Shown: positions 1-64,000 of the stretch, in pieces
Position numbering within the stretch: the first letter of the stretch is position 1
How the letters are laid out: each line of letters opens with the position of its first letter
Translations under genes and position numbers: made by a program
Notes under the pieces: model-generated
What the model was told of the DNA's origin: nothing
What the model saw: the letters and a program-made list of their open reading frames with translations, nothing else
Databases searched by the model: none
Source: Candidatus Bathyarchaeia archaeon
Lineage (GTDB): Archaea; Thermoproteota; Bathyarchaeia; Bathyarchaeales; Bathycorpusculaceae
DNA: 64,000 nt
Direction of reading: 5' to 3'
Assembly: GCA_049521795.1 (NCBI GenBank)
Contig: JBEKOM010000001.1
Span: forward strand, 384,001-448,000

Positions 1-22
1 AAACCCGAGAGAAATAAAGAAG

Positions 23-706
23 ATGATAGGCGTCTCCCCTCAGGAAGAAAATCTCGACCCAGACTTCAGCGTCATAACCAACCTGACCGTCTATGCCCGC
101 TACTTTGACATTTCGAAACGTGATGCATGCGCGCGAGCTGAGGAGATGCTTAAGTTCTTTCAGTTGGAAGAAAAACGCGATGTCATCATTGCTCAACTGT
201 CGACTGGCATGAAACGCCGATTAATTCTCGCTAGGGCATTGATCAACGAACCGCGGATACTTTTGCTGGATGAACCTACGACGGGGCTTGACCCTCAGGC
301 GCGTCACTTGATCTGGGACAAGGTTCGAAGCCTGAAGAAATCGGGGGTGACCATAATCTTGACGACGCATTACATGGATGAGGCGGCTGAACTGTGCGAC
401 CGCACACTGATCATGGATAATGGCAAGATCATCGAAGAAGGCACTCCGACAGACCTAGTCAGAAAACACGTTGGAGAAGAAGTTATGGAAGTCGATTACG
501 ATGACAAAGCCGTGGCAGCGATCAAAAATAAATTCCCAGACGCTCGGCTGGAAATCGTGGGTGACAGGATCCAAGTTTTTGCCACTGAGCCTCATGGAGT
601 GTTCGCCAGCTTTCTCGAAGATTTTCCAACGAGGAGTGCCACCGTTCGGAACGCTAACCTCGAGGACGTTTTCTTGAAACTGACCGGGAGGAAGCTCAGA
701 GAATGA
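23..706 (+). CDS. ABC exporter ATP-binding subunit (NodI/DrrA-like), 5'-truncated by window edge
   Basis: LSTGMKRRL signature, LLLDEPTTGLD Walker B, TTHYMDEA H-loop. Walker A lies upstream of the window. Confidence 0.92.
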   Translation: MIGVSPQEENLDPDFSVITNLTVYARYFDISKRDACARAEEMLKFFQLEEKRDVIIAQLSTGMKRRLILARALINEPRILLLDEPTTGLDPQARHLIWDKVRSLKKSGVTIILTTHYMDEAAELCDRTLIMDNGKIIEEGTPTDLVRKHVGEEVMEVDYDDKAVAAIKNKFPDARLEIVGDRIQVFATEPHGVFASFLEDFPTRSATVRNANLEDVFLKLTGRKLRE

Positions 707-1509
707 AAAGGTCCAGCCGCGTTGCCTCCAGCTTCAAACTGCCCGAGTTGACCTACAGAGTCTGGAAGGTTTGGCGCAGAAACTTTGACGTGTTCATGAA
801 AACGTACAAAGTCAACTTTTTCCCGCCTCTGCTTGAACCCATCTTCTACCTTGCAGCATTGGGCTTCGGACTGGGAAGCTTCGTCTCGGCTACGCAACTC
901 GGTTACTCCTACGTCAAGTTCATCGCACCAGCCTTGGTGTCCATCTCCATCATGTACTCTTCATTCTTCGAATGTACATACGGTTCGTTTGTCCGAATGT
1001 ATTATCAGAAGACCTTTGACGCTATAATCACCACGCCGATAAGCATTGAAGAAGTCATAGCAGGCGAGCTGTTCTGGGGCGCAACCAGAAGTCTGATCAG
1101 TTCAAGCATAGTCTTGGCCGTCGTAGCTGCCTTTGGGCTAGTCTCAAGTCCACTGGTCTTCTTGCTTCCAATCGTTGCTTTTTTTGCTGGGTTGATGTTT
1201 TCGGCGATAGCAATGTGCTTCACAGCGCTGGCGCCCAACATAGATTTCTTCAACTACCCAGGGTTCCTGTTCATAACCCCGATGTTCCTGCTGAGCGGAA
1301 CCTTCTTTCCTTTAACAATCCTCCCTCAATTCATGCAGATTCTGGCACAGGCAGTTCTCCCCTTAACGCACACCGTGATCCTTGCCAGAGGACTAATGTT
1401 TGGAAACTTCGACCCGACGATGCTCCTCAGCATAGTTTGGATTGGCATAGTCACACTTGCTTTCTTCCTCTTAAGCATAAACCAGATGAAAAAGAAGCTA
1501 ATCAAGTAA
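703..1509 (+). CDS. ABC-2 type permease (NodJ-like)
   Basis: About 6 hydrophobic helices, FLLSGTFFP motif, ATGA overlap with the ATPase gene. Confidence 0.9.
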   Translation: MKRSSRVASSFKLPELTYRVWKVWRRNFDVFMKTYKVNFFPPLLEPIFYLAALGFGLGSFVSATQLGYSYVKFIAPALVSISIMYSSFFECTYGSFVRMYYQKTFDAIITTPISIEEVIAGELFWGATRSLISSSIVLAVVAAFGLVSSPLVFLLPIVAFFAGLMFSAIAMCFTALAPNIDFFNYPGFLFITPMFLLSGTFFPLTILPQFMQILAQAVLPLTHTVILARGLMFGNFDPTMLLSIVWIGIVTLAFFLLSINQMKKKLIK

Positions 1510-1537
1510 ACGAATACTGGCCTTCACGTAGACGAGT

Positions 1538-2401
1538 TCAGCGAACATCTTCATATGCTCTCAACAGTTCGTCTATGGCCTTTCCAACGTGTTGTCCTCT
1601 GTAGCCGCCCTCCAAAACGAAGAATGTGGGCTTCTGCAACGCCGCGATCCTCTTGCCAATTCCTCTGTACGCCTTTTCAGACAAGCCAAGCGAAGCTAAG
1701 TCTCCTGCGTAGGTGTCAAACCCTGCCGAAACAGCCACAGCTTCAAACTTGCGCGTGTCCACCGCGCCCAGAGCCTTGTCAAGAGTCTTCAAATAAACCG
1801 TGTCTCCACAGTCAGGCGGAAGTGGAAAGTTGAGGCAGTTCATGTCGGAGGCGGTGCCTGTTCCAGGAAAGTTCGGATGCCGATGAAGAGAAACATACAT
1901 GACCATGTTGTCTCCGTAGAAGACTTCCTGCGTTCCATTCCCGTGATGCCCGTCAATGTCCAAAATCAGAGTAGGCTTACCAAGATACTTCACAGCTATC
2001 GCAACGTTGTTCAAGTAACAGAACCCCCGCGTAGCCGCGCCCAACGCTACGCCGCTTACCCCAGCATGATGGCCTGGAGGACGCATGATACTGAACCCTT
2101 TCAACTTAGCAGCCAGAATCGCCCCGCCTGCTGAAAGCTTGGCAAGCTCGAAGATGTTGTCGTAGGCCGGAGTGTCATCATCCTCAACCAAACCCTTCTT
2201 CAACAACCAAAGGTACTCGTGATCATGAACCTTCAGCAGTTCTTCCTCTGCGGCGGGCTCAGGCGTCACGAAACTGTAGCCCTTCTCTTTCAGAATACTT
2301 TGAGCCTTGCGAACCCTCTCCGGGCCTTCCGTATGCCAAGACCCGTACGTCAAGCACTTTTCTGAAAAGATTATTCTCGTCTTCATACCGTCTGTGTCCA
2401 T
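1538..2401 (-). CDS. Histone deacetylase / acetylpolyamine amidohydrolase family protein
   Basis: RPPGHHA, GFCYLNN, DIDGHHGNGTQ, SAGFD and LEGGY motifs all present. Confidence 0.93.
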   Translation of the reverse strand: MDTDGMKTRIIFSEKCLTYGSWHTEGPERVRKAQSILKEKGYSFVTPEPAAEEELLKVHDHEYLWLLKKGLVEDDDTPAYDNIFELAKLSAGGAILAAKLKGFSIMRPPGHHAGVSGVALGAATRGFCYLNNVAIAVKYLGKPTLILDIDGHHGNGTQEVFYGDNMVMYVSLHRHPNFPGTGTASDMNCLNFPLPPDCGDTVYLKTLDKALGAVDTRKFEAVAVSAGFDTYAGDLASLGLSEKAYRGIGKRIAALQKPTFFVLEGGYRGQHVGKAIDELLRAYEDVR

Positions 2402-2481
2402 GCCGAAATTGGCGATCGTTTCTCAAGCTAAAATATCACTTCACCTCTTAAAAGCTTAGAGAATTGTGGAGCCGTTGACAA

Positions 2482-4446
2482 GTGCCCAAGATCGTCGAAA
2501 ACCCGTTCGCCGCTTTCCGGTCAGAATGCGAAACCAGCCTGACCTACGCCTTGAACAAGCTTCTTCCCGAAGTCCAAATCACAGACTTGGCCTTGGAAAA
2601 ACCGCCGAACCTCGAGTACGGTCAGCTGGCTTCTTCACTGTGCTTTGAGCTCGCCGAAAAAGTGAGTCAAAAACCACTTGATCTGGCGGAGCATCTGGTC
2701 AAAGCCATCGATAAATCGCGATTCATTCTCGTTGAAAAAGTCTCATCAGCCGGCGGAGGCTACGTGAACTTCCATGTTGACTTCGCCAAATTTTCAAAGG
2801 TAGCTCTGAACTCTGTGAGAAAACTTGACGCAGAATATGGCTTCATCAAGACCGAAAAGCCCCTCAAAATCATCGTGGAGCACACGAGCGCCAACCCTCT
2901 TCACCCCATAACGGTTGGGACGGCTCGAAACCCGGTTCTCGGGGACACTATTGCCCGACTGCTCACGTCTAGGGGGCACACGGTCCATCGCCACTTTTAC
3001 ATCGACGACGTCGGCCGTCAATCGTCAGTCATCGCCTATGGTTACGAGAAACTGGGCAAGCCGAAGCCAGACGAGAAACCCGATGAGTACATCGGCAAGA
3101 TTTACACTATTACGAGCTGCTTCGTCGAAATCAACCGCCTGAAAAGAGAGCTTGAGCGTGCAAAAACTGTCGCTGCGGACGAGGAAACTCTGAAGTTCAC
3201 TAGGGAATTGGACGACTGGATGGCCGTCGCCGCAGACCTGAAGGGCAGGTATCCTGAACTTTTCGAAACGCTGTTGACGAGGATCGGCGAGGACGAAAAC
3301 CCAGAGACCGCGATAAAAATTCTCAATCAGGCGTATGAGGCGGCGGACAAAAAAGCCAAGGCCCTCGTCAGGACGGTCAGCGAACTGTGTCTGGAAGGCT
3401 TCAGGGAAACGCTGGGCAAGATCGGTGTTGTCATAGATTCTTGGGACTGGGAAAGCGACCTGGTGTGGAGCGGGCGAGTTGAAGAGGTTCTGCGGCAACT
3501 CAAGAAGTCTCGGTTCACTCACGCTGAGGGCGGGGTTCTGGAATTCGACGCTGAAAGAGTCGTGAGAGAACTTGGCCTCTGGCAGCGGCTCGGCTTAAGG
3601 GAGGGCCATGATATTCCGTCTTTGACTCTCGTGCGCGCTGACGGTACGACGCTTTACACAACGCGGGACGTTGCCTACACCTTGCTCAAGTTTGAAAAAG
3701 CCGAGAAAGTTATCAACGTCATAGGCATGGAACAGAGCCTCGCTCAGCTGCAGCTGAGAATAGCCCTGCACGCTCTGGGTTACGGCAAGTGCGCAGACAG
3801 TCTGGTTCACTTCGCCTATAACCTGGTCACTTTTCCAGGCTATAAGATGTCCAGTCGCAGAGGGCGTTACATTACTCTTGACGAAGTCTTAGACGAAGCT
3901 GTAAAACGAGCGTACGAAGAGGTTTCGAAGCGCTCTCCAGAACTTTCGAACGGAGAAAAACAGAAGATCGCGGACTTCGTGGGAAAAGGTGCGGTGCGCT
4001 ACGCGCTCGTCGAGGTTGACACTTCGAAACCAGTAATGTTCACTTGGGACCGCGTCCTCAATTTTGAAAGAAACAGCGCACCCTACATTCAGTACACCCA
4101 CGCGCGAGCCTGCAGCATCTTGCGAAAAGCAGCTAGGAACCCTGCGGAACCAGCGTATGAACAACTGAAAGAAGATCTGGAGCGCGAAATGATAATCACG
4201 TTGGCCAGTTTTCCAGACACGTTCGTAGAGGCAACGGAGTACCTCAAACCCAACCTCATCGCTGACTTTGCAAACAGCTTAGCGGACAAGTTCAACACCT
4301 TCTACAGCGCACGCGAGCGCTTTCCAGTGATAAACGCAAAGCCTAGAGGGCTCAGCGATGCACGACTCGCCTTGACCGACTCTGTCAAGATAGTGCTTCG
4401 GAACGCATTGAACCTAATCGGTGTGTTGGCCCCGGAGAGAATGTGA
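2482..4446 (+). CDS. argS: Arginyl-tRNA synthetase
   Basis: VEHTSANP, YIDDVGRQ, RADGTTLYTTRD, KMSSRRG, YIQYTHARACSIL, PERM C-terminus. HIGH motif is degenerate (TVGT). Confidence 0.95.
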   Translation: MPKIVENPFAAFRSECETSLTYALNKLLPEVQITDLALEKPPNLEYGQLASSLCFELAEKVSQKPLDLAEHLVKAIDKSRFILVEKVSSAGGGYVNFHVDFAKFSKVALNSVRKLDAEYGFIKTEKPLKIIVEHTSANPLHPITVGTARNPVLGDTIARLLTSRGHTVHRHFYIDDVGRQSSVIAYGYEKLGKPKPDEKPDEYIGKIYTITSCFVEINRLKRELERAKTVAADEETLKFTRELDDWMAVAADLKGRYPELFETLLTRIGEDENPETAIKILNQAYEAADKKAKALVRTVSELCLEGFRETLGKIGVVIDSWDWESDLVWSGRVEEVLRQLKKSRFTHAEGGVLEFDAERVVRELGLWQRLGLREGHDIPSLTLVRADGTTLYTTRDVAYTLLKFEKAEKVINVIGMEQSLAQLQLRIALHALGYGKCADSLVHFAYNLVTFPGYKMSSRRGRYITLDEVLDEAVKRAYEEVSKRSPELSNGEKQKIADFVGKGAVRYALVEVDTSKPVMFTWDRVLNFERNSAPYIQYTHARACSILRKAARNPAEPAYEQLKEDLEREMIITLASFPDTFVEATEYLKPNLIADFANSLADKFNTFYSARERFPVINAKPRGLSDARLALTDSVKIVLRNALNLIGVLAPERM

Positions 4447-4637
4447 AAGTCCACGCTTCGTACGTTTGACCACAGATGTCGCGGAGCTTGTCCCGATCCT
4501 GCTGGCTCCGCCTCGATCATTACCGCAGCGTCAGCACAAGTTCCTATCCCACCTGCTGCCTTCGCACTTTCAGTCTCCATCTTTTCTCAAAAGAAACTTT
4601 CATATACAGGTCGAATAATCTGAAGTGGGGCGCTGTT

Positions 4638-5699
4638 ATGAAGGAATCTTACTTCAAGAGAAAAGTTCAGTCCATTGAAGTTGGCAAAAAGAGTGTTTCC
4701 CAGCTTCTGGCCGAGATGGGCAAGACGGCTTATCAGGGTAGAAAGCTTGGAGAAGCTGTCGACGTTTGGGAGGCCATGCTAAAAGAAAAAGAGCTCACGA
4801 TCATAATGGGTTTTGCGGGTTCGATGAGCACTGCGGGCCAGTGGAAGATCGTCAACTGGCTGATTGAGAACCGCTACATTGACGTTCTTGTTTCAACAGG
4901 TGCCAACGTCTCCGAGGACATCGTAGATGCTATGGGCTTCGGTTATTGGCAAGGTTCTCAACATGTTAATGATGAGGAGCTTCTGAAAGCGGATGTGAAC
5001 AGGTACTACGATGTTTTCGGGAAAGAAACGGACTATCGAGAGATGGAGCTGCTCATGACTGAGGGCCTCATGAAGTTGAAGAAGGACTATGCGTACACTT
5101 CATCGGAGCTTCTCTACGTTTTCGGCAAATACTTGAGCGAAAAGGGCGTGAAGAGCATAGCTGCCACAGCGGCAGAGAACAAGGTTCCAGTGTTCTGCCC
5201 AGCCATAACCGACAGTGCTTATGGGGAAGCATTCATCATGGCAAAGAACGCGGGGCACTCGGTCGTGCTAGATCAAGTGAAGGAGTTCGACCAGTTCGTA
5301 GGCATAGGAGAGAAAACCAAGAACGTCGGCGTCGTTTACATAGGCGGCGGCGTGCCGAAAGACTTCACGCAGCTTATTGCCATATCTGTCTCGCCTAAAA
5401 CAAACGATAAAGGAGTGCCAGGAAGGAGGGGCCATCTTCGCAAAGGCCTGAAGGAGTACTACTACCCGCACAAGTACGCGATTCAGATCACTTCGGACTC
5501 GCCTCAGTGGGGCGGCTTGTCAGGGTGCACCTTGGAAGAGGCTATAAGCTGGGGAAAAATCGACGAGGGCGGAGAGAGAGCAGTGTGCTATTGCGACGCG
5601 ACGATAGCTTTGCCTCTGATTACGCATGCGCTTTGCGAGAGAGTTAAGACGAAGAGGAAAGCCCCAGACATGTCGTGGCTCTTCAGCGGCGTCTCCTAG
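4638..5699 (+). CDS. Deoxyhypusine synthase-like protein (possible homospermidine synthase)
   Basis: STGAN, PAITDS, GGGVPKDF, WGGLSGCTLEEAISWGK, CDATIALP. ATG 4638 preferred over the ORF-track start 4476. Confidence 0.88.
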   Translation: MKESYFKRKVQSIEVGKKSVSQLLAEMGKTAYQGRKLGEAVDVWEAMLKEKELTIIMGFAGSMSTAGQWKIVNWLIENRYIDVLVSTGANVSEDIVDAMGFGYWQGSQHVNDEELLKADVNRYYDVFGKETDYREMELLMTEGLMKLKKDYAYTSSELLYVFGKYLSEKGVKSIAATAAENKVPVFCPAITDSAYGEAFIMAKNAGHSVVLDQVKEFDQFVGIGEKTKNVGVVYIGGGVPKDFTQLIAISVSPKTNDKGVPGRRGHLRKGLKEYYYPHKYAIQITSDSPQWGGLSGCTLEEAISWGKIDEGGERAVCYCDATIALPLITHALCERVKTKRKAPDMSWLFSGVS

Positions 5700-6630
5700 C
5701 CTTGCCAATTCTTGTTATGAGTGCACTCACCATCAACGGCAGAATCAAGGAAGCGTCGCCTTCAATCATCGCCTTTCTCGCTTTTTCGCTTATTTTTCCC
5801 CATGACACGGCCTCTCGCGGTCTGGCGCCCGATAGACTGCCGTCCCATTCATCAGCAGTGCTGATGTACACCGCGTAGTCTAAACCACCTTTGAACTGGT
5901 TCCACCACAACGTGTGATGCTTTGATATTCCACCGCCCACGAGCAAAGCGCCACTTTTCTTCGCTTCAAAAACAATCTCGTTCAACTCTCCACAGTCTTT
6001 TAAAGGGTTGAGTCTGAAGTCGTGGTCCTGTGAGAAAAGCCACGTTTGGTATCCAACGGCTCCGTCTGTGATGCCTGGCACGAAGACGGGTATCTTGTTC
6101 TCTGCGGCCCAGTAGAGGATGGAGCTCTCATTGCATATGCTCTTCCCTATTTCTCGGCAAAGTTGGCCTGATGACAACTCTTTGATTCCTTTTTGCCACA
6201 AGCTTTGAAGCAGGGACCGCATCTTTTCTTCGATTATCATGCCGTAGCTTTCGTTTGGGACGAGAACGTTGCCTAAGCGGTTGATCTCTTCTCCGTGAAG
6301 CCTTGCGTCACTCATAAGAAATGAGCCTCTGTAGTAGTTCTTCCAGCACCTCGCGACGTCATGGTCAACGGTTCCGCAGGTCGTGACGACAACGTCAACG
6401 AGCTTTCTTTTCACAAGCTCCTTGAGGGCGCCTCTTGTTCCGGTGGCCACTAGGTTTCCCGTGAAGGAAAGGAATTTTACACATTTTTTGTCTTCAACCA
6501 TCCTTTCCATGATGTTTAGGCCCACGGCTAACTTTCCGGCTGTGAACCCCCAGGCTTTTTCCATCTGCGAGACAAGCTCGTCGACAGTCATTTTTTCAGA
6601 GAAAGCGTAGTCTTCAACAGCTTCTCTCAA
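5683..6630 (-). CDS. dys: Deoxyhypusine synthase (canonical archaeal type)
   Basis: FTGNLVATG, PGITDGAVG, GGGISKHHTLWWNQF, DGSLSGARPREAVSWGK. Confidence 0.92.
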   Translation of the reverse strand: MREAVEDYAFSEKMTVDELVSQMEKAWGFTAGKLAVGLNIMERMVEDKKCVKFLSFTGNLVATGTRGALKELVKRKLVDVVVTTCGTVDHDVARCWKNYYRGSFLMSDARLHGEEINRLGNVLVPNESYGMIIEEKMRSLLQSLWQKGIKELSSGQLCREIGKSICNESSILYWAAENKIPVFVPGITDGAVGYQTWLFSQDHDFRLNPLKDCGELNEIVFEAKKSGALLVGGGISKHHTLWWNQFKGGLDYAVYISTADEWDGSLSGARPREAVSWGKISEKARKAMIEGDASLILPLMVSALITRIGKARRRR

Positions 6631-6632
6631 AG

Positions 6633-7568
6633 TCAGCTCTTTCCTCCGACAGCTTCGCAGTAGGTCTTGTAGATTATTCCAGCAGCTTCTTTGATGGCTT
6701 CTTGTTCTGATTTAGCGAGCAGGTCCCACAGGTCAGGTCCAAGAGACTTTGCGATTCGCGCTGGCACCGTGACGTAAACCGGTTCAGGCGTCGTCTCAAA
6801 CTTTGTCGGTCTGGAATAGCTTATGACTTTCCCTGTGTTCAACAGAATTCCCCGGACTATTTCTATGAAAGAGCCTGCTGGGCCATACCTTGTTCCGCCC
6901 AGAAAAGTTATGACTTGTCGGCTTACCTCTTTCACGTAGTTGTCACAGATTCCTCTGTCAAGCTTCTTTCCTGTTTTCTTCAAGTACTCCTCTAATTGCA
7001 GCCCGTTGATTTTGACTGTGCTCCACAGAAGAACTGCCGCTTCTCCGTGTTCGCCGCCCGCGTAGGCTTCAACGGCGCCGATTGGCACTTTCAGTTCTCG
7101 ACACAGAATGGTTCTGAACCTTGAAGTTTCAAGGTTTGTGCCCGTTCCTATGATGGACCTTAAGCCTCGTGCGGTTTTGTTGGCCAGAGTAGTCATTGCG
7201 TCAACAGGGTTGGTTATCACAAAATACCAAGCGTCGGGGTTGTTGTCAACTGTGTCCGCTACTACTTGCTGCACAGCCGCCGCGTTCTTTGCTGCCAGGT
7301 CTCTTCTGCTCATTTCTGGCGTTCTAGGAAACCCAGCAGCTATGACTATTAAGTCTGCGTCTTCAACTGACTTGCTGTTTTCGTAGGCGTTGATCTCCAC
7401 ATCAAAGCCGTGGCTAGCGATTGCGTGGTGCATCTCTTCTTTCGTCATCTCTGCAACTCTTGGCGCAGTGTCGACGAGTGACAGCTTAGTCACGTATCTT
7501 TCGAAGATCAGGGTGAAAGCCACTTGGCCACCTACGCGGCCTGTTCCAGCAACTGCAACGTGAACCAT
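6633..7568 (-). CDS. mdh: LDH-like malate dehydrogenase
   Basis: GTGRVG Rossmann motif, AGFPRTPEMSRRDL (Arg at the MDH specificity position), TNPVD, GEHG. ATG at 7568 lies below a TATA-like TTTTATAAAA. Confidence 0.8.
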   Translation of the reverse strand: MVHVAVAGTGRVGGQVAFTLIFERYVTKLSLVDTAPRVAEMTKEEMHHAIASHGFDVEINAYENSKSVEDADLIVIAAGFPRTPEMSRRDLAAKNAAAVQQVVADTVDNNPDAWYFVITNPVDAMTTLANKTARGLRSIIGTGTNLETSRFRTILCRELKVPIGAVEAYAGGEHGEAAVLLWSTVKINGLQLEEYLKKTGKKLDRGICDNYVKEVSRQVITFLGGTRYGPAGSFIEIVRGILLNTGKVISYSRPTKFETTPEPVYVTVPARIAKSLGPDLWDLLAKSEQEAIKEAAGIIYKTYCEAVGGKS

Positions 7569-7649
7569 CGTACCACTCCAATACGCATGTACGCTCAGCT
7601 TTTTATAAAACAATCGCGTCCTGAGTGAACGCTTTGATGGAAACGAGGG

Positions 7650-8528
7650 TTAGTCAACCAGATAGTCTATGATTTTTCCGTACAGGTCCTTGTTTCTGTA
7701 GTCTTCGTAGCCGGCGTAGATGCTCGGGTTGTCGTTAACTTCAACTACCACGTATTTGCCGTCAGCTTCTTTGATGTCCACGCCGTAGAGTCCGTGTCCG
7801 ATCACTTCGCAAGCCTTCAAAGCCAGTTCCTTAAGCGGTGTAGGCGCGTTTTCTCTTCTAAGCGAGAACGTCCTGCCCCAGACAAAGGTTGGCTTTCCTC
7901 TGAGTTTGGCACCATGCTTCCACCTGCCCTTAGGCATCATGTACTTGCACACGTACAGGACTTCGCGATTCAGGACTCCGACTCTCCAATCGAAAGAGGT
8001 AGGCATGAACGTTTGGACGGCGAGAAGGTCAGATTTTCTGAAGAATCTTCTAGCCACGTCGCGGAAGCTTGTTTCGCAAGCAACTTTCTCCACGTATCTT
8101 GAGAAGCTCGTGTATGGCGCTTTCACAACTACTGGTTTTCCAAGGTTTTCAAAGATCTCCAAGAACCGTTTGTGATGCATCTCATTCTTGTCCAGGAAGA
8201 GTGTTGGGATACTTGGTATGTCGTACTTTTCGAAAAGGTCGTACAAGTGGATTTTGTTCCCGCAGATCTGTATCGATTCCGGGTCGTCGACCACCTTCAG
8301 ACCCAGCTCCCACGCTGTTTTCGAAACCACGTAGGCCGTGAAAAGAGGGTCCGTCGTCGCCCTTATGAAAACCGCGTCGTACTTCGGGATTTCTGAGATG
8401 CCATCTCTGAACATGAAGTCGAACGCATGTCCCCTTTCCTCTGCAGTGCGCTTGAAATTCTCTAGGGCCCGCGTTTCCCTCAGATCAGAGAAGTTGTATT
8501 TCTCGACGAAACAGGCTATCCTAGCCAA
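7650..8528 (-). CDS. RimK-family ATP-grasp amide ligase
   Basis: NKIH, VVVKAP, FDWRVGVL, LYGVDIKE, EVNDNP motifs. Confidence 0.9.
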   Translation of the reverse strand: MARIACFVEKYNFSDLRETRALENFKRTAEERGHAFDFMFRDGISEIPKYDAVFIRATTDPLFTAYVVSKTAWELGLKVVDDPESIQICGNKIHLYDLFEKYDIPSIPTLFLDKNEMHHKRFLEIFENLGKPVVVKAPYTSFSRYVEKVACETSFRDVARRFFRKSDLLAVQTFMPTSFDWRVGVLNREVLYVCKYMMPKGRWKHGAKLRGKPTFVWGRTFSLRRENAPTPLKELALKACEVIGHGLYGVDIKEADGKYVVVEVNDNPSIYAGYEDYRNKDLYGKIIDYLVD

Positions 8529-9213
8529 CTAGGTGTTCACCCTTGTTCGACATCCGAAAAATCTCTGTCGAAACCGTTTCCAAATCCGACGCGAAAACCT
8601 CCTCAATTCTTAGAGGCTGGAGCCCACACAGGTAGGCTTTGTCTTCAATGGTTTGAACGTGAAGTTTGCACATGGGGATCTTGAAGGTTTCATAGATCTT
8701 CTCCGAAATCTTTGCAACCTCTGCCTTATGGTCACATTTTCCAAAGATAGATTTGAACGAAAGCATCTCACCCTTCAGCGGCTGCACACAAACGGCGAAC
8801 TTGTAGTTCATGCTTAGACTCTTAACGGCCCTGTACAGGGCGCTTCTGTTTCCAGCGGTTTTGTAGCCTTCGTAGGAGAACGGGTTGACCGCGAAGACGA
8901 CAACTGGAAAAGCGAACTGAGATGTTACCTGTTTAACAGAACTTGTCATCAAATAGGGCAGAGTGGGAATCCCAGCTTTTGAAGCTTTAAGCAGTAAAAT
9001 CGGCGTTCTGCTGGCGTCAATTATGCTTTCCGTTGAAGGAATCACCGGATTGCCTAAAACCTCTGCGTGCATTGACACGTAGTAGCCCGTTTTCATGTAG
9101 CGATAGTCGGTGTTGAGGTTGAGAGTAAAATCTTTAATCGACGATTTGAGGAACGCAGATGGCTTCATCGTTGGCAGATCTGTCGTTAGGTCGATGTTAG
9201 AGACGACCAGCAC
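8521..9213 (-). CDS. RimK-like ATP-grasp N-terminal (RLAN) domain protein
   Basis: NLNTDYRYMKTGYYVSMHAE..G..VIPS matches the RLAN pattern. Overlaps the RimK gene. Confidence 0.8.
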   Translation of the reverse strand: MLVVSNIDLTTDLPTMKPSAFLKSSIKDFTLNLNTDYRYMKTGYYVSMHAEVLGNPVIPSTESIIDASRTPILLLKASKAGIPTLPYLMTSSVKQVTSQFAFPVVVFAVNPFSYEGYKTAGNRSALYRAVKSLSMNYKFAVCVQPLKGEMLSFKSIFGKCDHKAEVAKISEKIYETFKIPMCKLHVQTIEDKAYLCGLQPLRIEEVFASDLETVSTEIFRMSNKGEHLVG

Positions 9214-9624
9214 CCATTTGACACCAGGTAACTGAAAGGTTTCGTATTGCGGCTGCTATATTTAAGACTAACTACTACGTTTATATCAAATTTTGAACAA
9301 CGACTAAACACAGGCGGAAACTACGCACAAAACCCTAGAAGTACTGGGGCTAGAGCGTGAATTTTCCCGCGTGCGCTAAGAACCGCACGCAAAGTCTCTC
9401 TGTCTCTTTTGAAAATTGCTTTCGAAAATGCGTCTGAAGAGAAGTCTGCTGATAATAAGGAAAAGAATAACAAAGGGAACTTACTAGAAATCGTGCGGGA
9501 GAAGGTCCAGGTGAGAGGGCAGAAAACAGATCTCAGGAAAGCCATAATCAACGGTTATTCAAAACTTGCAGAAAGTCTTATTGACGATCAACCCCACTTC
9601 TGAAAGCAGCGACGGAGAAACTCT

Positions 9625-10179
9625 ATGTCCTCAAGAACCGAAAGCAAGAGGCAGACCGATTTTTTCGACACGTGCAGTCGATGCATCACTGTTTGGAGCT
9701 GTTGCCATGAAACGACGCCTCCGGTGACAGACAAACGCAGGAAAATCATAGAGGCTTATCTCAGAGCGAACAAGATTGGCGTCGAGAAGCCGTTTGTCGA
9801 GGCAGAATACGTTTTTCCACGATTGACCGCAGACGGTTACTGTGTCTTTCACGATAAGAAGACGAAGAAATGTCTCATTCACCCTGTGAAACCTGAAACA
9901 TGCGTCGCCGGACCGATAACCTTCGACATAAAAACAGAGGCTTCAAAAATTGAATGGTTCATAAAGATGGATAAGATATGCTCTCTCGCCGGACGAGTGT
10001 ACGAGGACAAGGCGTTACTGCAAAAACATGTTAACTCAGCGAAAAAAGAAATATCCAAACTCGTTAACGAACTTGATGCTGAAGCTCTAAGAGCCATACT
10101 GAAGAAAGACGAGCCAGAGACTTTCAAAATAGGCGAAGACAATCTAGGAAAGAACGCGTTAAACAAGCTTGCCCGTTGA
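9625..10179 (+). CDS. YkgJ-family cysteine-cluster (Zn/Fe-S) protein
   Basis: CSRC..SCC...YCVF...KCLIHPVKPETCVAGP cysteine pattern. Confidence 0.85.
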   Translation: MSSRTESKRQTDFFDTCSRCITVWSCCHETTPPVTDKRRKIIEAYLRANKIGVEKPFVEAEYVFPRLTADGYCVFHDKKTKKCLIHPVKPETCVAGPITFDIKTEASKIEWFIKMDKICSLAGRVYEDKALLQKHVNSAKKEISKLVNELDAEALRAILKKDEPETFKIGEDNLGKNALNKLAR

Positions 10180-10184
10180 TTGGA

Positions 10185-10303
10185 TGGCGGGCCCGAGGGG
10201 ATTTGAACCCCTGTTCTCCGGCTTTCTTCCATCTGTCGTGCCCGGAGGCTTGCGCATCCTTTTTCTTGATTCGACGCCTTAATCCAGACTGGGCTACGGG
10301 CCC
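10185..10303 (-). tRNA. tRNA-Arg(CCG) with two introns (29/30: 10271-10250; 37/38: 10241-10224), encoded CCA
   Basis: Acceptor GGGCCCG/CGGGCCC-G-CCA; T arm AGGGG-TTCAAAT-CCCCT. Removing the 22-nt and 18-nt inserts gives the anticodon arm TCGGC-CTCCGGA-GCCGG. Both inserts fold as bulge-helix-bulge motifs. Confidence 0.9.
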
Positions 10304-10349
10304 TCAGAATACAGTGAAGCGTAGCCGAATTAATTCTTGCTATGTCGGA

Positions 10350-10850
10350 TTACGTTTCGACTAGTTCTTCGTTTATCCACCAGGCCTTCTTTTTCCCAGA
10401 TTTTTCTCCAGGATAGTATTCTATTATGTGTTTTCCAAGCTGTTTTCTGGAAGTTTTCTGCATTCTTCTAAGCCTGTTCAGGACGAGCCACCTGTTTGTC
10501 TTCAAGTATTCTGCCAGTTCTGGCGTGGTGGCGCCCTTGTAATGCAGCAAATAATCGACTATTTTGTGGTCTATCTCGTCTAGGGCAAACGTATGAGGGT
10601 TCGTTGTTCCCCGCTCATAGGTGAGCAGTTCTAGGTCTGCTAGGTATTTTCTGATCTCGGACAAGTTCTTCTCCATCTTGTCTACGCGGTTTTTTAGCTC
10701 CAAAACTCTGTCTGGTCTGGGCGTTTTCTGCAGCTTTTCCATTATGGCGTCTCGAATGAAATTGCTGCGGTCTCCTTCTGGCACTCGCAGGAGCATTTCC
10801 TCGTAGACGTTTTCAGGAATCTTTGCAGAGACAACTTTTAACTCATCCAT
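10350..10850 (-). CDS. Putative transcription regulator: ribbon-helix-helix + coiled coil + winged HTH
   Basis: KVVSAKIPE...RSNFIRDAI (RHH pattern) and IDHKIVDYL..GATTPELAEYL (wHTH pattern). Confidence 0.7.
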   Translation of the reverse strand: MDELKVVSAKIPENVYEEMLLRVPEGDRSNFIRDAIMEKLQKTPRPDRVLELKNRVDKMEKNLSEIRKYLADLELLTYERGTTNPHTFALDEIDHKIVDYLLHYKGATTPELAEYLKTNRWLVLNRLRRMQKTSRKQLGKHIIEYYPGEKSGKKKAWWINEELVET

Positions 10851-11014
10851 TCAAGTGCCCTCACTTTTCAACTCTAGGAGTACTGTTTGGTTGATGGTGG
10901 CCTTATTGTTTTTCTCTTCGGAACTCTTTTAAAATCAACGGAGCAAAACATGAGCGAATAGGAAGTTCTGTAATCAAGCGTGGCTAGAAAGACGACGCGC
11001 GCTAGAGCGCGGCC

Positions 11015-11578
11015 CTATGCACCTCTAACCTTGGCCAGCTCTTCAAATCGCTTTTTTGCGACCTCGTAGAGCTTCTTCCGAAGGTCTTCCCCGTTCATCT
11101 TCTGTCCTCTGACGAGCAGTGTCTTCCTCGCCAGTTCAATATCGCCCAGATCAGTGAACCACGCTTCAAAATCCCCACGGTTTATGTGAAACTCTATCGA
11201 GCCTACGTCGATTCTCTGTATCTTTTCACAGAAGTCTCCGAGGCTCGCCGCAAAAACGTTCAAAGGCTTTCCAATGTCTGCGTAGAAGCGGAACGATTTT
11301 TCTGCGGGCAAATATTTCAAGATTTCTGCAGCTTTTTCTTTGTCAACCTCAGGAATGCCTAGAGTCTTCTTTCCCTTCTCTGTTATGACATAGATCCCCT
11401 TTTCAGGTGAGGTTACGCATTGCATCTTGGAGAGTCCTATGATGTGCATCATGACCGCGGGAAAATTCACACCGGTGTCTTTAGCTATTTCCGTCGCTTT
11501 TGCGGGCTTGTCAAGCATCCACATGGTTTCAAGAACCAAACGTTTAACAGGTGATACACTCATGATGTTGCACTTCAC
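11015..11578 (-). CDS. Winged-HTH + DUF5752-like domain protein
   Basis: N-terminal HTH ending YVITEKG; C-terminal FRFY..IG...A.SL.DF...SIEFH..RGDFEAW...LGD.ELA. Confidence 0.7.
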   Translation of the reverse strand: MKCNIMSVSPVKRLVLETMWMLDKPAKATEIAKDTGVNFPAVMMHIIGLSKMQCVTSPEKGIYVITEKGKKTLGIPEVDKEKAAEILKYLPAEKSFRFYADIGKPLNVFAASLGDFCEKIQRIDVGSIEFHINRGDFEAWFTDLGDIELARKTLLVRGQKMNGEDLRKKLYEVAKKRFEELAKVRGA

Positions 11579-11801
11579 CTAAGTGTGTTGCACCTGCCTA
11601 ATAGGTTTTTCACAATTCTCCGTTTTGAGAATCTGCCTTAAATGACAATTTGATGCTTGTACTTCTTTGGTTGACAAGGCCTCTATTCGGGGGTGGATGA
11701 CCCTCAATACGATCTGAAGTGTATGCTGAGTGAGCAAGGTAAATAAACCATTGTTCAATAACCATTAAGGAATTGTCGGTAGAGTGGACTGGTGAAAGGT
11801 A

Positions 11802-13052
11802 ATGAAGCTGTCTGTCCTTGTTTATGAGTACCCTCCGAAGATCGTTGGCGGCTTGGGCACCTACGCGGCTGAGATCACTAGGAAATTTGTTCTGACAGAC
11901 AATGATGTTACAGTCTTCACAATGAATGATGATGCTGGCAGTTTACCGACGCGGGAGATATGGCGCGGTATCGAAATTCATCGGCCGCTGCACATTGACA
12001 TCTCTGACTCGCTGCCTGACGTGGTCGCAGAGGACATAAAAAAGTGGGGCAGGGGGATTCAGCTGTTTTCGAAAATTCTCGTGTACAATTATCTGAGCGC
12101 TGCAAAGCTCGTTAATGAGCTGATAAGAAAGGAAGGCATAAAATTCGACCTCATCGTCGCTCATGACTGGCTTTCTGCTATAGGCGGAATGACTGTTAGG
12201 AAAGAGGCAGGATTGCCTTTTGCGTTCCACGTTCACTCAACAGAGAAAGGAAGAACGCTTGGAAACGGCTCTATCACGGTGAGCAACATCGAGCTTCACG
12301 CGGCAAGAGCAGCTGACCTGATTGTGACAGTTTCTTATGCGATGAAGGATGAGCTAATAGGCCTCGGATTTCCGAAAGAGAAAATTCAGGTTGCTTACAA
12401 TGGAGTTGACCCGCAGAAATACGACCCAGGGACCGTGACTGCTGAGCAGATCAAGAAGGTTAGAGCACTGTACGGCATTAAGGACGACGATTTCATGATT
12501 CTCTTCATAGGCAGGCTTGTGGGCGTCAAGGGTGTCGATAAGCTTGTGATGGCGTTGCCGCACATCTTGCAGAAAAACCCGAAGGTAAAACTCGTAATCG
12601 TCGGTCTCGGCGACCTTCAGGAATACTTGGTGAACCTGGTCAAAGCAACGAGGATGAGTGACTTCGTAAAGTTTCGTTTTGAGTTCATTCCTGAGGAAGA
12701 GCGCATCCTTCACTATGCAGCCTGTGACGTTGCGGTTTTCCCAAGCTTCTACGAACCTTTCGGAATAGTGGTTCTGGAGGCGATGAGCATGGAGCGTCCA
12801 GTCGTAGTGGGCGCCGCTGGCATCAGCGGGATGCGAGAGATCGTTGTCTGCTGCGGTGAGGAACAGTGCGGTTACCACATTGACCCGAACAATCCGTCGG
12901 ACATCGCTTGGGGCATAAACAGCGTCCTCGAAAGTGATGAGAAAAGGAAATGGCTTGGAAAAAACGGCAGACGCAGGGTTCTGAGCGAGTTCACGTGGGA
13001 CAAGATAGCCGAGAAAACGTTAGAACTTTATGAGCAGATTCTCAAGCGCTAA
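11802..13052 (+). CDS. GT4 glycosyltransferase (glycogen synthase-like)
   Basis: EYPPKIVGGLG, AHDW, GRLVGVKG, PSFYEPFGIVVLEAM. Confidence 0.92.
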   Translation: MKLSVLVYEYPPKIVGGLGTYAAEITRKFVLTDNDVTVFTMNDDAGSLPTREIWRGIEIHRPLHIDISDSLPDVVAEDIKKWGRGIQLFSKILVYNYLSAAKLVNELIRKEGIKFDLIVAHDWLSAIGGMTVRKEAGLPFAFHVHSTEKGRTLGNGSITVSNIELHAARAADLIVTVSYAMKDELIGLGFPKEKIQVAYNGVDPQKYDPGTVTAEQIKKVRALYGIKDDDFMILFIGRLVGVKGVDKLVMALPHILQKNPKVKLVIVGLGDLQEYLVNLVKATRMSDFVKFRFEFIPEEERILHYAACDVAVFPSFYEPFGIVVLEAMSMERPVVVGAAGISGMREIVVCCGEEQCGYHIDPNNPSDIAWGINSVLESDEKRKWLGKNGRRRVLSEFTWDKIAEKTLELYEQILKR

Positions 13053-13066
13053 GCTTAAGTTCCGCG

Positions 13067-13717
13067 TTGAACGCAGTTTTCGTCGGTGACGCGTTGACCG
13101 CCGATTCTTTGAGTTCAAGACAAAAGGTCGCCATAGAAGCTGCTAATCTTCTTTACTACGGAGTTGAGAAAGAGTACAAGCAGGCCAAGTTGAAGGCTGC
13201 AAAAACGTTTGGGCTTCACTTCATGCCGACAAACCTTGACGTTGCCATGGAAATTGACAGGATCGCAGAGGAGAATGAGGGGGTTGCCAGACAGGAACGA
13301 TTGGTCAGGATGCGCAAAGAAGCTTTTAGGATCATGAACATTCTGAAGAGGTTCGACCCCCTGTTGGTTGGAAGCGTGTGGCGTGGCACGATTCACCACG
13401 ATAGCGACTTGGACATAATAGTTCATTATGAAGAACCTGAAGAAGTCTTGAAGGCGGTTGAACAAACAGGCTTAAAGATACTACGGTCTGAATGGGTCAA
13501 CGTTACGAAGAGGGGAAAGAAGAAAGGTTCTTTCCACATTCACGCGGAATCTCCGATTAAAGAGCAGGTTGAGATTCTTGTTCACAGTCCAGACGAAGCC
13601 TGTCTCAAGGAGAAATGCGAAGTGTACGGCGACGAAATAGTTGGTCTCCGTTTGCGGGAACTTGGGAAAGTTCTTGAAGAAACCCCAACTCGGAGGTTCG
13701 TTCCTCCTGAACGGTAA
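13067..13717 (+). CDS. Pol-beta superfamily nucleotidyltransferase-domain protein
   Basis: LVGSVWRG...SDLDI motif; N-terminal EKEYKQAK.KAA helical region. Start uncertain. Confidence 0.8.
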   Translation: MNAVFVGDALTADSLSSRQKVAIEAANLLYYGVEKEYKQAKLKAAKTFGLHFMPTNLDVAMEIDRIAEENEGVARQERLVRMRKEAFRIMNILKRFDPLLVGSVWRGTIHHDSDLDIIVHYEEPEEVLKAVEQTGLKILRSEWVNVTKRGKKKGSFHIHAESPIKEQVEILVHSPDEACLKEKCEVYGDEIVGLRLRELGKVLEETPTRRFVPPER

Positions 13718-13816
13718 AAACCTATGTCCAAGTGATGACAGACCAAAAAGGACGTTTAAATATTTGCGTTTTCCATAAATGGGTGAAGAAACACAGCCAG
13801 CTCTGAAGGTGCAACG

Positions 13817-14164
13817 TTGGAGCCTGAAAAGGAAACCTTCAAGAAGATGTTTCCAAACTTGGCCAAAGAATTAGGATCGGACGAGAACAAAGTCTCAGTC
13901 AATTCTGTGCGAACAGACGATGAGGCTGGAGAAAGGCATGTCACGAGAGAAAGATTCGTTCACTACGCACCTGATGTCATAGACTTCATTCGGAGATGCG
14001 ACACGACGGAGCAGGCAGAGGAGATCATTGATTACGTCGAAAAGAGAGGCGAAATCGATGGACTGTACGCTCATAAGCTGAAGAAGCAGCTCAAGGAGAA
14101 AGGTGTCAGAAGCTTCGGAGCAAAGAAAGAAGAGGACTACTACCTCAAACACGGAGAACTCTAA
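13817..14164 (+). CDS. DUF2095-family protein
   Basis: FKKMFPNLAKEL, PDVIDFIRRCDT, GVRSFG.KKE.DYY. Confidence 0.8.
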   Translation: MEPEKETFKKMFPNLAKELGSDENKVSVNSVRTDDEAGERHVTRERFVHYAPDVIDFIRRCDTTEQAEEIIDYVEKRGEIDGLYAHKLKKQLKEKGVRSFGAKKEEDYYLKHGEL

Positions 14165-14262
14165 CAAGAAAAGCACCGAAGTTTCCGGTATTGATTTTCA
14201 TTGTTCCCTTCAATGGGTAAGTATATACGTGACGCACGTGGTCTATCTGCAAAAGTAAATAA

Positions 14263-16047
14263 ATGGGCTCATCAATAGATAGGAAGCCTAAAACTTTAGG
14301 GAATGCAGTGGAGGACAACCGCTTGAGAAAGGCAACATGGGCGTTCACAATGCTGGCTGTAGCCATGATATTATTTGTCTCAATGTCATTCAACGCCAGA
14401 AACGTCAGGGCAGACGGGAACTACACTATACAACACGTCGACCACACGATAAGCGTCTTGTCCAACGGCTATGTTTTGATGAATGATACAGTAAAATTAT
14501 CAGGGCAAGCGCCCAACAGCTTTCTGCTCGGTTTCCCATACGCGTTTGGCCCTTACGTTCTACATTGCCTCGTTCTTGACGCTAGCAACAAGTCCAACAC
14601 TTTTCCCGTTAGCCTGAGCGAACCGTTGGAAGATCATATCGGCTTCTACGGTATAAAAGTGGATTTTTCAAAGGGCGCGCCGCAAGCCTTCAGCGTTCAA
14701 ATCTTGTTTTCAAACGCTCTGGTTGAACAGAACTCTCAGAATGCCACCGAGTTCGGTGTGATTTTTCCAACGTTTCCGAGTCTCTTGACGACTGTTGATA
14801 CTTTCAACGGTTCAGTAGTCTTGCCTAGAAACGCAGTCTACCTCCAGGCAACGCTCAGCAGTTTGACTTATTCGCAGACGAATTTGACGGCGTTTGCATA
14901 CAACTCGTCGACGGTGGTGTTTAATGTTGCTAATAACGAAATGCAGCTTTTTGACGTGGACCAGCTAAATCGCGGGATAAGCGTAAACGAGGTTGGTGAC
15001 ATAATGGGCACGGATTCCTATTACATAACAAACAAGGGGACAAACGCGATAAGTTCTGTTAACGTGCTTCTACCAGAGAACGCGTCTGACGTGAACGCGC
15101 AGGATCAATTTGGCCGAACAGCGGCCCAGCCAACGCAGACTATCGCTAACACGAGCCGCTACACAATAACTCTCCCAAAAGCTGTGGACCCTACAAAATC
15201 AAGCTTGTTCACCGTGACCTATAGCCTGCCGAGCGGACTCTACCTTGAACAGCAAGGTGGATCCAACAGTTTCGCTCTGAACATGATAATGTTCCAAGAC
15301 TTGGACTACTACATCAACAGGACAGCGGTAACCTTCGTCTTGCCCGAAGGTGCAACGTTACAGTCGTTTGAAAACTCTTTGGCTGGCGACTCATACGGCA
15401 TTAGCAAGAACGTCTTCCAGGAAGGGGCAGTCATAAACACGCAGGGCGTGATCTCGTTAGACAGCTTCAGTGTCAGAATAGTCTACGATTACAGCCCTTT
15501 ATGGGTGGGTTTTCGGCCCACTATATGGGTTTTGGCCCTGGCAATGGTCGGGTGCTTGGCCGTTGTCGTCGTGAGGAGACCAAAAGCCCCGGCACCTGTC
15601 GCCGTGCCTACGGCTGGCCTGAGAGTTCGTCCGGAATACATCAGGTCTTTCGTGGAGTCATACGAGGAGAGGATGAAGATAGTTTCTGAAATCGACTCTC
15701 TCGATAGCAAAGCTCAGAAAGGCAGGTTACCTAGGCAACGGTACAAGGTACAACGAAGAACCTTGGAAACGCGTCTCAACTCACTGTCTAGAAACTTGAC
15801 AGAAGTCAAAGAAAGGATGAGATCGACTGGCGGTCACTACGCGAGTTTGATGCGTGAACTCGAAGTGGCAGAGACTGGAATGAATGAATACGAAGCTAAC
15901 GTGAAAACCATTGAAGCACGCCATAGCCGCGGAGAACTTTCGTTGGAAGCATACCGAAAGCTTCTAGGAGACTACCAGCGCAGAAAAGAAAGGAGCGAAG
16001 CAGCCATAAAGGGAATCCTCCTGAGACTACGTGAAGAAATTCGCTAA
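14263..16047 (+). CDS. Type I membrane protein, ribophorin I (Ost1/RPN1)-like
   Basis: Signal peptide, two beta-rich extracellular domains with many N-x-S/T sequons, RGISVNEVGDI / LPENASDVNAQDQFG / FVLPEGA motifs, one TM helix, cytoplasmic coiled coil. Confidence 0.65.
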   Translation: MGSSIDRKPKTLGNAVEDNRLRKATWAFTMLAVAMILFVSMSFNARNVRADGNYTIQHVDHTISVLSNGYVLMNDTVKLSGQAPNSFLLGFPYAFGPYVLHCLVLDASNKSNTFPVSLSEPLEDHIGFYGIKVDFSKGAPQAFSVQILFSNALVEQNSQNATEFGVIFPTFPSLLTTVDTFNGSVVLPRNAVYLQATLSSLTYSQTNLTAFAYNSSTVVFNVANNEMQLFDVDQLNRGISVNEVGDIMGTDSYYITNKGTNAISSVNVLLPENASDVNAQDQFGRTAAQPTQTIANTSRYTITLPKAVDPTKSSLFTVTYSLPSGLYLEQQGGSNSFALNMIMFQDLDYYINRTAVTFVLPEGATLQSFENSLAGDSYGISKNVFQEGAVINTQGVISLDSFSVRIVYDYSPLWVGFRPTIWVLALAMVGCLAVVVVRRPKAPAPVAVPTAGLRVRPEYIRSFVESYEERMKIVSEIDSLDSKAQKGRLPRQRYKVQRRTLETRLNSLSRNLTEVKERMRSTGGHYASLMRELEVAETGMNEYEANVKTIEARHSRGELSLEAYRKLLGDYQRRKERSEAAIKGILLRLREEIR

Positions 16048-16115
16048 ACGTACCTAAACCCTTTTATTCCGCTGGTTCGCTCTCAAAGAAATTCTGACAT
16101 CAGAAGGAACGTGAA

Positions 16116-16298
16116 ATGGTGAAGATAGTGGTTGACAATGCTAAATGCACAGGCTGTGGAACATGCGTTGATACGTGCCCAGTAGCCGTCTACGAGGTCA
16201 AAGACGGAAAATCGATTCCAGTCAAGCCTGAAGAATGTCTGGTGTGCAGAGCATGCGAAGTCCAGTGCCCAGAGACCGCGATCCAAGTGATCGAGTGA
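16116..16298 (+). CDS. 2x[4Fe-4S] ferredoxin
   Basis: CTGCGTCVDTCP and CLVCRACEVQCP. Confidence 0.95.
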   Translation: MVKIVVDNAKCTGCGTCVDTCPVAVYEVKDGKSIPVKPEECLVCRACEVQCPETAIQVIE

Positions 16299-16673
16299 CC
16301 GCGAGCTTTACCTAACTGAAGATCTTTCTCAGAATGCCCAACGTAGATTCCAAGAGCTTTTGTGAACTTTTTCCGCTTCCCTCTTAACCTGTTCAACCTG
16401 CTCTCTTAGCCTTATTCTTGATGGGAAACTCTCAAGCATACACCACAAGGGTTGCCCTTAACTGTGCAAGGGCTAAGGCAGCCTCCCCCCATGTTTTTAA
16501 CAAGAACAAGCCTCATCTATCCGTGTTCTTTCAGGGTGACAAGCCGCTAGCCCTCCTTTTCAGAGCCAACCGCCCTGCTTCCTGATGATCGCGCTGACAA
16601 GCCTCGGAGTTTCAGGATCGTTTGTGCATGGGTCGTGTTTGAGTACCGCGCAGACGAGGCTTCGCGATTCTAT

Positions 16674-18152
16674 TCACTTTGTATCATCTCTTCTTTGTAT
16701 CATCTCTTTCAAAGCGGCTTGGAATTTTTCCTGCACGTATTCATTCAGCGTCTGATGCTTCCTTTTGGCGGCCTGCTTAAGACTCTGGCTCACGCCTGTC
16801 GAGTATTGTACGGCTTTTTTAGGCCTTTCCACTATTTGCTGTGGAAGTCCAAGGTTGCGCGCCAGATTTCTCAGTACAAGCTTTCTCAACGTTGTCTCTG
16901 TTGGCTGAATCTTCAGCTCAATGGGCAGGTCAACAGCAAACCTCGCGACCTCGTATGTTGCAAAGGGCAGTCTCATTTCAACACCGTGAAAGTTGCATAT
17001 CTTCATGTCTCTTTCCAAGTTGCTTTTATGCATCCCAACAACATCTCTGAAGATAGTTTCTTCTGCTTTTTCTCTTCCCTTCCGTATGTAATCGTCGACG
17101 TATCGTCTGTAGCCTGCGAAAAGCTCGTCTGCGCCCTGACCTGCCAACATCACCTTAAGCTTCATTTCTGCCGTTTTCTCTGCCGTCCAGTAGAATGGGA
17201 TACCGATGCTCGCCTTGACGGGGTCGGGTTCCTCAATCAGACATAGGACGATCGGAAGAGCTTCAAGCAAATCATCCTCAGTGAACGAGACGCAGTGAAT
17301 CGGCAGTTTCAGCTCATCCGCCATCTTTTTTGCATGTTCCGTTTCAGACTGGTTTTTCATGCTCGCATGTACCAGTTCGACTCTAACTCCAGACTTGTTG
17401 GCAAGGAACGCTAGAATGCTGCTGTCCAGACCTCCTGAAAACGCGACTGCCACTTCCTTTAAACCTGCAACTCTCTCCCTAACGGCTCGTTCCAATAGAG
17501 TTCGGAGTCTTCTCGAAGCAGTTTCCATCGTTATGCTTCTTGGCTCTGAGTAGGCAACTGTCCTTGCCTGAATGAACTTGAAGCCGCGTTCGTCTATTAG
17601 AGCCAAGTGGCCTGGAGGGAACGATTCCACGCGTTCTATTCCGATTTTCCATAATGCCTTGCGTTCAGAAGCCAAACCCGCGGAAAGAGTGTCCTCCCCA
17701 TAGTAGAGCGGGCGTACACCCAAAATGTCTCTGCCCACGATGAGCCTTTCTGTTTCAGCAACTGCAAAGGCATAGTCGCCTTCGGCTTGCTTGATGAATG
17801 TCCTAGCGCTTTTCTCTCGATCTCTCGGTAACCTCAGGGCAAAGACTTCTGCATCACTCTTCAGTTCGTTTGCTGGAAAGATTCTGCCATCAAAAACTAG
17901 ACTTGCGCCTTCTAGCTTCAAAGGTTGAGGCCTGTCTCGCTTGAAAATTCTGGAGAAAGCATACCCAATAAGGATCGGCGATTCCATTTTTCGGTTCTGA
18001 AATTGATCTAGGGCCTTCCCCGTTTCTATCATGCCTTCTGAGCCAAGTCCGTAAGCTTCCAGGTTCGGGGTTTTCATTGTTTTGAGCATGGTCAACGCTG
18101 TTCCTGTTGCATCCTCACCTTTCTTGTGAAGAACAGCGATTATCGCGCCCAT
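16674..18152 (-). CDS. Asparagine synthetase B-like protein lacking the N-terminal Cys
   Basis: RDILGVRPLYY, AFSGGLDSS, GQGADELFAGY, RLPF, RPKKAVQYSTG. N-terminus is MGAII, not MCGI. Confidence 0.88.
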   Translation of the reverse strand: MGAIIAVLHKKGEDATGTALTMLKTMKTPNLEAYGLGSEGMIETGKALDQFQNRKMESPILIGYAFSRIFKRDRPQPLKLEGASLVFDGRIFPANELKSDAEVFALRLPRDREKSARTFIKQAEGDYAFAVAETERLIVGRDILGVRPLYYGEDTLSAGLASERKALWKIGIERVESFPPGHLALIDERGFKFIQARTVAYSEPRSITMETASRRLRTLLERAVRERVAGLKEVAVAFSGGLDSSILAFLANKSGVRVELVHASMKNQSETEHAKKMADELKLPIHCVSFTEDDLLEALPIVLCLIEEPDPVKASIGIPFYWTAEKTAEMKLKVMLAGQGADELFAGYRRYVDDYIRKGREKAEETIFRDVVGMHKSNLERDMKICNFHGVEMRLPFATYEVARFAVDLPIELKIQPTETTLRKLVLRNLARNLGLPQQIVERPKKAVQYSTGVSQSLKQAAKRKHQTLNEYVQEKFQAALKEMIQRRDDTK

Positions 18153-18244
18153 TCCAGAAGGCCTTCCGGCTCGTGATGGTATGTAGTAGTTCGGTAAAAC
18201 ATTAATCTTTAATCGATGTAGTTTAGTTCGAGGGATTTGCAGCC

Positions 18245-19612
18245 TTGCCGATTCTCCCGATTGATACAGGTCGTTACGGAACAGCGGAAATGAGGAGAAT
18301 TTTCGAAGAAGAGACTCGCGTGCAAAAAATGCTCGATGTTGAAGCCGCTCTGGCGTGGGCGCACGCTGAGGTCGGTGACATACCGCGAGAGGACGCCGAG
18401 AAGATTGAGGCGACTGCTTCGCTGAAACATGTGAAACTTACCCGCATCAAGGAGATTGAACATGAAATAAAGCATGATGTCGCTTCGCTCGTCAGAGCTT
18501 TGGCAGAGGCCTGCGGTTCAAGCGGAGCGTATGTTCACCTTGGAGCCACGAGCTACGACATCGTGGACACGGCGAACGCTTTGCAGTTGAAGGCCGCTCT
18601 GGAATTGATCGAGAAAAAAGTGGACAGCTTCGAAAAAACGTTGATCGACAAGACTTTGCAGTACAAGCACACGTTGATGATGGGCCGGACACACGGCCAG
18701 CACGCTTTGCCGATAACCTTGGGTTTCAAGTTCGCGGTTTGGACGCGGGAAGTTTCAAGGCATATACAGAGACTTAGAGAGTGCAGTGGGCGCGTTTTGG
18801 TTGGAAAGATGAGCGGTGCCGTGGGCACGCAGGCCGGTCTGGGGGAGCACGCGATGAAGATTCAGGAGCTTGTCATGCAGAAGCTGGGCATGAATACCGC
18901 CGACATTTCAACGCAGATTGTGCAGCGAGATCGTTATGCTGAACTTGCATGCGTGTTGGCTTTGATTGCATCTTCGCTCGAGAATTTTGCCTCCGAAATT
19001 CGAGAGTTGCAGAGGCCCGAGATCGGTGAACTCTCTGAGTATTTCGAGCCTGAGAAGCAGGTTGGAAGTTCGACGATGTCTCAAAAGCGAAACCCCGAGC
19101 TGTGTGAAAGAGTCTGCGGCTTGGCTCGAATCGTGAGAAGCCTCGTGGCGCCAGCTTTGGAAGACGTTACAACTTGGCATGAACGAGACTTGACTCAATC
19201 ATCCACTGAACGTTTTCTTCTTCCAGAGACGTGTATCTTGACTGACTACCTGCTGTTCTTGATGAATAACATAGTGAGCAGCTTGCGGGTTGACGAGGAA
19301 CGCATGCTCAAGAACATGGAGGTAACTCAGGGGCGCTTCATGTCGGAGGCCATCATGATGGCGCTTACAAGAAAGGGTATGAGTCGACAAGCAGCTCATG
19401 AGCTTCTCAGGAAACTGACCATAAAAAGCGAGCTTCAAAACCGAGGTTTCCGGGAAGTTCTTCTCGAAGACTCTGCAGTAAGTCAGAAGCTGGGAAAGAG
19501 AGGGATCGACGCAGCCTTGAACCCGAAGAACTACTTGGGCACGGCGACGAGGCAAGTTGACCTTATGGTCAAGAAGACGAAGAATGAGCGTAAGAGCAGA
19601 GGCCAGGCATGA
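18245..19612 (+). CDS. purB: Adenylosuccinate lyase
   Basis: KHDV, VHLGATSYD, GRTHGQHA, GSSTMSQKRNP, HERDL. Confidence 0.95.
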   Translation: MPILPIDTGRYGTAEMRRIFEEETRVQKMLDVEAALAWAHAEVGDIPREDAEKIEATASLKHVKLTRIKEIEHEIKHDVASLVRALAEACGSSGAYVHLGATSYDIVDTANALQLKAALELIEKKVDSFEKTLIDKTLQYKHTLMMGRTHGQHALPITLGFKFAVWTREVSRHIQRLRECSGRVLVGKMSGAVGTQAGLGEHAMKIQELVMQKLGMNTADISTQIVQRDRYAELACVLALIASSLENFASEIRELQRPEIGELSEYFEPEKQVGSSTMSQKRNPELCERVCGLARIVRSLVAPALEDVTTWHERDLTQSSTERFLLPETCILTDYLLFLMNNIVSSLRVDEERMLKNMEVTQGRFMSEAIMMALTRKGMSRQAAHELLRKLTIKSELQNRGFREVLLEDSAVSQKLGKRGIDAALNPKNYLGTATRQVDLMVKKTKNERKSRGQA

Positions 19613-19835
19613 GTAAGTACTCGTATGACGCTCGTTGACTTATCCCTAAATTCGCCAAAAATGCGAAACTGAAAGCATATACATTTTGCATATACAGTCG
19701 ACGAGCATCGTTGAAAACGGTGAGGTTGTTCAGGTTGGATGCGGAGCCGTATGGCCGGTTCAAGTGGGCACGCATAATAAAGGGACGAGGCAGCGAGCGA
19801 AAACGAAGGAACAGTACTCAGGAGAGCCGCGGTTG

Positions 19836-22100
19836 CTAGTATTCAGTGAGCGCTTTCTGTTTCCATTCGTCTTCTCTTTCGAGCTTTTCCCATGTTTCTT
19901 TTTTCACGAAGCCGCCGACCTGCTCCTTTATCTTCTTAGCCAGCCTGGGTCCGATGAGCGGCAGGTTTTGAAGTTCGTCAATCGGGACGCGTTTGATGTC
20001 ATCAATCGTTTTATACCCAGAGTTGAAGAGGGTGCGGCCGCGGACTCTTCCGACTCCTTCAAGCTTCACAAGCGGCAGCAGCTCTTTCTTAACTCCTTTT
20101 TCAACTCTCTGCTGAGTTTCAAGAGTTTGCGGTAAAGCCTGTTTGTTGCCGAATAGAAGAGCCAGCTCATGTGTGGCGTGAAGTAGCCACTTCGCATTTT
20201 CAAGCGTTCTGTAGAGGTCGCCGGGCTGCACCTTGAAATTTTCGATCAGCCAATCTTCGCTCGTCTCTTCGATCCATGCTTTAAGTGTCATGGCCGTTTT
20301 GACTTCGCCGAGAAATTCTTCGTAGGATATTCTGTCTTCCCATTCGTCTGGAGGGGGTGTAAGGAACTCTTCCTTGTGTTCCTCCATGAACAGTATCACT
20401 TGGTCCATTTCGCTCGTGTAGGGTCTCAGCACGGGGCCCATGTCAGGCGTGTGAGAGATCATGTGCAGGAGGCTCACGTCTGTCAGGAATGCGGGTTTTT
20501 TATTCAGTGCATCGCGGATTATGACGGCTGAGACTGGGTCTATGTAGAGTTCGCTGACGCGTTTTCCAAACTTTGTTGCGTTGATGTTTTCAGCGAGGAC
20601 TTCGATCATCTCCTCGTCGTACAGGTACTTGAGGATCTTCGCGATTATGCTCTTGATCGCGTCTATGTCGTACTGGTAAGCGTAGAAGGTCTTGCCGAAG
20701 AACTCGTAGATTCCGTTTTCCGTGTGTGCGAAGTCTGCGGCGATCGTTGCGAGCACGTGAGACCGCATTATCCTCTCAACTGCGAGCCGTGACCAAATGC
20801 GCTCTGGTTTTGCGAGGATGTAGCTTTCAATAAGATAGTCTGCTTCGTCGCTGGTCTTGGCTACGAGTATGGCTTCACCTGTCTTGTCGTATTTTGGTCT
20901 TCCAGCTCTGCCAGCCATCTGTTTATACTCTAACACGCTGATTGGGTAGTAGCCGTACCCGGCCTCATAGCGTCTGTAATCTTGGACGATAACCGTTCTG
21001 GCAGGAAGGTTCACGCCGAAGGCGAGCGTTGGCGTAGCCGTCAGCACCTTTATTTTTCCCTCTCGAAAAGAATCTTCTACTATTCTTCGATGTCCACCAG
21101 CTAGGCCCGCGTGGTGAAACGCCGTACCACACCTGACCAGTTCGGCGAGGGATTCGCCGAGCCTTGTTCTCTCTCCCGTCGACATGATTCTTTCTGCTTC
21201 GTGTTCTAGAGAACGTCTTGCGGGTTTAGATAGGACTCCGACAACTTCACTCGCCATCTTCTTAGCAAGTATCACCGCATTTTTCCGCGTTGCCGCGAAG
21301 ACCAAAGCTTGGCCTCCTGTCTTGATAGTGTTCAGTGCCAAGTTTGTGACGGCATCTCTTGCTCTCTTTTCTATTTTCCTGGCGTCGCCGTCTTTGTACT
21401 GAATCTCCTCGTGGAGCAAGACTCCTTCCTTTAAAGTTACGGGGCGCCACTCAGTAGTGACGTGCTGTGCCTTGAGCCATCCTGCGATTTCATCCACGTT
21501 GTTTATCGTTGCGCTCAAGGCTAAGATTTGAACATCTGGGTTGACCTGCATGAGCCTCGCTAAGACAACTTCGAGAGTTGGCCCTCGCTCAGCTTCATTT
21601 AGCAGGTGCACTTCGTCGGCGACCACGAGACTGATTTCGTCCATCCACTTGGCCCTGTGTCTCAGAAGCGAGTCTGCCTTCTCGTTCGTGGTTATGATTA
21701 TGTCATACCTCTCCAGCCATTGGTCTGTGCTGTCAAAGTCGCCCGTGCTTATGCCTATTCTGACTCTTCTTCCATCTTTCTTCGTGATCGTCGCGTATTT
21801 TCTGAATTCATCGAACTTTTCACTCGCCAAAGCTCTAAGCGGCGTCAGGTAGATGGTCTTCCCATTCTTCTCCAAGAGGTGTTTGAGGGCGCAAAACTCG
21901 GCGACGAGAGTTTTTCCAGAAGCCGTCGGGCTTGCTAGAACGAGGTTTTTTCCTTCAAGAGCTCCGGCTCTTATGGCTTCTTCCTGCGGAGGGTAAAGTT
22001 CAACGATTCCAGACCTGATTACGAGTTCTTTAACGGTTTCTGGTATGGGTAAGTCCGTTACCTTCACTCTGATGCGCCTATGTTTTCTGTTAGACACCAT
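19836..22100 (-). CDS. hel308: Ski2-like SF2 DNA helicase Hel308/Hjm
   Basis: PTASGKT, DEVH, LSAT, FHHAGL, GVNLPAR, QMAGRAGRP, C-terminal HhH. True start may be GTG 22067. Confidence 0.93.
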   Translation of the reverse strand: MVSNRKHRRIRVKVTDLPIPETVKELVIRSGIVELYPPQEEAIRAGALEGKNLVLASPTASGKTLVAEFCALKHLLEKNGKTIYLTPLRALASEKFDEFRKYATITKKDGRRVRIGISTGDFDSTDQWLERYDIIITTNEKADSLLRHRAKWMDEISLVVADEVHLLNEAERGPTLEVVLARLMQVNPDVQILALSATINNVDEIAGWLKAQHVTTEWRPVTLKEGVLLHEEIQYKDGDARKIEKRARDAVTNLALNTIKTGGQALVFAATRKNAVILAKKMASEVVGVLSKPARRSLEHEAERIMSTGERTRLGESLAELVRCGTAFHHAGLAGGHRRIVEDSFREGKIKVLTATPTLAFGVNLPARTVIVQDYRRYEAGYGYYPISVLEYKQMAGRAGRPKYDKTGEAILVAKTSDEADYLIESYILAKPERIWSRLAVERIMRSHVLATIAADFAHTENGIYEFFGKTFYAYQYDIDAIKSIIAKILKYLYDEEMIEVLAENINATKFGKRVSELYIDPVSAVIIRDALNKKPAFLTDVSLLHMISHTPDMGPVLRPYTSEMDQVILFMEEHKEEFLTPPPDEWEDRISYEEFLGEVKTAMTLKAWIEETSEDWLIENFKVQPGDLYRTLENAKWLLHATHELALLFGNKQALPQTLETQQRVEKGVKKELLPLVKLEGVGRVRGRTLFNSGYKTIDDIKRVPIDELQNLPLIGPRLAKKIKEQVGGFVKKETWEKLEREDEWKQKALTEY

Positions 22101-22216
22101 TAGCGCTGGGATAGTTTAAAGCGTTGTGTGCGGAGCGATTTCTCTTCTGGGTTACGCTTTTCTATCAGGACCAGTGAATACTAGAAGGTGACCACGAAGG
22201 AAGAGCTGAGCAGCGT

Positions 22217-23440
22217 ATGGTTGAAAACGTTAAGGAACTGTTGAAGGCACACAAGGGGCTGAAACGTGAAGTGTACTTGGACATCGAGAACTCAAGCGCC
22301 GTCCCAACGGATGTCGTTGACGCGATGGTGCCGTATTACGGCCGACTTGCCTATGGAAACCCCACTTTGACGCACAAGCCGGGCTGGGAAGCGTTCGAAA
22401 CGATAATGGAATCGTCGCAGAAGATAGCGTCCTTCCTCAAGTGCAAGAGTGCGGAGGAGGTGAACTTCACGCCAGGAGAAACCGAAGCCAACAACTTGGC
22501 AATAATGGGAACCGCCCTTGCAATCAGGGAAAAAGCCAGGAAGATCGTGGTTTCAGAAGTCGAGCCCATAAACGTCTTGCACGTTGTTGAGATGCTTCAG
22601 AAAAGCGGTTTCACGGCAACGAAGATTCCAGTTGACACTGAAGGCTTCTTTAACCTTGACAGACTAGGCGAAGCCATCGACCACGAAACTGCCCTCGTGA
22701 GCTTGTCGACGGTGAACCATGAGATAGGCACAGTTCAACCGATAAAGGAGGCAGTGGAGATAGTTAGTGACAAGAACAAGGAAACCGTCTTTCACACGGA
22801 CGCTTCGGACGCGTACGGCAAAGTCCCGTTCGACGTGCGAGACCTAGGCGTTGACATGGCGACGGTCAGCAGCTACAAGATTTTGGGACCGAGAGGAATG
22901 GGCTGCCTGTACGTGAAGGAAGGCGTTGAATTGGAAAGAATCTTGGAAGGGCAGATAGGAACGCAGAGGCTCTGGCCTGGAGTAGAGAATACGCCTTTGA
23001 TCGTCGGTTTCACGAGGGCGTCTGAGCTTATTTTCCAAGATTTTGAAGAGACCGTTGGGAGAATAGAGAAGCTTCGGGACAAGCTTATCGACGGCATAAG
23101 AAGCAGAGTGGCGGACATCGAGCTTAACGGTCCCGTTGGAGCGAGGCGGGCTCCTGACAACGCGAACATAAGCTTCCTAAGATGCGAGGGAGAAGCTCTG
23201 ACGATAGAGCTTAGTCTCAGCGGCGTCTACGTTTCAAGCGGAAGCGCCTGCTCAAGAAGGCTGCTGCAGCCCAGCCACGTTCTGGTTGCGATAGGCAGAA
23301 AGTTCGACCAAGCTCACGGTAGCCTACTGATGAAGGTTTCAAGGGTTCACACCGAGGAAGACATAAATTATGCCTTGGAAGTAATTCCCAAGGCTGTTGA
23401 TCGAATAAGAGGCATAACCGGTTCTACAGGAGCTGAATAG
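22217..23440 (+). CDS. IscS/NifS-type cysteine desulfurase homolog with atypical PLP-site residues
   Basis: VNHEIGT, HTDA, SSYKILGPRG, SSGSACS. The canonical EH motif reads EP. Confidence 0.85.
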   Translation: MVENVKELLKAHKGLKREVYLDIENSSAVPTDVVDAMVPYYGRLAYGNPTLTHKPGWEAFETIMESSQKIASFLKCKSAEEVNFTPGETEANNLAIMGTALAIREKARKIVVSEVEPINVLHVVEMLQKSGFTATKIPVDTEGFFNLDRLGEAIDHETALVSLSTVNHEIGTVQPIKEAVEIVSDKNKETVFHTDASDAYGKVPFDVRDLGVDMATVSSYKILGPRGMGCLYVKEGVELERILEGQIGTQRLWPGVENTPLIVGFTRASELIFQDFEETVGRIEKLRDKLIDGIRSRVADIELNGPVGARRAPDNANISFLRCEGEALTIELSLSGVYVSSGSACSRRLLQPSHVLVAIGRKFDQAHGSLLMKVSRVHTEEDINYALEVIPKAVDRIRGITGSTGAE

Positions 23441-23441
23441 A

Positions 23442-23942
23442 TTGTCCCGTGCCCCTTTGCCGTACAACCCGAAGATACTAGAGTTGTTCAAGAACCCGAA
23501 GAACCTCGGGAAAATGGAGGACGCCAGCATATCAGCCGTTGCAGGAAACCCCATGTGTGGAGACATGATAACCTTCTACCTGAAAATCAGCGACGAAGGC
23601 GTAATAGAGAAGGCATCTTTCGAGAGCTACGGCTGCGCAGCGAACATAGCCACGTCGAGCATAGTCACCGAGATGATCAAAGGCATGAAGCTTGAAGACG
23701 CGTGGAAAGTGTCCTACAAGAGCGTGGCAGAAGCCGTAGGCGGGTTGCCGACAGTCAAGTTTCACTGCGGCATCTTAGCCGTGGGAGCCTTGAAGAGAGC
23801 GTTAAGGAAATACTTCGAGAAGATAGGGGCTTCACCGAGCTGGTTGCAGAAAGAGCCGAGCTTCGAGGAAAAACAGGCTCTAGAAGAGGAACAACTTGCA
23901 AAGATGCTTGAGAAAAGAATGAAAGCGGCAGAAGGAAAATAA
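23442..23942 (+). CDS. iscU: IscU/NifU-type Fe-S scaffold
   Basis: F.NPKNLG, GNPMCGD, SYGCAA, KFHC; extra charged C-terminal tail. Confidence 0.92.
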   Translation: MSRAPLPYNPKILELFKNPKNLGKMEDASISAVAGNPMCGDMITFYLKISDEGVIEKASFESYGCAANIATSSIVTEMIKGMKLEDAWKVSYKSVAEAVGGLPTVKFHCGILAVGALKRALRKYFEKIGASPSWLQKEPSFEEKQALEEEQLAKMLEKRMKAAEGK

Positions 23943-25180
23943 TGTTAGACCCCCACGAGGTTCGGAAAGATTTTCCAATTCTCAAACGCGAGATAAACGA
24001 TCACCCCCTCATCTACTTCGACAACGCAGCTACCACACAGAAGCCGAGACAAGTGATCGACGCCATCGAGAATTTTTACGAAAACCACAACGGCCCCGTT
24101 CACAGAGCCGTATACACTCTCTCTCAGGAGGCTTCTGAAACCTATGAAAACGCCCACGAAGAAGTTGCCAACTTCATAAACGCAAAAGGGATGGAAGAGA
24201 TAATCTTCGTCAGAGGCACAACTGAGGCCATAAACCTGGTTGCCTACGCTTGGGGACTTCGGAACCTGAAAAGAGACGATGAGATTGTCCTTTCTTTGAT
24301 GGAGCACCACAGCGACATAGTTCCCTGGGAGATAATCTCGAAGATTAAAGGGTTCAAGATCAGATATATCGAAGTGAACAGCGACGGAACGTTGAACCAC
24401 GAGTCTTTTGAACGACTCGTCTCCCAAAAGACCAAGATGGTCTGCCTATGTCACGTTTCAAACGTAACAGGGATAATAAACGATGTGAAGAGAATCGCGA
24501 AAACAGCGCATGAGCACGGAGCCCTCATGCTGGTGGACGGGGCTCAGTCTGTTCCACACATGCCGGTGAACGTTAAAGATTTGGACGCAGATTTTGTTGC
24601 CTTCTCAGGCCACAAGATGCTTGGACCAACAGGCATCGGAGTCCTCTACGGGAAACGTGAGGTCCTTGAGAAGCTGGAACCCTTTCAAGGCGGGGGCTCG
24701 ATGATAAGGGAGGTTTCCTTCAACAAAAAAACAAAGAGCTGCTCAATAACTTGGAACGCTTTGCCCTGGAAGTTTGAAGCGGGAACACCGAACGTCGGCG
24801 GAGCCGTTGGACTCCTGGAAGCTGTGAGATACCTCAAAGGGATCGGCATGGAGAACGTGAAGAAGCATGAAGAAACGTTAACAAAGTATGCTCTACCTCG
24901 AATGCAAGATTGCTGCAGGGAGCTCGAAGTCTACGGAACCAAAGAAGCATCCAGCAAGTGCGGAATAATTCCGTTCGGCGTCAAGGGTCTAAGCTCGCAT
25001 GATATTGCCTTGTTCCTCGACAACTACGGCATAATGGTGAGAAGCGGTTTTCACTGCGCCCAACCCTTGCACGAACTTTTCAAAATAAACTCGTCAGCAA
25101 GAGTGAGCTTCTACATCTACAACACACGCGAAGAAATTGACACGTTCATAGAAGTCTTGAAGGAGATCGTTCAGTTCTAA
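23942..25180 (+). CDS. sufS: SufS-type (group II) cysteine desulfurase
   Basis: YFDNAATTQKP, MEHHS, DGAQSVPH, FSGHKMLGPTGIG, FEAGTP, RSGFHCAQP. Confidence 0.93.
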   Translation: MLDPHEVRKDFPILKREINDHPLIYFDNAATTQKPRQVIDAIENFYENHNGPVHRAVYTLSQEASETYENAHEEVANFINAKGMEEIIFVRGTTEAINLVAYAWGLRNLKRDDEIVLSLMEHHSDIVPWEIISKIKGFKIRYIEVNSDGTLNHESFERLVSQKTKMVCLCHVSNVTGIINDVKRIAKTAHEHGALMLVDGAQSVPHMPVNVKDLDADFVAFSGHKMLGPTGIGVLYGKREVLEKLEPFQGGGSMIREVSFNKKTKSCSITWNALPWKFEAGTPNVGGAVGLLEAVRYLKGIGMENVKKHEETLTKYALPRMQDCCRELEVYGTKEASSKCGIIPFGVKGLSSHDIALFLDNYGIMVRSGFHCAQPLHELFKINSSARVSFYIYNTREEIDTFIEVLKEIVQF

Positions 25181-25449
25181 TGGCCAGTTTAGAGGACTAC
25201 GTCGCTAGGGTTGAGGGCACGTGCGGAAAGGAAAAAGACGTCATAGTCATGTTCAAGTATGAGAAGAAGGATGAAGCAGTCCAGAAAATTCTGAGGAAAG
25301 CCACGGTGAAGAAGTCCATCGCTGGAATAGTCTTCGAGCTGGCTTTCAGAAACTACTCTTTTCGGCTTTACGGGAGCGGCAAGGCCATTGTTAGAGGTTT
25401 AGAGAACAAGGAAGAGTTAAACGCCCTTCTGTCTGCGTTACTTCTGTGA
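25180..25449 (+). CDS. Small protein resembling the C-terminal domain of ThiF/MoeB-type E1 enzymes
   Basis: TAATG coupling to sufS; GTCGK and FRLYGSGKAIVRG motifs. Family call is by eye only. Confidence 0.6.
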   Translation: MASLEDYVARVEGTCGKEKDVIVMFKYEKKDEAVQKILRKATVKKSIAGIVFELAFRNYSFRLYGSGKAIVRGLENKEELNALLSALLL

Positions 25450-25468
25450 CACGGGGCGACGGAGCAGT

Positions 25469-27004
25469 TCACCGCGTGCTGCTGGGTTTCTTCATCCTAC
25501 TCCCGATCCCATGAAACAGTGTGCGCGCAAGGTTTCTGGTTTCTTTGTCAAGTGCCAGCACCAACCCAAAGTACACGCCCGCGCCGACTATTGTGAGGAC
25601 AAGCGTGGTTGTCCTTCTTTCAGGGTGGGCCGCAAACAGGGCCAAGGCCATGATGGCTGATGACACGGTGAATTTTCCGATGCTTCGCCATGGAATGTTG
25701 ATCCTGACTGCTTTGCTCAGAACCCTGTAGACCACCAGGAGCATCGCGAAGTGTCCTATTGCGTTTATTCCGACTAGGTAGCCTGCTACCAGCAGAGGGT
25801 CGCCTCTTGCTAAGTAGGTCAGGGCGTAGAAGGCTGCTGGCAGAGTTATGGCCGAGTGCACGTATGGAAGGGAGAAGGAGATGAACAATCGGCTTCTCGT
25901 GACCTGCTTGAACGGTATCTCCGATTTTTCGTCCACTTTTTCGATGCCGTAGAGCACAGAGGTGAATAGTGACGAAAACACCGAAATGAGGGCGTCGATC
26001 GCCAATATCGTTAGAACTGGTGCGGCGACTACGTACTCTCCATCCTGTTTCAAGAAGAGAAGATATGAGCCAGGTATGGTTATGACTGCAGCAGTCATGG
26101 GAATCGCAAACATCAGCACCAGTTTCATTGAGCCGGTCGCTATGTCTACCCTGTTCTCTGCCAAGATTTTGGGGTACAAAGCGAAGGCCAAAAAAGTGGT
26201 GTAGATAATCATGTTAGTGATTTGTGTGCTGGCGACATAATAGCTGGTCCCTATTGTGGATTGAGCGAGCAAGATGAAAAGGATCGAAGCAATTCTGTCT
26301 CCTATGATGGTATATACGTTAAACGTCGAGCCCTTTAACCACTCTTTTACGTAGCCAAGCTGAAGTTTTTGTTGAAGTTCCTTCAGTATGGTTTTAAAAT
26401 AGAATCCTGTTTTGATGGCAAATCCTATAACGACGCTGAGCATTACCCCCAAAACACCTAGCTGAAGTTGCAGCACAAAAATGTAAGTGAACACAGCCTG
26501 AGTCACATCTCCAATCAGCGAACCATACCCCACAAAGTGCGGTCTCTCAGCCTGCAAGCAAGCTTCCAGAACAGCGATAAGATAAGCTTCGATCACCTGT
26601 GCCGCTGTTACGACGTACACCACTACATAGCTTTCCAGCCTGAAAGAAGGGACTATGATCGGGAGCATTGCTAGGTAAGCAAGTGTGGCTACTATGGCTA
26701 TGGCGGTGTTTGCGGCGATCCCCGTCTTTGTTGCTCCCGGCTTGTCTCTAGCGACAAAACGCATTGCCCAGAAGGAGATTGCCCCAGAAAGCAGGGTGAA
26801 GTAAGGGACTATGAAGTTGAAGACGCCGTAGACTCCAAGTTCTTTTTGAGACAGATAGTTTGCTATCATAAGAGCAGAGGCAATGCTGACTGCAATGGAA
26901 ATCAGCTTAGTTGCAAAAATTATGGCTCCCGAGTAGTGGGTTCTGATCGGTTCTTTCGGCAAGCAGTCACCTTTGCTGGGTTCAAGGATAGATTGTTCTG
27001 GCAA
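25469..27004 (-). CDS. Oligosaccharide flippase (Wzx/MOP-like)
   Basis: About 13-14 hydrophobic segments; located at the edge of the glycan locus. Confidence 0.75.
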   Translation of the reverse strand: MPEQSILEPSKGDCLPKEPIRTHYSGAIIFATKLISIAVSIASALMIANYLSQKELGVYGVFNFIVPYFTLLSGAISFWAMRFVARDKPGATKTGIAANTAIAIVATLAYLAMLPIIVPSFRLESYVVVYVVTAAQVIEAYLIAVLEACLQAERPHFVGYGSLIGDVTQAVFTYIFVLQLQLGVLGVMLSVVIGFAIKTGFYFKTILKELQQKLQLGYVKEWLKGSTFNVYTIIGDRIASILFILLAQSTIGTSYYVASTQITNMIIYTTFLAFALYPKILAENRVDIATGSMKLVLMFAIPMTAAVITIPGSYLLFLKQDGEYVVAAPVLTILAIDALISVFSSLFTSVLYGIEKVDEKSEIPFKQVTRSRLFISFSLPYVHSAITLPAAFYALTYLARGDPLLVAGYLVGINAIGHFAMLLVVYRVLSKAVRINIPWRSIGKFTVSSAIMALALFAAHPERRTTTLVLTIVGAGVYFGLVLALDKETRNLARTLFHGIGSRMKKPSSTR

Positions 27005-27409
27005 ATTATCTGTTGCGGTTCCAGATTATAAAGGGACGGCTTTCAATTCGGATAAATATGAGAAATTGGTCAGGTGTTGTTAGATGTTTCTGACGGGCGC
27101 GCGGTGGGTGGATGACATCTTGATTTGCCGATGTATCCGAGAGGGCGCCTTTGGTGTGGGCCGCTACTCGTTCCACATAACGACTGCCCAAGTGAAGGGG
27201 CCAATCGTCTCCTTTAATATGGATTGCGCGATGGGCAGGGAATACTTTTTGGTCTCCGCGCGTCTGTGCGCATGATCCTCATGCGTTTCCAGCGTATCTT
27301 CTTCTGCAAACGTATGCACTCCAAGCCTTGGCCATAAAGGGTTTGCGGGAGATCCGCAATGGATAAAAAGGCTTGGTAATAATGAAAGATACCGATTGGA
27401 CGTGAATAA

Positions 27410-27655
27410 ATGAAAGATAGGTACAGATATTTGGCGATGCTTATAGTTGTAATGTTGCCTATGATAATAGGCTTTGCATATGCCCTTCTTTTTGAACAGA
27501 ATATTGCAGTAAACACTGGCTACGTAAACGATGTACCTACATACGAATATGGCAGACCAGGCGAATATTTAGGCGTATTTCTAGAGATACCATGGCTAAT
27601 CTTTGCAGTGATTGTTCTGTCCCCTATAATAATTGGCAAACTCCCTGAAAAATAG
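27410..27655 (+). CDS. Small 2-TM membrane protein, hypothetical
   Basis: ATG start, two hydrophobic helices; locally AT-rich. Confidence 0.6.
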   Translation: MKDRYRYLAMLIVVMLPMIIGFAYALLFEQNIAVNTGYVNDVPTYEYGRPGEYLGVFLEIPWLIFAVIVLSPIIIGKLPEK

Positions 27656-28230
27656 GGTGAAATGCCGAGATAGTTTGAGTGTAACGCGCTGCGAACGTTT
27701 TGACGAAATCAAAGAGAAGACGGAACGCGCGATCTTTCATACGCAATTCTTGCGCCATCAGTTATCCTTCATAAGAACAGTATTTGCCAAAGTGAAACGC
27801 GTGCACATAATCTTGAAAGTTGAAAAGGAGAACGAAAAACATGCAAACTCAAACCAAGTCTGATATAACGCCTAATAGAAGACCGCTTTCCAGACAAGAT
27901 TATGCTATAGCCAGGTGACGAAGCCGGAAATGAAAAAGCTGAGAAAATGGCCTGATGACAGGGGCTTCATAAAGGTTGTTTCTAACGAAAAGAACGGTCA
28001 ACTCTGCCTTTTGAACCGAACAAGAATTGATCGACGCAGCTGAGAATAACGATTGAAGAGAATTAGCACGTGCGCTTTAATTTGCCCTTTTTCTATTCTC
28101 ATTCTGTATTCTTTTATCCTCTTTAATGCGCATGCTTAAACCGTCGTAGAATCTTCAGTCTGATTTAGGCGTTTTCTACCTGAAATAGCCTCAGAAGGGC
28201 GCGCGCTTGAGATTATGCATGGCTAAGGTC

Positions 28231-29718
28231 TTAAGATTCTGGCTTCGGTTTGAAACGGAGTCTAATCTTCATTTTGATTCTGCTAATCCAGTTGTAAATC
28301 GGAATCAACCGGTATTTTATCGAAGCCGGAAGCTCGTCTTCTATCCTCTTGTGTAGTCCTAGCTTAACGGCCGTTTCGCCTGTTCTGGTCAAGGGCACAT
28401 AGTATCTCACCAGTGGGAATCTTGTGAATCCGTTGCTTTGCTTGAATCTGTCAAGTGTTGGGTGGTTCCCCATCCTGGCGTACATGAGCCATTTTTCGCC
28501 CTTACTAGCGCAGACTTCAACCGTCTTCGCTATCAAGACGTTGTTCACCGCGAGGTCACGATGCTTTTGAAGGGCGAGTATCTGAGACAGCATCGTTACG
28601 TTCCTGCCATGAAACAGTCTTATGAACCCCACGAGTTCATCCTGCAAATAAGCACCTATGTAAGTGCAATTTTGCAGTGAAAGAACGTATCTCTTAACGG
28701 CCTGCAAGGATATGCCGTACACTGGGAAGGCTCTTTCCTGCCGTATGGGAGTCTCGTTGTAAATCTTCCAGATGCCTTCTGCCAGCTTATCATCAGGCGC
28801 GACTGCCTGCGCTTTTACTCCGCTCTTCTCTGCCTTTCGAACCATGTTACGTGTCTTCTTGCCTATGTTTTCCCACCATTCATCATAAGTTGTGATTTGG
28901 AGAAGTGCGACGTTGTCGTCTGTCTTAGCCCAAGATTTCGGAACGTTTGAAACTGTGCTGCACCATTTTCTCTCCAAAAAGTTGAATACGTCTGCTCCTC
29001 TCTCCCTCAACTTCTCAAGGAACTTCCCCATCGGAACGATGTCTGTAACGTACTCTCTTGCGTCGTTTGCCATCGTGAAGAAGATCTTCCTGCTGAAGGT
29101 TACCGATTCAAGGTCGCCGTCCACTCTTAAGATTGTCTTGAGCGCTTGATAGAAAGCACTTCTTTGATTGATCGTTCCTCTTTGGAACAGCCATATAGGA
29201 TGAAAGTACAGCACGTATCCTTTCGCAATGTAGTTTCTCGCGATCTCTACAGCTTCCTCCGTGGTGTGGCGATAGCATATTCCGTCAAGACCACGTGTGA
29301 GGAACTGATGGAAAGACTTTAGCCTGAAATTCTTCGGGATCTCTGGTTCTCTGCTTTTCCATCGCTTCCACATGATTCTCGCCAGTAAACGTGCGGTTCC
29401 ATGAATCGTGTAGTAGTTTGCTCTTCTTCCAGTTGCCTTTTCCAAGTTCCCCATTTCTTTGTAAGGGTCATTTACGACGTGAAGCTCAACCGCGTGTTTC
29501 ACGTTGTTCAGCAGAGCGAGCAGTTGCGCGTCTGGGATCGTTTTAGGAGTAAAAAACCAGTGAGCTTCGATGTCCTCGGGTGACTCGTTAATCATTCCTG
29601 CAATTATCTTGGAATTCTTCAGATACTCGGCACTTGTTCTTATGCCGAAGGCGACATAAAGAAAGCTTCTCAGCCTCGATGGAAAGGGGTAATCAACGTC
29701 GATTCTGAGCTTTATCAA
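28231..29718 (-). CDS. Fusion of a polysaccharide-deacetylase-like N-domain and a GNAT/FemAB-like C-domain
   Basis: LRIDVD, VELH, TIHG, LYFHP in the N-half; KKTRNMVRKAEKSGV, GAYLQDELVG, LDRFKQSNGF in the C-half. Confidence 0.65.
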   Translation of the reverse strand: MIKLRIDVDYPFPSRLRSFLYVAFGIRTSAEYLKNSKIIAGMINESPEDIEAHWFFTPKTIPDAQLLALLNNVKHAVELHVVNDPYKEMGNLEKATGRRANYYTIHGTARLLARIMWKRWKSREPEIPKNFRLKSFHQFLTRGLDGICYRHTTEEAVEIARNYIAKGYVLYFHPIWLFQRGTINQRSAFYQALKTILRVDGDLESVTFSRKIFFTMANDAREYVTDIVPMGKFLEKLRERGADVFNFLERKWCSTVSNVPKSWAKTDDNVALLQITTYDEWWENIGKKTRNMVRKAEKSGVKAQAVAPDDKLAEGIWKIYNETPIRQERAFPVYGISLQAVKRYVLSLQNCTYIGAYLQDELVGFIRLFHGRNVTMLSQILALQKHRDLAVNNVLIAKTVEVCASKGEKWLMYARMGNHPTLDRFKQSNGFTRFPLVRYYVPLTRTGETAVKLGLHKRIEDELPASIKYRLIPIYNWISRIKMKIRLRFKPKPES

Positions 29719-29930
29719 ATCAGGTTCCGTCTGCCTTCCTAATTGAAATCCCCGCTTTTATAAACTCTTTACGGATTCGGACTCCCGTCAAATAGACGTC
29801 GCGATCAAACAAGCCTTGCTATGATTGAGTGAGCAACCTATGAGTACAGACCATAGCAACACCGATAAGTTGAATAATTTGGCGTCGATATTCTGCGGCT
29901 GTTCAGAATCTCAAAACCGAGGACAGCGAT

Positions 29931-31550
29931 ATGGAGCAATTGCAGCCTGAAAAATGGCTGACTGTAGAACGAGAAGTCCTGGAACATAAGATCAATGGGA
30001 AAACGTTCGCTGACCTAACAGCCTACGACGGCATTGCCTTGTGGTGGTTCATAAGGTACAGATTCTTCCATCGCGCCAGAACAAGAAGCCTAATCAGAAC
30101 TCTGACGAGTAACACTTTCGTGTTTTCCGTTGTCGATTTCTTTTACGATATAAGTACTCGGTTCATGTGCCGAATTGTTTCATGGCCTTTCAGGCAAAAA
30201 GCAGTTAGAAATGGAAGGACTGTCTTGATTACAGTTCACGACAGCGACTGGAAGAACATGAGTTCTCCAGCTGGAAAGAAACGAAGAGGAGACGTTTTCT
30301 TTGACTCTATTATCCGTGACCTGCAGAAGAAGGGCTTTAAGATTGTCACAGTAACGCCGCTGAGAGCTGATTTGATGGGCGGCTTGAAAACAATGGTGAG
30401 CAGGATGAAGCATCAGGGGCCAAATCTGATTCACAGAGAGTTCAACAGCTACTGGTCGATGAGGATCTGGAAGATGGAGAGAGATGCGAAAAGAGCCTTC
30501 AAGAAGGCATGGAAGGAAGCTTCTCGAAACGAAGGATTGATTTCGGTTCTTAAGAGAGCTGGTCTAGAAGAAGAGCTGCCCTACTATTTTGACAACATTT
30601 TTGGTTGGGTTTCCAAGAGCCTAGAAATGGCGAAAACACTAGTCGACGAAGAAAAACCTGACTTTGTGCTCGCAAGCAGTGAGCATGGCATAATTCAGAA
30701 GTCCATTGTGGTCGCGGGGAAAATGAGAAGGATCCCGACGATGGCTCTGCAGCACGGAACCATCGGCACTGTGCACAAGGGCTATCTTTCTTGGAAAGGT
30801 AGCATCTCAGAATCTGGAGATGTAAGGTCGCCGTTCTGTCCCATTCCAGACAAAACTGCAGTGTTCGGACCTTATTACGTCGACCTGTTGACAAAAGCAA
30901 GCGCTTACCCGCCTAACAGCATAGTAGCAACTGGGCAACCCCGGTATGATGCCTTGGTCGAAGCAGGCAAGGTTTACGATCATGATGAGTTTTGCGGGAG
31001 ATTAAACCTGAACCCCCAGAAGAAAATTGTGCTCGTGATGACTGAAAACATGCCTATAGCTGACGGCAAAACATTTTTGAGAGTTGCGTTGAAGGCGCTG
31101 AAGGGGTTTTCGGAGCTTCAAATCGTTATCAAACCTCATCCGGCAGAGGAAGGGGAATGGTACGTTGACATCGTGAAAGAAGAAAATGTTAAAGCAACTA
31201 TACTTCCAAAAAACGCTGATACCTACGAAGCCTTGTATGCCTGCGACCTGTTTGTGGGGTCCTACTCCACTGTCATTCTAGAAGGCGTAATCTTGGGGAA
31301 GATAGGTGTTACGGCCTTTCTGTCGAAGGGAAAGGACCCTACGCCTTACTTCGAAGAGGTCACGTTGAGAGTTCACAGAGAAGAGGATTTGGGACTGGAA
31401 ATCAGAAAGGCTTTATATGATGATAAAGTTAGGGAGGAACTAAGGCAATCCGGTGCAAAGTTTGTGTTTGAACACGCGTACAAGATGGATGGAAAAGCGA
31501 CAGAGCGTGTGACTGATTTGATTGACAAGATGATTGGGGACAGGGCATGA
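29931..31550 (+). CDS. GT-B fold protein (CDP-glycerol glycerophosphotransferase / 2-epimerase-like), candidate nonulosonate transferase
   Basis: LQHG, TGQPRYD, IKPHPAE, SYSTVILE, DGKATERV. Confidence 0.75.
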   Translation: MEQLQPEKWLTVEREVLEHKINGKTFADLTAYDGIALWWFIRYRFFHRARTRSLIRTLTSNTFVFSVVDFFYDISTRFMCRIVSWPFRQKAVRNGRTVLITVHDSDWKNMSSPAGKKRRGDVFFDSIIRDLQKKGFKIVTVTPLRADLMGGLKTMVSRMKHQGPNLIHREFNSYWSMRIWKMERDAKRAFKKAWKEASRNEGLISVLKRAGLEEELPYYFDNIFGWVSKSLEMAKTLVDEEKPDFVLASSEHGIIQKSIVVAGKMRRIPTMALQHGTIGTVHKGYLSWKGSISESGDVRSPFCPIPDKTAVFGPYYVDLLTKASAYPPNSIVATGQPRYDALVEAGKVYDHDEFCGRLNLNPQKKIVLVMTENMPIADGKTFLRVALKALKGFSELQIVIKPHPAEEGEWYVDIVKEENVKATILPKNADTYEALYACDLFVGSYSTVILEGVILGKIGVTAFLSKGKDPTPYFEEVTLRVHREEDLGLEIRKALYDDKVREELRQSGAKFVFEHAYKMDGKATERVTDLIDKMIGDRA

Positions 31551-32548
31551 GATTCTTGATTGTTGGATTAGGGTCGATGGGAAAAAGAAGAATCCGCAAC
31601 CTACAGTACCTCAAAGCGGGAGAAATCACAGGTTTTGACACGCTGGAGGCAAGAAGAAAGGAAGCTGAGGAAAAATACGGAATAACAACGTTTGACAATT
31701 TTGACAAGGCCATGAAGGAACAGCATGACGGTCTCATCATATCTACGCCACCCGACCTGCACGTGAAATACGCACTGGAAGCCGCAAAACACAACAAACA
31801 CTTCTTCATGGAAGCAAGCGTTGTCGACGATGGAATGAACGAACTGATCGCGTTGTGCCGAAATAAGAAGATAGTTGCAGCGCCCTCATGCACGATGCGT
31901 TTTCAGTCTTCAATAAAGAAGTTGAAAGAACTTGTGGACAGCAAAATCATAGGCGGCATTTTGCTTTTCACCTATCACTCTGGACAATACCTCCCAGACT
32001 GGCATCCATGGGAAGATTACAGAAAATTCTACGTTGCCAAAAGAGCAACTGGAGCTGCAAGAGAGATAGTGTCTTTTGAGCTGGTCTGGCTTGAATGGGT
32101 TTTCGGAGACGTAGACACTGTTTCCTGTTTCAAAGGAAAACTATCCAACCTGGAAATCGACATCGATGACACTTACCAGTGCATAATGAAGTTCAAGAAC
32201 AACGTTGTTGGAAACATGCTTGTGGACGTGATTTCAAGGGTAGCCGAACGGAGCTGCGAAATCTACGGAGAACGAGGCAACATCCGTTGGGAGTGGGGTT
32301 CAGGCGTCAAGGTCTACACGGCAGATGACAAGAAATGGAAGCAGTATGCTGAACAAGCGGGCACGAGAGTGGCCGGGTACGACGAGAAGATCGCCGAAGA
32401 ACCCTACATTGAGGAAATTGGGGCTTTCGTGAAGGCAGTGAAAGGAGAGATTACGTATCCATACACTTTAGAAGAGGACAAACGGATACTTGATGTTTTG
32501 AAAGATCTGGAGAAAAGTTCAGACAGCAAAGTTCATGTTAAGACTTAA
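31547..32548 (+). CDS. Gfo/Idh/MocA oxidoreductase
   Basis: GLGSMG, STPPDLH, GQYLPDWHPWEDYR. Confidence 0.88.
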   Translation: MRFLIVGLGSMGKRRIRNLQYLKAGEITGFDTLEARRKEAEEKYGITTFDNFDKAMKEQHDGLIISTPPDLHVKYALEAAKHNKHFFMEASVVDDGMNELIALCRNKKIVAAPSCTMRFQSSIKKLKELVDSKIIGGILLFTYHSGQYLPDWHPWEDYRKFYVAKRATGAAREIVSFELVWLEWVFGDVDTVSCFKGKLSNLEIDIDDTYQCIMKFKNNVVGNMLVDVISRVAERSCEIYGERGNIRWEWGSGVKVYTADDKKWKQYAEQAGTRVAGYDEKIAEEPYIEEIGAFVKAVKGEITYPYTLEEDKRILDVLKDLEKSSDSKVHVKT

Positions 32549-32603
32549 ACTTAATGAGCAAGCAAGACAACGATAAGATTAAGATCACAGGCAGAATGAG
32601 AAC

Positions 32604-33902
<1,299 letters not shown>

Positions 33903-33937
33903 CGAAGCACCCGTTGTGCGGGCGTGAAAAATCAAAA

Positions 33938-34990
33938 GTGAACAAGATAAAAGTCGGCGACAGGTTACTGGGTGAAGGCGAACCAACTTTCATAGTTGCG
34001 GAAATCGGTGTAAACCACAACGGCAGCATCAAAATGGCAAAGAAGCTCATTGACGCCGCCAAAGACGTTGGTTCGGACGCAGTGAAATTCCAAGTCTTCA
34101 AGACAGAAAGAATCGTCACCAAATACGCGGAAAAGGCGGGTTATCAAAAGGAAACGACTGACCCGCAGAAATCACAATACGACATGCTTAAGAAACTGGA
34201 GCTTAAACCCGAGGAGGTTAGGGAACTCCAGGCTTATGCCAAGAAGAGAAGTATCCTTTTTCTGTCATCGGCTTTTGATGAAGAAAGTGTTGACTTGCTG
34301 GATAGTCTCGATGTGCCAGCATTGAAAGTTGCATCTGGTGAGATAACCAACTTGCCATTGCTGCGACATATGGCTGAAAAGAAAAGACCTATAATTCTCT
34401 CAACAGGGTTGAGCAGCTTGGATGAGATAAAGGAAGCATTGGAGGTCTTTGAAGAGAAACGCATAGAAGACATCGTTCTACTCCATTGTGTCACCAGTTA
34501 TCCGGCGAAAGCTGAAGAAGCCAACCTGAAAGTCATGGATTTGTTGAGGCGCAAGTTTGGATTTCCAGTGGGGTTTTCTGATCACACTCTTGGAATTGCG
34601 GTGCCGATAGCAGCTGTTGCGTTGGGTGCTGTGCTGATCGAAAAACACTTAACGCTTGATAAGAAACTGTCAGGCCCAGATCATCGCGCTTCTCTTGAAC
34701 CTGAAGAGTTCAGGCAAATGGTGATCGGTATCAGAGAAGTCCAGAAAGCTTTGGGCAACGGGGTGAAACAACTCACCTTACAGGAACAGGAAATCAGTGA
34801 AGCTGCGAGGAGAAGCATAGTAGCAAGAATAAGGATTCGAAAGGGCACAGTAATACGCGAAGACATGCTTGCCTTCAAGAGACCCGGCATCGGACTCAAA
34901 CCCAAGAATCTACGCAGAGTGATTGGAAAAAAGGCTAAGAAGGATATTGAAGCTGACGAACTGATCACCCTTGAGAAACTCCTGTGGTAG
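33938..34990 (+). CDS. neuB: Nonulosonic acid synthase (NeuB/LegI family)
   Basis: IVAEIGVNHNG, VKFQ, KVASGE, LHCVTSYP, GFSDHT, IEKH, GPDH, C-terminal SAF domain (KRPG.G). Confidence 0.95.
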   Translation: MNKIKVGDRLLGEGEPTFIVAEIGVNHNGSIKMAKKLIDAAKDVGSDAVKFQVFKTERIVTKYAEKAGYQKETTDPQKSQYDMLKKLELKPEEVRELQAYAKKRSILFLSSAFDEESVDLLDSLDVPALKVASGEITNLPLLRHMAEKKRPIILSTGLSSLDEIKEALEVFEEKRIEDIVLLHCVTSYPAKAEEANLKVMDLLRRKFGFPVGFSDHTLGIAVPIAAVALGAVLIEKHLTLDKKLSGPDHRASLEPEEFRQMVIGIREVQKALGNGVKQLTLQEQEISEAARRSIVARIRIRKGTVIREDMLAFKRPGIGLKPKNLRRVIGKKAKKDIEADELITLEKLLW

Positions 34991-34994
34991 TTCG

Positions 34995-36140
34995 ATGAGA
35001 AAAATAGCTGTGATAACGGGAACACGGGCCGAATATGGCCTATTCAAGCCTGTTTTGAAGGCCATGGAATCTCATGGTAACCTGCAAGCGTCACTGATCG
35101 TAATCGGAATGCATCTTTCACCCGAATTCGGATACACGGTAGAAGAAATTGAGAAAGACGGTTTCAAAATCGGAGCTAAGATCGCTGCACTCCACGCGGA
35201 AGACACGAAGGCTTCAATGGCCAACAGTCTTGGTAAATGCTTGTCAAAGATAGTCGAAGCCATGGAGAAAATGCGGCCAGACATTCTGCTTGTTCTAGGC
35301 GACCGCAGTGAAATGCTCGTCGGAGCGATTGCGGCGACATACTTGGGCATACCCATAGCTCACATCCATGGAGGAGAAGTCTCGGGCAACGTTGACGAAC
35401 CTGTGAGACACGCTATAACAAAACTTGCACACATACACTTTCCTGCCACCAAGGAAAGCGCAAAGAGAATCATAAAGATGGGAGAGGAACCATGGAGAGT
35501 CCATGTGGTTGGAGCCCCAGGTTTGGATTCCATTCTGAACGAGACGATCCCGGATCCTAAAGAGACGGCCGCAAAGTATGGGCTCAGCATATCCAAGCCC
35601 GTCCTGCTCGTTTTGCAGCATTCTGTTGTTGCAGAGGCAGAGGACGCGGCAAATCAGATGCGCGAAACTTTGGAAGCTGTTAAAGAGTTGAAGCAACGGA
35701 CCGTTATTATATATCCGAATGCGGACGCTGGCGGCAGAAGAATGATAAAAATCATCAGACAATACGAGGAATATCCTTTCGTCAAGTCCTTCAGAAGTGT
35801 GCCGCACGAGGATTACCTAGGCTTGATGAAACTTGCCACCGTTATGATCGGAAACTCCAGCAGCGGAATCATTGAGGCTCCATCATTCGGCTTGCCCGTT
35901 GTCAACATCGGAACTAGGCAAATAGGCAGGCAACGAGCTGGAAACGTAGTTGACGTAGGGTACGATAGAAAAGACATCATTAGTGCCGTGAAAAAAGCAT
36001 TGTGTGACGTGGGCTTCATTGAAAGAGTGAAGCATTGCAAGAATCCTTACGGTGATGGAAAGGCTGGGAAGAGAATTGCAAGGTTTCTGGCCGAGGTGAC
36101 ATTAGGCAGCAAATTGCTGGAAAAGAGGATGACGTATTAG
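34995..36140 (+). CDS. neuC: Hydrolysing NDP-sugar 2-epimerase (NeuC/LegG family)
   Basis: TGTRAEYG, GMHLS, LGDR.E, HIHGGE.SG..DE..RHAITK, GNSSSGIIEAPS, G.RQ.GR. Confidence 0.93.
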   Translation: MRKIAVITGTRAEYGLFKPVLKAMESHGNLQASLIVIGMHLSPEFGYTVEEIEKDGFKIGAKIAALHAEDTKASMANSLGKCLSKIVEAMEKMRPDILLVLGDRSEMLVGAIAATYLGIPIAHIHGGEVSGNVDEPVRHAITKLAHIHFPATKESAKRIIKMGEEPWRVHVVGAPGLDSILNETIPDPKETAAKYGLSISKPVLLVLQHSVVAEAEDAANQMRETLEAVKELKQRTVIIYPNADAGGRRMIKIIRQYEEYPFVKSFRSVPHEDYLGLMKLATVMIGNSSSGIIEAPSFGLPVVNIGTRQIGRQRAGNVVDVGYDRKDIISAVKKALCDVGFIERVKHCKNPYGDGKAGKRIARFLAEVTLGSKLLEKRMTY

Positions 36141-36551
36141 ATGAGATTTAAGAAATGGAAGTATCCTGAAATCGAAGAAGGAAAACTTACAAAGTACTGC
36201 TGGATGGTTCAGCATAAGGATAAGCTGAAACTTGGATATGAGACAGACATCGGGGCTTTCACGTACATTAACGCTAAGAACGGCGTCACCATCGAAGATC
36301 AGGTGCAAATAGGTTCTCACTGCGCAATATACTCGATCTCAACGATCGACGAGAAAGAAGGGCCGGTCACGCTGAAGAAGAACTGCAAGATCGGCAGTCA
36401 CAGCATAGTGATGCCAGGCGTGACTGTGGGCGAGAATTCTGTTGTGGGAGCTTGCAGTTTCGTCAACAAGGACATACCTCCAAATGTGGTCGCGGTTGGC
36501 GTGCCAGCAGAAGTTGTCAGAGACTTGAAGAGTCGGAGGAAAAAGCGATGA
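36141..36551 (+). CDS. Hexapeptide-repeat acetyltransferase
   Basis: Left-handed beta-helix repeats, VAVGVPA. Confidence 0.88.
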   Translation: MRFKKWKYPEIEEGKLTKYCWMVQHKDKLKLGYETDIGAFTYINAKNGVTIEDQVQIGSHCAIYSISTIDEKEGPVTLKKNCKIGSHSIVMPGVTVGENSVVGACSFVNKDIPPNVVAVGVPAEVVRDLKSRRKKR

Positions 36552-37681
36552 AGATTCCGTTGTTCAAGATATACTGGGATGATGATGATGTGCGCGCTGT
36601 GAGTGAAGTCATCAGAAGCGGAATGTATTGGACAACTGGACCCAGGAGCAAAGAATTCGAGAAGAGACTTCAGGAATACTCAGGGAGAAAATACGCCGTC
36701 GTTTTCAATTCTGGAACGAGTGCTCTGCATGCCGCTGTCCTGGCGCACCGCATCAAACAAGGAGAGGCTATTGTTCCCTCCTTCACTTTCATAGCAACGT
36801 CGAACGCGCTTGTCATGGCGGGGGTCAAACCGGTTTTTGCAGACGTTGAAGAGAAAACGTTTGGTCTGGATCCTGAGGATGTGAAGGAAAGAATAACCGA
36901 CAAGACGAAGGCGATAATACCGGTGCACTATGGCGGTTCTCCCTGCATGATAAAAGAAATCAAGGAAATTGCTGAAGACCACAAGATCCTTCTCATAGAA
37001 GACGCAGCTGAATCTTTCGGAGCCAGAATTCAGAAGGAGAAAGTGGGGAATTTCGGCGATTCTGCCATGATCAGTTTCTGTCAGAACAAAGTTGTTACAA
37101 CGGGAGACGGGGGAGCTGTTATCACAGATTCCCAGGATGTGTATGAACGGCTGAAGCTTGTAAGGTCGCATGGCAGACTTGAAAGCATGGATTATTTCTC
37201 CACTTGGAAAGAAATGGACTATGTGGTTCTTGGGTACAACTACAGAATGTCCGATATCACTGCTGCTTTGGGCATTTCACAGCTCAACAAGATCGACAAG
37301 TTGATTCAGATGAGGAGAAGAAACGCGGCGCGACTTACAAAAGCACTGTCAAGAGTGAAGAGCGTAACTCCTCCTAAGCCGCCCAGAGACTACTATCATA
37401 TTTACCAGATGTACACCGTGAGAATGAAAAATGGGAAGAAAGCACGAGACAAGTTAGCAAGTCATCTTGGAAAAAGAGGAGTCTCGGCCAAAGTGTACTT
37501 TTACCCTGTTCACTTAACTCACTTTTATAAAAACGTCCTCAAATACCGCTGTAAGCTTCCCGTAACAGAGAAGATCTCTGAGGAAGTCTTAAGTCTCCCA
37601 ATTTATCCATCAATGACGAAAGAAGAGAGCGAGTACATCGCCGATGGAGTAAGATCATTCCAAAAGGTCGACGATAAATGA
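36548..37681 (+). CDS. DegT/DnrJ/EryC1/StrS sugar aminotransferase
   Basis: NSGTSALH, PSFTFIAT, IEDAAES, SFCQNKVVTTGDGG, GYNYRM, LSLP. Confidence 0.93.
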   Translation: MKIPLFKIYWDDDDVRAVSEVIRSGMYWTTGPRSKEFEKRLQEYSGRKYAVVFNSGTSALHAAVLAHRIKQGEAIVPSFTFIATSNALVMAGVKPVFADVEEKTFGLDPEDVKERITDKTKAIIPVHYGGSPCMIKEIKEIAEDHKILLIEDAAESFGARIQKEKVGNFGDSAMISFCQNKVVTTGDGGAVITDSQDVYERLKLVRSHGRLESMDYFSTWKEMDYVVLGYNYRMSDITAALGISQLNKIDKLIQMRRRNAARLTKALSRVKSVTPPKPPRDYYHIYQMYTVRMKNGKKARDKLASHLGKRGVSAKVYFYPVHLTHFYKNVLKYRCKLPVTEKISEEVLSLPIYPSMTKEESEYIADGVRSFQKVDDK

Positions 37682-38709
37682 AGCAAACCAGCATGGAGAA
37701 AGTGTTTAAAGGCAAGAGCATCCTCGTCACAGGCGGAACAGGATCGATAGGCAGTGAGCTTGTCAGAAGGCTACTGAAGTTTGAGCCTGCGGTCGTTAGA
37801 GTCTTCAGCAACGACGAGAATGCGCAGTTCGAGTTGGAGCAAGAGCTGAAGGATTACGGGAGCACCCTTCGATTTCTTGTCGGCGACGTTAGAGACAAGG
37901 AGCGACTGCAAAGAGCTACTGAATGCATAGAGATTGTCTTTCATGCGGCTGCGTTGAAGCATGTCCCGCTTTGTGAATACAACCCGTTCGAAGCCATCAA
38001 GACAAACGTGATTGGGACCCAGAATCTGCTGGAAGTTGCAATAAATGAAAACGTAGACAAGGTAATAACGATTAGCACTGATAAAGCCGTGAACCCCGCA
38101 AACGTGATGGGCGCTACAAAGCTGTTAGCTGAACGACTCACGATAGCCGCCAACTACTACAGAGGTCTCAAGAGGACAGTGTTTTCATGCGTTAGATTTG
38201 GAAACGTTCTGGCCTCAAGAGGATCAGTCGTTCAAACGTTTGAGAAACAAATACGAAACTGTGGACCTGTGACGCTCACCGACCCTCAGATGATCAGGTT
38301 CGTCATGAGCATGGACAGGGCCGTAGATCTGGTGCTGAAAGCTGCGCAGATGGCTAAAGGTGAAGAGACATTCATATTCAAAATGCCCGCTTTGCACATA
38401 AAAGACTTGGCAGAGGTCATGATCGAAAAACTGGCGCCAAAGTACGGATACCAGCCAAAGGACATCCAAACACGCTTGATCGGAAAGAGAAGAGGAGAAA
38501 AAATGTACGAAGAGCTGATGACGGAGGAAGAAGCGTTGAATGCTTACGAAACAGAAGACATGCTGCTGGTCTTACCTCAGACTCCTCAGACGGTTCCGAA
38601 CCCTAGAAACGGTTTCAGGAAAGTTCCTCTCAGAAGATACACGTCTAAGGACACGACCGTGCTGACGAAGAAGCAAATAAGAGAGCTACTTGACTCGATA
38701 CTACGGTAG
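37678..38709 (+). CDS. NDP-GlcNAc 4,6-dehydratase (CapD/PseB/PglF-like, soluble)
   Basis: TGGTGSIG, HAAALKHVP, STDKAVNP, MGATK, RFGNVLASRGSV, GEKMYEEL. Confidence 0.92.
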   Translation: MKQTSMEKVFKGKSILVTGGTGSIGSELVRRLLKFEPAVVRVFSNDENAQFELEQELKDYGSTLRFLVGDVRDKERLQRATECIEIVFHAAALKHVPLCEYNPFEAIKTNVIGTQNLLEVAINENVDKVITISTDKAVNPANVMGATKLLAERLTIAANYYRGLKRTVFSCVRFGNVLASRGSVVQTFEKQIRNCGPVTLTDPQMIRFVMSMDRAVDLVLKAAQMAKGEETFIFKMPALHIKDLAEVMIEKLAPKYGYQPKDIQTRLIGKRRGEKMYEELMTEEEALNAYETEDMLLVLPQTPQTVPNPRNGFRKVPLRRYTSKDTTVLTKKQIRELLDSILR

Positions 38710-38792
38710 ATCTCTGGAGCCTGATGCCTGTTTTCTACCTGCCTTATTGAAGCTTGATCATAGAAACAATCAAAATAGCGTAGGGAGAGCTA

Positions 38793-38969
38793 GTGTGCAG
38801 AACAAGCTCTGGGCAAACTGCGTTGGTAGTAACTTCGATGCGCGTTCACTATGCGGTCGTGAGGCTGGTCGTCGAGGAATTGTTGCGCAGAAACTGGCAG
38901 GATGGGGTTTCGACCCTTACGTATTTCTTGCTGACCCGATGGAGACTCAAAACCAAAATGACAACATGA
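38793..38969 (+). pseudogene. 58-codon truncated paralog of the N-terminus of the downstream GT-B gene
   Basis: MCRTSSGQTALVVTSMRVHYAVVRLVVEELLRRNW aligns gap-free to MLEKTARRKVLVVTSRNVHYRIVAPVIQELQRRHW (38987 ORF). Confidence 0.75.
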
Positions 38970-38986
38970 TCTGGGGTCGACCGTAA

Positions 38987-40123
38987 ATGCTTGAGAAAAC
39001 AGCTAGGCGTAAAGTTCTGGTGGTAACTTCAAGGAACGTTCACTATCGCATTGTGGCGCCCGTGATTCAAGAACTGCAGAGAAGACATTGGTATGTTCGT
39101 GTTTTGCGATTTGAGAGGGTGTGGGAAAGGGCGGAAAGTCTTCTTTCGAGAACCACGAGAAGGCGATCTCTCAAATCATTCTACGTAAGACCTACAACAA
39201 GTCGTCCCAACAGGCTCAAGGAGCTTGCATATTCTTTGATTTCTAAGTTTGTTTTTTATACATCAAGGGTTTTGCAGGTTGAGAAACCAGACATAATAAT
39301 CGTCATGACCGACAGCACGCCTCCTTGCAGGATAGCGGTTCTGGCTGGAAGATTGGACAGTATCCCATCCTTGCTTCTGTTGCTCTCGGGCATGATCGGG
39401 CGCAACTATCAATCTCCTAGTTTTATCGTTGACAAGATCGCGGTGCCTGGAGAGTTCGCACGAGAGGTACTCGAAAAGTGCGGTGTTGATAAAGAAAAAC
39501 TTGTAGTAACTGGGTATCCATCATATGACGTGCTGGTAAAGGCCGAAGAGCACTTCAAGAAAAACGAGATATGTAAGAAACTTGGTCTCGATCCTGCGAG
39601 AAAGATAGTTGTTTATACAACGGAAAACCTCCCAGCTCGAGAAAGCAAGATTGTAACTCGTGCCGTATGCACCGCTGTGAAGAGTCTTCAGAATATACAA
39701 TTTATTATTAAGGTTCACCCATCAGAGCTTGATCTATCCACGTACCGCCATGTAACAAGAGACTTGGAGCTGGATGCGTTGATAACAAGGCACGCAGATA
39801 TCTACGAAGTCCTGTACGCATGCGACGCGCTGATTACTGGATTCTCGGCCACCGCGCTTGACGCCATGATTCTTCAGAAGCCTGTGATCACGATCAACCT
39901 CACAGGGCTGGCCGACCCTTTGTCCTTTGCAGAAAGTGGTGCAGCGATAGGAGTAAATAGCGAGGGAGACTTGGAGGGTGAGCTGGAGAAGGTGCTGTAC
40001 AACAAGGAATTGCAGGAGAAACTAAGACGAGGAAGAGAAGCTTTCGTTTTCAAGCATGCCTACAAGCTGGACGGAGAATCCACAGAGAGAGTCGTAACGC
40101 TCGTTGAGAAGATCAGCAAATGA
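38987..40123 (+). CDS. GT-B fold protein, paralog of the 29931 gene
   Basis: VTGYPSYD, IKVHPSE, YEVLYACD, HAYKLDGESTERV shared with the 29931 product. Confidence 0.78.
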   Translation: MLEKTARRKVLVVTSRNVHYRIVAPVIQELQRRHWYVRVLRFERVWERAESLLSRTTRRRSLKSFYVRPTTSRPNRLKELAYSLISKFVFYTSRVLQVEKPDIIIVMTDSTPPCRIAVLAGRLDSIPSLLLLLSGMIGRNYQSPSFIVDKIAVPGEFAREVLEKCGVDKEKLVVTGYPSYDVLVKAEEHFKKNEICKKLGLDPARKIVVYTTENLPARESKIVTRAVCTAVKSLQNIQFIIKVHPSELDLSTYRHVTRDLELDALITRHADIYEVLYACDALITGFSATALDAMILQKPVITINLTGLADPLSFAESGAAIGVNSEGDLEGELEKVLYNKELQEKLRRGREAFVFKHAYKLDGESTERVVTLVEKISK

Positions 40124-40386
40124 GCAAGCGGGCGCGATAAGAGTGGTGTCCACATGCAAGTTTCAGGTCAAGAAAACAAGGCGGCGCTTTTCGTCAATGC
40201 GAAAAGAGCGCACGAGGAAAAAGGAATCTGTCACATCATTTGCGTCGGAGCTAAGAGACCTTTCCGATTGAACGATTTCTTGGGTATTATTACTGGCACG
40301 CGCTTGCACGGCATTGTTCAGTATGCTTTCAGGTCTGAAAGTTGAATTGGTTAGAACGCAGCTCCGTAAATCGAGTCGAATGTATT

Positions 40387-41352
40387 CTATGTTGTCTTCT
40401 TCCAGTATTCAATCGTCCTTTCAAGGCCCTGGTCTAGGTCTACTTCCGGCTTCCAGTCCAGTTCTTTTCTGGCTTTGGTCGAGTCCAGTATTATGTAGGG
40501 TTGGTCAGATATGATCGGTCTCATGGGGTAGCCAGGGGGATAAGCGCCAAGTATCAGATTCTGACGATCGAAACCAAGTTTCTTTGCTATTGTATTCGCT
40601 AGTGTTTGATTGGATATTCCTCTGCCCGTACCTATGTTGTACACTTGTCCCTTCCTTCCCTTTTCTATGGCTTGCACATAGGCGTTCACATGGTCGTCCA
40701 CGTACATATATTCTCGAATGGACTCAGGGGCGCCAACATACACTTTTTCCTTTTTGAGCATAGTTGTTATAAGGTATTCGACCATGAAGGTTTTGTCGAA
40801 TTTTCTTCCATACGTGTTGCAAGGACGTAGTACAACTGCATCCAGATCGTAGACTTGTGCTACCATCTGGAGATATTTGTCAGCGGCAACTTTTGAAACT
40901 GCATATGGAGAACTCGGCCTCAAAGGGGTTTCTTCCATGAAAGGTTTTTTGTCGGTGTGTATGCCATATACTTCTGCAGTTGATGCTGCAACAAGCTTCC
41001 TTTTCTTGTAATCAGTCAGTTCCAGCATTGCGTGGGCTATGTTCATCGTCCCCAAGAAGTTCACTTTTTCATAGTCGAAAGGCCTTTCAAAGGACAAACG
41101 CACAGGTGACAACGCTGCTAGATGAAGTACATAGTCTGGATCGGCCGTCTTGAGTGCATTTGAGACAGACATGAAATCAGTGATGTCAGCCGTAATCAAT
41201 ACAATGTCTTTTGATATGTCCTTGAACCTCTCAAGGGTTCTTTGGGAACTCGGCCGTATTACGCCGTATACTGTATGATCAAGATCGATTAGCCTCCTGG
41301 CTAGGTGGCTTCCTATGAAACCGGTCACGCCAGTCAAAACTACGTTAGCCAT
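40387..41352 (-). CDS. NDP-sugar 4,6-dehydratase / epimerase (extended SDR)
   Basis: TGVTGFIG, HLAA, STAEVYG, PYAVSK, REYMYVDD. Confidence 0.9.
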   Translation of the reverse strand: MANVVLTGVTGFIGSHLARRLIDLDHTVYGVIRPSSQRTLERFKDISKDIVLITADITDFMSVSNALKTADPDYVLHLAALSPVRLSFERPFDYEKVNFLGTMNIAHAMLELTDYKKRKLVAASTAEVYGIHTDKKPFMEETPLRPSSPYAVSKVAADKYLQMVAQVYDLDAVVLRPCNTYGRKFDKTFMVEYLITTMLKKEKVYVGAPESIREYMYVDDHVNAYVQAIEKGRKGQVYNIGTGRGISNQTLANTIAKKLGFDRQNLILGAYPPGYPMRPIISDQPYIILDSTKARKELDWKPEVDLDQGLERTIEYWKKTT

Positions 41353-42083
41353 GTTTCATCGTGCACCTTCTTTCTTAAAACGTCCTCCGCCAGTTTCAGT
41401 TCTTTTATGGTGTTAATGGTCATCCAAGTTTCCTTCATTATGTAACCTCCTAAAAGCTTTTCCTTAGCAAGCAGAGGGAACGTTGTTTCTTCGATCCGTC
41501 CCTTTTCAGGCAGATAATCCTTGACCTCCTTACCGAAAACGTAGACCCCCATACTTACTAGCATGGAAGGAATCAGAGGCTTCTCATCAAAGCCCGAAAT
41601 CAACCCGTCTTCTCCCATTCTCACTACTCCAAAAGGGCTCCGAGGGTTTGCTACGGCAATCGTAGCTACACTGCGATGCTTGCAATGATAATCAACCATG
41701 TCTTTTAAATCAAGGTTTGTTATCTCATCACCGTTCATGGCCACAAAGACTTGATCATTCACAAACCGGTTTACGGCAAGCTGGAAGCCCTCTCCTGTTT
41801 CACCCTCGACACTGTGGACGCTGTAATCAATTTTAACTCCGAGTTTAGATCCGTTTCCGAAGAAGTCCATGACAGAATCTTTGCAGTAAGCTACGCCGAT
41901 TATTACATGTTTGATTCCATTGTGTTTCAGCCACTCAATTACCCACTGAAGAATAGGTTTTCCCAAGACTCTGACCATCACCTTTGGTTGGCTATCCGTT
42001 AAAGGCCTTAGTCTGAGGCCTGCTCCTCCAGCGAGGACGACGGCTGTTTTCGCTTCACATCCACTCAATCTGTTCCTTCCCAA
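41340..42083 (-). CDS. Sugar-phosphate nucleotidyltransferase
   Basis: LAGGAGLRLRPLT..PK, MNGD, FDEKP. Confidence 0.9.
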   Translation of the reverse strand: MGRNRLSGCEAKTAVVLAGGAGLRLRPLTDSQPKVMVRVLGKPILQWVIEWLKHNGIKHVIIGVAYCKDSVMDFFGNGSKLGVKIDYSVHSVEGETGEGFQLAVNRFVNDQVFVAMNGDEITNLDLKDMVDYHCKHRSVATIAVANPRSPFGVVRMGEDGLISGFDEKPLIPSMLVSMGVYVFGKEVKDYLPEKGRIEETTFPLLAKEKLLGGYIMKETWMTINTIKELKLAEDVLRKKVHDETWLT

Positions 42084-42993
42084 GAGCTCTCTTAATTCTT
42101 ATGTAGGTATTGATCGTGAATGACTTAAGAGTTGACTCGATTTTTCCGGTCCATGCAGGGTTTGCCTGCTGAATCAGCTTTTCCCATTCTTCTTGATCCC
42201 ACGCATTCCACATTCTGAGCTTTCTAACATTTGCATTGACTGTTTCGACATTGTCTTTCTTTTCGGGAGACATGTACTTGATGAACCCGCCGACCATGTC
42301 CTTGGCAACGTCGATTTTCCATTCTTTAGTAGTTTCTTCCTTGATTCTGAACTTGACAGCATGCGTTGACGTTTCATCGCTTGGTCTTACTACATGATGA
42401 TAATGAAACGTCGTGGGAACTTTGCCATACTTAAAACCGCCGTTTTCAACTAGCTCTTGAAACAGCAGGTCTTCCATTCTGTAGCCGTAATCATCTTCCA
42501 GGTGTTTGATATTCTTGAAAGCCTCTTTTCTTCCCATTTGACTGCCAGAGTAGGCTCTGGGGCTTTCAAATGATCCCTTGACTTCTCTTTCAAAATGATA
42601 TACTAAGACTCTCTTGCATTCGAACCAGTCCCATTTCTCTCGATATTTGCACATTTCTTCGTACCAGTGTCTTGGAAGGGAAACGTCTGAATGGAGGTAA
42701 ACGAACCATTCGGTTTCAACTTCGTCAATCAACTGTTTGATTCTGAAACTTAAAGATTTGAATCTTGATTGGTCAAAAACCTTGACGCGAGGATATTTCT
42801 TCGCTGTCCCTATTGTGTTGTCAGTAGAGCCTCCGTCTCCGATCAATAAGCGGTTGATTGGAATTTCTCTGTAGAAACTGTCAAGGCACTCTTCCCAGTT
42901 ATCCTTCGTGTTCTTGACAGGTACAACAACGTCCATTCTTTCTAAATCGGATTCCACGGAAGCACGGTCTATGTTCACACGACTGCCGAGCAT
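42055..42993 (-). CDS. GT2 (GT-A) glycosyltransferase
   Basis: DVVVPVKN, DGGSTDNT, LHSD, ED motif. Confidence 0.85.
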   Translation of the reverse strand: MLGSRVNIDRASVESDLERMDVVVPVKNTKDNWEECLDSFYREIPINRLLIGDGGSTDNTIGTAKKYPRVKVFDQSRFKSLSFRIKQLIDEVETEWFVYLHSDVSLPRHWYEEMCKYREKWDWFECKRVLVYHFEREVKGSFESPRAYSGSQMGRKEAFKNIKHLEDDYGYRMEDLLFQELVENGGFKYGKVPTTFHYHHVVRPSDETSTHAVKFRIKEETTKEWKIDVAKDMVGGFIKYMSPEKKDNVETVNANVRKLRMWNAWDQEEWEKLIQQANPAWTGKIESTLKSFTINTYIRIKRALGKEQIEWM

Positions 42994-43222
42994 GAGTTGT
43001 CCTCGTTCTGTTCAACGACCTATCGAAGGATCGAAGTCATAAACAAATAGATTGCTATTCTTCCCTTTCGATGGCAGGCTTGGTATTCGGACGTTAGCAG
43101 ATGCGTTGAACCTGCACACTAGATTAATAAGATGCTCACAAATATCTTAGCAAACATGATGTTCGCCAGTGTGATATTCAAGATTGAATATCGCCATTCT
43201 GCTTTGCTTGCGGGAGGATTGA

Positions 43223-44197
43223 ATGAATAAGGTTTTAGTGGTAGGAGCGGGCAACATTGGAAGTAGACATCTGCAGGCGTTGGGAAGAAGCAGAATTCCG
43301 TTGGAAATAACTGTAGTCGACCCAAGTGTTCAGGCGTTGGAGATGTCGAAACAACGTTTTGATGAGGTTGTTGCCAAGTCTGCTATTAAACCAAAGTACT
43401 GTCAAAACATGGAATCCGTGGGCGGAAAATTCGATGTGGGAATAGTTGCAACGACCTCGGACATAAGAAGAAGAGTTGTTGAAGAGCTACTGGGTAAGAG
43501 GAGAGTAAAATATCTGATACTAGAAAAAGTTGCCTTCCAGAGCGCAAGTGATTTTGAACATGTTATACAGCTACTGAACTCAAAGAATGTGAAGGCTTGG
43601 GTGAATTTTCCGAGAAGGGTCATCCCCTTTTACAAAGAATTGAAAACGATAATCAAGCCTCATGAGCAAGTTTTTTACACTGTTGAGGGAGGCGATTGGG
43701 GTTTGGCCTGCAATGCGATTCACTTCATTGACGTGTTGTGTTTCTTGACCGAAGAGACAGACTACAAGGTGTCTTGTCATGGTTTGGACAGGAGCGTAAA
43801 AGAAAGCAAGCGCAAAGGTTTTGTGGAGTTTACCGGTTCTCTTCAATGCTATTTCGGCAATGGGAGCGAGCTTAGCCTCATTTCGCAGAATGGTTCGACT
43901 TGTCCGCCTTTTATAACCATTTTGACAAGATCTGTTCTAGCTGTGGTCGAAGAAGAGAAGAGTGTGGCTGAGATGTCGAAGGAAGAAAAGAACTGGGAAT
44001 GGGAGGAAATCAGATTCAAATGGCCATATCAAAGCGAACTGACTCATAAGATCGTTGAGGAAATCATTGCCACAGGGAACTGTGGGTTGACACCAATCCA
44101 AGAGTCCTATTTGATACACAAGCCTATGCTGGGCTCTTTCATAGATTACCTCGAAAGGATCACAGGTAAGAAATATCCGGTTTGTCCAATTACATAG
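43223..44197 (+). CDS. Gfo/Idh/MocA oxidoreductase
   Basis: GAGNIGSRH, ILEK, WVNFPRR, GLACNAIHFID. Confidence 0.85.
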   Translation: MNKVLVVGAGNIGSRHLQALGRSRIPLEITVVDPSVQALEMSKQRFDEVVAKSAIKPKYCQNMESVGGKFDVGIVATTSDIRRRVVEELLGKRRVKYLILEKVAFQSASDFEHVIQLLNSKNVKAWVNFPRRVIPFYKELKTIIKPHEQVFYTVEGGDWGLACNAIHFIDVLCFLTEETDYKVSCHGLDRSVKESKRKGFVEFTGSLQCYFGNGSELSLISQNGSTCPPFITILTRSVLAVVEEEKSVAEMSKEEKNWEWEEIRFKWPYQSELTHKIVEEIIATGNCGLTPIQESYLIHKPMLGSFIDYLERITGKKYPVCPIT

Positions 44198-44228
44198 AAC
44201 ACCTTACGACGGTGTTGGGGGAACCAAA

Positions 44229-45170
44229 ATGAAAAAGATATGGTTAGTCGGCGCTGGTTACATGGCGAAAGAATACGCAAAGATCCTTAAAGCCCTGAAA
44301 CGTGAATTTACGGTAATAGGCAGGGGAAAAGAAACAGCAGCTGATTTCGAGAGGGCCCTAAACGTCCCTGTCATAACGGGCGGTGTTGACAATTATATAG
44401 AGTCAAGTCAGGACAGGCCTGAGTATGTAATTGTGACGGTGGACGCTCAGTATCTGTATGAAGTGTCGAAGAAGATTATGAAATTCGGCGTCCAAAACAT
44501 GTTGCTTGAGAAGCCTGGCGCTTTGAACCTTTCAGATATAAGAGAATTGCAGAAATTGTCCACAGACAAGAAGTCAAAGGTTTTCATCGCTTATAATCGC
44601 AGGTTCTATTCATCAGTGCTTAAGGCAAAGGAGATCATGAAAACGGATGGAGGATGCACCTCTTTCACTTTTGAATTCACTGAATGGAGTCACCTTGTTA
44701 AAGACTCAAAGAAATCCGAAGGAGAAAAGAATAGATGGTTCATAGCGAACTCTACGCACGTCGTTGATCTCGCCTTCCACTTGGGAGGAGCTCCTAAGCT
44801 CATCGAGTGCTACGCTTCGGGTGGGTTGGACTGGCATCCATCCGCATCAATCTTCTCAGGAGCAGGTGTCGCAGACAATAATGCTCTCTTCTCTTATCAC
44901 GCCAATTGGGAAGCACCAGGCCGGTGGGGAGTAGAAGTTCTGACGAGAAAACACAGGCTGATTCTGAGACCCTTAGAAGAGTTGCAGGTTCAAAATCTTG
45001 AATCAGTTAACGTCGAAAAAGTTGAGCTCGACGACAGGTTGGACAAGTTGTTCAAGCCAGGCTTGTACAGAGAAACCGAATCTTTCTTGACGGGTGCATA
45101 TGACAATCTGAAACCTCTACGTGACCAAGTCAAAGATATGCAATTGTATTGTAAAATGGCCAACTACTAG
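44229..45170 (+). CDS. Gfo/Idh/MocA oxidoreductase
   Basis: GAGYMA, LLEKP, AYNRRF, NSTHVVD. Confidence 0.85.
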   Translation: MKKIWLVGAGYMAKEYAKILKALKREFTVIGRGKETAADFERALNVPVITGGVDNYIESSQDRPEYVIVTVDAQYLYEVSKKIMKFGVQNMLLEKPGALNLSDIRELQKLSTDKKSKVFIAYNRRFYSSVLKAKEIMKTDGGCTSFTFEFTEWSHLVKDSKKSEGEKNRWFIANSTHVVDLAFHLGGAPKLIECYASGGLDWHPSASIFSGAGVADNNALFSYHANWEAPGRWGVEVLTRKHRLILRPLEELQVQNLESVNVEKVELDDRLDKLFKPGLYRETESFLTGAYDNLKPLRDQVKDMQLYCKMANY

Positions 45171-45351
45171 ACAACAGGTCTTTGCCATAACGCAGCTGTT
45201 GCATTATCGAATAATAAAGAAATCCGTCACGGAGACTCTTGAGGCCTCTTAAGCCTTCGAAAAACCCTTACTCTTTCTTGAATAGGCAAAAGTTATGTGA
45301 AATCAGATCTATCATTACTTGCAGAGAACACGAAACTCACGAGGTGTCAGC

Positions 45352-46299
45352 ATGTCACACAACTATTCAAAGATCCTCATAACCGGAGGAGCTGGCTTCA
45401 TCGGAAGCCACCTTGTTGATAGACTTCTAGTTGACGATTTCGAAGTCACGTTGATTGACAATCTTTCTACTGGCAATCTGGACAACATCAGTCGTCACGA
45501 TGGCAAAAAGAATTTTCATCTCTTACGTGGTGACATTAGGAGGCTTGATCTCGTGAAGAGGGCGGTTAAGGAAGCTGAGGCAGTTTTTCATGAAGCCGCA
45601 GTTCTATCTTGGACTGGTTCTCGGAAAAGCCTTGTTCGTCTTAACCATGTGAACGTGAGCGGAACCTTAGCTCTTCTCAACGCAAGCGTAGACTCCGATG
45701 TTAAACGATTTATTTACGCCTCGTCTGCTGCTGTATATGGAGAGGCCAGCCCGCAACCTCAACGCGAAGACTTAAGTCCGGAACCGATTTCTCCATACGG
45801 TGTTTCAAAATTGTCAGCGGAGCAGTATGTCCGAGTATTCCATAAGTTGTATGGGCTTGAAACAGTTTGCCTACGGTACTTCAACGTTTATGGTCCTCGC
45901 CAGAAATATGGTCCTTATAGCGGGGTGATAACAAAATTCATGAATCGCATATCAAAGAATGAACCACCAATCATTTACGGAGACGGAGAACAAACCAGAG
46001 ACTTCGTGAATATCAAGGATGTCGTAGACGCAAACATGCTTGCTCTAACGACGAAAAGCGCGGTCGGCGAAGTTCTTAACATCGGCACCGGCGTGGCTTC
46101 TAGAATAAGAGAGTTGGCCAAAACGCTTCAAGAAATCATGGGCCAAAAACGTGTCAAGCCCATACGCGCAGGTTTGAGACCCGCAGACATTAGACACAGT
46201 TGGGCTGACATCAACAGGGCCAAGAAAGTTTTGGCGTATGATCCAAAGGTCTCTCTTAGGAGCGGACTACGCGAACTAGCCAAGTATTTTCGAGGCTAG
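45352..46299 (+). CDS. NAD-dependent epimerase (UDP-Glc/GlcNAc 4-epimerase-like)
   Basis: TGGAGFIGS, SSAAVYG, PYGVSK, RYFNVYGPRQ, GDGEQTRDF. Confidence 0.92.
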   Translation: MSHNYSKILITGGAGFIGSHLVDRLLVDDFEVTLIDNLSTGNLDNISRHDGKKNFHLLRGDIRRLDLVKRAVKEAEAVFHEAAVLSWTGSRKSLVRLNHVNVSGTLALLNASVDSDVKRFIYASSAAVYGEASPQPQREDLSPEPISPYGVSKLSAEQYVRVFHKLYGLETVCLRYFNVYGPRQKYGPYSGVITKFMNRISKNEPPIIYGDGEQTRDFVNIKDVVDANMLALTTKSAVGEVLNIGTGVASRIRELAKTLQEIMGQKRVKPIRAGLRPADIRHSWADINRAKKVLAYDPKVSLRSGLRELAKYFRG

Positions 46300-47078
46300 T
46301 GGGCGTTTGGTTTCCTTAGCTTGACGTTCGCACGTTTCTTGAATCGTTTCCAGTATTCTTCCTGAACTCCCTTGTTAATCTCGGCGAGCGCAGGTTCCTT
46401 CTTCAAGAGGCTTAGTATGTCTTTAAGCGTGAACAACTTTCCAGGCACATACAATCGGTCGTAGACCTCCTTCACAAGTTCAAGGTCTTCAGGGTAGTCA
46501 ACGGTAATTCTGATCTCGGGATGTTTCAATTCGTTGTCTTCAGGCTCAAGATACTCCACGTCGAAGAGTCCGGTGTCGGTGAAGTATGCTCCCCATCCGG
46601 TTTCTGTGTTCAGTGTATCCTTTATCTCGCAGACTTTTCTTAAAGCATCAACTTTCACGCCAACCGGAGTCGCTCCGAGCGGCAGATTGTTCCATTTAAC
46701 GAAGCTGGCTCCTGTCTTCAAGAAGGTTTCCGCTGTTTTGTCCATCAACTCGGGATCGCAGAAGACATCGTCTCCATCGACGTTTACTATGAAGTCCACG
46801 TTGTATTTGAGAGCAGCGTCAAGGTATCTCTTCAGGATATCGTGTTCGCTTCCACGGAAACACTCTGCCCCGCTTTTCTTAGCAATGTTGACGAAAATCC
46901 TATCTTCAGGCTGAGTGGTCGTGCACAGAACAACTAGATTTGGAAGTTTTGCTGCTTTTGCTCGGTCGATAAGGTGTTCTATGAGGCTCTTGCCTTTAAC
47001 TTCGATTAATGGTTTTCTTGGAAGTCTACTCGAGCCAAGTCGGACAGGTATGAACACCGCGATTTTGGGCATGTGCAT
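46296..47078 (-). CDS. SpsF-like cytidylyltransferase (candidate CMP-nonulosonate synthetase)
   Basis: PVRLGSSRLPRK, FRGSEHD.L.RY, VDGDD, RITVDYPEDL. Confidence 0.88.
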   Translation of the reverse strand: MHMPKIAVFIPVRLGSSRLPRKPLIEVKGKSLIEHLIDRAKAAKLPNLVVLCTTTQPEDRIFVNIAKKSGAECFRGSEHDILKRYLDAALKYNVDFIVNVDGDDVFCDPELMDKTAETFLKTGASFVKWNNLPLGATPVGVKVDALRKVCEIKDTLNTETGWGAYFTDTGLFDVEYLEPEDNELKHPEIRITVDYPEDLELVKEVYDRLYVPGKLFTLKDILSLLKKEPALAEINKGVQEEYWKRFKKRANVKLRKPNAH

Positions 47079-47099
47079 CAGCTCAAATCTTGTACAAGC

Positions 47100-47963
47100 T
47101 TAACTTCGTAGTCTCTTTGTCAGATCCTGCTGAAGGTCTTCAGCTATTCTCTTGACCTTCCCAACCTCTTCTCTGATTTCTTTGTCCTTAATCTCTTCCT
47201 TTCGCTTCTCGTTTGACTCCAAAATCAGGCGCAGCAACTTGGAGTCGTATCCTTCCAACAACAATTCTACGTTAGGAATTACGCAGTGCCTGCCAATGAC
47301 GTCTGGAAACATAATTGGCCTGTCAAACCTGGCACGATGCGTGTCAGCTAGGAAGTCGACAACTTGGTCAAAATCTGCTCCGAAATGTCTAGAAATGCGG
47401 TGCATCTCCTGAAAACAGGTTATCATCCAAGCTCTGTAAGTAGTTTCAAAGAGCTTGGCTAACTCGGTTTCTGCGCAGCTTTTCAAAACCTTGGTTCTCA
47501 AACCGAAGGCTCTAAAATGCTTGTCGGCAGCTCTTCCAGCTTCAGCGTTAGCGCCGCCGACGTACTTTGTCCAGCGCTTTAGCTCCCATTTCATGTGCTC
47601 TGGGCTTTCATGCACTCCTCGGAATGGAGAGTGCGCGACGAGATAAGGGCAACGTTTGCTCACGCTCTTTGTTGTTCCTGGCGGAACCGTGCTGTTGATG
47701 ATAACGAGTTTCGGTTTGAATCGTTTCGCGTAGTTAACGACAGCACTCACAAATTCTTCTTGCCTTTTGCATGGTATGCAAATGTGAGTGATATCTACTT
47801 TACTTGGAAGCGAGGCCTGTCCAGTTTTTCGCATCTTGGATTCGTCGAGGTCAAATCCATAGACTGCAAAACGCCCACTTTCTTTCAATAAGTCAAATAT
47901 GGCCTGACCGACTTCGCCCAAGCCAACGACTAGGACTCTCTGTTCCGCCAACTGCCGCCACAT
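47100..47963 (-). CDS. UDP-glucose/GDP-mannose dehydrogenase-family protein (short form, no C-terminal UDP-binding domain)
   Basis: GLGEVG, STVPPGTT, ELAKLFET, IGRHCV. Confidence 0.85.
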   Translation of the reverse strand: MWRQLAEQRVLVVGLGEVGQAIFDLLKESGRFAVYGFDLDESKMRKTGQASLPSKVDITHICIPCKRQEEFVSAVVNYAKRFKPKLVIINSTVPPGTTKSVSKRCPYLVAHSPFRGVHESPEHMKWELKRWTKYVGGANAEAGRAADKHFRAFGLRTKVLKSCAETELAKLFETTYRAWMITCFQEMHRISRHFGADFDQVVDFLADTHRARFDRPIMFPDVIGRHCVIPNVELLLEGYDSKLLRLILESNEKRKEEIKDKEIREEVGKVKRIAEDLQQDLTKRLRS

Positions 47964-48030
47964 CCTTTCAGCGGAAAAAATGGTTCATCAAACTATTTAA
48001 ACTTCATACACCCTACAGCCTTAAGGCGAA

Positions 48031-48543
48031 GTGGAAGACATGCCGCAGCCAAAGATGGGAAAAGGCGTAATCGTTGGAAAGAACGTCAAGTTCGGCCACA
48101 ACGTGGTCGTCTGGAACTACGTTGTGATAGGCGATAACGCAAGAATTGGCGACGGAACACGCATCGGCAGCTTCTGCGACATAGGCAAGAATGTCATAAT
48201 GGGTAGTAACTGTAATGTGCAGACTCACGTCACGATCTCGAACGGTTGCAGGATAGGCAATCAGGTGTTTATCGCGCCGAACAGCACGCTTTTGAACGAC
48301 AAGTTTCCAGTCAGCGAGCAGTTGAGCCCGCCAACGATTGAAGACAGTGTCATAGTAGGCGGGTGCGCAGTGATACTGCCAAACGTGACGATCGGCAAAG
48401 GCGCTGTTGTCGCAGCCGGAAGCGTAGTCACGAAAGACGTTGGGTCGGCAGTTGTCGTGAAGGGTTTTCCAGCAGAGCCGATGATGACGCGGAAAGAGTA
48501 TGAAGCAAGGAAGAAGGTCTTCGTCCCGAGGCGGCTACGGTGA
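48031..48543 (+). CDS. Hexapeptide-repeat N-acetyltransferase (WbpD-like)
   Basis: LbH repeats, NDKFP, AAGSVVTKDV..GFPA. Confidence 0.88.
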   Translation: MEDMPQPKMGKGVIVGKNVKFGHNVVVWNYVVIGDNARIGDGTRIGSFCDIGKNVIMGSNCNVQTHVTISNGCRIGNQVFIAPNSTLLNDKFPVSEQLSPPTIEDSVIVGGCAVILPNVTIGKGAVVAAGSVVTKDVGSAVVVKGFPAEPMMTRKEYEARKKVFVPRRLR

Positions 48544-48547
48544 AAGG

Positions 48548-49534
48548 ATGAAAGTCTGGTACGACGCCTGCACAGGCAAACACGTTAGGTATGGCGCAGC
48601 GATTGCGAAACGTTTGAGAAAGCGTGGTCATGAAGTAATATTCACGACGAGAGAGCATCCTGACACAGTGGCTCTAGGAAAAATACTTGGCGAAAACCCC
48701 ATCGTCATTGGGAAGTACGATCCAGCATCGCTTTATACGCGGTTAGAAGAAAGCGCAAATCGGGTGCTCAGATTTTCAAAAATGTTCAGAGATGGTTCGC
48801 CCCAACTGGCCATCTCGGCCCAGTCTGTGGAGTTGTGCCGGTCTGCTTTTGGTTTAAACATTCCAATAATCGTGACGGCCGATACTCCTTATGCCACAGC
48901 GGTTAACAGGTTGACGATACCTCTAGTAAGCCTGCTTCTAATCTCAGAAGCCATCCCAAAGAGTCTCTTCAAAAAGTACGGAGCACAGAAGATTGTTCAG
49001 TTCAAAGGCGTAGACGAAGTGGCTTGGGCAAAAGACGTCAGCAGACTGAAGGCTCCTGAACTTAGGAGACCCTTGATCGTCGTCAGACAGATGGAGACGC
49101 GAGCTGCGTACGGACTTGGTAAGGGCGATGTCACCGTTGAGGCTGCGCGCAAGCTTTCTTCTCTGGGCACCGTTGTTTTTCTGCCGCGCTACAGCACGCC
49201 TAGAGATAAGAAACTGGTCGTTTTGAACGAGTTTGTGGATTCAACAGGTCTAGCTGCTCAGGCTGATCTGGTTGTGAGCGTGGGAGGGACGATTGCGAGG
49301 GAAGCTGCTTTGCAGGGGACGCCCAGCATCGTGATATCTGAATTTGGCCGTATTCAAGTAAACGAGTACCTCTCGAAAAAGGGCTTTCCACTCTTCATAG
49401 TGAAGCCGTCAGGGGTCATCACTCATGCCAAACGGTGCCTAGGGAAGAAATTCGACGTCAGAGCGAAACTGAAGAGCCTTGAGAATCCTGTTGACGTCAT
49501 CGAAAAAATCATCAAAGAAAAGCAACTCGCCTAG
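48548..49534 (+). CDS. DUF354-family GT-B-like protein
   Basis: MKVWYD..TGKHVR, GGTIAREAALQGTPSI. Confidence 0.82.
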   Translation: MKVWYDACTGKHVRYGAAIAKRLRKRGHEVIFTTREHPDTVALGKILGENPIVIGKYDPASLYTRLEESANRVLRFSKMFRDGSPQLAISAQSVELCRSAFGLNIPIIVTADTPYATAVNRLTIPLVSLLLISEAIPKSLFKKYGAQKIVQFKGVDEVAWAKDVSRLKAPELRRPLIVVRQMETRAAYGLGKGDVTVEAARKLSSLGTVVFLPRYSTPRDKKLVVLNEFVDSTGLAAQADLVVSVGGTIAREAALQGTPSIVISEFGRIQVNEYLSKKGFPLFIVKPSGVITHAKRCLGKKFDVRAKLKSLENPVDVIEKIIKEKQLA

Positions 49535-49583
49535 ACTGTTAGGGAAAAATTAAAGCCAAACCACCCATTCTTTGATGGAATAA

Positions 49584-49661
49584 GGGCCGGTCGTCTAGCT
49601 TGGTTAGGACATTGGCTTTACGAGCCAAAGGTCGCCGGTTCAAGTCCGGCTCGGCCCACCA
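49584..49661 (+). tRNA. tRNA-Val(TAC), intronless, encoded CCA
   Basis: GGGCCGG...TTGGC-TTTACGA-GCCAA...GCCGG-TTCAAGT-CCGGC-TCGGCCC-ACCA. Confidence 0.97.
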
Positions 49662-49741
49662 TTTTATGGGAAGAATCGCTATTCGCTGGATTTTGTTTGA
49701 CGATCCATGCCTCTTCTAGGTTGAGCGTTTATGAGAATCCT

Positions 49742-50902
49742 TCAAGCTAGTTTGATCTGACTGATCTTCAGTTCTTTTCCGCGTCTTTTCAGAAGGACTG
49801 CGCTCAAGATTGCGCCGGCAAGCACGCTAATTGCTAACGCGACATAATAGAACTCAGCTATCTGTGAAGTGGCTTGAGCACCAGATGCTGGGTCGATATG
49901 AAACAGCAGGATATCTGTTGAAGGCGTAGAATTGCTTACGGAAGCCTGCACTTGGACAAGGTATACGCCTATTTCAAGGTTCATTTGGTGAATTGTTTCG
50001 TTGCTTTCCCATTCGTAAATGCCGCTGGCAACAGGTTTTTCCATCATCACATCAGAGACCCATAGAGTGCCGTTTGGATAATAGATTGCAACAGTCACGC
50101 TCGCGTTCGAAACCGTGGCTATTGTTGTGGCATCTTTGACAATCGCATCAAGCCTTATCGCAACGTCCTCTTGATACAGGTAGTCCAGACCACCCCTTAC
50201 CGTCACGACCGTTGTGGGCGGCACGACTTGTTCTTGGCTATCAAGAGAAATTTCTTCTATGTATCCAACAGGCATTGGATAGGATTGACCTCCCAGCTCT
50301 ATCGTGTTCAGATACAATGTCTTCCCAAATCCACGAAATTCGACTCCCCTAGCCTCCAGGGAACCATTAATGTAAATGTCGTAGGTATTCTTCGTTATAT
50401 CCATGACCAATCTGATCTCATACCAAGTATTATTGGAAAATTGAAGCAGGTCGTGAAGGCCACCATCGTCATAGTATCCGATATTTCCGTCAGGAAGGAA
50501 ATAGACGTTGGCTCCATGGAGGTCAGAATCTGCGTAGTGGCTATCATGGATGTAGATATCGAAATAATCCGGATTCTCAACCATCACTGCAAATGAGAAC
50601 ATCAGAGTTCCATACTGGTTGGGAAAATCTCTTCTGACGCGCGCAGATGTAGCGGGCAAGTGTGATTGATCTGTGAATTTGGCTGATTTTCCGCTGCTTC
50701 CGAAATAGGCTGCATCACTTACTACAAAAGAACATATACTTGCGTTTTGGACGGTCCATCCTTGTGGAACAGTTCCTGTGGTCTCTGAGTCAAAGTTTTG
50801 CGAGAAAACATTTGTAGTGCACTCGGCTGGTTTGATGCTGAACCCCAGAATGGAGGTCACAAACATTATCAGAACGATCGCGGAGAGGACCTTCTTTAGC
50901 AT
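49742..50902 (-). CDS. Secreted, C-terminally anchored surface protein (ConA/LamG-like + Ig-like domains)
   Basis: Signal peptide; FSQNFD..G..P.GW and NTWYEI..D..NTYDIYING patterns; C-terminal TM followed by KRR. Confidence 0.7.
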   Translation of the reverse strand: MLKKVLSAIVLIMFVTSILGFSIKPAECTTNVFSQNFDSETTGTVPQGWTVQNASICSFVVSDAAYFGSSGKSAKFTDQSHLPATSARVRRDFPNQYGTLMFSFAVMVENPDYFDIYIHDSHYADSDLHGANVYFLPDGNIGYYDDGGLHDLLQFSNNTWYEIRLVMDITKNTYDIYINGSLEARGVEFRGFGKTLYLNTIELGGQSYPMPVGYIEEISLDSQEQVVPPTTVVTVRGGLDYLYQEDVAIRLDAIVKDATTIATVSNASVTVAIYYPNGTLWVSDVMMEKPVASGIYEWESNETIHQMNLEIGVYLVQVQASVSNSTPSTDILLFHIDPASGAQATSQIAEFYYVALAISVLAGAILSAVLLKRRGKELKISQIKLA

Positions 50903-51382
50903 ACGACTCCCTCTGTAGCATTCTATGTAAAGCTTGCATTATAACTATTGCGGACACTATGTTATGTGCAATATCCCAGTCCAAATGTTGTAGAAGAAAA
51001 CGCAATTGTACACCTGTTGTCTCAGGTTGACGGAGACCCATCTCGACTTGTGCTTTTGTCACAATTGCGCTCAATTTTATAAGTGGTTAGAGAGGTACCC
51101 TCAGACTTTTGAACAAGTGAATAAGCAGACAGATACAGGCAGTCAATGGGCACGCGAGCTCCGAAAGGCCACAGCGAAGAAACGTGGCCGCCAAGGCCGT
51201 TTTTCGAGGTATTTTCTTCCTCTTTTTCAACGGTGAAAAACCAACCGCGGGCAGGTGCGAGGGGAAGTTCTGTGTTATAAGTCTGGTGTTTACTTGGCGC
51301 GCGCGATAAAACTTTACCGTTTGGGTTTGGGGCAAGACTTTAATTCAAACTGATTCAAACTACAAAGTGGAGCCACGGGTCT

Positions 51383-52153
51383 ATGTGGAAAAAGAAAGAA
51401 GAAAAGAAAGAAGAGAAAGAGGAAGATTTGTTGAAGAAGCTATGTGGGAACGACACGAAATTGTATGATCTTCTTAGTCAGAGCTTGTATCTAGATCCTA
51501 AGGAGGCCATATCCAAACCGGATCTCAAGATCCTCGTCGAGGAGGCAGAGAAAAGTGCCGGGGATGAAGATTATCGAGGAGCAATGGAGAAATATAGAAC
51601 GGCATTGGATAAGGCCATTTTTGAGGCCACTCAAAATCCAGGGGAAATGGGTAGATACATTAAGGTCAGTCAAGACCTCGCGTCGAAGACCGCAAAAGTG
51701 ATAGAGAAAGCAAAAGAGAAGGCAAGGAAGGAAGGATTTGCGTCCCCTTCTCTTGAAGGAAGAATCAAATATTATGAATCTATGAGCGAAAGAATTGAAG
51801 ATGTCATAAGAATAGCTTCTCTCTTTTACAACGAGAGATTAGAAGAGTTGGGAGCAAGTGCTCGCGCGCTAGAACGAGAAACAAGAAAAGGAGAGAGAAG
51901 AGGCGCTGAGAGAAAAGAGGAAAAAGATGAGATGGAAGCAAAGGAGAGGCGAGAAGCAAGAAGAAAAGGAATGGGAAGAGGAGAGAGAAAAGAAGCTGAG
52001 AGAGAAGATGAGGAAATAGAGAAGAAAGATGAGGAGAGAGGGAAGGCAAGAAGAAAAGAAGGAATAGAAGCTGAGAGAGAAGAGGATAGGGCAGAGGAGA
52101 GAGAAAAGGAGAGACGAGAGGCGAAAAGAAAAGAAAGGGAGAAACAAGAATAA
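51383..52153 (+). CDS. Hypothetical helical protein with an E/R/K-rich repetitive C-terminal tail
   Basis: 256-aa ORF; about 90 C-terminal residues almost entirely E/R/K/G/A/D. Confidence 0.75.
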   Translation: MWKKKEEKKEEKEEDLLKKLCGNDTKLYDLLSQSLYLDPKEAISKPDLKILVEEAEKSAGDEDYRGAMEKYRTALDKAIFEATQNPGEMGRYIKVSQDLASKTAKVIEKAKEKARKEGFASPSLEGRIKYYESMSERIEDVIRIASLFYNERLEELGASARALERETRKGERRGAERKEEKDEMEAKERREARRKGMGRGERKEAEREDEEIEKKDEERGKARRKEGIEAEREEDRAEEREKERREAKRKEREKQE

Positions 52154-52192
52154 CTTAGACAAGACGCACACGCTAAGTGGTGTTTGGGTTTA

Positions 52193-52210
52193 GGGATAAC
52201 GTCTTATCCC
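52193..52210. terminator. Perfect 7-bp hairpin between convergent genes (possible terminator or stability element)
   Basis: GGGATAA-cgtc-TTATCCC. Confidence 0.35.
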
Positions 52211-52339
52211 CCGGCTAAATTTCTACAAGTCAGCTGTCTTTTGAAAATTCTTATAATGAAAACTAAACAAGAAAAATGAAAAGAAAAATCGACGTGCACC
52301 TAGTGCACACGACACGTTCGCTAACATACGCGCGCAATA

Positions 52340-53020
52340 CTAGAGAGCCTGGAAGAGCATTTGGTTTCTGTTCTTGTCGGCGTCCTTTATCGTTCCGATC
52401 TTCCTGAGAGAGTAAGTCATTTTTCGAGATTGGTTAATGGGTATTCTGAGATTTTCGGCGAGGTTTCTGTTCGTGAATGGATTGGGGAGGTCTTTGGGTA
52501 AAACTCTGAGGAAATCCATCTTGTTCTCAAACATCACACTTTCAAGAATGCCGATGAGCTTTCTATCTTCTATGCTCGCGCCTTTTCTTCTCCAGCTTCC
52601 TTTTCCATCGTTACACCATATTTCCTCCACCTCAATCATCAGGACCTCGATGCTGAGGTTGCCCCTGGGGAAGAGATCCGATATTCTGATCAATTCACTG
52701 AAAAGATCGTATATGCTGCCTCTCTTTGGGGACATCCTTCTTCCGGTGATTTCTCCGTTGGACGTAGACCTGTGAGCTATCCATTTCTTCTTGGGTATAG
52801 GGTGGGCCAAGCGAACCTTGTGATCCTCGAGCAGACGTCTGAGTTTCGGTTTTATCGCTGAAAAGTTGGCGGTCTGTATTTCGATCAACAGGTCTCCTCG
52901 TACAATGTCCACTATGAAATCGTCCAGTTTGGCTTCTATTCTGTCCCCTGCAAGAAAGTACCATTTCTTTATCGAAGAGTGAAGTGAGCTCTCCCTTCTT
53001 GAGTCAAATGTGTTTTCCAT
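52340..53020 (-). CDS. Putative PD-(D/E)xK-like nuclease with a C-terminal HTH
   Basis: ESSLH..IK.WY, E...DDFIVDI..DLLIEIQT motif; C-terminal FTNRNLAENL...YSLRKIG. Confidence 0.65.
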   Translation of the reverse strand: MENTFDSRRESSLHSSIKKWYFLAGDRIEAKLDDFIVDIVRGDLLIEIQTANFSAIKPKLRRLLEDHKVRLAHPIPKKKWIAHRSTSNGEITGRRMSPKRGSIYDLFSELIRISDLFPRGNLSIEVLMIEVEEIWCNDGKGSWRRKGASIEDRKLIGILESVMFENKMDFLRVLPKDLPNPFTNRNLAENLRIPINQSRKMTYSLRKIGTIKDADKNRNQMLFQAL

Positions 53021-53100
53021 CAAAGTTGACGTCCACAGCATTCTCGGTACTGTATGGGTTGCGACCGCATAAGAATACTGCTAAAAAGAAAGTATATGCT

Positions 53101-53177
53101 CGCGCGCGAGCACACGACGACGAACGACTAACCTCTTTTCAATCTCTTTGCTACGATATGCCTGCTCAACCACTATC
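53101..53177 (+). repeat. Degenerate intergenic repeat, copy R1
   Basis: CGCGCGAG-CACACGACGA..CTAACCTCTTTTCAATCTCTTTG..ACGATAT..TGCTCAACCACT. Confidence 0.7.
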
Positions 53178-53266
53178 GCACTCACTTATTGATCGTAGAA
53201 GGTAACACAGATTCAATTTCCAACGTGCACGCATGCACCACATTTCGCGGTCGCTTTCTCCAGTTT

Positions 53267-54109
53267 CTATTTCTGGCATTTTGGGCAGACAAACACTTTG
53301 CCTCCTCCAAGACTCAGCTCTTCTATAGGAGTGTGGCAAACTGGACAGTTCTGTTTTCTCATGTTCGGGCCCATGGCTGAAACGTAGCGGCCTTGCTTCT
53401 GATGAAGATCCGAGAACTGGTTTTTGCCGTTCAACCGGATTCTCTCGTGAAGCACAAGTTTGACGGCATCGTAAAGTGCTCTTTGCTCATCTGAGTTTAA
53501 CTCTGAGGCCTTTCTTTTCGGATGCAGTTTAGCTCTGTATATGATGTCTTGAAAGGCGCTGTTACTCAACCCAACCACTACAGCATCTTTTCCAACAAGA
53601 ATCGATTTGAGCGCCTTGTTATTGTCCTGCAAAAGCTTGGAGAAATTGTTGAATGTAAACGTCTCATCTATGGGTGACAGTATATCTGGGTTGAAGTCTC
53701 GTTTGTACATGTAAGAGTCCATAAGCTCATCATCCCTAAGCACGTGGATCCCTCCCATGCTGGTGAGCCTCACCGTCAAAGCAGTTCCGTCAGAGAAATC
53801 TATTCTCAGGTGGAATTCCCTTGGAACGGTTGCTCCATGTGAGTGATAAAAAACTTCGCCGCCGTACTCAGGACTAAGAATGAGGTTCAGCTTCGCATCA
53901 AGTTCTATACGAATAGTGTTACCCCTGGAAGTGACAGATTCAATCTTTCTGCCCATAAGTTGGTTAAAAGATTTGATATCTTTGTTCATGAATCCAATCT
54001 TCTGCAATCGTTCGTAGTCTCGTAAATGATGACTATTGATGCGTTTGCCTTCGAGTTCTTTGTTCATTTGTTCTGCTAGAATTTTGGCTTCTGGAAGTTC
54101 AATACTCAT
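53267..54109 (-). CDS. Fpg/Nei-family DNA glycosylase homolog
   Basis: ELPE N-terminal motif, SRGN, H2TH (GLSN...DII.RAKLHP), CPVC..CPKC zinc finger. Confidence 0.88.
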   Translation of the reverse strand: MSIELPEAKILAEQMNKELEGKRINSHHLRDYERLQKIGFMNKDIKSFNQLMGRKIESVTSRGNTIRIELDAKLNLILSPEYGGEVFYHSHGATVPREFHLRIDFSDGTALTVRLTSMGGIHVLRDDELMDSYMYKRDFNPDILSPIDETFTFNNFSKLLQDNNKALKSILVGKDAVVVGLSNSAFQDIIYRAKLHPKRKASELNSDEQRALYDAVKLVLHERIRLNGKNQFSDLHQKQGRYVSAMGPNMRKQNCPVCHTPIEELSLGGGKVFVCPKCQK

Positions 54110-54168
54110 CTTGAGTCTCCATTGTTACTCGTCTTGGCAAACGAGTCCTTAAATGGTTTTGCAAACAT

Positions 54169-54258
54169 CGCGAGCACTGTGGATGCACACGACGAGCCTA
54201 CCTCTTTCCAAACCTCTTAGTTCCCTATGAGCAAAAACCTTATTCATTGTTCTATCTA
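54169..54258 (+). repeat. Degenerate intergenic repeat, copy R2
   Basis: CGCGAG..GCACACGACGAGCCTACCTCTTTCCAAACCTCTTAG..TCATTGTTC. Confidence 0.7.
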
Positions 54259-54283
54259 TTCTTGAGTGGTGATTGCATTGGGT

Positions 54284-54370
54284 ATGGGAAGCGCCAAGAA
54301 TAAACCGATGACTAAGAAAGAACGAGAAGAGAAAAGGAAGAAACACAAGGAAAAACGGTTAAAGAAGTAG
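54284..54370 (+). CDS. 28-aa basic micro-protein MGSAKNKPMTKKEREEKRKKHKEKRLKK
   Basis: GGTGA Shine-Dalgarno-like site upstream; similar to the neighbouring micro-ORF; below the ORF-track length cutoff. Confidence 0.55.
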   Translation: MGSAKNKPMTKKEREEKRKKHKEKRLKK

Positions 54371-54407
54371 TCTCAGTCATCATGCGTTTATTCTTAACGT
54401 GCTCTAT

Positions 54408-54500
54408 CGAGCGCACGACGACTATCTCTTTTCAACTTCTTTGTTCTTTGAATCCTCTCTGAAACGATATCATTGTTCAACCACTTCTATCATTGTTCGA
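54408..54500 (+). repeat. Degenerate intergenic repeat, copy R3
   Basis: CGAGCGCACGACGACTATCTCTTTTCAACTTCTTTG..ACGATATCATTGTTCAACCACT; TATCATTGTTC occurs twice. Confidence 0.75.
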
Positions 54501-54584
54501 TCGATCCATCAGTTTCGATCACGGCAAAGCATGCGCAATTTTAATAGACGTGAGAGCATAGTCTAATCTTAAGGAGGGTGAATT

Positions 54585-54716
54585 GTGCCCAAAGGCAAGA
54601 ATGAGAAAGCTATGGATCATAAACGTCACATGAAATTGCAGAGAGAGAAGGAACTGAAAAGGAAAGAGAAACGGAATGTTGAGCTCCCTGCGGAATATAA
54701 TAAAGGTAAGAAATAG
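54585..54716 (+). CDS. 43-aa basic micro-protein MPKGKNEKAMDHKRHMKLQREKELKRKEKRNVELPAEYNKGKK
   Basis: Strong SD GGAGGGTGA just before GTG; AT-rich TATA-like TTTTAATA at about 54539. Confidence 0.7.
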   Translation: MPKGKNEKAMDHKRHMKLQREKELKRKEKRNVELPAEYNKGKK

Positions 54717-54770
54717 CGCGCGAGATTAGCGCAATAGTCTATCTCTTTTCAGTCTCTTAATTCTCTCAAG
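54716..54770 (+). repeat. Degenerate intergenic repeat, copy R4
   Basis: GCGCGCGAG..GCGCAATAGTCTATCTCTTTTCAGTCTCTTAA. Confidence 0.65.
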
Positions 54771-55032
54771 CCTCTTCATGAGGTAGCCACCTGACACGTC
54801 CCTTGATTAAGTCTGCTATTCTGCAGTGCTTTCGCAAGCTTCCTAGCTTCATTATTGCTTCTTTCAAGGACGCTTCAGAGATTTTTGATGTGCTAGGGAC
54901 ATACTTGGGTATTTTCTTGATGCGTTCTCTGCTCGAGGTCGGTTGAAAACAGTGTCATTAGTGCAGACAAAATTCTCTTATTCGCTGATCTCTTTATATT
55001 GCTAAAAACCCATAAGCATTGAGGTTTGAAAT

Positions 55033-55428
55033 ATGGATCCAACCGTAAAGGCAGGAATTTCCGGCTTTTTGTTGGCAATCGTCATCAACCTCTTTTCGCC
55101 TGTGTTCCTTTATTTTGTTCCCTCTCTTTTGGCTGCAATATTGGCGGTATACTTTTTCAGGCTTGGCACGCTCAAAGACGGACTGGTGGCCGCCTTCATG
55201 GTTTACATCTTTAACGACGGGATTTTGGGCACAGTCAGTCTGGCATCGTTCTATGCGGAGAACAAACCCTACCCATCGTTCAATGTTGACGTTTGGACCA
55301 TGTTCTCCCCATTGGTCTCGGCAGTTACAGCCGTGATTGCGGCGTACGTAGGAGTGTGGCTTACTCAAGTAAGGAAGCCGCCTCCAGGGTTGCCTTCGGC
55401 GCCTTCTCCGCAGTTGCCGCCTGCTTAG
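55033..55428 (+). CDS. Small multi-pass membrane protein with a Pro-rich tail
   Basis: About 4 hydrophobic helices; GAGG SD upstream. Confidence 0.75.
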   Translation: MDPTVKAGISGFLLAIVINLFSPVFLYFVPSLLAAILAVYFFRLGTLKDGLVAAFMVYIFNDGILGTVSLASFYAENKPYPSFNVDVWTMFSPLVSAVTAVIAAYVGVWLTQVRKPPPGLPSAPSPQLPPA

Positions 55429-55477
55429 GCGTGTTCCGCCAAAGACTCTAGAGTGAAGAAAGAAGTATTCTAGAATT

Positions 55478-56122
55478 TTAGTTTTCCGCGAATTCTTCTC
55501 CAGGTTTAAGCAGGATTACTTTGGTTTTGGATTTTGCTTCCACGTCGTTCTTGAATTCGCTGGGATTCGTTTTCCACATGTGCATTGGGATGACGAATTC
55601 TGGTTTGATTGCCAACGCCGCTTCTGCGGCCTCAGGGTTGTCCATGGTATAGGTTCCGCCGCTGGGAAGTAACGCGAGGTAGACGTTTCTGAGGTTTCTC
55701 ATCTCAGGAATTAAGTCTGTGTCTCCTGCATGATAGATGGTTTTGTCCCCTATCGTTATCAGATATCCGACTCCGAAGCCTTTCGGATGGAACGGGTTGC
55801 CTGGAGACCTGAACCTCTTGTAGTTGTAAGCTGCTACGGCTTCCACCGTGATGGCTCCGAAAGAAGCTTTTTCTCCGGGCTTAAGCGATTTCACTTTTCC
55901 TCCTATCTTCGAGACGCAATCGGCCGGGGCAATGACTAAGGTGTCTTCTTTTCGGATCTTCTTTATTTTCGACTTGTCACAATGGTCGTCATGGGAGTGG
56001 GAGACCAGTATCAGGTCCGCTTTCTCCTTGTATTCTCCTTCAAAAGGATCGATGTAAATTGTCTTATCATCGGCCTTTATCTCAAAGCTCGCGTGCCCCA
56101 ACCATTTGACTGAAATACCCAT
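55478..56122 (-). CDS. Metallo-beta-lactamase fold hydrolase (UPF0173-like)
   Basis: WLGHASF, SHSHDDH, YHAGDT, IPMH. Confidence 0.9.
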   Translation of the reverse strand: MGISVKWLGHASFEIKADDKTIYIDPFEGEYKEKADLILVSHSHDDHCDKSKIKKIRKEDTLVIAPADCVSKIGGKVKSLKPGEKASFGAITVEAVAAYNYKRFRSPGNPFHPKGFGVGYLITIGDKTIYHAGDTDLIPEMRNLRNVYLALLPSGGTYTMDNPEAAEAALAIKPEFVIPMHMWKTNPSEFKNDVEAKSKTKVILLKPGEEFAEN

Positions 56123-56197
56123 CTTAAACCAGCCCAGTGGACGGCTATTTTTGTGGAAGTATTACTTAAAGTCTTCAGGCGCTTTAGGTCATCGGGT

Positions 56198-57061
56198 TTA
56201 ATGAGGCGAGGATCTTTCTCTTTGGAGAAGTTCGTTTACCGCATTGCCGAGGGCATCGCATGCGGCTCGTCTGGTTTCGAGAGAGCCGTCGATCTCTAGG
56301 TTCTCGATCTCTTTCTGTAGATCTGTTGTCTGCTCGATGATGGGCTGCTTCCTCTTCTCGTATTCATCTCGGAGCTTCTCTCCTTCGGCACTGAAGTTTT
56401 GCATAGCTAATTCGAGCTCCCTTTGTTCAGAGTTCAGTCTCTGGGTTGTCTCTGCCTCTTTTTGTGCCTTGGCCTTTTCTGAGAAGCGTCTGAAGATGCC
56501 CGTTTTCATTCGAGCTATGTGATCCAGCTCTTCTTTGAAACCATCAATATTGCTTGACAGCCGCTTGTTTTCATTGGCTTTCCGCCCTTCGATCTCTCTC
56601 GTCTTAGCGGTGTATTCTTCTTCTATTCGTTCAAGAAGAATTCTATGTTCCGAGAGGCCTTTGATAATTCTGTCCAGCGTGGCCTCCTCGCGCCGTCTTT
56701 CCTCAAGGCTGGCTTCAACATTTGTTAGTATCTGTGAACGTTCCTTCAAGAACTGTCCATCCACGCTTATGGTGGGACTTGACTCAAACTCGGACATTAC
56801 GTCTCTCAGGTCTACAAGCCACTGGCCGAAGTACTCGCTGAATGGAGAAAGGGCAAATCTCTGGTTTCCCAGGCTGTGTAGCCTGTTCCGAGTTTTGTCC
56901 GATACTTCTTCGAGGGTCGGAACATGATTCTCCTCTGACACGTAGATGCTGCTCGACCAGCGTTTTTCTCGCGTAGCTTTGGCCTTGGCCTTTTTACGTT
57001 GCTGCCCTCCGTGTCCTCGGCCGGAGCTTCCGGGTGACCTATTCCGCGATTGGTATCCCAT
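56198..57061 (-). CDS. Hypothetical coiled-coil protein with a basic disordered N-terminus
   Basis: 287-aa ORF with E/K/R/Q-rich heptads. Confidence 0.7.
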   Translation of the reverse strand: MGYQSRNRSPGSSGRGHGGQQRKKAKAKATREKRWSSSIYVSEENHVPTLEEVSDKTRNRLHSLGNQRFALSPFSEYFGQWLVDLRDVMSEFESSPTISVDGQFLKERSQILTNVEASLEERRREEATLDRIIKGLSEHRILLERIEEEYTAKTREIEGRKANENKRLSSNIDGFKEELDHIARMKTGIFRRFSEKAKAQKEAETTQRLNSEQRELELAMQNFSAEGEKLRDEYEKRKQPIIEQTTDLQKEIENLEIDGSLETRRAACDALGNAVNELLQRERSSPH

Positions 57062-57139
57062 GAAGAGAACCTCTGGTATTTGAGTATTTAAGGCGTTATC
57101 AAGTCTTGGTTTGTGCGACGATTAGCTCGGCTTGGAACG

Positions 57140-57883
57140 TTAGAATAGCACTTGGCAGGGTGTTCCTTCCCTTTCAAAGGCAGCGGCAAGTTCTCTTTTC
57201 TCGGAGGCAAAGAAATCGGCAGTCATTGCGTATTGCAATTTGAATTTTCTGTACACCCAGTCTGCGTAATGATAGTTCATCTTATCGATGAGCACATGGT
57301 CCGTTCTTCTTCTTAGAAGAGCTGGCAGACCTTCTGCTTTCGGCAGCAGCGGTGCTATCATCGCGAAGGTTCTGATGCCTGCTGAACGAAGTTTCATCAG
57401 CGTTTCGATCCTTTCGCTGATCGGCGGCGAGTTGGGTTCAAAGACCTTTCTGACACCGTCGTCTGCTGTGGTAATCGTGACTCCGACTTCTACGTCGTTG
57501 ATTTTCTTGAGCAGGTCTACGTCTCGGTTCACGAGTGAGGATTTTGTCTGAACGGTAACGGGCCAAACGTGTTTCGAGAGAACCATTAGGCACTTCTTCG
57601 TGAGCTCGTATTTCTTCTCCAGAGGTTGGTAAGGGTCGCAGGTTCCACTCATCCAGACTCTGCCCGCTGTCTTCTTTTTCAACTCCGCTTGTAGCAGGCT
57701 AGGTGCATTGATCTTTGCATCCACGAACTCGCCCCACTCTTCCTTGTGACCAGTGTACCTCTTCATAAAACGTGCATAACAGTACGTGCAGCCGTGCTCA
57801 CAACCAATGTAAGGGTTAACGGAATAGTCAAAGACCTTCGATTTTGACAGAATGGTCTTCGCATAGACTTCTTTGACAATCAT
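57140..57883 (-). CDS. Radical SAM protein, spore-photoproduct-lyase-like family
   Basis: NPYIGCEHGCTYCYA, DPYQPLE, TKS..RD, FEP. Confidence 0.88.
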   Translation of the reverse strand: MIVKEVYAKTILSKSKVFDYSVNPYIGCEHGCTYCYARFMKRYTGHKEEWGEFVDAKINAPSLLQAELKKKTAGRVWMSGTCDPYQPLEKKYELTKKCLMVLSKHVWPVTVQTKSSLVNRDVDLLKKINDVEVGVTITTADDGVRKVFEPNSPPISERIETLMKLRSAGIRTFAMIAPLLPKAEGLPALLRRRTDHVLIDKMNYHYADWVYRKFKLQYAMTADFFASEKRELAAAFEREGTPCQVLF

Positions 57884-58083
57884 TTACGGTCAACTACTTC
57901 CAAGAACTGGTTGACGTATGCAAAGAGTTTGGGCGAGGCTCTTGTGGTTCCGGCATGTTTACACTGAAAACAGATATGATGCGGTAGGCTATTAAATGAG
58001 CCCCTTTCATAGTGTGAGCTACGTGCATGGTCGCCGTTGCTTCTATATACCTGAGTTGCTGAAATGAAGTGTCTGTGAGGAAC

Positions 58084-58476
58084 ATGATGTTTGTTCACGC
58101 GAGCATCAGAACGAGCGATATGGACAGGTCAATCGACTTCTACACTAGGCTGCTGGGGCTCAAACTCGTGGGTCGACACGAAATACCGCAGAACAACGCT
58201 GAAATCGCTTTTCTGCAGGACCCGGCTGAAAAAGGAGCAAAGCTTGAACTGACCTTCTATAGGAAACAGAAAAAGTTCATCCAACCCGACTACGAAGACC
58301 GACTGTTCGACCACATCGCCTTCGAAATCAAAGACATGAACCAAACCATATCCGACATGCGAAAGAACAAGGTCACGGTCACCGATGAACCCTTCAAACT
58401 TGGCCCAACGGGCCCGCTGATAGCATTCATAGAGGACCCTGATGGCACACTGATCGAACTCATCGAAAGAAAGTAG
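58084..58476 (+). CDS. VOC / glyoxalase I (lactoylglutathione lyase-like)
   Basis: FVHASIR, SIDFY..LLG, LELT, DHIAF, FIEDPDGTLIEL. Confidence 0.9.
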   Translation: MMFVHASIRTSDMDRSIDFYTRLLGLKLVGRHEIPQNNAEIAFLQDPAEKGAKLELTFYRKQKKFIQPDYEDRLFDHIAFEIKDMNQTISDMRKNKVTVTDEPFKLGPTGPLIAFIEDPDGTLIELIERK

Positions 58477-58701
58477 CTCATCAACGGTCCAGCTAAACCC
58501 TCACTATCCTTGCCCAGACTCTCGGCTGAACCCTCAGTACATGCTCTGCTTCAAACCTGTCCAAATCCACTAGGGCCCTCGACGACGCCTACTTGCAGTA
58601 CTAGTACCCTGGGGGAAGGGGGTGAAATAGAAGGGGAAAAACGCGAAACACTGCATGTTAAACCATCTGTCAAAACGCTTTTTAAGCATAAGTGACCTGT
58701 C

Positions 58702-59664
58702 TTGCGCATGGCAGCTAGAAGGATCAGTCCTCTCAATGCGTTATTGATGCTGTGCTTGATCACGTTCTGGGGAAGCTCCTTCGTCGTTGTGAAGATAACG
58801 CTTCTTGAAGGGTTGACACCGATTTCAATCGCGACGTTCAGGTTTCTCCTCGCGAGCGTCATGTTTCTGGCTGCGCTCCTGGTCAACAAAGGCGTTAATC
58901 GCAACTACGCGTTGCGCGTTGAGAACAAGGACTTGCCGAAGCTGCTTCTACTCGCGCTTACAGGCGTCACGTTCTTCTTCGTCATACAGTACACGGGCAT
59001 TCAGATGGCAAGTGCCTCGATGGCCGCAATCTTGGTCTGTCTTCTCTCGCCGATCCTGATCACCGTCTTCTCCGCGCGCATGCTCAAAGAACGTCTGGCA
59101 CGAAGACAGGTTCTCGGAATCGGAGTAGCCGCGGCTGGAACACTCACAGTTATCGCGGGAAGCTCCATGAGCCTCGAGAGTAACACGAGATTCTTCGTCG
59201 GAACTCTAATTCTGCTCTCCACGCCTTTACTTTGGGCAACGTACACCGTGATCGGAAAAAAGGTGATGGAGAAATACAGCCCCTTTCTCGTCTCAGCCTA
59301 CGTGAACATACTTGGCGGCCTGTGTTTACTCCCCTTTGCCACGGCTGAAAACTCCATCGGTAGAATAACGACGATGAGTCTTCAAGGCTGGTCAGCGATC
59401 CTTTATCTAGCCTTCACCTGTTCCCTGCTGGGATATTCTATCTGGCTTTACGTAGCCAACCAGGTCAAGGCGGCAGTGGTCAGTTCATTCATGTTCGCAG
59501 AACCGTTGATAACGGTCATGTTCGCAACCAGGTTTGCAGGGGAAACGGTGACGCTTTTCACGGCGGCAGGTGGCTTGCTGATTTTCATCGGCGTCTACTT
59601 CGTGTCTAGGAAGCAAACAGGGCTGAATCGTAGCCGAGCAGTGCAAGGACCTTCCTCGGGTTAA
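58702..59664 (+). CDS. EamA/DMT family transporter
   Basis: FWGSSF, about 10 TM helices in two repeats, EP...GE motif. Confidence 0.9.
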   Translation: MRMAARRISPLNALLMLCLITFWGSSFVVVKITLLEGLTPISIATFRFLLASVMFLAALLVNKGVNRNYALRVENKDLPKLLLLALTGVTFFFVIQYTGIQMASASMAAILVCLLSPILITVFSARMLKERLARRQVLGIGVAAAGTLTVIAGSSMSLESNTRFFVGTLILLSTPLLWATYTVIGKKVMEKYSPFLVSAYVNILGGLCLLPFATAENSIGRITTMSLQGWSAILYLAFTCSLLGYSIWLYVANQVKAAVVSSFMFAEPLITVMFATRFAGETVTLFTAAGGLLIFIGVYFVSRKQTGLNRSRAVQGPSSG

Positions 59665-60391
59665 AAACGCTGAACGCTGCCCTCCTCAGATTCTTCCCCA
59701 TCCTCGGAATCAAACCGGCAGCATCCGTGCCCAGCTTGCACAGAACCGCGTGCTCAAACATCCCTAAGGACTCGACATTGACGATGTCACGGTTCAACTC
59801 TGCCCTTCTTATGGCCGAATTGACTTCACCGTAGGAAGCTCCGAGAATCAGTAACCTGTCGAGCAGGGAACGCGTCCAACCCGCGTACTGTTCCTGCTGC
59901 TTCTCAGACAGCTCAGCTTCAATGTACCCTTTCTCGAAGTCAGCGCTAGTGACTCTGATGTGTAACGGTAGGTTTTCACAGAAACCGAAAAGCTCAACCA
60001 TCTTGCTAAAGGTCATCTTTCTCCCATCACCTAGCTGGGCCTGAAGCCGATCCAGCGGAACCGCAGCTTCAGCGCGGCTTGGGGAAGAAACTCCTATGTC
60101 AACCAAGAGCTCATTATTGCTTTTCGATAGGTCTGCAACGTATCCTTTGAGGGTTGAATACTTCCTGATCTCCTCTAAGCCTGCTGGGCAAAGCCCGATG
60201 TTGTCGGCCAGATAGCGGACGGCCACGTTCTCGTCTTCGCCGGAAATCGACACTTGAATCCACCCGAGTGAATCGGTCTCGAGCATGCTGGTCTCAACCT
60301 TCAACCCGCTCAACATAGACCGCAAGTTTCCGTCAACTTGGTCTAATTGAGAATTGTTGTAGATTCTGGTAAGCAGGGTTACGGAAGGCAA
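59606..60391 (-). CDS. DUF2110-family protein
   Basis: SGEDE..A..YL, LVDIG, LG.FEH...CKLGTDAAGLIP. TTG 60391 is the preferred start. Confidence 0.75.
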   Translation of the reverse strand: MPSVTLLTRIYNNSQLDQVDGNLRSMLSGLKVETSMLETDSLGWIQVSISGEDENVAVRYLADNIGLCPAGLEEIRKYSTLKGYVADLSKSNNELLVDIGVSSPSRAEAAVPLDRLQAQLGDGRKMTFSKMVELFGFCENLPLHIRVTSADFEKGYIEAELSEKQQEQYAGWTRSLLDRLLILGASYGEVNSAIRRAELNRDIVNVESLGMFEHAVLCKLGTDAAGLIPRMGKNLRRAAFSVFNPRKVLALLGYDSALFAS

Positions 60392-60921
60392 TCGCAGTCG
60401 CCGACCAGAGCCAACATTTCTTCGTGCATTTTCCAAATTCTCTCAATTGCAGCAGGCGGCAGCTCCTGTGAAAGCTGGTCTATAGTTTTCTCTATCGGAA
60501 CGCGGCGTGAGCCTTCAACAAGCTTGTCTGAGTAGCAGACGATTTTTTCTTCAAGCGTCTGTGGAACGTACACGCCTTTGGGCCACCCGAGCTTCTTTGC
60601 CTCTCTTGCCGTTATCCCGCCGCCTACGTGTTTCTCGATAATTGATACAACCTGCTCCGGAAGGCCCAGGGACCTTGCGATTTCTGCCCCGATCATTGCG
60701 TGATGTACACTGTGCGTCTTGCCTCGTCCAATGTCATGTAATAGTCCTCCAACCTCGACGAGTTTCAGATCAACATGAGAACCGCTTTTCTGACACGCTT
60801 CAGCGATCTCGCAGGCAAGCTCAGAAACTTTTTCAGCGTGTCTTACAACGTTCTCGCGGCATCCGCTCTGCCTGAGAAACTGCAATGCTTCTTCTCTCGT
60901 AGGGAGCTTTTCACTCACCAA
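60379..60921 (-). CDS. HD-domain (HDIG) protein, TIGR00295-like
   Basis: GLLHDIGR, HA..GA, HVGGGI, P.TLEEKIV.YSDKL. Confidence 0.9.
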   Translation of the reverse strand: MVSEKLPTREEALQFLRQSGCRENVVRHAEKVSELACEIAEACQKSGSHVDLKLVEVGGLLHDIGRGKTHSVHHAMIGAEIARSLGLPEQVVSIIEKHVGGGITAREAKKLGWPKGVYVPQTLEEKIVCYSDKLVEGSRRVPIEKTIDQLSQELPPAAIERIWKMHEEMLALVGDCDCLP

Positions 60922-61423
60922 GCTCCTTCCTCAGTGTTTCGACCTTCTTTCCCAGTGCTTCAAGGATCTTGTCGTTGTCGTAGTGCATCAACGGTTTTCC
61001 GCATGTTGGGCACTTGAAAACCAGTTCCACAGCTTCTTCAAACGGGATCCGCTTACATCCCGGCGTATCGCAATAGTAGAAGTCATGGTTTTTCTCGAAC
61101 TCCAGTCGAACGTTGAGTTTTTCAAGAACTCGACGTTTTTGGCTCTGTATGAAACCTTCCAGCTGGTCAGACTGTAGCCTCCAATGAAAAATGAACCAGC
61201 CAGTCTTCGGGTCGCGTGTTCGCCTCAAGCTTACAAGAGAATGGTCATAAAGCTTGTAGAGGATCTTGCGAACCGAGTTCAGCCTTATGCCCGTCTTGCT
61301 CGCTATCTCATCGTCTGTTGTTTCCGCTGCGTTTTTGAGAATTTCAATGAGCTTGATGGCATCCTCCTCGCCTAGGGCTTGTGCAACTCTAGTTAGTGTT
61401 GCGTCGTCTATGTTGGACAACAT
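60911..61423 (-). CDS. tfe: Transcription factor E (TFE alpha)
   Basis: TDDEIA...LN.VRKILYKLY, TGWFIFHW, YYC..C...FEEA....FKCPTCG, DN. Confidence 0.93.
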   Translation of the reverse strand: MLSNIDDATLTRVAQALGEEDAIKLIEILKNAAETTDDEIASKTGIRLNSVRKILYKLYDHSLVSLRRTRDPKTGWFIFHWRLQSDQLEGFIQSQKRRVLEKLNVRLEFEKNHDFYYCDTPGCKRIPFEEAVELVFKCPTCGKPLMHYDNDKILEALGKKVETLRKELGE

Positions 61424-61515
61424 GGTGTTCCTTTTGTTTCCCCTCTTCAACGCTGGTCTCTATAATGTATAGTGTGCATGATTCGACCTTAAATCTCTTT
61501 AGAAAAAAAGCAGAA

Positions 61516-62067
61516 TCACACCGTCTGCTCATTCACGATCTTCTTTCCTCTTGCTTGAGGAATGATTTTGAAGTGCGCGTTCTCGAACCTGTTCGTCAGT
61601 TCCTTTCCCTTGAAAAAACGATCAAGGAAAACCGCCAAACTTGCACATTCCGAATGAGGCTGGTTTCCGACTGCCACGTTGAAGTCTGACACAGCTTCGG
61701 AGAAGAATTCGCCAGGCACTTTCTGACTTCCAACGATGACCAAAACATCCTTTCCTGAAGTCTTGATCTTCTCTATCGCATCGCTGGTTTCAACGTTTTC
61801 TCCATAAGCCGTCAAATGGACAACGAGGCCGCCGTTGACTCTCCAACCGTGAACAGCTCTCTTCCAAGGAGTTCCCATCTCAAAAAAGAAGGGGCCTCCC
61901 CATTCTCGAGTGACTTTTTCAATCGAGTCCTTAATCTTGACGTCGTTTGCGTCTGAGAGTATTAGGCCAGCGGCTCCGAAAGCCCTAGCTGCCAGCGCAA
62001 CGTGCGATGTTAGCCTTGCGTCTCTCAGCGGTCTGTGACCCCATCTCAGAACAACCACTCGAGGCAT
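61516..62067 (-). CDS. trm56: tRNA (cytidine56-2'-O)-methyltransferase
   Basis: LRWGHRP.RD.R.T.HVAL.ARAFGA, VHLTAYG, GSQKVP, GNQPHSE. Confidence 0.95.
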   Translation of the reverse strand: MPRVVVLRWGHRPLRDARLTSHVALAARAFGAAGLILSDANDVKIKDSIEKVTREWGGPFFFEMGTPWKRAVHGWRVNGGLVVHLTAYGENVETSDAIEKIKTSGKDVLVIVGSQKVPGEFFSEAVSDFNVAVGNQPHSECASLAVFLDRFFKGKELTNRFENAHFKIIPQARGKKIVNEQTV

Positions 62068-62080
62068 ATTCTCTCCTTTC

Positions 62081-63301
62081 TTAGACTTTCTCCATTTTCC
62101 CGTTGAATTCTTTCGCTACGCGATTCCTCACCTTTTCAGCGAACGATGGGCTGGCTTCAAAAATCACGTGCACCGAGTCCGCCGTGTAATCTGCCGCTTT
62201 CACTTCAGCGCTTTTGAAGAGCCAGGCCATGAAGGGCATCGTTTCCTTCGTTACTGGTATCGTGAATGATGCTCTTACATAGTCTTTAAATCCGTTCAGT
62301 ATTTCTTGTTGCAAATGCTCGATGTTTGTTCCGTGCAACGCTGATATTGGCACCAGCGTTTTGGCTCTGTCCCTCAGGTTTTCGATCTTCTGCTGAATGT
62401 CTGCGTTCGGGACCAAGTCGATCTTGTTCAGCACGGTTATCGTTGGTATGCCTCCTGCTCCGATGCGCTCTATCGTCTCCATACATGTTGAAAGTTTCTT
62501 TTCCATAGTGCTCATCGCTTCACTTGCGTCTACGACGACAAGTATGAGGTCAGAGTAGATTGTTTCTTCAAGAGTTGAATGGAAAGCCTCTATGAGTGTT
62601 AACGGCAACCGGTCTATGAAGCCCACAGTGTCTGTCAAAAGGAACTTCTTCTTGGAGAAAGTGACAAGCCTCGTCGTTGTTGAGAGTGTCGTGAACAACG
62701 CTGTGTCCACTGGGACTGTTTCTTTTGCAAGAACGTTGAACAGGGAGCTTTTTCCTGCTTTTGTGTATCCGGCTAGAGAGATTGATGTGAAGCCCAATTC
62801 GGTCCTCCTTTCGCGGTGAAGTAGACGCTTTCCTCTGAACTTCTTCAGTCTTCTTCGTGTAGCATGCACCTCTCTCTTGACGCTTTCATAGTAAACGTCA
62901 ACCTCATAAGCACCCAGCCCCATGAACCCAGGCTGCTCTGCCCTCTTTGCCAACCTTACTCTCTCTTTTGCCTGTGTAAGGTCGTACTGTAGCTTTGCAA
63001 GGTGAATCTGCATCTGTGCCTCGGTCGTTGTAGCTCTTCTTGTAAAGATCTCCAGTATGAGCTGGAAGCGGTCGATGGCCTCGACGTTGGTCGCCTTTGC
63101 CAGGTTGTAGGATTGCAAGGGTCTCAGAAGGTTGTCGAATATGATTTTTTCAGCGCCAGTTTTCTTTACAAGTTCGGCGAGTTCTTCGACCTTTCCAGCG
63201 CCTATCTGGTAACGTGCATCAGGTTCTTTGACCTGCTCCATCCTGCCGACAACCGTGTAGCCTGCCGTTTGTGCCAGGCTGTCAAGCTCATCAAGCGTCA
63301 A
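62081..63301 (-). CDS. hflX: GTPase HflX (true start may be about 63343)
   Basis: IGAGK, DRFQLILEIF, GYTKAGKSS, LFTTL, DTVGFI, NKID. Confidence 0.93.
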   Translation of the reverse strand: MTLDELDSLAQTAGYTVVGRMEQVKEPDARYQIGAGKVEELAELVKKTGAEKIIFDNLLRPLQSYNLAKATNVEAIDRFQLILEIFTRRATTTEAQMQIHLAKLQYDLTQAKERVRLAKRAEQPGFMGLGAYEVDVYYESVKREVHATRRRLKKFRGKRLLHRERRTELGFTSISLAGYTKAGKSSLFNVLAKETVPVDTALFTTLSTTTRLVTFSKKKFLLTDTVGFIDRLPLTLIEAFHSTLEETIYSDLILVVVDASEAMSTMEKKLSTCMETIERIGAGGIPTITVLNKIDLVPNADIQQKIENLRDRAKTLVPISALHGTNIEHLQQEILNGFKDYVRASFTIPVTKETMPFMAWLFKSAEVKAADYTADSVHVIFEASPSFAEKVRNRVAKEFNGKMEKV

Positions 63302-63327
63302 TGGTTCGGCGCGCTTTCGGCGTTGAA

Positions 63328-63879
63328 CTATGATTGCTCTCGTCCTGCAGCTCCCTCCTTGCCACTGCCTCCTTTCTTAATTTGAATGAGGTCTCCGAGC
63401 GTCAGTTCACGGCTTAGCGCCTTGGGCATCTTCACCTGTGGAACTTTTTCCTCCTTCCTAGGCACTATCAATTTGACCTTAAGAATGTGCTCCAACGCTG
63501 TTGCAAGCTTGTCGTTGGGCGTCATCTTGCCCGTCTCAATCTTCTTGAGGAGCGACACCTTTTCGTTCAATCTCTTCCCCAGTTCTTCATGCGAAAATCC
63601 CAGCTTCTCCCTTGCTTTTCTTATCCTCGTGCCGTAATCTTCCGTCAGTTCCACGCTCGTGTCGACTGGCGGCGCCGACGGCCTAGTTTGAACTCTAAAC
63701 GCGATGGGTGCCGCTCTGGGCTTCGAAAACACTTGTTTCGGTCTGGGCTCCTCGTAGCAGATCTTGCCATGCTTTGCACATTCGCCACACACGGTAAGCC
63801 TTGCCCCTTCGATCATGACGTTGAATGATTTGCCAGGGATCTTGCATCCGCAGACTTCGCATCGCAACTGGCTACACAC
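63328..63879 (-). CDS. mbf1: Archaeal multiprotein bridging factor 1 (Zn ribbon + HTH)
   Basis: CEVCG..VCGECAKHG, DYG.RIRKARE, KIETG, TLGD. Confidence 0.93.
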   Translation of the reverse strand: MCSQLRCEVCGCKIPGKSFNVMIEGARLTVCGECAKHGKICYEEPRPKQVFSKPRAAPIAFRVQTRPSAPPVDTSVELTEDYGTRIRKAREKLGFSHEELGKRLNEKVSLLKKIETGKMTPNDKLATALEHILKVKLIVPRKEEKVPQVKMPKALSRELTLGDLIQIKKGGSGKEGAAGREQS

Positions 63880-64000
63880 CTAGACTGCTTTTATTACAAA
63901 GCGTCGTGTTTATAGTTGTCGAACGGGCTAGCACGAGCTGTCGGTGAGTAATGTTGGAGGATGCTCTAAGGCGAGTAAGGGCTGTTGCAGACTATCAGTT

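Follow-up and report, generated by a model that had tools for sequence, protein, structure and literature searches.

The locus described here lies in a 64,000-nt stretch of contig JBEKOM010000001.1 from a Bathyarchaeia archaeon (hereafter the window), where single genes are separated by a degenerate repeat, R, and it raises the question of whether these genes form an array of cassettes whose content is exchanged at the repeats. To judge from sequence, the four copies R1 to R4 together with a truncated copy, R0, represent a strand-specific non-coding junction element. The locus as a whole has, in our estimate, an even chance of being a cassette-like array that recombination at R has reshaped. 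To our knowledge, nearly all gene-cassette arrays described so far belong to integrons, whose defining features are attC sites and IntI. The same kind of chromosomal layout and turnover was found here in a widespread uncultured archaeal class, while the defining integron features were absent.

The initial annotation had described four co-oriented copies sharing a number of sub-motifs, and all of these motifs were found in the sequence: CACGACGA is common to R1-R3, ACGATAT...TCAACCACT to R1 and R3, and TCATTGTTC to R2 and R3. R1-R4 on the plus strand stand as described, but the count was incomplete, a fifth copy being the truncated R0 (Table 1), which matches the 5′ part of an R copy at G008:C19:72920-72963 and forms a row in one hairpin alignment. 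The (CG)nCGAG string that had been counted as part of the repeat is present, but is not repeat-specific, being partly a genome-wide intergenic (GC)n motif. The order of the array is Lys/Glu-rich protein, R0, DUF8091-like (minus strand), R1, Fpg (minus strand), R2, 34-aa protein, R3, 43-aa protein, R4; the earlier reading of one gene per interval thus holds for the Fpg (minus), 34-aa (plus) and 43-aa (plus) genes and also for the 233-aa gene (minus) between R0 and R1. The gene previously listed as coding for 28 aa, with a start at 54284, does exist, but is probably longer. Its start is most likely the GTG at 54266, giving 34 aa, because homologues lack the ATG: in relatives and metagenomes the frame is kept and the internal ATG is often missing.

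Table 1. Positions of the R copies, the genes between them and the neighbouring tRNA gene in the window.
Feature	Position	Strand	Description
tRNA-Val(TAC) gene	49584-49661	+	ARAGORN, Rfam; edge of the variable region
256-aa Lys/Glu-rich protein gene	51383-52153	+	First array unit; ORF; no Pfam/NCBIfam match
R0	52291-52329	+	Truncated R copy; hairpin GTGCAC-CTA-GTGCAC and ACGAC spacer; core replaced at (GC)n run 52329-52335
233-aa gene	52340-53041	-	Between R0 and R1; ORF; no Pfam/NCBIfam match
R1	53095-53206 (approx.)	+	Arms TGCTCG/CGAGCA round a (GC)n loop; core CCTCTTTTCAATCTCTTTG; tail ACGATATG..TCAACCACT..GGTAAC
Fpg/Nei-family DNA glycosylase gene, 280 aa	53267-54109	-	Pfam H2TH (3.5e-13), Fapy_DNA_glyco (1.2e-10), zf-FPG
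R2	54167-54229	+	Degenerate hairpin; core CCTCTTTCCAAACCTCTTAG; between fpg promoter region and promoter of the 34-aa gene
sORF1, 34-aa lysine-rich protein gene	54266-54370	+	GTG start; 4 family copies in the genome; no family match
R3	54395-54530	+	Hairpin GTGCTC-TATC-GAGCGC; core with three CT-rich iterations; long tail to sORF2 promoter
sORF2, conserved 43-aa lysine-rich protein gene	54585-54716	+	Upstream Shine-Dalgarno-like AAGGAGGGTGA and TATA-like box (by eye)
R4	54714-54795	+	GCGC-N7-GCGC module overlapping the sORF2 stop codon; core CTATCTCTTTTCAGTCTCTTAATTCTCTCAAGCCTCTTC

Of the units, the two tiny lysine-rich genes vary least in their presence, and each travels with the R copy 3′ of it. 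The sORF2 protein showed 79-91% amino acid identity in G002, G005, G008, G009 and G011 and about 50% in other genera; no family match was obtained, and its Atlas clusters were annotated only as 'hypothetical'. A 190-aa protein that is frequent in arrays is absent from this genome and showed no family beyond a weak RRM match (E 0.026). For the 233-aa protein, likeness to DUF8091 is a lead only, given by language-model features (Atlas feature score 0.97); its gene has an orthologue at G008:C10 (79% nt identity), which lacks an R in its vicinity. The orthologue of the 256-aa gene at G009:C13 (93% nt identity) has different surroundings and immediately follows a truncated R copy. The glycosylase matched the NCBIfam fpg models below their cut-offs, and its flanking genes were different in every relative examined; among the 20 Fpg loci scanned, the window's own and that of G002 alone had R.

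A profile built from the four cores of about 50 nt matched 4 places only in the genome of 2,439,145 bases, the next match having an E value of 0.14. In leave-one-out profiles, R1, R2 and R3 were each the best non-training match genome-wide (E 0.031, 0.099 and 0.11, respectively), and R4, which was not among the best 7 matches listed, was recovered via orthologues in relatives. The uniqueness of the profile and the leave-one-out recovery place the similarity of the copies above chance. The copies are nevertheless degenerate, with a mean column identity of 48-57%, and the core is low in complexity. Truncated and long variants of R both exist.

R consists of a GC-rich hairpin of 5-6 bp, a spacer of 8-14 nt and a pyrimidine core in which two to four CCTCT(T) motifs recur about every 11 nt, followed in many copies by a conserved tail. 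The hairpin arms covary, with 19 cells changed on both sides compared with 6.3 in shuffles; none of 500 shuffles reached 19. The underlying alignment comprised 19 of about 33 copies, its rows having been picked for a hairpin, and R4-type copies, the R2 copy of G000 and other copies without a clear stem were left out. Pairing was seen in 90.4% of the 114 hairpin cells, against 10-64% in slid registers, but this percentage is inflated by the choice of rows, so that only the covariation counts. Orthologous copies of R2 carry intact hairpins in G002 (GAGCTC/GAGCTC) and G009 (GTGCACT/AGTGCAC). The non-Watson-Crick pairs in register were seven G.T on the plus strand and one A.C (hand count; one-sided p ~0.035), a bias which points to folding of the plus strand, either as single-stranded DNA or as RNA.

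RNAalifold yielded a consensus of 0 pairs for the long element (13 long copies), and single-strand folds of the four units on both strands were no better than those of shuffles (z -0.63 to +0.75). Folds of sORF plus R, with pairing between the purine-rich coding region and the pyrimidine core, were also no better than shuffles (z -0.57 and -0.75). One proposed pairing of the Shine-Dalgarno sequence with the 3′ tail was discarded, as it is not kept in G009 (by eye). Coding on the minus strand of R (peptides like ..ERLERTKRLKRDR..) was rejected because the copies differ by indels of 1, 2 and 8 nt. Rfam searches of the window gave two tRNAs only at gathering scores, and no match was obtained at E up to 1 for positions 52100-55100 and four loci with long copies. 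No TATA-like box was found inside R; the promoter lies after it. Some 60-150 nt of the primary sequence of R are conserved across families in unrelated contexts.

With a sequence-only covariance model, R was found in 12 of 41 related genomes, with 1-5 copies each and E values down to 8.6e-16. The copies cluster in one to few loci per genome; some lie where the context is not orthologous, and G030, which carries R as well, belongs to a different family. A 23-nt core pattern matched 18 stretches of GTDB genomes, 17 of them titled Bathyarchaeia or Bathyarchaeota and one Methanomethyliaceae; among the DNA scanned, R was found only in DNA labelled Bathyarchaeia, this one record excepted. The pattern also matched at least 123 metagenome stretches and gave 0 matches in viral contigs. 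From 78 metagenome loci 146 copies were collected, though these counts are not independent, the loci having been seeded with the one 23-nt pattern and many coming from related populations. Two to five copies were present in 44 loci, and not one of these had copies on both strands.

The longest ORF was taken as a crude gene call for each of 68 intervals between metagenomic copies. It was sORF2-like in 14 intervals (and in one more that the filter missed) and sORF1-like in 10, and two intervals contained both; the others held another plus-strand ORF (11), another minus-strand ORF (19), no ORF of at least 60 aa (7) or only a short gap (5). Tiny lysine-rich proteins were thus encoded in 27 intervals and other genes in 30. 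Locus maps showed a recurring layout of R, about 70 nt, gene, about 20 nt, R, into which minus-strand genes fit equally tightly; the intervals hold mostly one gene, rarely two, with its own promoter and on either strand. The survey of 146 copies and the maps agree with the original picture of a co-oriented family with approximately single-gene intervals. The gap between copies had a median of 337 nt and ranged from 16 to 2636 nt; a CRISPR array, with near-identical short repeats at regular spacing and non-coding spacers of one length, was rejected on these gene-holding spacings and the low column identity given above, in agreement with the earlier statement that the repeats are not CRISPR.

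Gene content and order between copies differed among relatives, and the genes are not fixed. A comparison of 199 locus pairs (HSP identity 85% or more) revealed seven indel events, six of them independent. Eighteen of the 28 indel boundaries lay no more than 45 nt from an R copy, compared with about 7% of positions expected, and three events had R at all four boundaries. Whole gene-plus-R units, not R alone, differed in at least two of the three clean events. Two events, one comprising the 190-aa gene plus R and the other a 3.1-kb segment, were read base by base and had their junctions inside the core; in both, the empty form has one R, which resembles the left copy as far as CTCTTAGTTCTYT and the right copy beyond that point. 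The cores flanking an insert share perfect runs of 9-13 nt only, which fit neither classical homologous recombination nor, alone, a defined crossover site. Order changes were also observed: L128 and L129 carry sORF2, sORF1 and then the 190-aa gene, and the R3 copy between sORF1 and sORF2 is absent in L088 and replaced in L071. The Fpg, DUF8091-like and Lys/Glu-rich genes occur without flanking R in other relatives. In G002 the R copy beside fpg is a chimera with a hairpin of the R2 type and a core of the R1 type, for which a crossover between R1 and R2 would account. Since direct repeats of any kind promote deletions, R-bounded indels do not prove capture.

If the locus is a cassette-like array, recombination at or between cores would add, remove and reorder single-gene units. 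We infer that units are gained, and not merely lost, through R, and that the acting agent is a recombinase encoded elsewhere or short-homology recombination. R may also have a second role at transcript 3′ ends. The initial annotation had seen no recombinase in the window, and for tyrosine recombinases this holds: none of the 10 PF00589 matches in the genome lies inside, and the nearest, at C1:382727-383182, precedes the window start by about 0.8 kb. A linked recombinase, which the initial annotation had suggested looking for, was not found recurring beside arrays. A homologue of the G008 integrase was present within about 3 kb of 1 of 96 R loci, and no recombinase family was among the 16 most recurrent neighbour clusters. 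A composite scheme, which we consider unlikely in its entirety, combines these elements into a gene-capture system of the Bathyarchaeia's own. In it, promoter-bearing single-gene units would be inserted, excised and shuffled at a new type of site, made of a single-strand hairpin and a CCTCT-repeat core, by a recombinase encoded elsewhere that is not an integron integrase; the tiny lysine-rich proteins would perhaps be architectural or directionality factors binding the phased core motifs, and genus-specific (GC)n runs, which mark many other homology break points, would perhaps be a second, genome-wide class of junction.

The main alternative, rather doubtful but still plausible, is that R acts chiefly as a signal in the expression of the tiny lysine-rich genes and of some few genes beside them. 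R would then be a plus-strand RNA module for 3′-end formation, termination or insulation, in which a C/U-rich tract follows a protective hairpin; arrays would arise by local duplication of small gene units, recombination between copies would only delete, and the other genes would have arrived by unrelated insertions. The position of R accords with such a function. In all seven genomes in which a copy was found 3′ of sORF2 (G000, G002, G005, G008, G009, G011 and G018), R4 starts at the sORF2 stop codon, and in most contexts R lies 0-40 nt after co-oriented stop codons (by eye). The wobble bias of the hairpin favours the plus strand as well. The archaeal termination factor aCPSF1/FttA binds U-rich RNA. 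In the rest of the genome, outside this locus, pyrimidine 7-mers in the first 40 nt after stops numbered 26-33 per kb in sense against 14-17 per kb in antisense; YCTCTT or CCYTTT occurred in the same 3′ flanks at 3.0-3.9 against 1.2-2.0 per kb in antisense. CCTCTT was counted 58 times in sense and 19 times in antisense. As R in most cases follows stops of co-oriented genes and its core resembles this general pyrimidine-rich 3′ flank, its role could be purely transcriptional.

Several observations disfavour the expression-signal reading. A 3′-end signal should follow the orientation of its gene. The longest ORF in the intervals without tiny genes was on the minus strand in 19 cases and on the plus strand in 11, yet none of the 44 arrays had a reversed R. 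At the present locus R1 and R2 follow no plus-strand gene, as the initial annotation had observed, and the same holds for R0. T runs in the R4-type copies of relatives do not exceed 2 nt, and hairpin-plus-T terminators after genes were not enriched genome-wide (4.8% sense, 4.9% antisense, 3.7% shuffled). The conserved length of primary sequence is more than a terminator needs, the folds of sORF plus R gave no support, and homologous copies flanking unrelated genes are left unexplained. Nor do the copies behave as a genome-wide transcript 3′-end signal, with 4-5 copies at one locus. A bacterial-type intrinsic terminator was rejected on two grounds, the core starting 8-14 nt after the hairpin and the missing genome-wide enrichment. 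With archaeal oligo-T and aCPSF1/FttA signals R has in common a pyrimidine-rich tract soon after stops on the sense strand, with a core like the 3′-flank signature of the genome. R differs from them in its long conserved sequence, in its restriction to a handful of genes, in an orientation that stays fixed beside minus-strand genes, and in that many copies, R4-type copies included, have no T run of 3 or more.

It is improbable that R is a small non-autonomous mobile element which inserts intergenically, preferably beside existing copies, and for which the genes are bystanders. The non-orthologous contexts, the occurrence in a different family (G030) and the truncated and long variants would suit such an element, and other MITE-like families are present in these genomes. 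The presence or absence of R3 between sORF1 and sORF2 also suits it, with TAGTCT at both ends of a 214-nt segment here. However, the strict co-orientation and the single gene per interval are unexpected of independent insertions, and the units that differ in the clean indel events are mostly genes together with R. A typical MITE was rejected, as there are few and clustered copies, no terminal inverted repeats in the alignments and one possible 6-bp target duplication, the TAGTCT case. REP/BIME and IS200/IS605-derived elements occur as tens to hundreds of dispersed copies, depend on a Y1 enzyme (RAYT/TnpA), and can stabilise or terminate upstream transcripts and provoke rearrangements. R resembles them as a short, strand-specific intergenic hairpin element, often just after genes and probably acting as a single strand, but occurs in 1-5 clustered copies per genome. 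No Y1 transposase (PF01797) or TnpB (PF07282) was found in this genome, which is 98.75% complete; the controls gave matches in 6 and 8 of 14 genomes. Casposon junctions involve a linked Cas1 casposase, terminal repeats and a 14-bp target duplication, and were rejected here, Cas1 being represented by two short unlinked fragments, which lie on contigs other than that of the window (C10 and C2).

The locus is very unlikely to be a canonical integron cassette array or a CALIN. CALINs are clusters of attC sites without an integrase, so IntI is not required; attC is an imperfect palindrome of 57-141 nt that folds as a single strand and carries R″/L″ and L′/R′ boxes (RYYYAAC ... GTTRRRY). The layout fits: the sites are co-oriented, the intervals are mostly single ORFs, content and order vary, and gene-plus-site units are present or absent. 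The site likewise tends to travel with the gene upstream, and a conserved structure is combined with a short conserved core. Integrons with normal attC sites have been reported in archaeal MAGs (Ghaly et al. 2022, PMC9668308). An attC-type fold is contradicted by the single-strand folds of the units and by the absence of consensus pairs over the 13 long copies reported above. R has a hairpin of 5-6 bp in place of the long imperfect palindrome, and its conserved part is an unstructured pyrimidine core. The boxes, which the initial annotation could not fit, were not seen when the copies were read by eye. The integron integrase model TIGR02249 reached at best 32.5 bits in the whole genome, against a cut-off of 265. 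Moreover, the cassettes have their own promoters, many lie on the opposite strand, and there are 2-5 sites per cluster. Of the earlier suggestion of integron-like capture or an element family, the cassette-like variable array was retained and the integron-specific features were not, there being no attC-like fold and no IntI.

Tyrosine integrases are known to integrate archaeal and bacterial elements in tandem at tRNA-gene att sites. The array lies about 2.6 kb 3′ of the tRNA-Val gene, where each relative has a different gene content, and a tRNA gene was found in 20 of the 96 R loci. In G008, the orthologous tRNA and 276-nt direct repeats including a tRNA fragment bracket a 7.2-kb segment with the R array and an integrase at one end. 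R, however, is unlike the tRNA, the G008 repeats bound the whole segment and not single-gene intervals, and the window contains no integrase and no second copy of the tRNA-Val 3′ end as an att duplicate.

Despite the degeneracy of the copies and their low-complexity core, the view that their resemblance reflects chance or the composition of pyrimidine-rich intergenic DNA, to which we assign next to no probability, is refuted by the genome-unique profile, the leave-one-out recovery, the detection in relatives and the covarying hairpin.

In the portions of the literature covered, on archaeal integrons, Bathyarchaeia mobile elements and archaeal intergenic or terminator motifs, there was no description of R or of the (GC)n motif. 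If R is a true recombination site, it would represent an unrecognised route for the assembly of archaeal accessory genes, and its profile would provide a sequence handle with which to search metagenomes for arrays of this kind and their cargo. If it is merely an expression signal that recombines, it would still be an undescribed conserved non-coding element tied to conserved families of 34- and 43-residue proteins, and an example of short repeats driving gene-order change in these genomes.

The (GC)n runs, considered as a general signal of break points, were rejected as suggestive but not general. Such runs lay within 15 nt of 4 of the 28 homology break points in the window, compared with 3.2% of intergenic positions, and the homology of the region of the 256-aa gene to G009:C13 begins exactly at the (GC)n run at 51297-51305.

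Four degenerate repeats running in the same direction (R1 to R4) were present at 52.2-54.8 kb of the window (G000:C1:384001-448000), as the initial annotation had described them. A profile of their four cores, each of about 50 nt, matched the complete G000 genome (2.44 Mb, 69 contigs, 48.6% G+C) at these four places alone, the next match having an E-value of 0.14. When copies were left out of the profile in turn, R1, R2 and R3 were each recovered as the best non-training match (E-values of 0.031, 0.099 and 0.11); the left-out R4 was not among the best seven matches and was confirmed through its orthologues in relatives. A sequence-only, home-made covariance model, whose E-values are rough, detected R in 12 of 41 related genomes with one to five copies each; the R-bearing relatives were eight of the ten other genomes of the genus and the genomes G011, G018 and G030. 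A 23-nt core pattern was found in 18 stretches of GTDB species genomes (17 with titles naming Bathyarchaeia or Bathyarchaeota, one Methanomethyliaceae) and in at least 123 metagenome stretches, but in no IMG/VR viral contig. R had no match in Rfam, and literature searches gave no description of the element.

The anatomy of R was derived from an alignment of 18 copies (A2; five genomes of the genus and two from other genera) and from later alignments of 33-35 copies. R begins with a GC-rich hairpin of 5-6 bp with a loop of 3-5 nt, the arms of which vary among copies yet remain complementary (GTGCTC/GAGCAC, GTGCAC/GTGCAC, GAGCTC/GAGCTC, GAGCG/CGCTC, CGCAC/GTGCG, TGCTCG/CGAGCA). A spacer of 8-14 nt, often ACGACGACTA, leads to a pyrimidine core (consensus CCTCTTTCTAACCTCTTAGTTCTCTCAAGCCTCTCTG) in which CCTCT(T) occurs two to four times with a spacing of about 11 nt, and long copies continue into a conserved tail, ACGATATCAYTRTTCAACCACT...CATCAATCAAGGTAAC. 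Of the 114 cells in 19 copies that carry the hairpin, 90.4% were paired, compared with 10-64% in slid registers; this percentage is inflated because the rows were picked for having a hairpin (R4-type copies, R2 of G000 and others without a clear stem were omitted), and weight is therefore placed on covariation alone. Nineteen cells had changed on both sides versus 6.3 in shuffles, and none of 500 shuffles reached 19. The non-Watson-Crick pairs in register on the plus strand were seven G.T and one A.C (hand count; one-sided P of about 0.035), an excess of G.T which suggests that the plus strand folds, as RNA or as single-stranded DNA. No structure was seen beyond the hairpin, and RNAalifold returned no pairs at all for 13 long copies. 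R was rejected as a coding sequence because copies differ by indels of 1, 2 and 8 nt. Arrays of the heptamer TTTCTAA, followed by inverted TTAGAAA copies, were also seen 3′ of the GGTAAC end of long copies in the loci L058, L043, L084 and L088 (about 1930-2000 in the last, in R orientation).

Scanning of 78 metagenome loci with the covariance model (L143 was omitted owing to its overlap with L142) yielded 146 R copies, 34 loci containing one copy and 44 containing two to five; as a single pattern served to seed the loci and many derive from related populations, these counts are not independent. None of the 44 multi-copy loci had R on both strands. The genes of the 68 intervals between copies were taken as longest ORFs in an uncurated classification: 14 intervals, plus one missed by the filter, held a gene like the lysine-rich small gene sORF2, ten held a gene like sORF1 and two held both together; another ORF of at least 60 aa lay on the plus strand in 11 and on the minus strand in 19, seven had no ORF of that length and five were short gaps. 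The gap between consecutive copies had a median of 337 nt. Eight array maps placed the gene about 70 nt after one R and about 20 nt before the next, and genes on the minus strand were equally tightly enclosed. The single gene between co-oriented repeats that the initial annotation had noticed in the window thus proved to be the rule for R in the multi-copy loci and the eight maps. In the window, successive copies from R0 to R4 enclose the 233-aa gene, the Fpg/Nei glycosylase gene, sORF1 and sORF2, in this order.

Features of the array and its surroundings (window positions unless a contig of G000 or a locus is named; promoter and Shine-Dalgarno calls were made by eye and are uncurated)
Feature	Location	Strand	Remarks
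Glycan-biosynthesis cluster	29931-49534		NeuB, UDP-GlcNAc 2-epimerase, DegT-type and class-III aminotransferases, dehydratases, glycosyltransferases
tRNA-Val	49584-49661		
Lys/Glu-rich 256-aa gene			Ahead of R0
R0, cut-off fifth copy of R	52291-52329		Hairpin and spacer present; ends abruptly at a (GC)n run
233-aa gene		-	Pfam and NCBIfam without match; resembles DUF8091 by Atlas features only
Fpg/Nei glycosylase gene		-	
sORF1, lysine-rich small gene	54266 (start)		34 aa; most likely start GTG
sORF2, lysine-rich gene			43 aa
sORF1-like copies	C4: 13609-13709, 110107-110159, 120132-120279		One with stop lost
Tyrosine recombinase	C4: 108028-108489		
sORF2 paralogue	C2: 9148-9264		56% identity
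(GC)n runs, examples	10996-11002, 51297-51305, 52329-52335, 53101-53108, 54716-54722		
Hairpin element, GTTTGGGTTTGGGG with GGGATAAAACTTTACCCC type	51300-51335, 52177-52215; C2: about 9000-9400; L216: 127-161, 6011-6045, 7548-7582		
Direct repeats of G008 locus L216	L216: 916-1191, 8134-8409		276 nt, 89% identical
Integrase of L216	L216: 1358-2032		PF00589, 6.9e-16
MITE-like repeat	58500-58647		About 145 nt
Second dispersed repeat	19636-19826		About 125-165 nt
tRNA match	10188-10303	-	116 nt, long enough for an intron

The units were rearranged among relatives. The block R2-sORF1-R3-sORF2-R4 was intact in G002 and G009, where it was flanked by wholly different genes, and R-sORF2-R without sORF1 occurred in G008 and G011. 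In L088 a gap of just 19 nt that lacks R separated sORF1 from sORF2, and in L071 a different spacer stood there; L128 and L129 had the order sORF2, sORF1 and a 190-aa gene, which with its downstream R was found in several different places and is absent from the G000 genome. The neighbours of Fpg differed in every relative, with R nearby only in the window and in G002 among 20 Fpg loci scanned, and the G008 orthologue of the 233-aa gene had no R. Comparison of 199 metagenome locus pairs (HSPs of at least 85% identity) revealed seven insertion/deletion events, six of them independent. An R copy was at most 45 nt away from 18 of their 28 boundaries, against about 7% expected from R coverage, and in three events all four boundaries were at R. 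Two events were read base by base, one involving the 190-aa gene plus R (L128 versus L147) and one a 3.1-kb segment (L142 versus L115). In each case the shorter form had one R, which matched the left copy as far as CTCTTAGTTCTYT and the right copy beyond, and the flanking cores shared perfect runs of only 9-13 nt. The R beside fpg in G002 has a hairpin of R2 type and a core of R1 type, a combination to be expected from crossing-over between R1 and R2. A cut-off R copy there directly adjoins an element of about 190 nt (L002, about 2505-2695) with terminal inverted repeats beginning GCGCGCATGC..TGTTCC..AAATGG; a similar end was seen in G000 C2 near 3119.

The layout, the changes of order and the indels ending inside the core of R are direct observations. 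Their best joint explanation, together with co-orientation regardless of gene strand and the diversity of the enclosed genes, is recombination at R, which would carry whole gene units in and out of a cassette-like array; we give this reading an even chance. We infer, in addition, that R serves for the entry of units and not only for their loss, by way of some enzyme. The main rival, that R is an RNA-level 3′-end or insulation signal of the tiny genes and that its copies merely recombine, is distinctly less probable, though both readings may hold together. R4 begins at the stop codon of sORF2 in all genomes in which a copy was found there, R usually lies 0-40 nt past co-oriented stop codons (read by eye), and 3′ flanks in G000 are pyrimidine-rich on the sense strand (26-33 versus 14-17 pyrimidine 7-mers per kb). 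Such a signal would, however, leave unexplained that R never turns round next to genes on the minus strand, which occupy 19 of the 30 non-tiny-gene intervals, that 60-150 nt of sequence are conserved across families and that homologous copies stand at unrelated genes; moreover, hairpin-plus-T terminators are no feature of the G000 genome. That R is a small self-inserting element fits worse and is improbable; no Y1 transposase or TnpB was found in the G000 genome. Archaeal MAGs have been reported to contain integrons whose attC sites are ordinary (PMC9668308), and R arrays resemble integron arrays and CALINs in layout and turnover. What was specific to integrons in the reading of the initial annotation was nevertheless not borne out: single-strand DNA folds of the four units on either strand were no better than shuffles (z of -0.63 to +0.75), unlike the attC fold, and no integron integrase (IntI) was found in the G000 genome. 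The R array is therefore not a member of the integron family, and a canonical integron is very improbable here. Chance resemblance among the copies fits worse than recombination and is hardly credible.

The first 25 kb of the window are collinear with G001, G002 and G009. The glycan cluster adjoining the R array is a variable surface-glycan island, because most of it (29.7-47.1 kb) had no DNA match in these three genomes. From tRNA-Val to 58.6 kb, array included, the region differed in every relative; gene order from the tRNA through the sORF block to the genes downstream was preserved in G009 and G008. The G008 array lies in a 7.2-kb segment of L216 (G008:C9:70300-79800) between direct repeats, which contain a fragment of tRNA-Val and a small CcdA-like gene. 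An integrase is located at one end of this segment, which also has ABC-transporter genes and looks like an integrated element containing the R array. A homologue of the integrase occurred in only one of 96 R loci, so the arrangement is not general; tRNA genes were present in 20 and the CcdA-like gene in 24, part of which may be tRNA read-through matches. Ten tyrosine-recombinase matches were found in the G000 genome, none in the window, and Cas1 was represented in the genome by unlinked fragments only. The tiny genes form families in the G000 genome. Two of the three further sORF1-like copies on C4 are no more than about 12 kb away from a tyrosine recombinase; no R copy was found at these C4 copies or at the sORF2 paralogue on C2. 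The latter is among several genes followed 3′ by the recurrent GTTTGGGTTTGGGG-type hairpin element.

Runs of (GC)3-5, usually A(GC)nT, were a strong intergenic signal genome-wide. GCGCGC was the most non-coding-enriched hexamer (9.6-fold; 872 non-coding versus 463 coding), and 531 runs lay in crude intergenic gaps, with peaks 0-30 nt past stop codons and 40-100 nt ahead of start codons, in many cases immediately 5′ of a TATA-like window (81 of 226). The near-complete genomes of the genus contained 254-464 copies of GCGCGCGC, G024 had 227, G030 had 53 and most other genera had 0-7; the motif, for which literature searches gave no description, is thus lineage-specific. Runs also marked several homology break points and the ends of cut-off R copies; 4 of 28 break points in the window lay within 15 nt of a run, versus 3.2% expected. 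The MITE-like repeat, with 12 copies in G000 and more than 20 in G002, stands exactly between two blocks that are sited on different contigs in G002. The second dispersed repeat, with many copies in G001 and G002, coincides with a gap in an otherwise collinear alignment.
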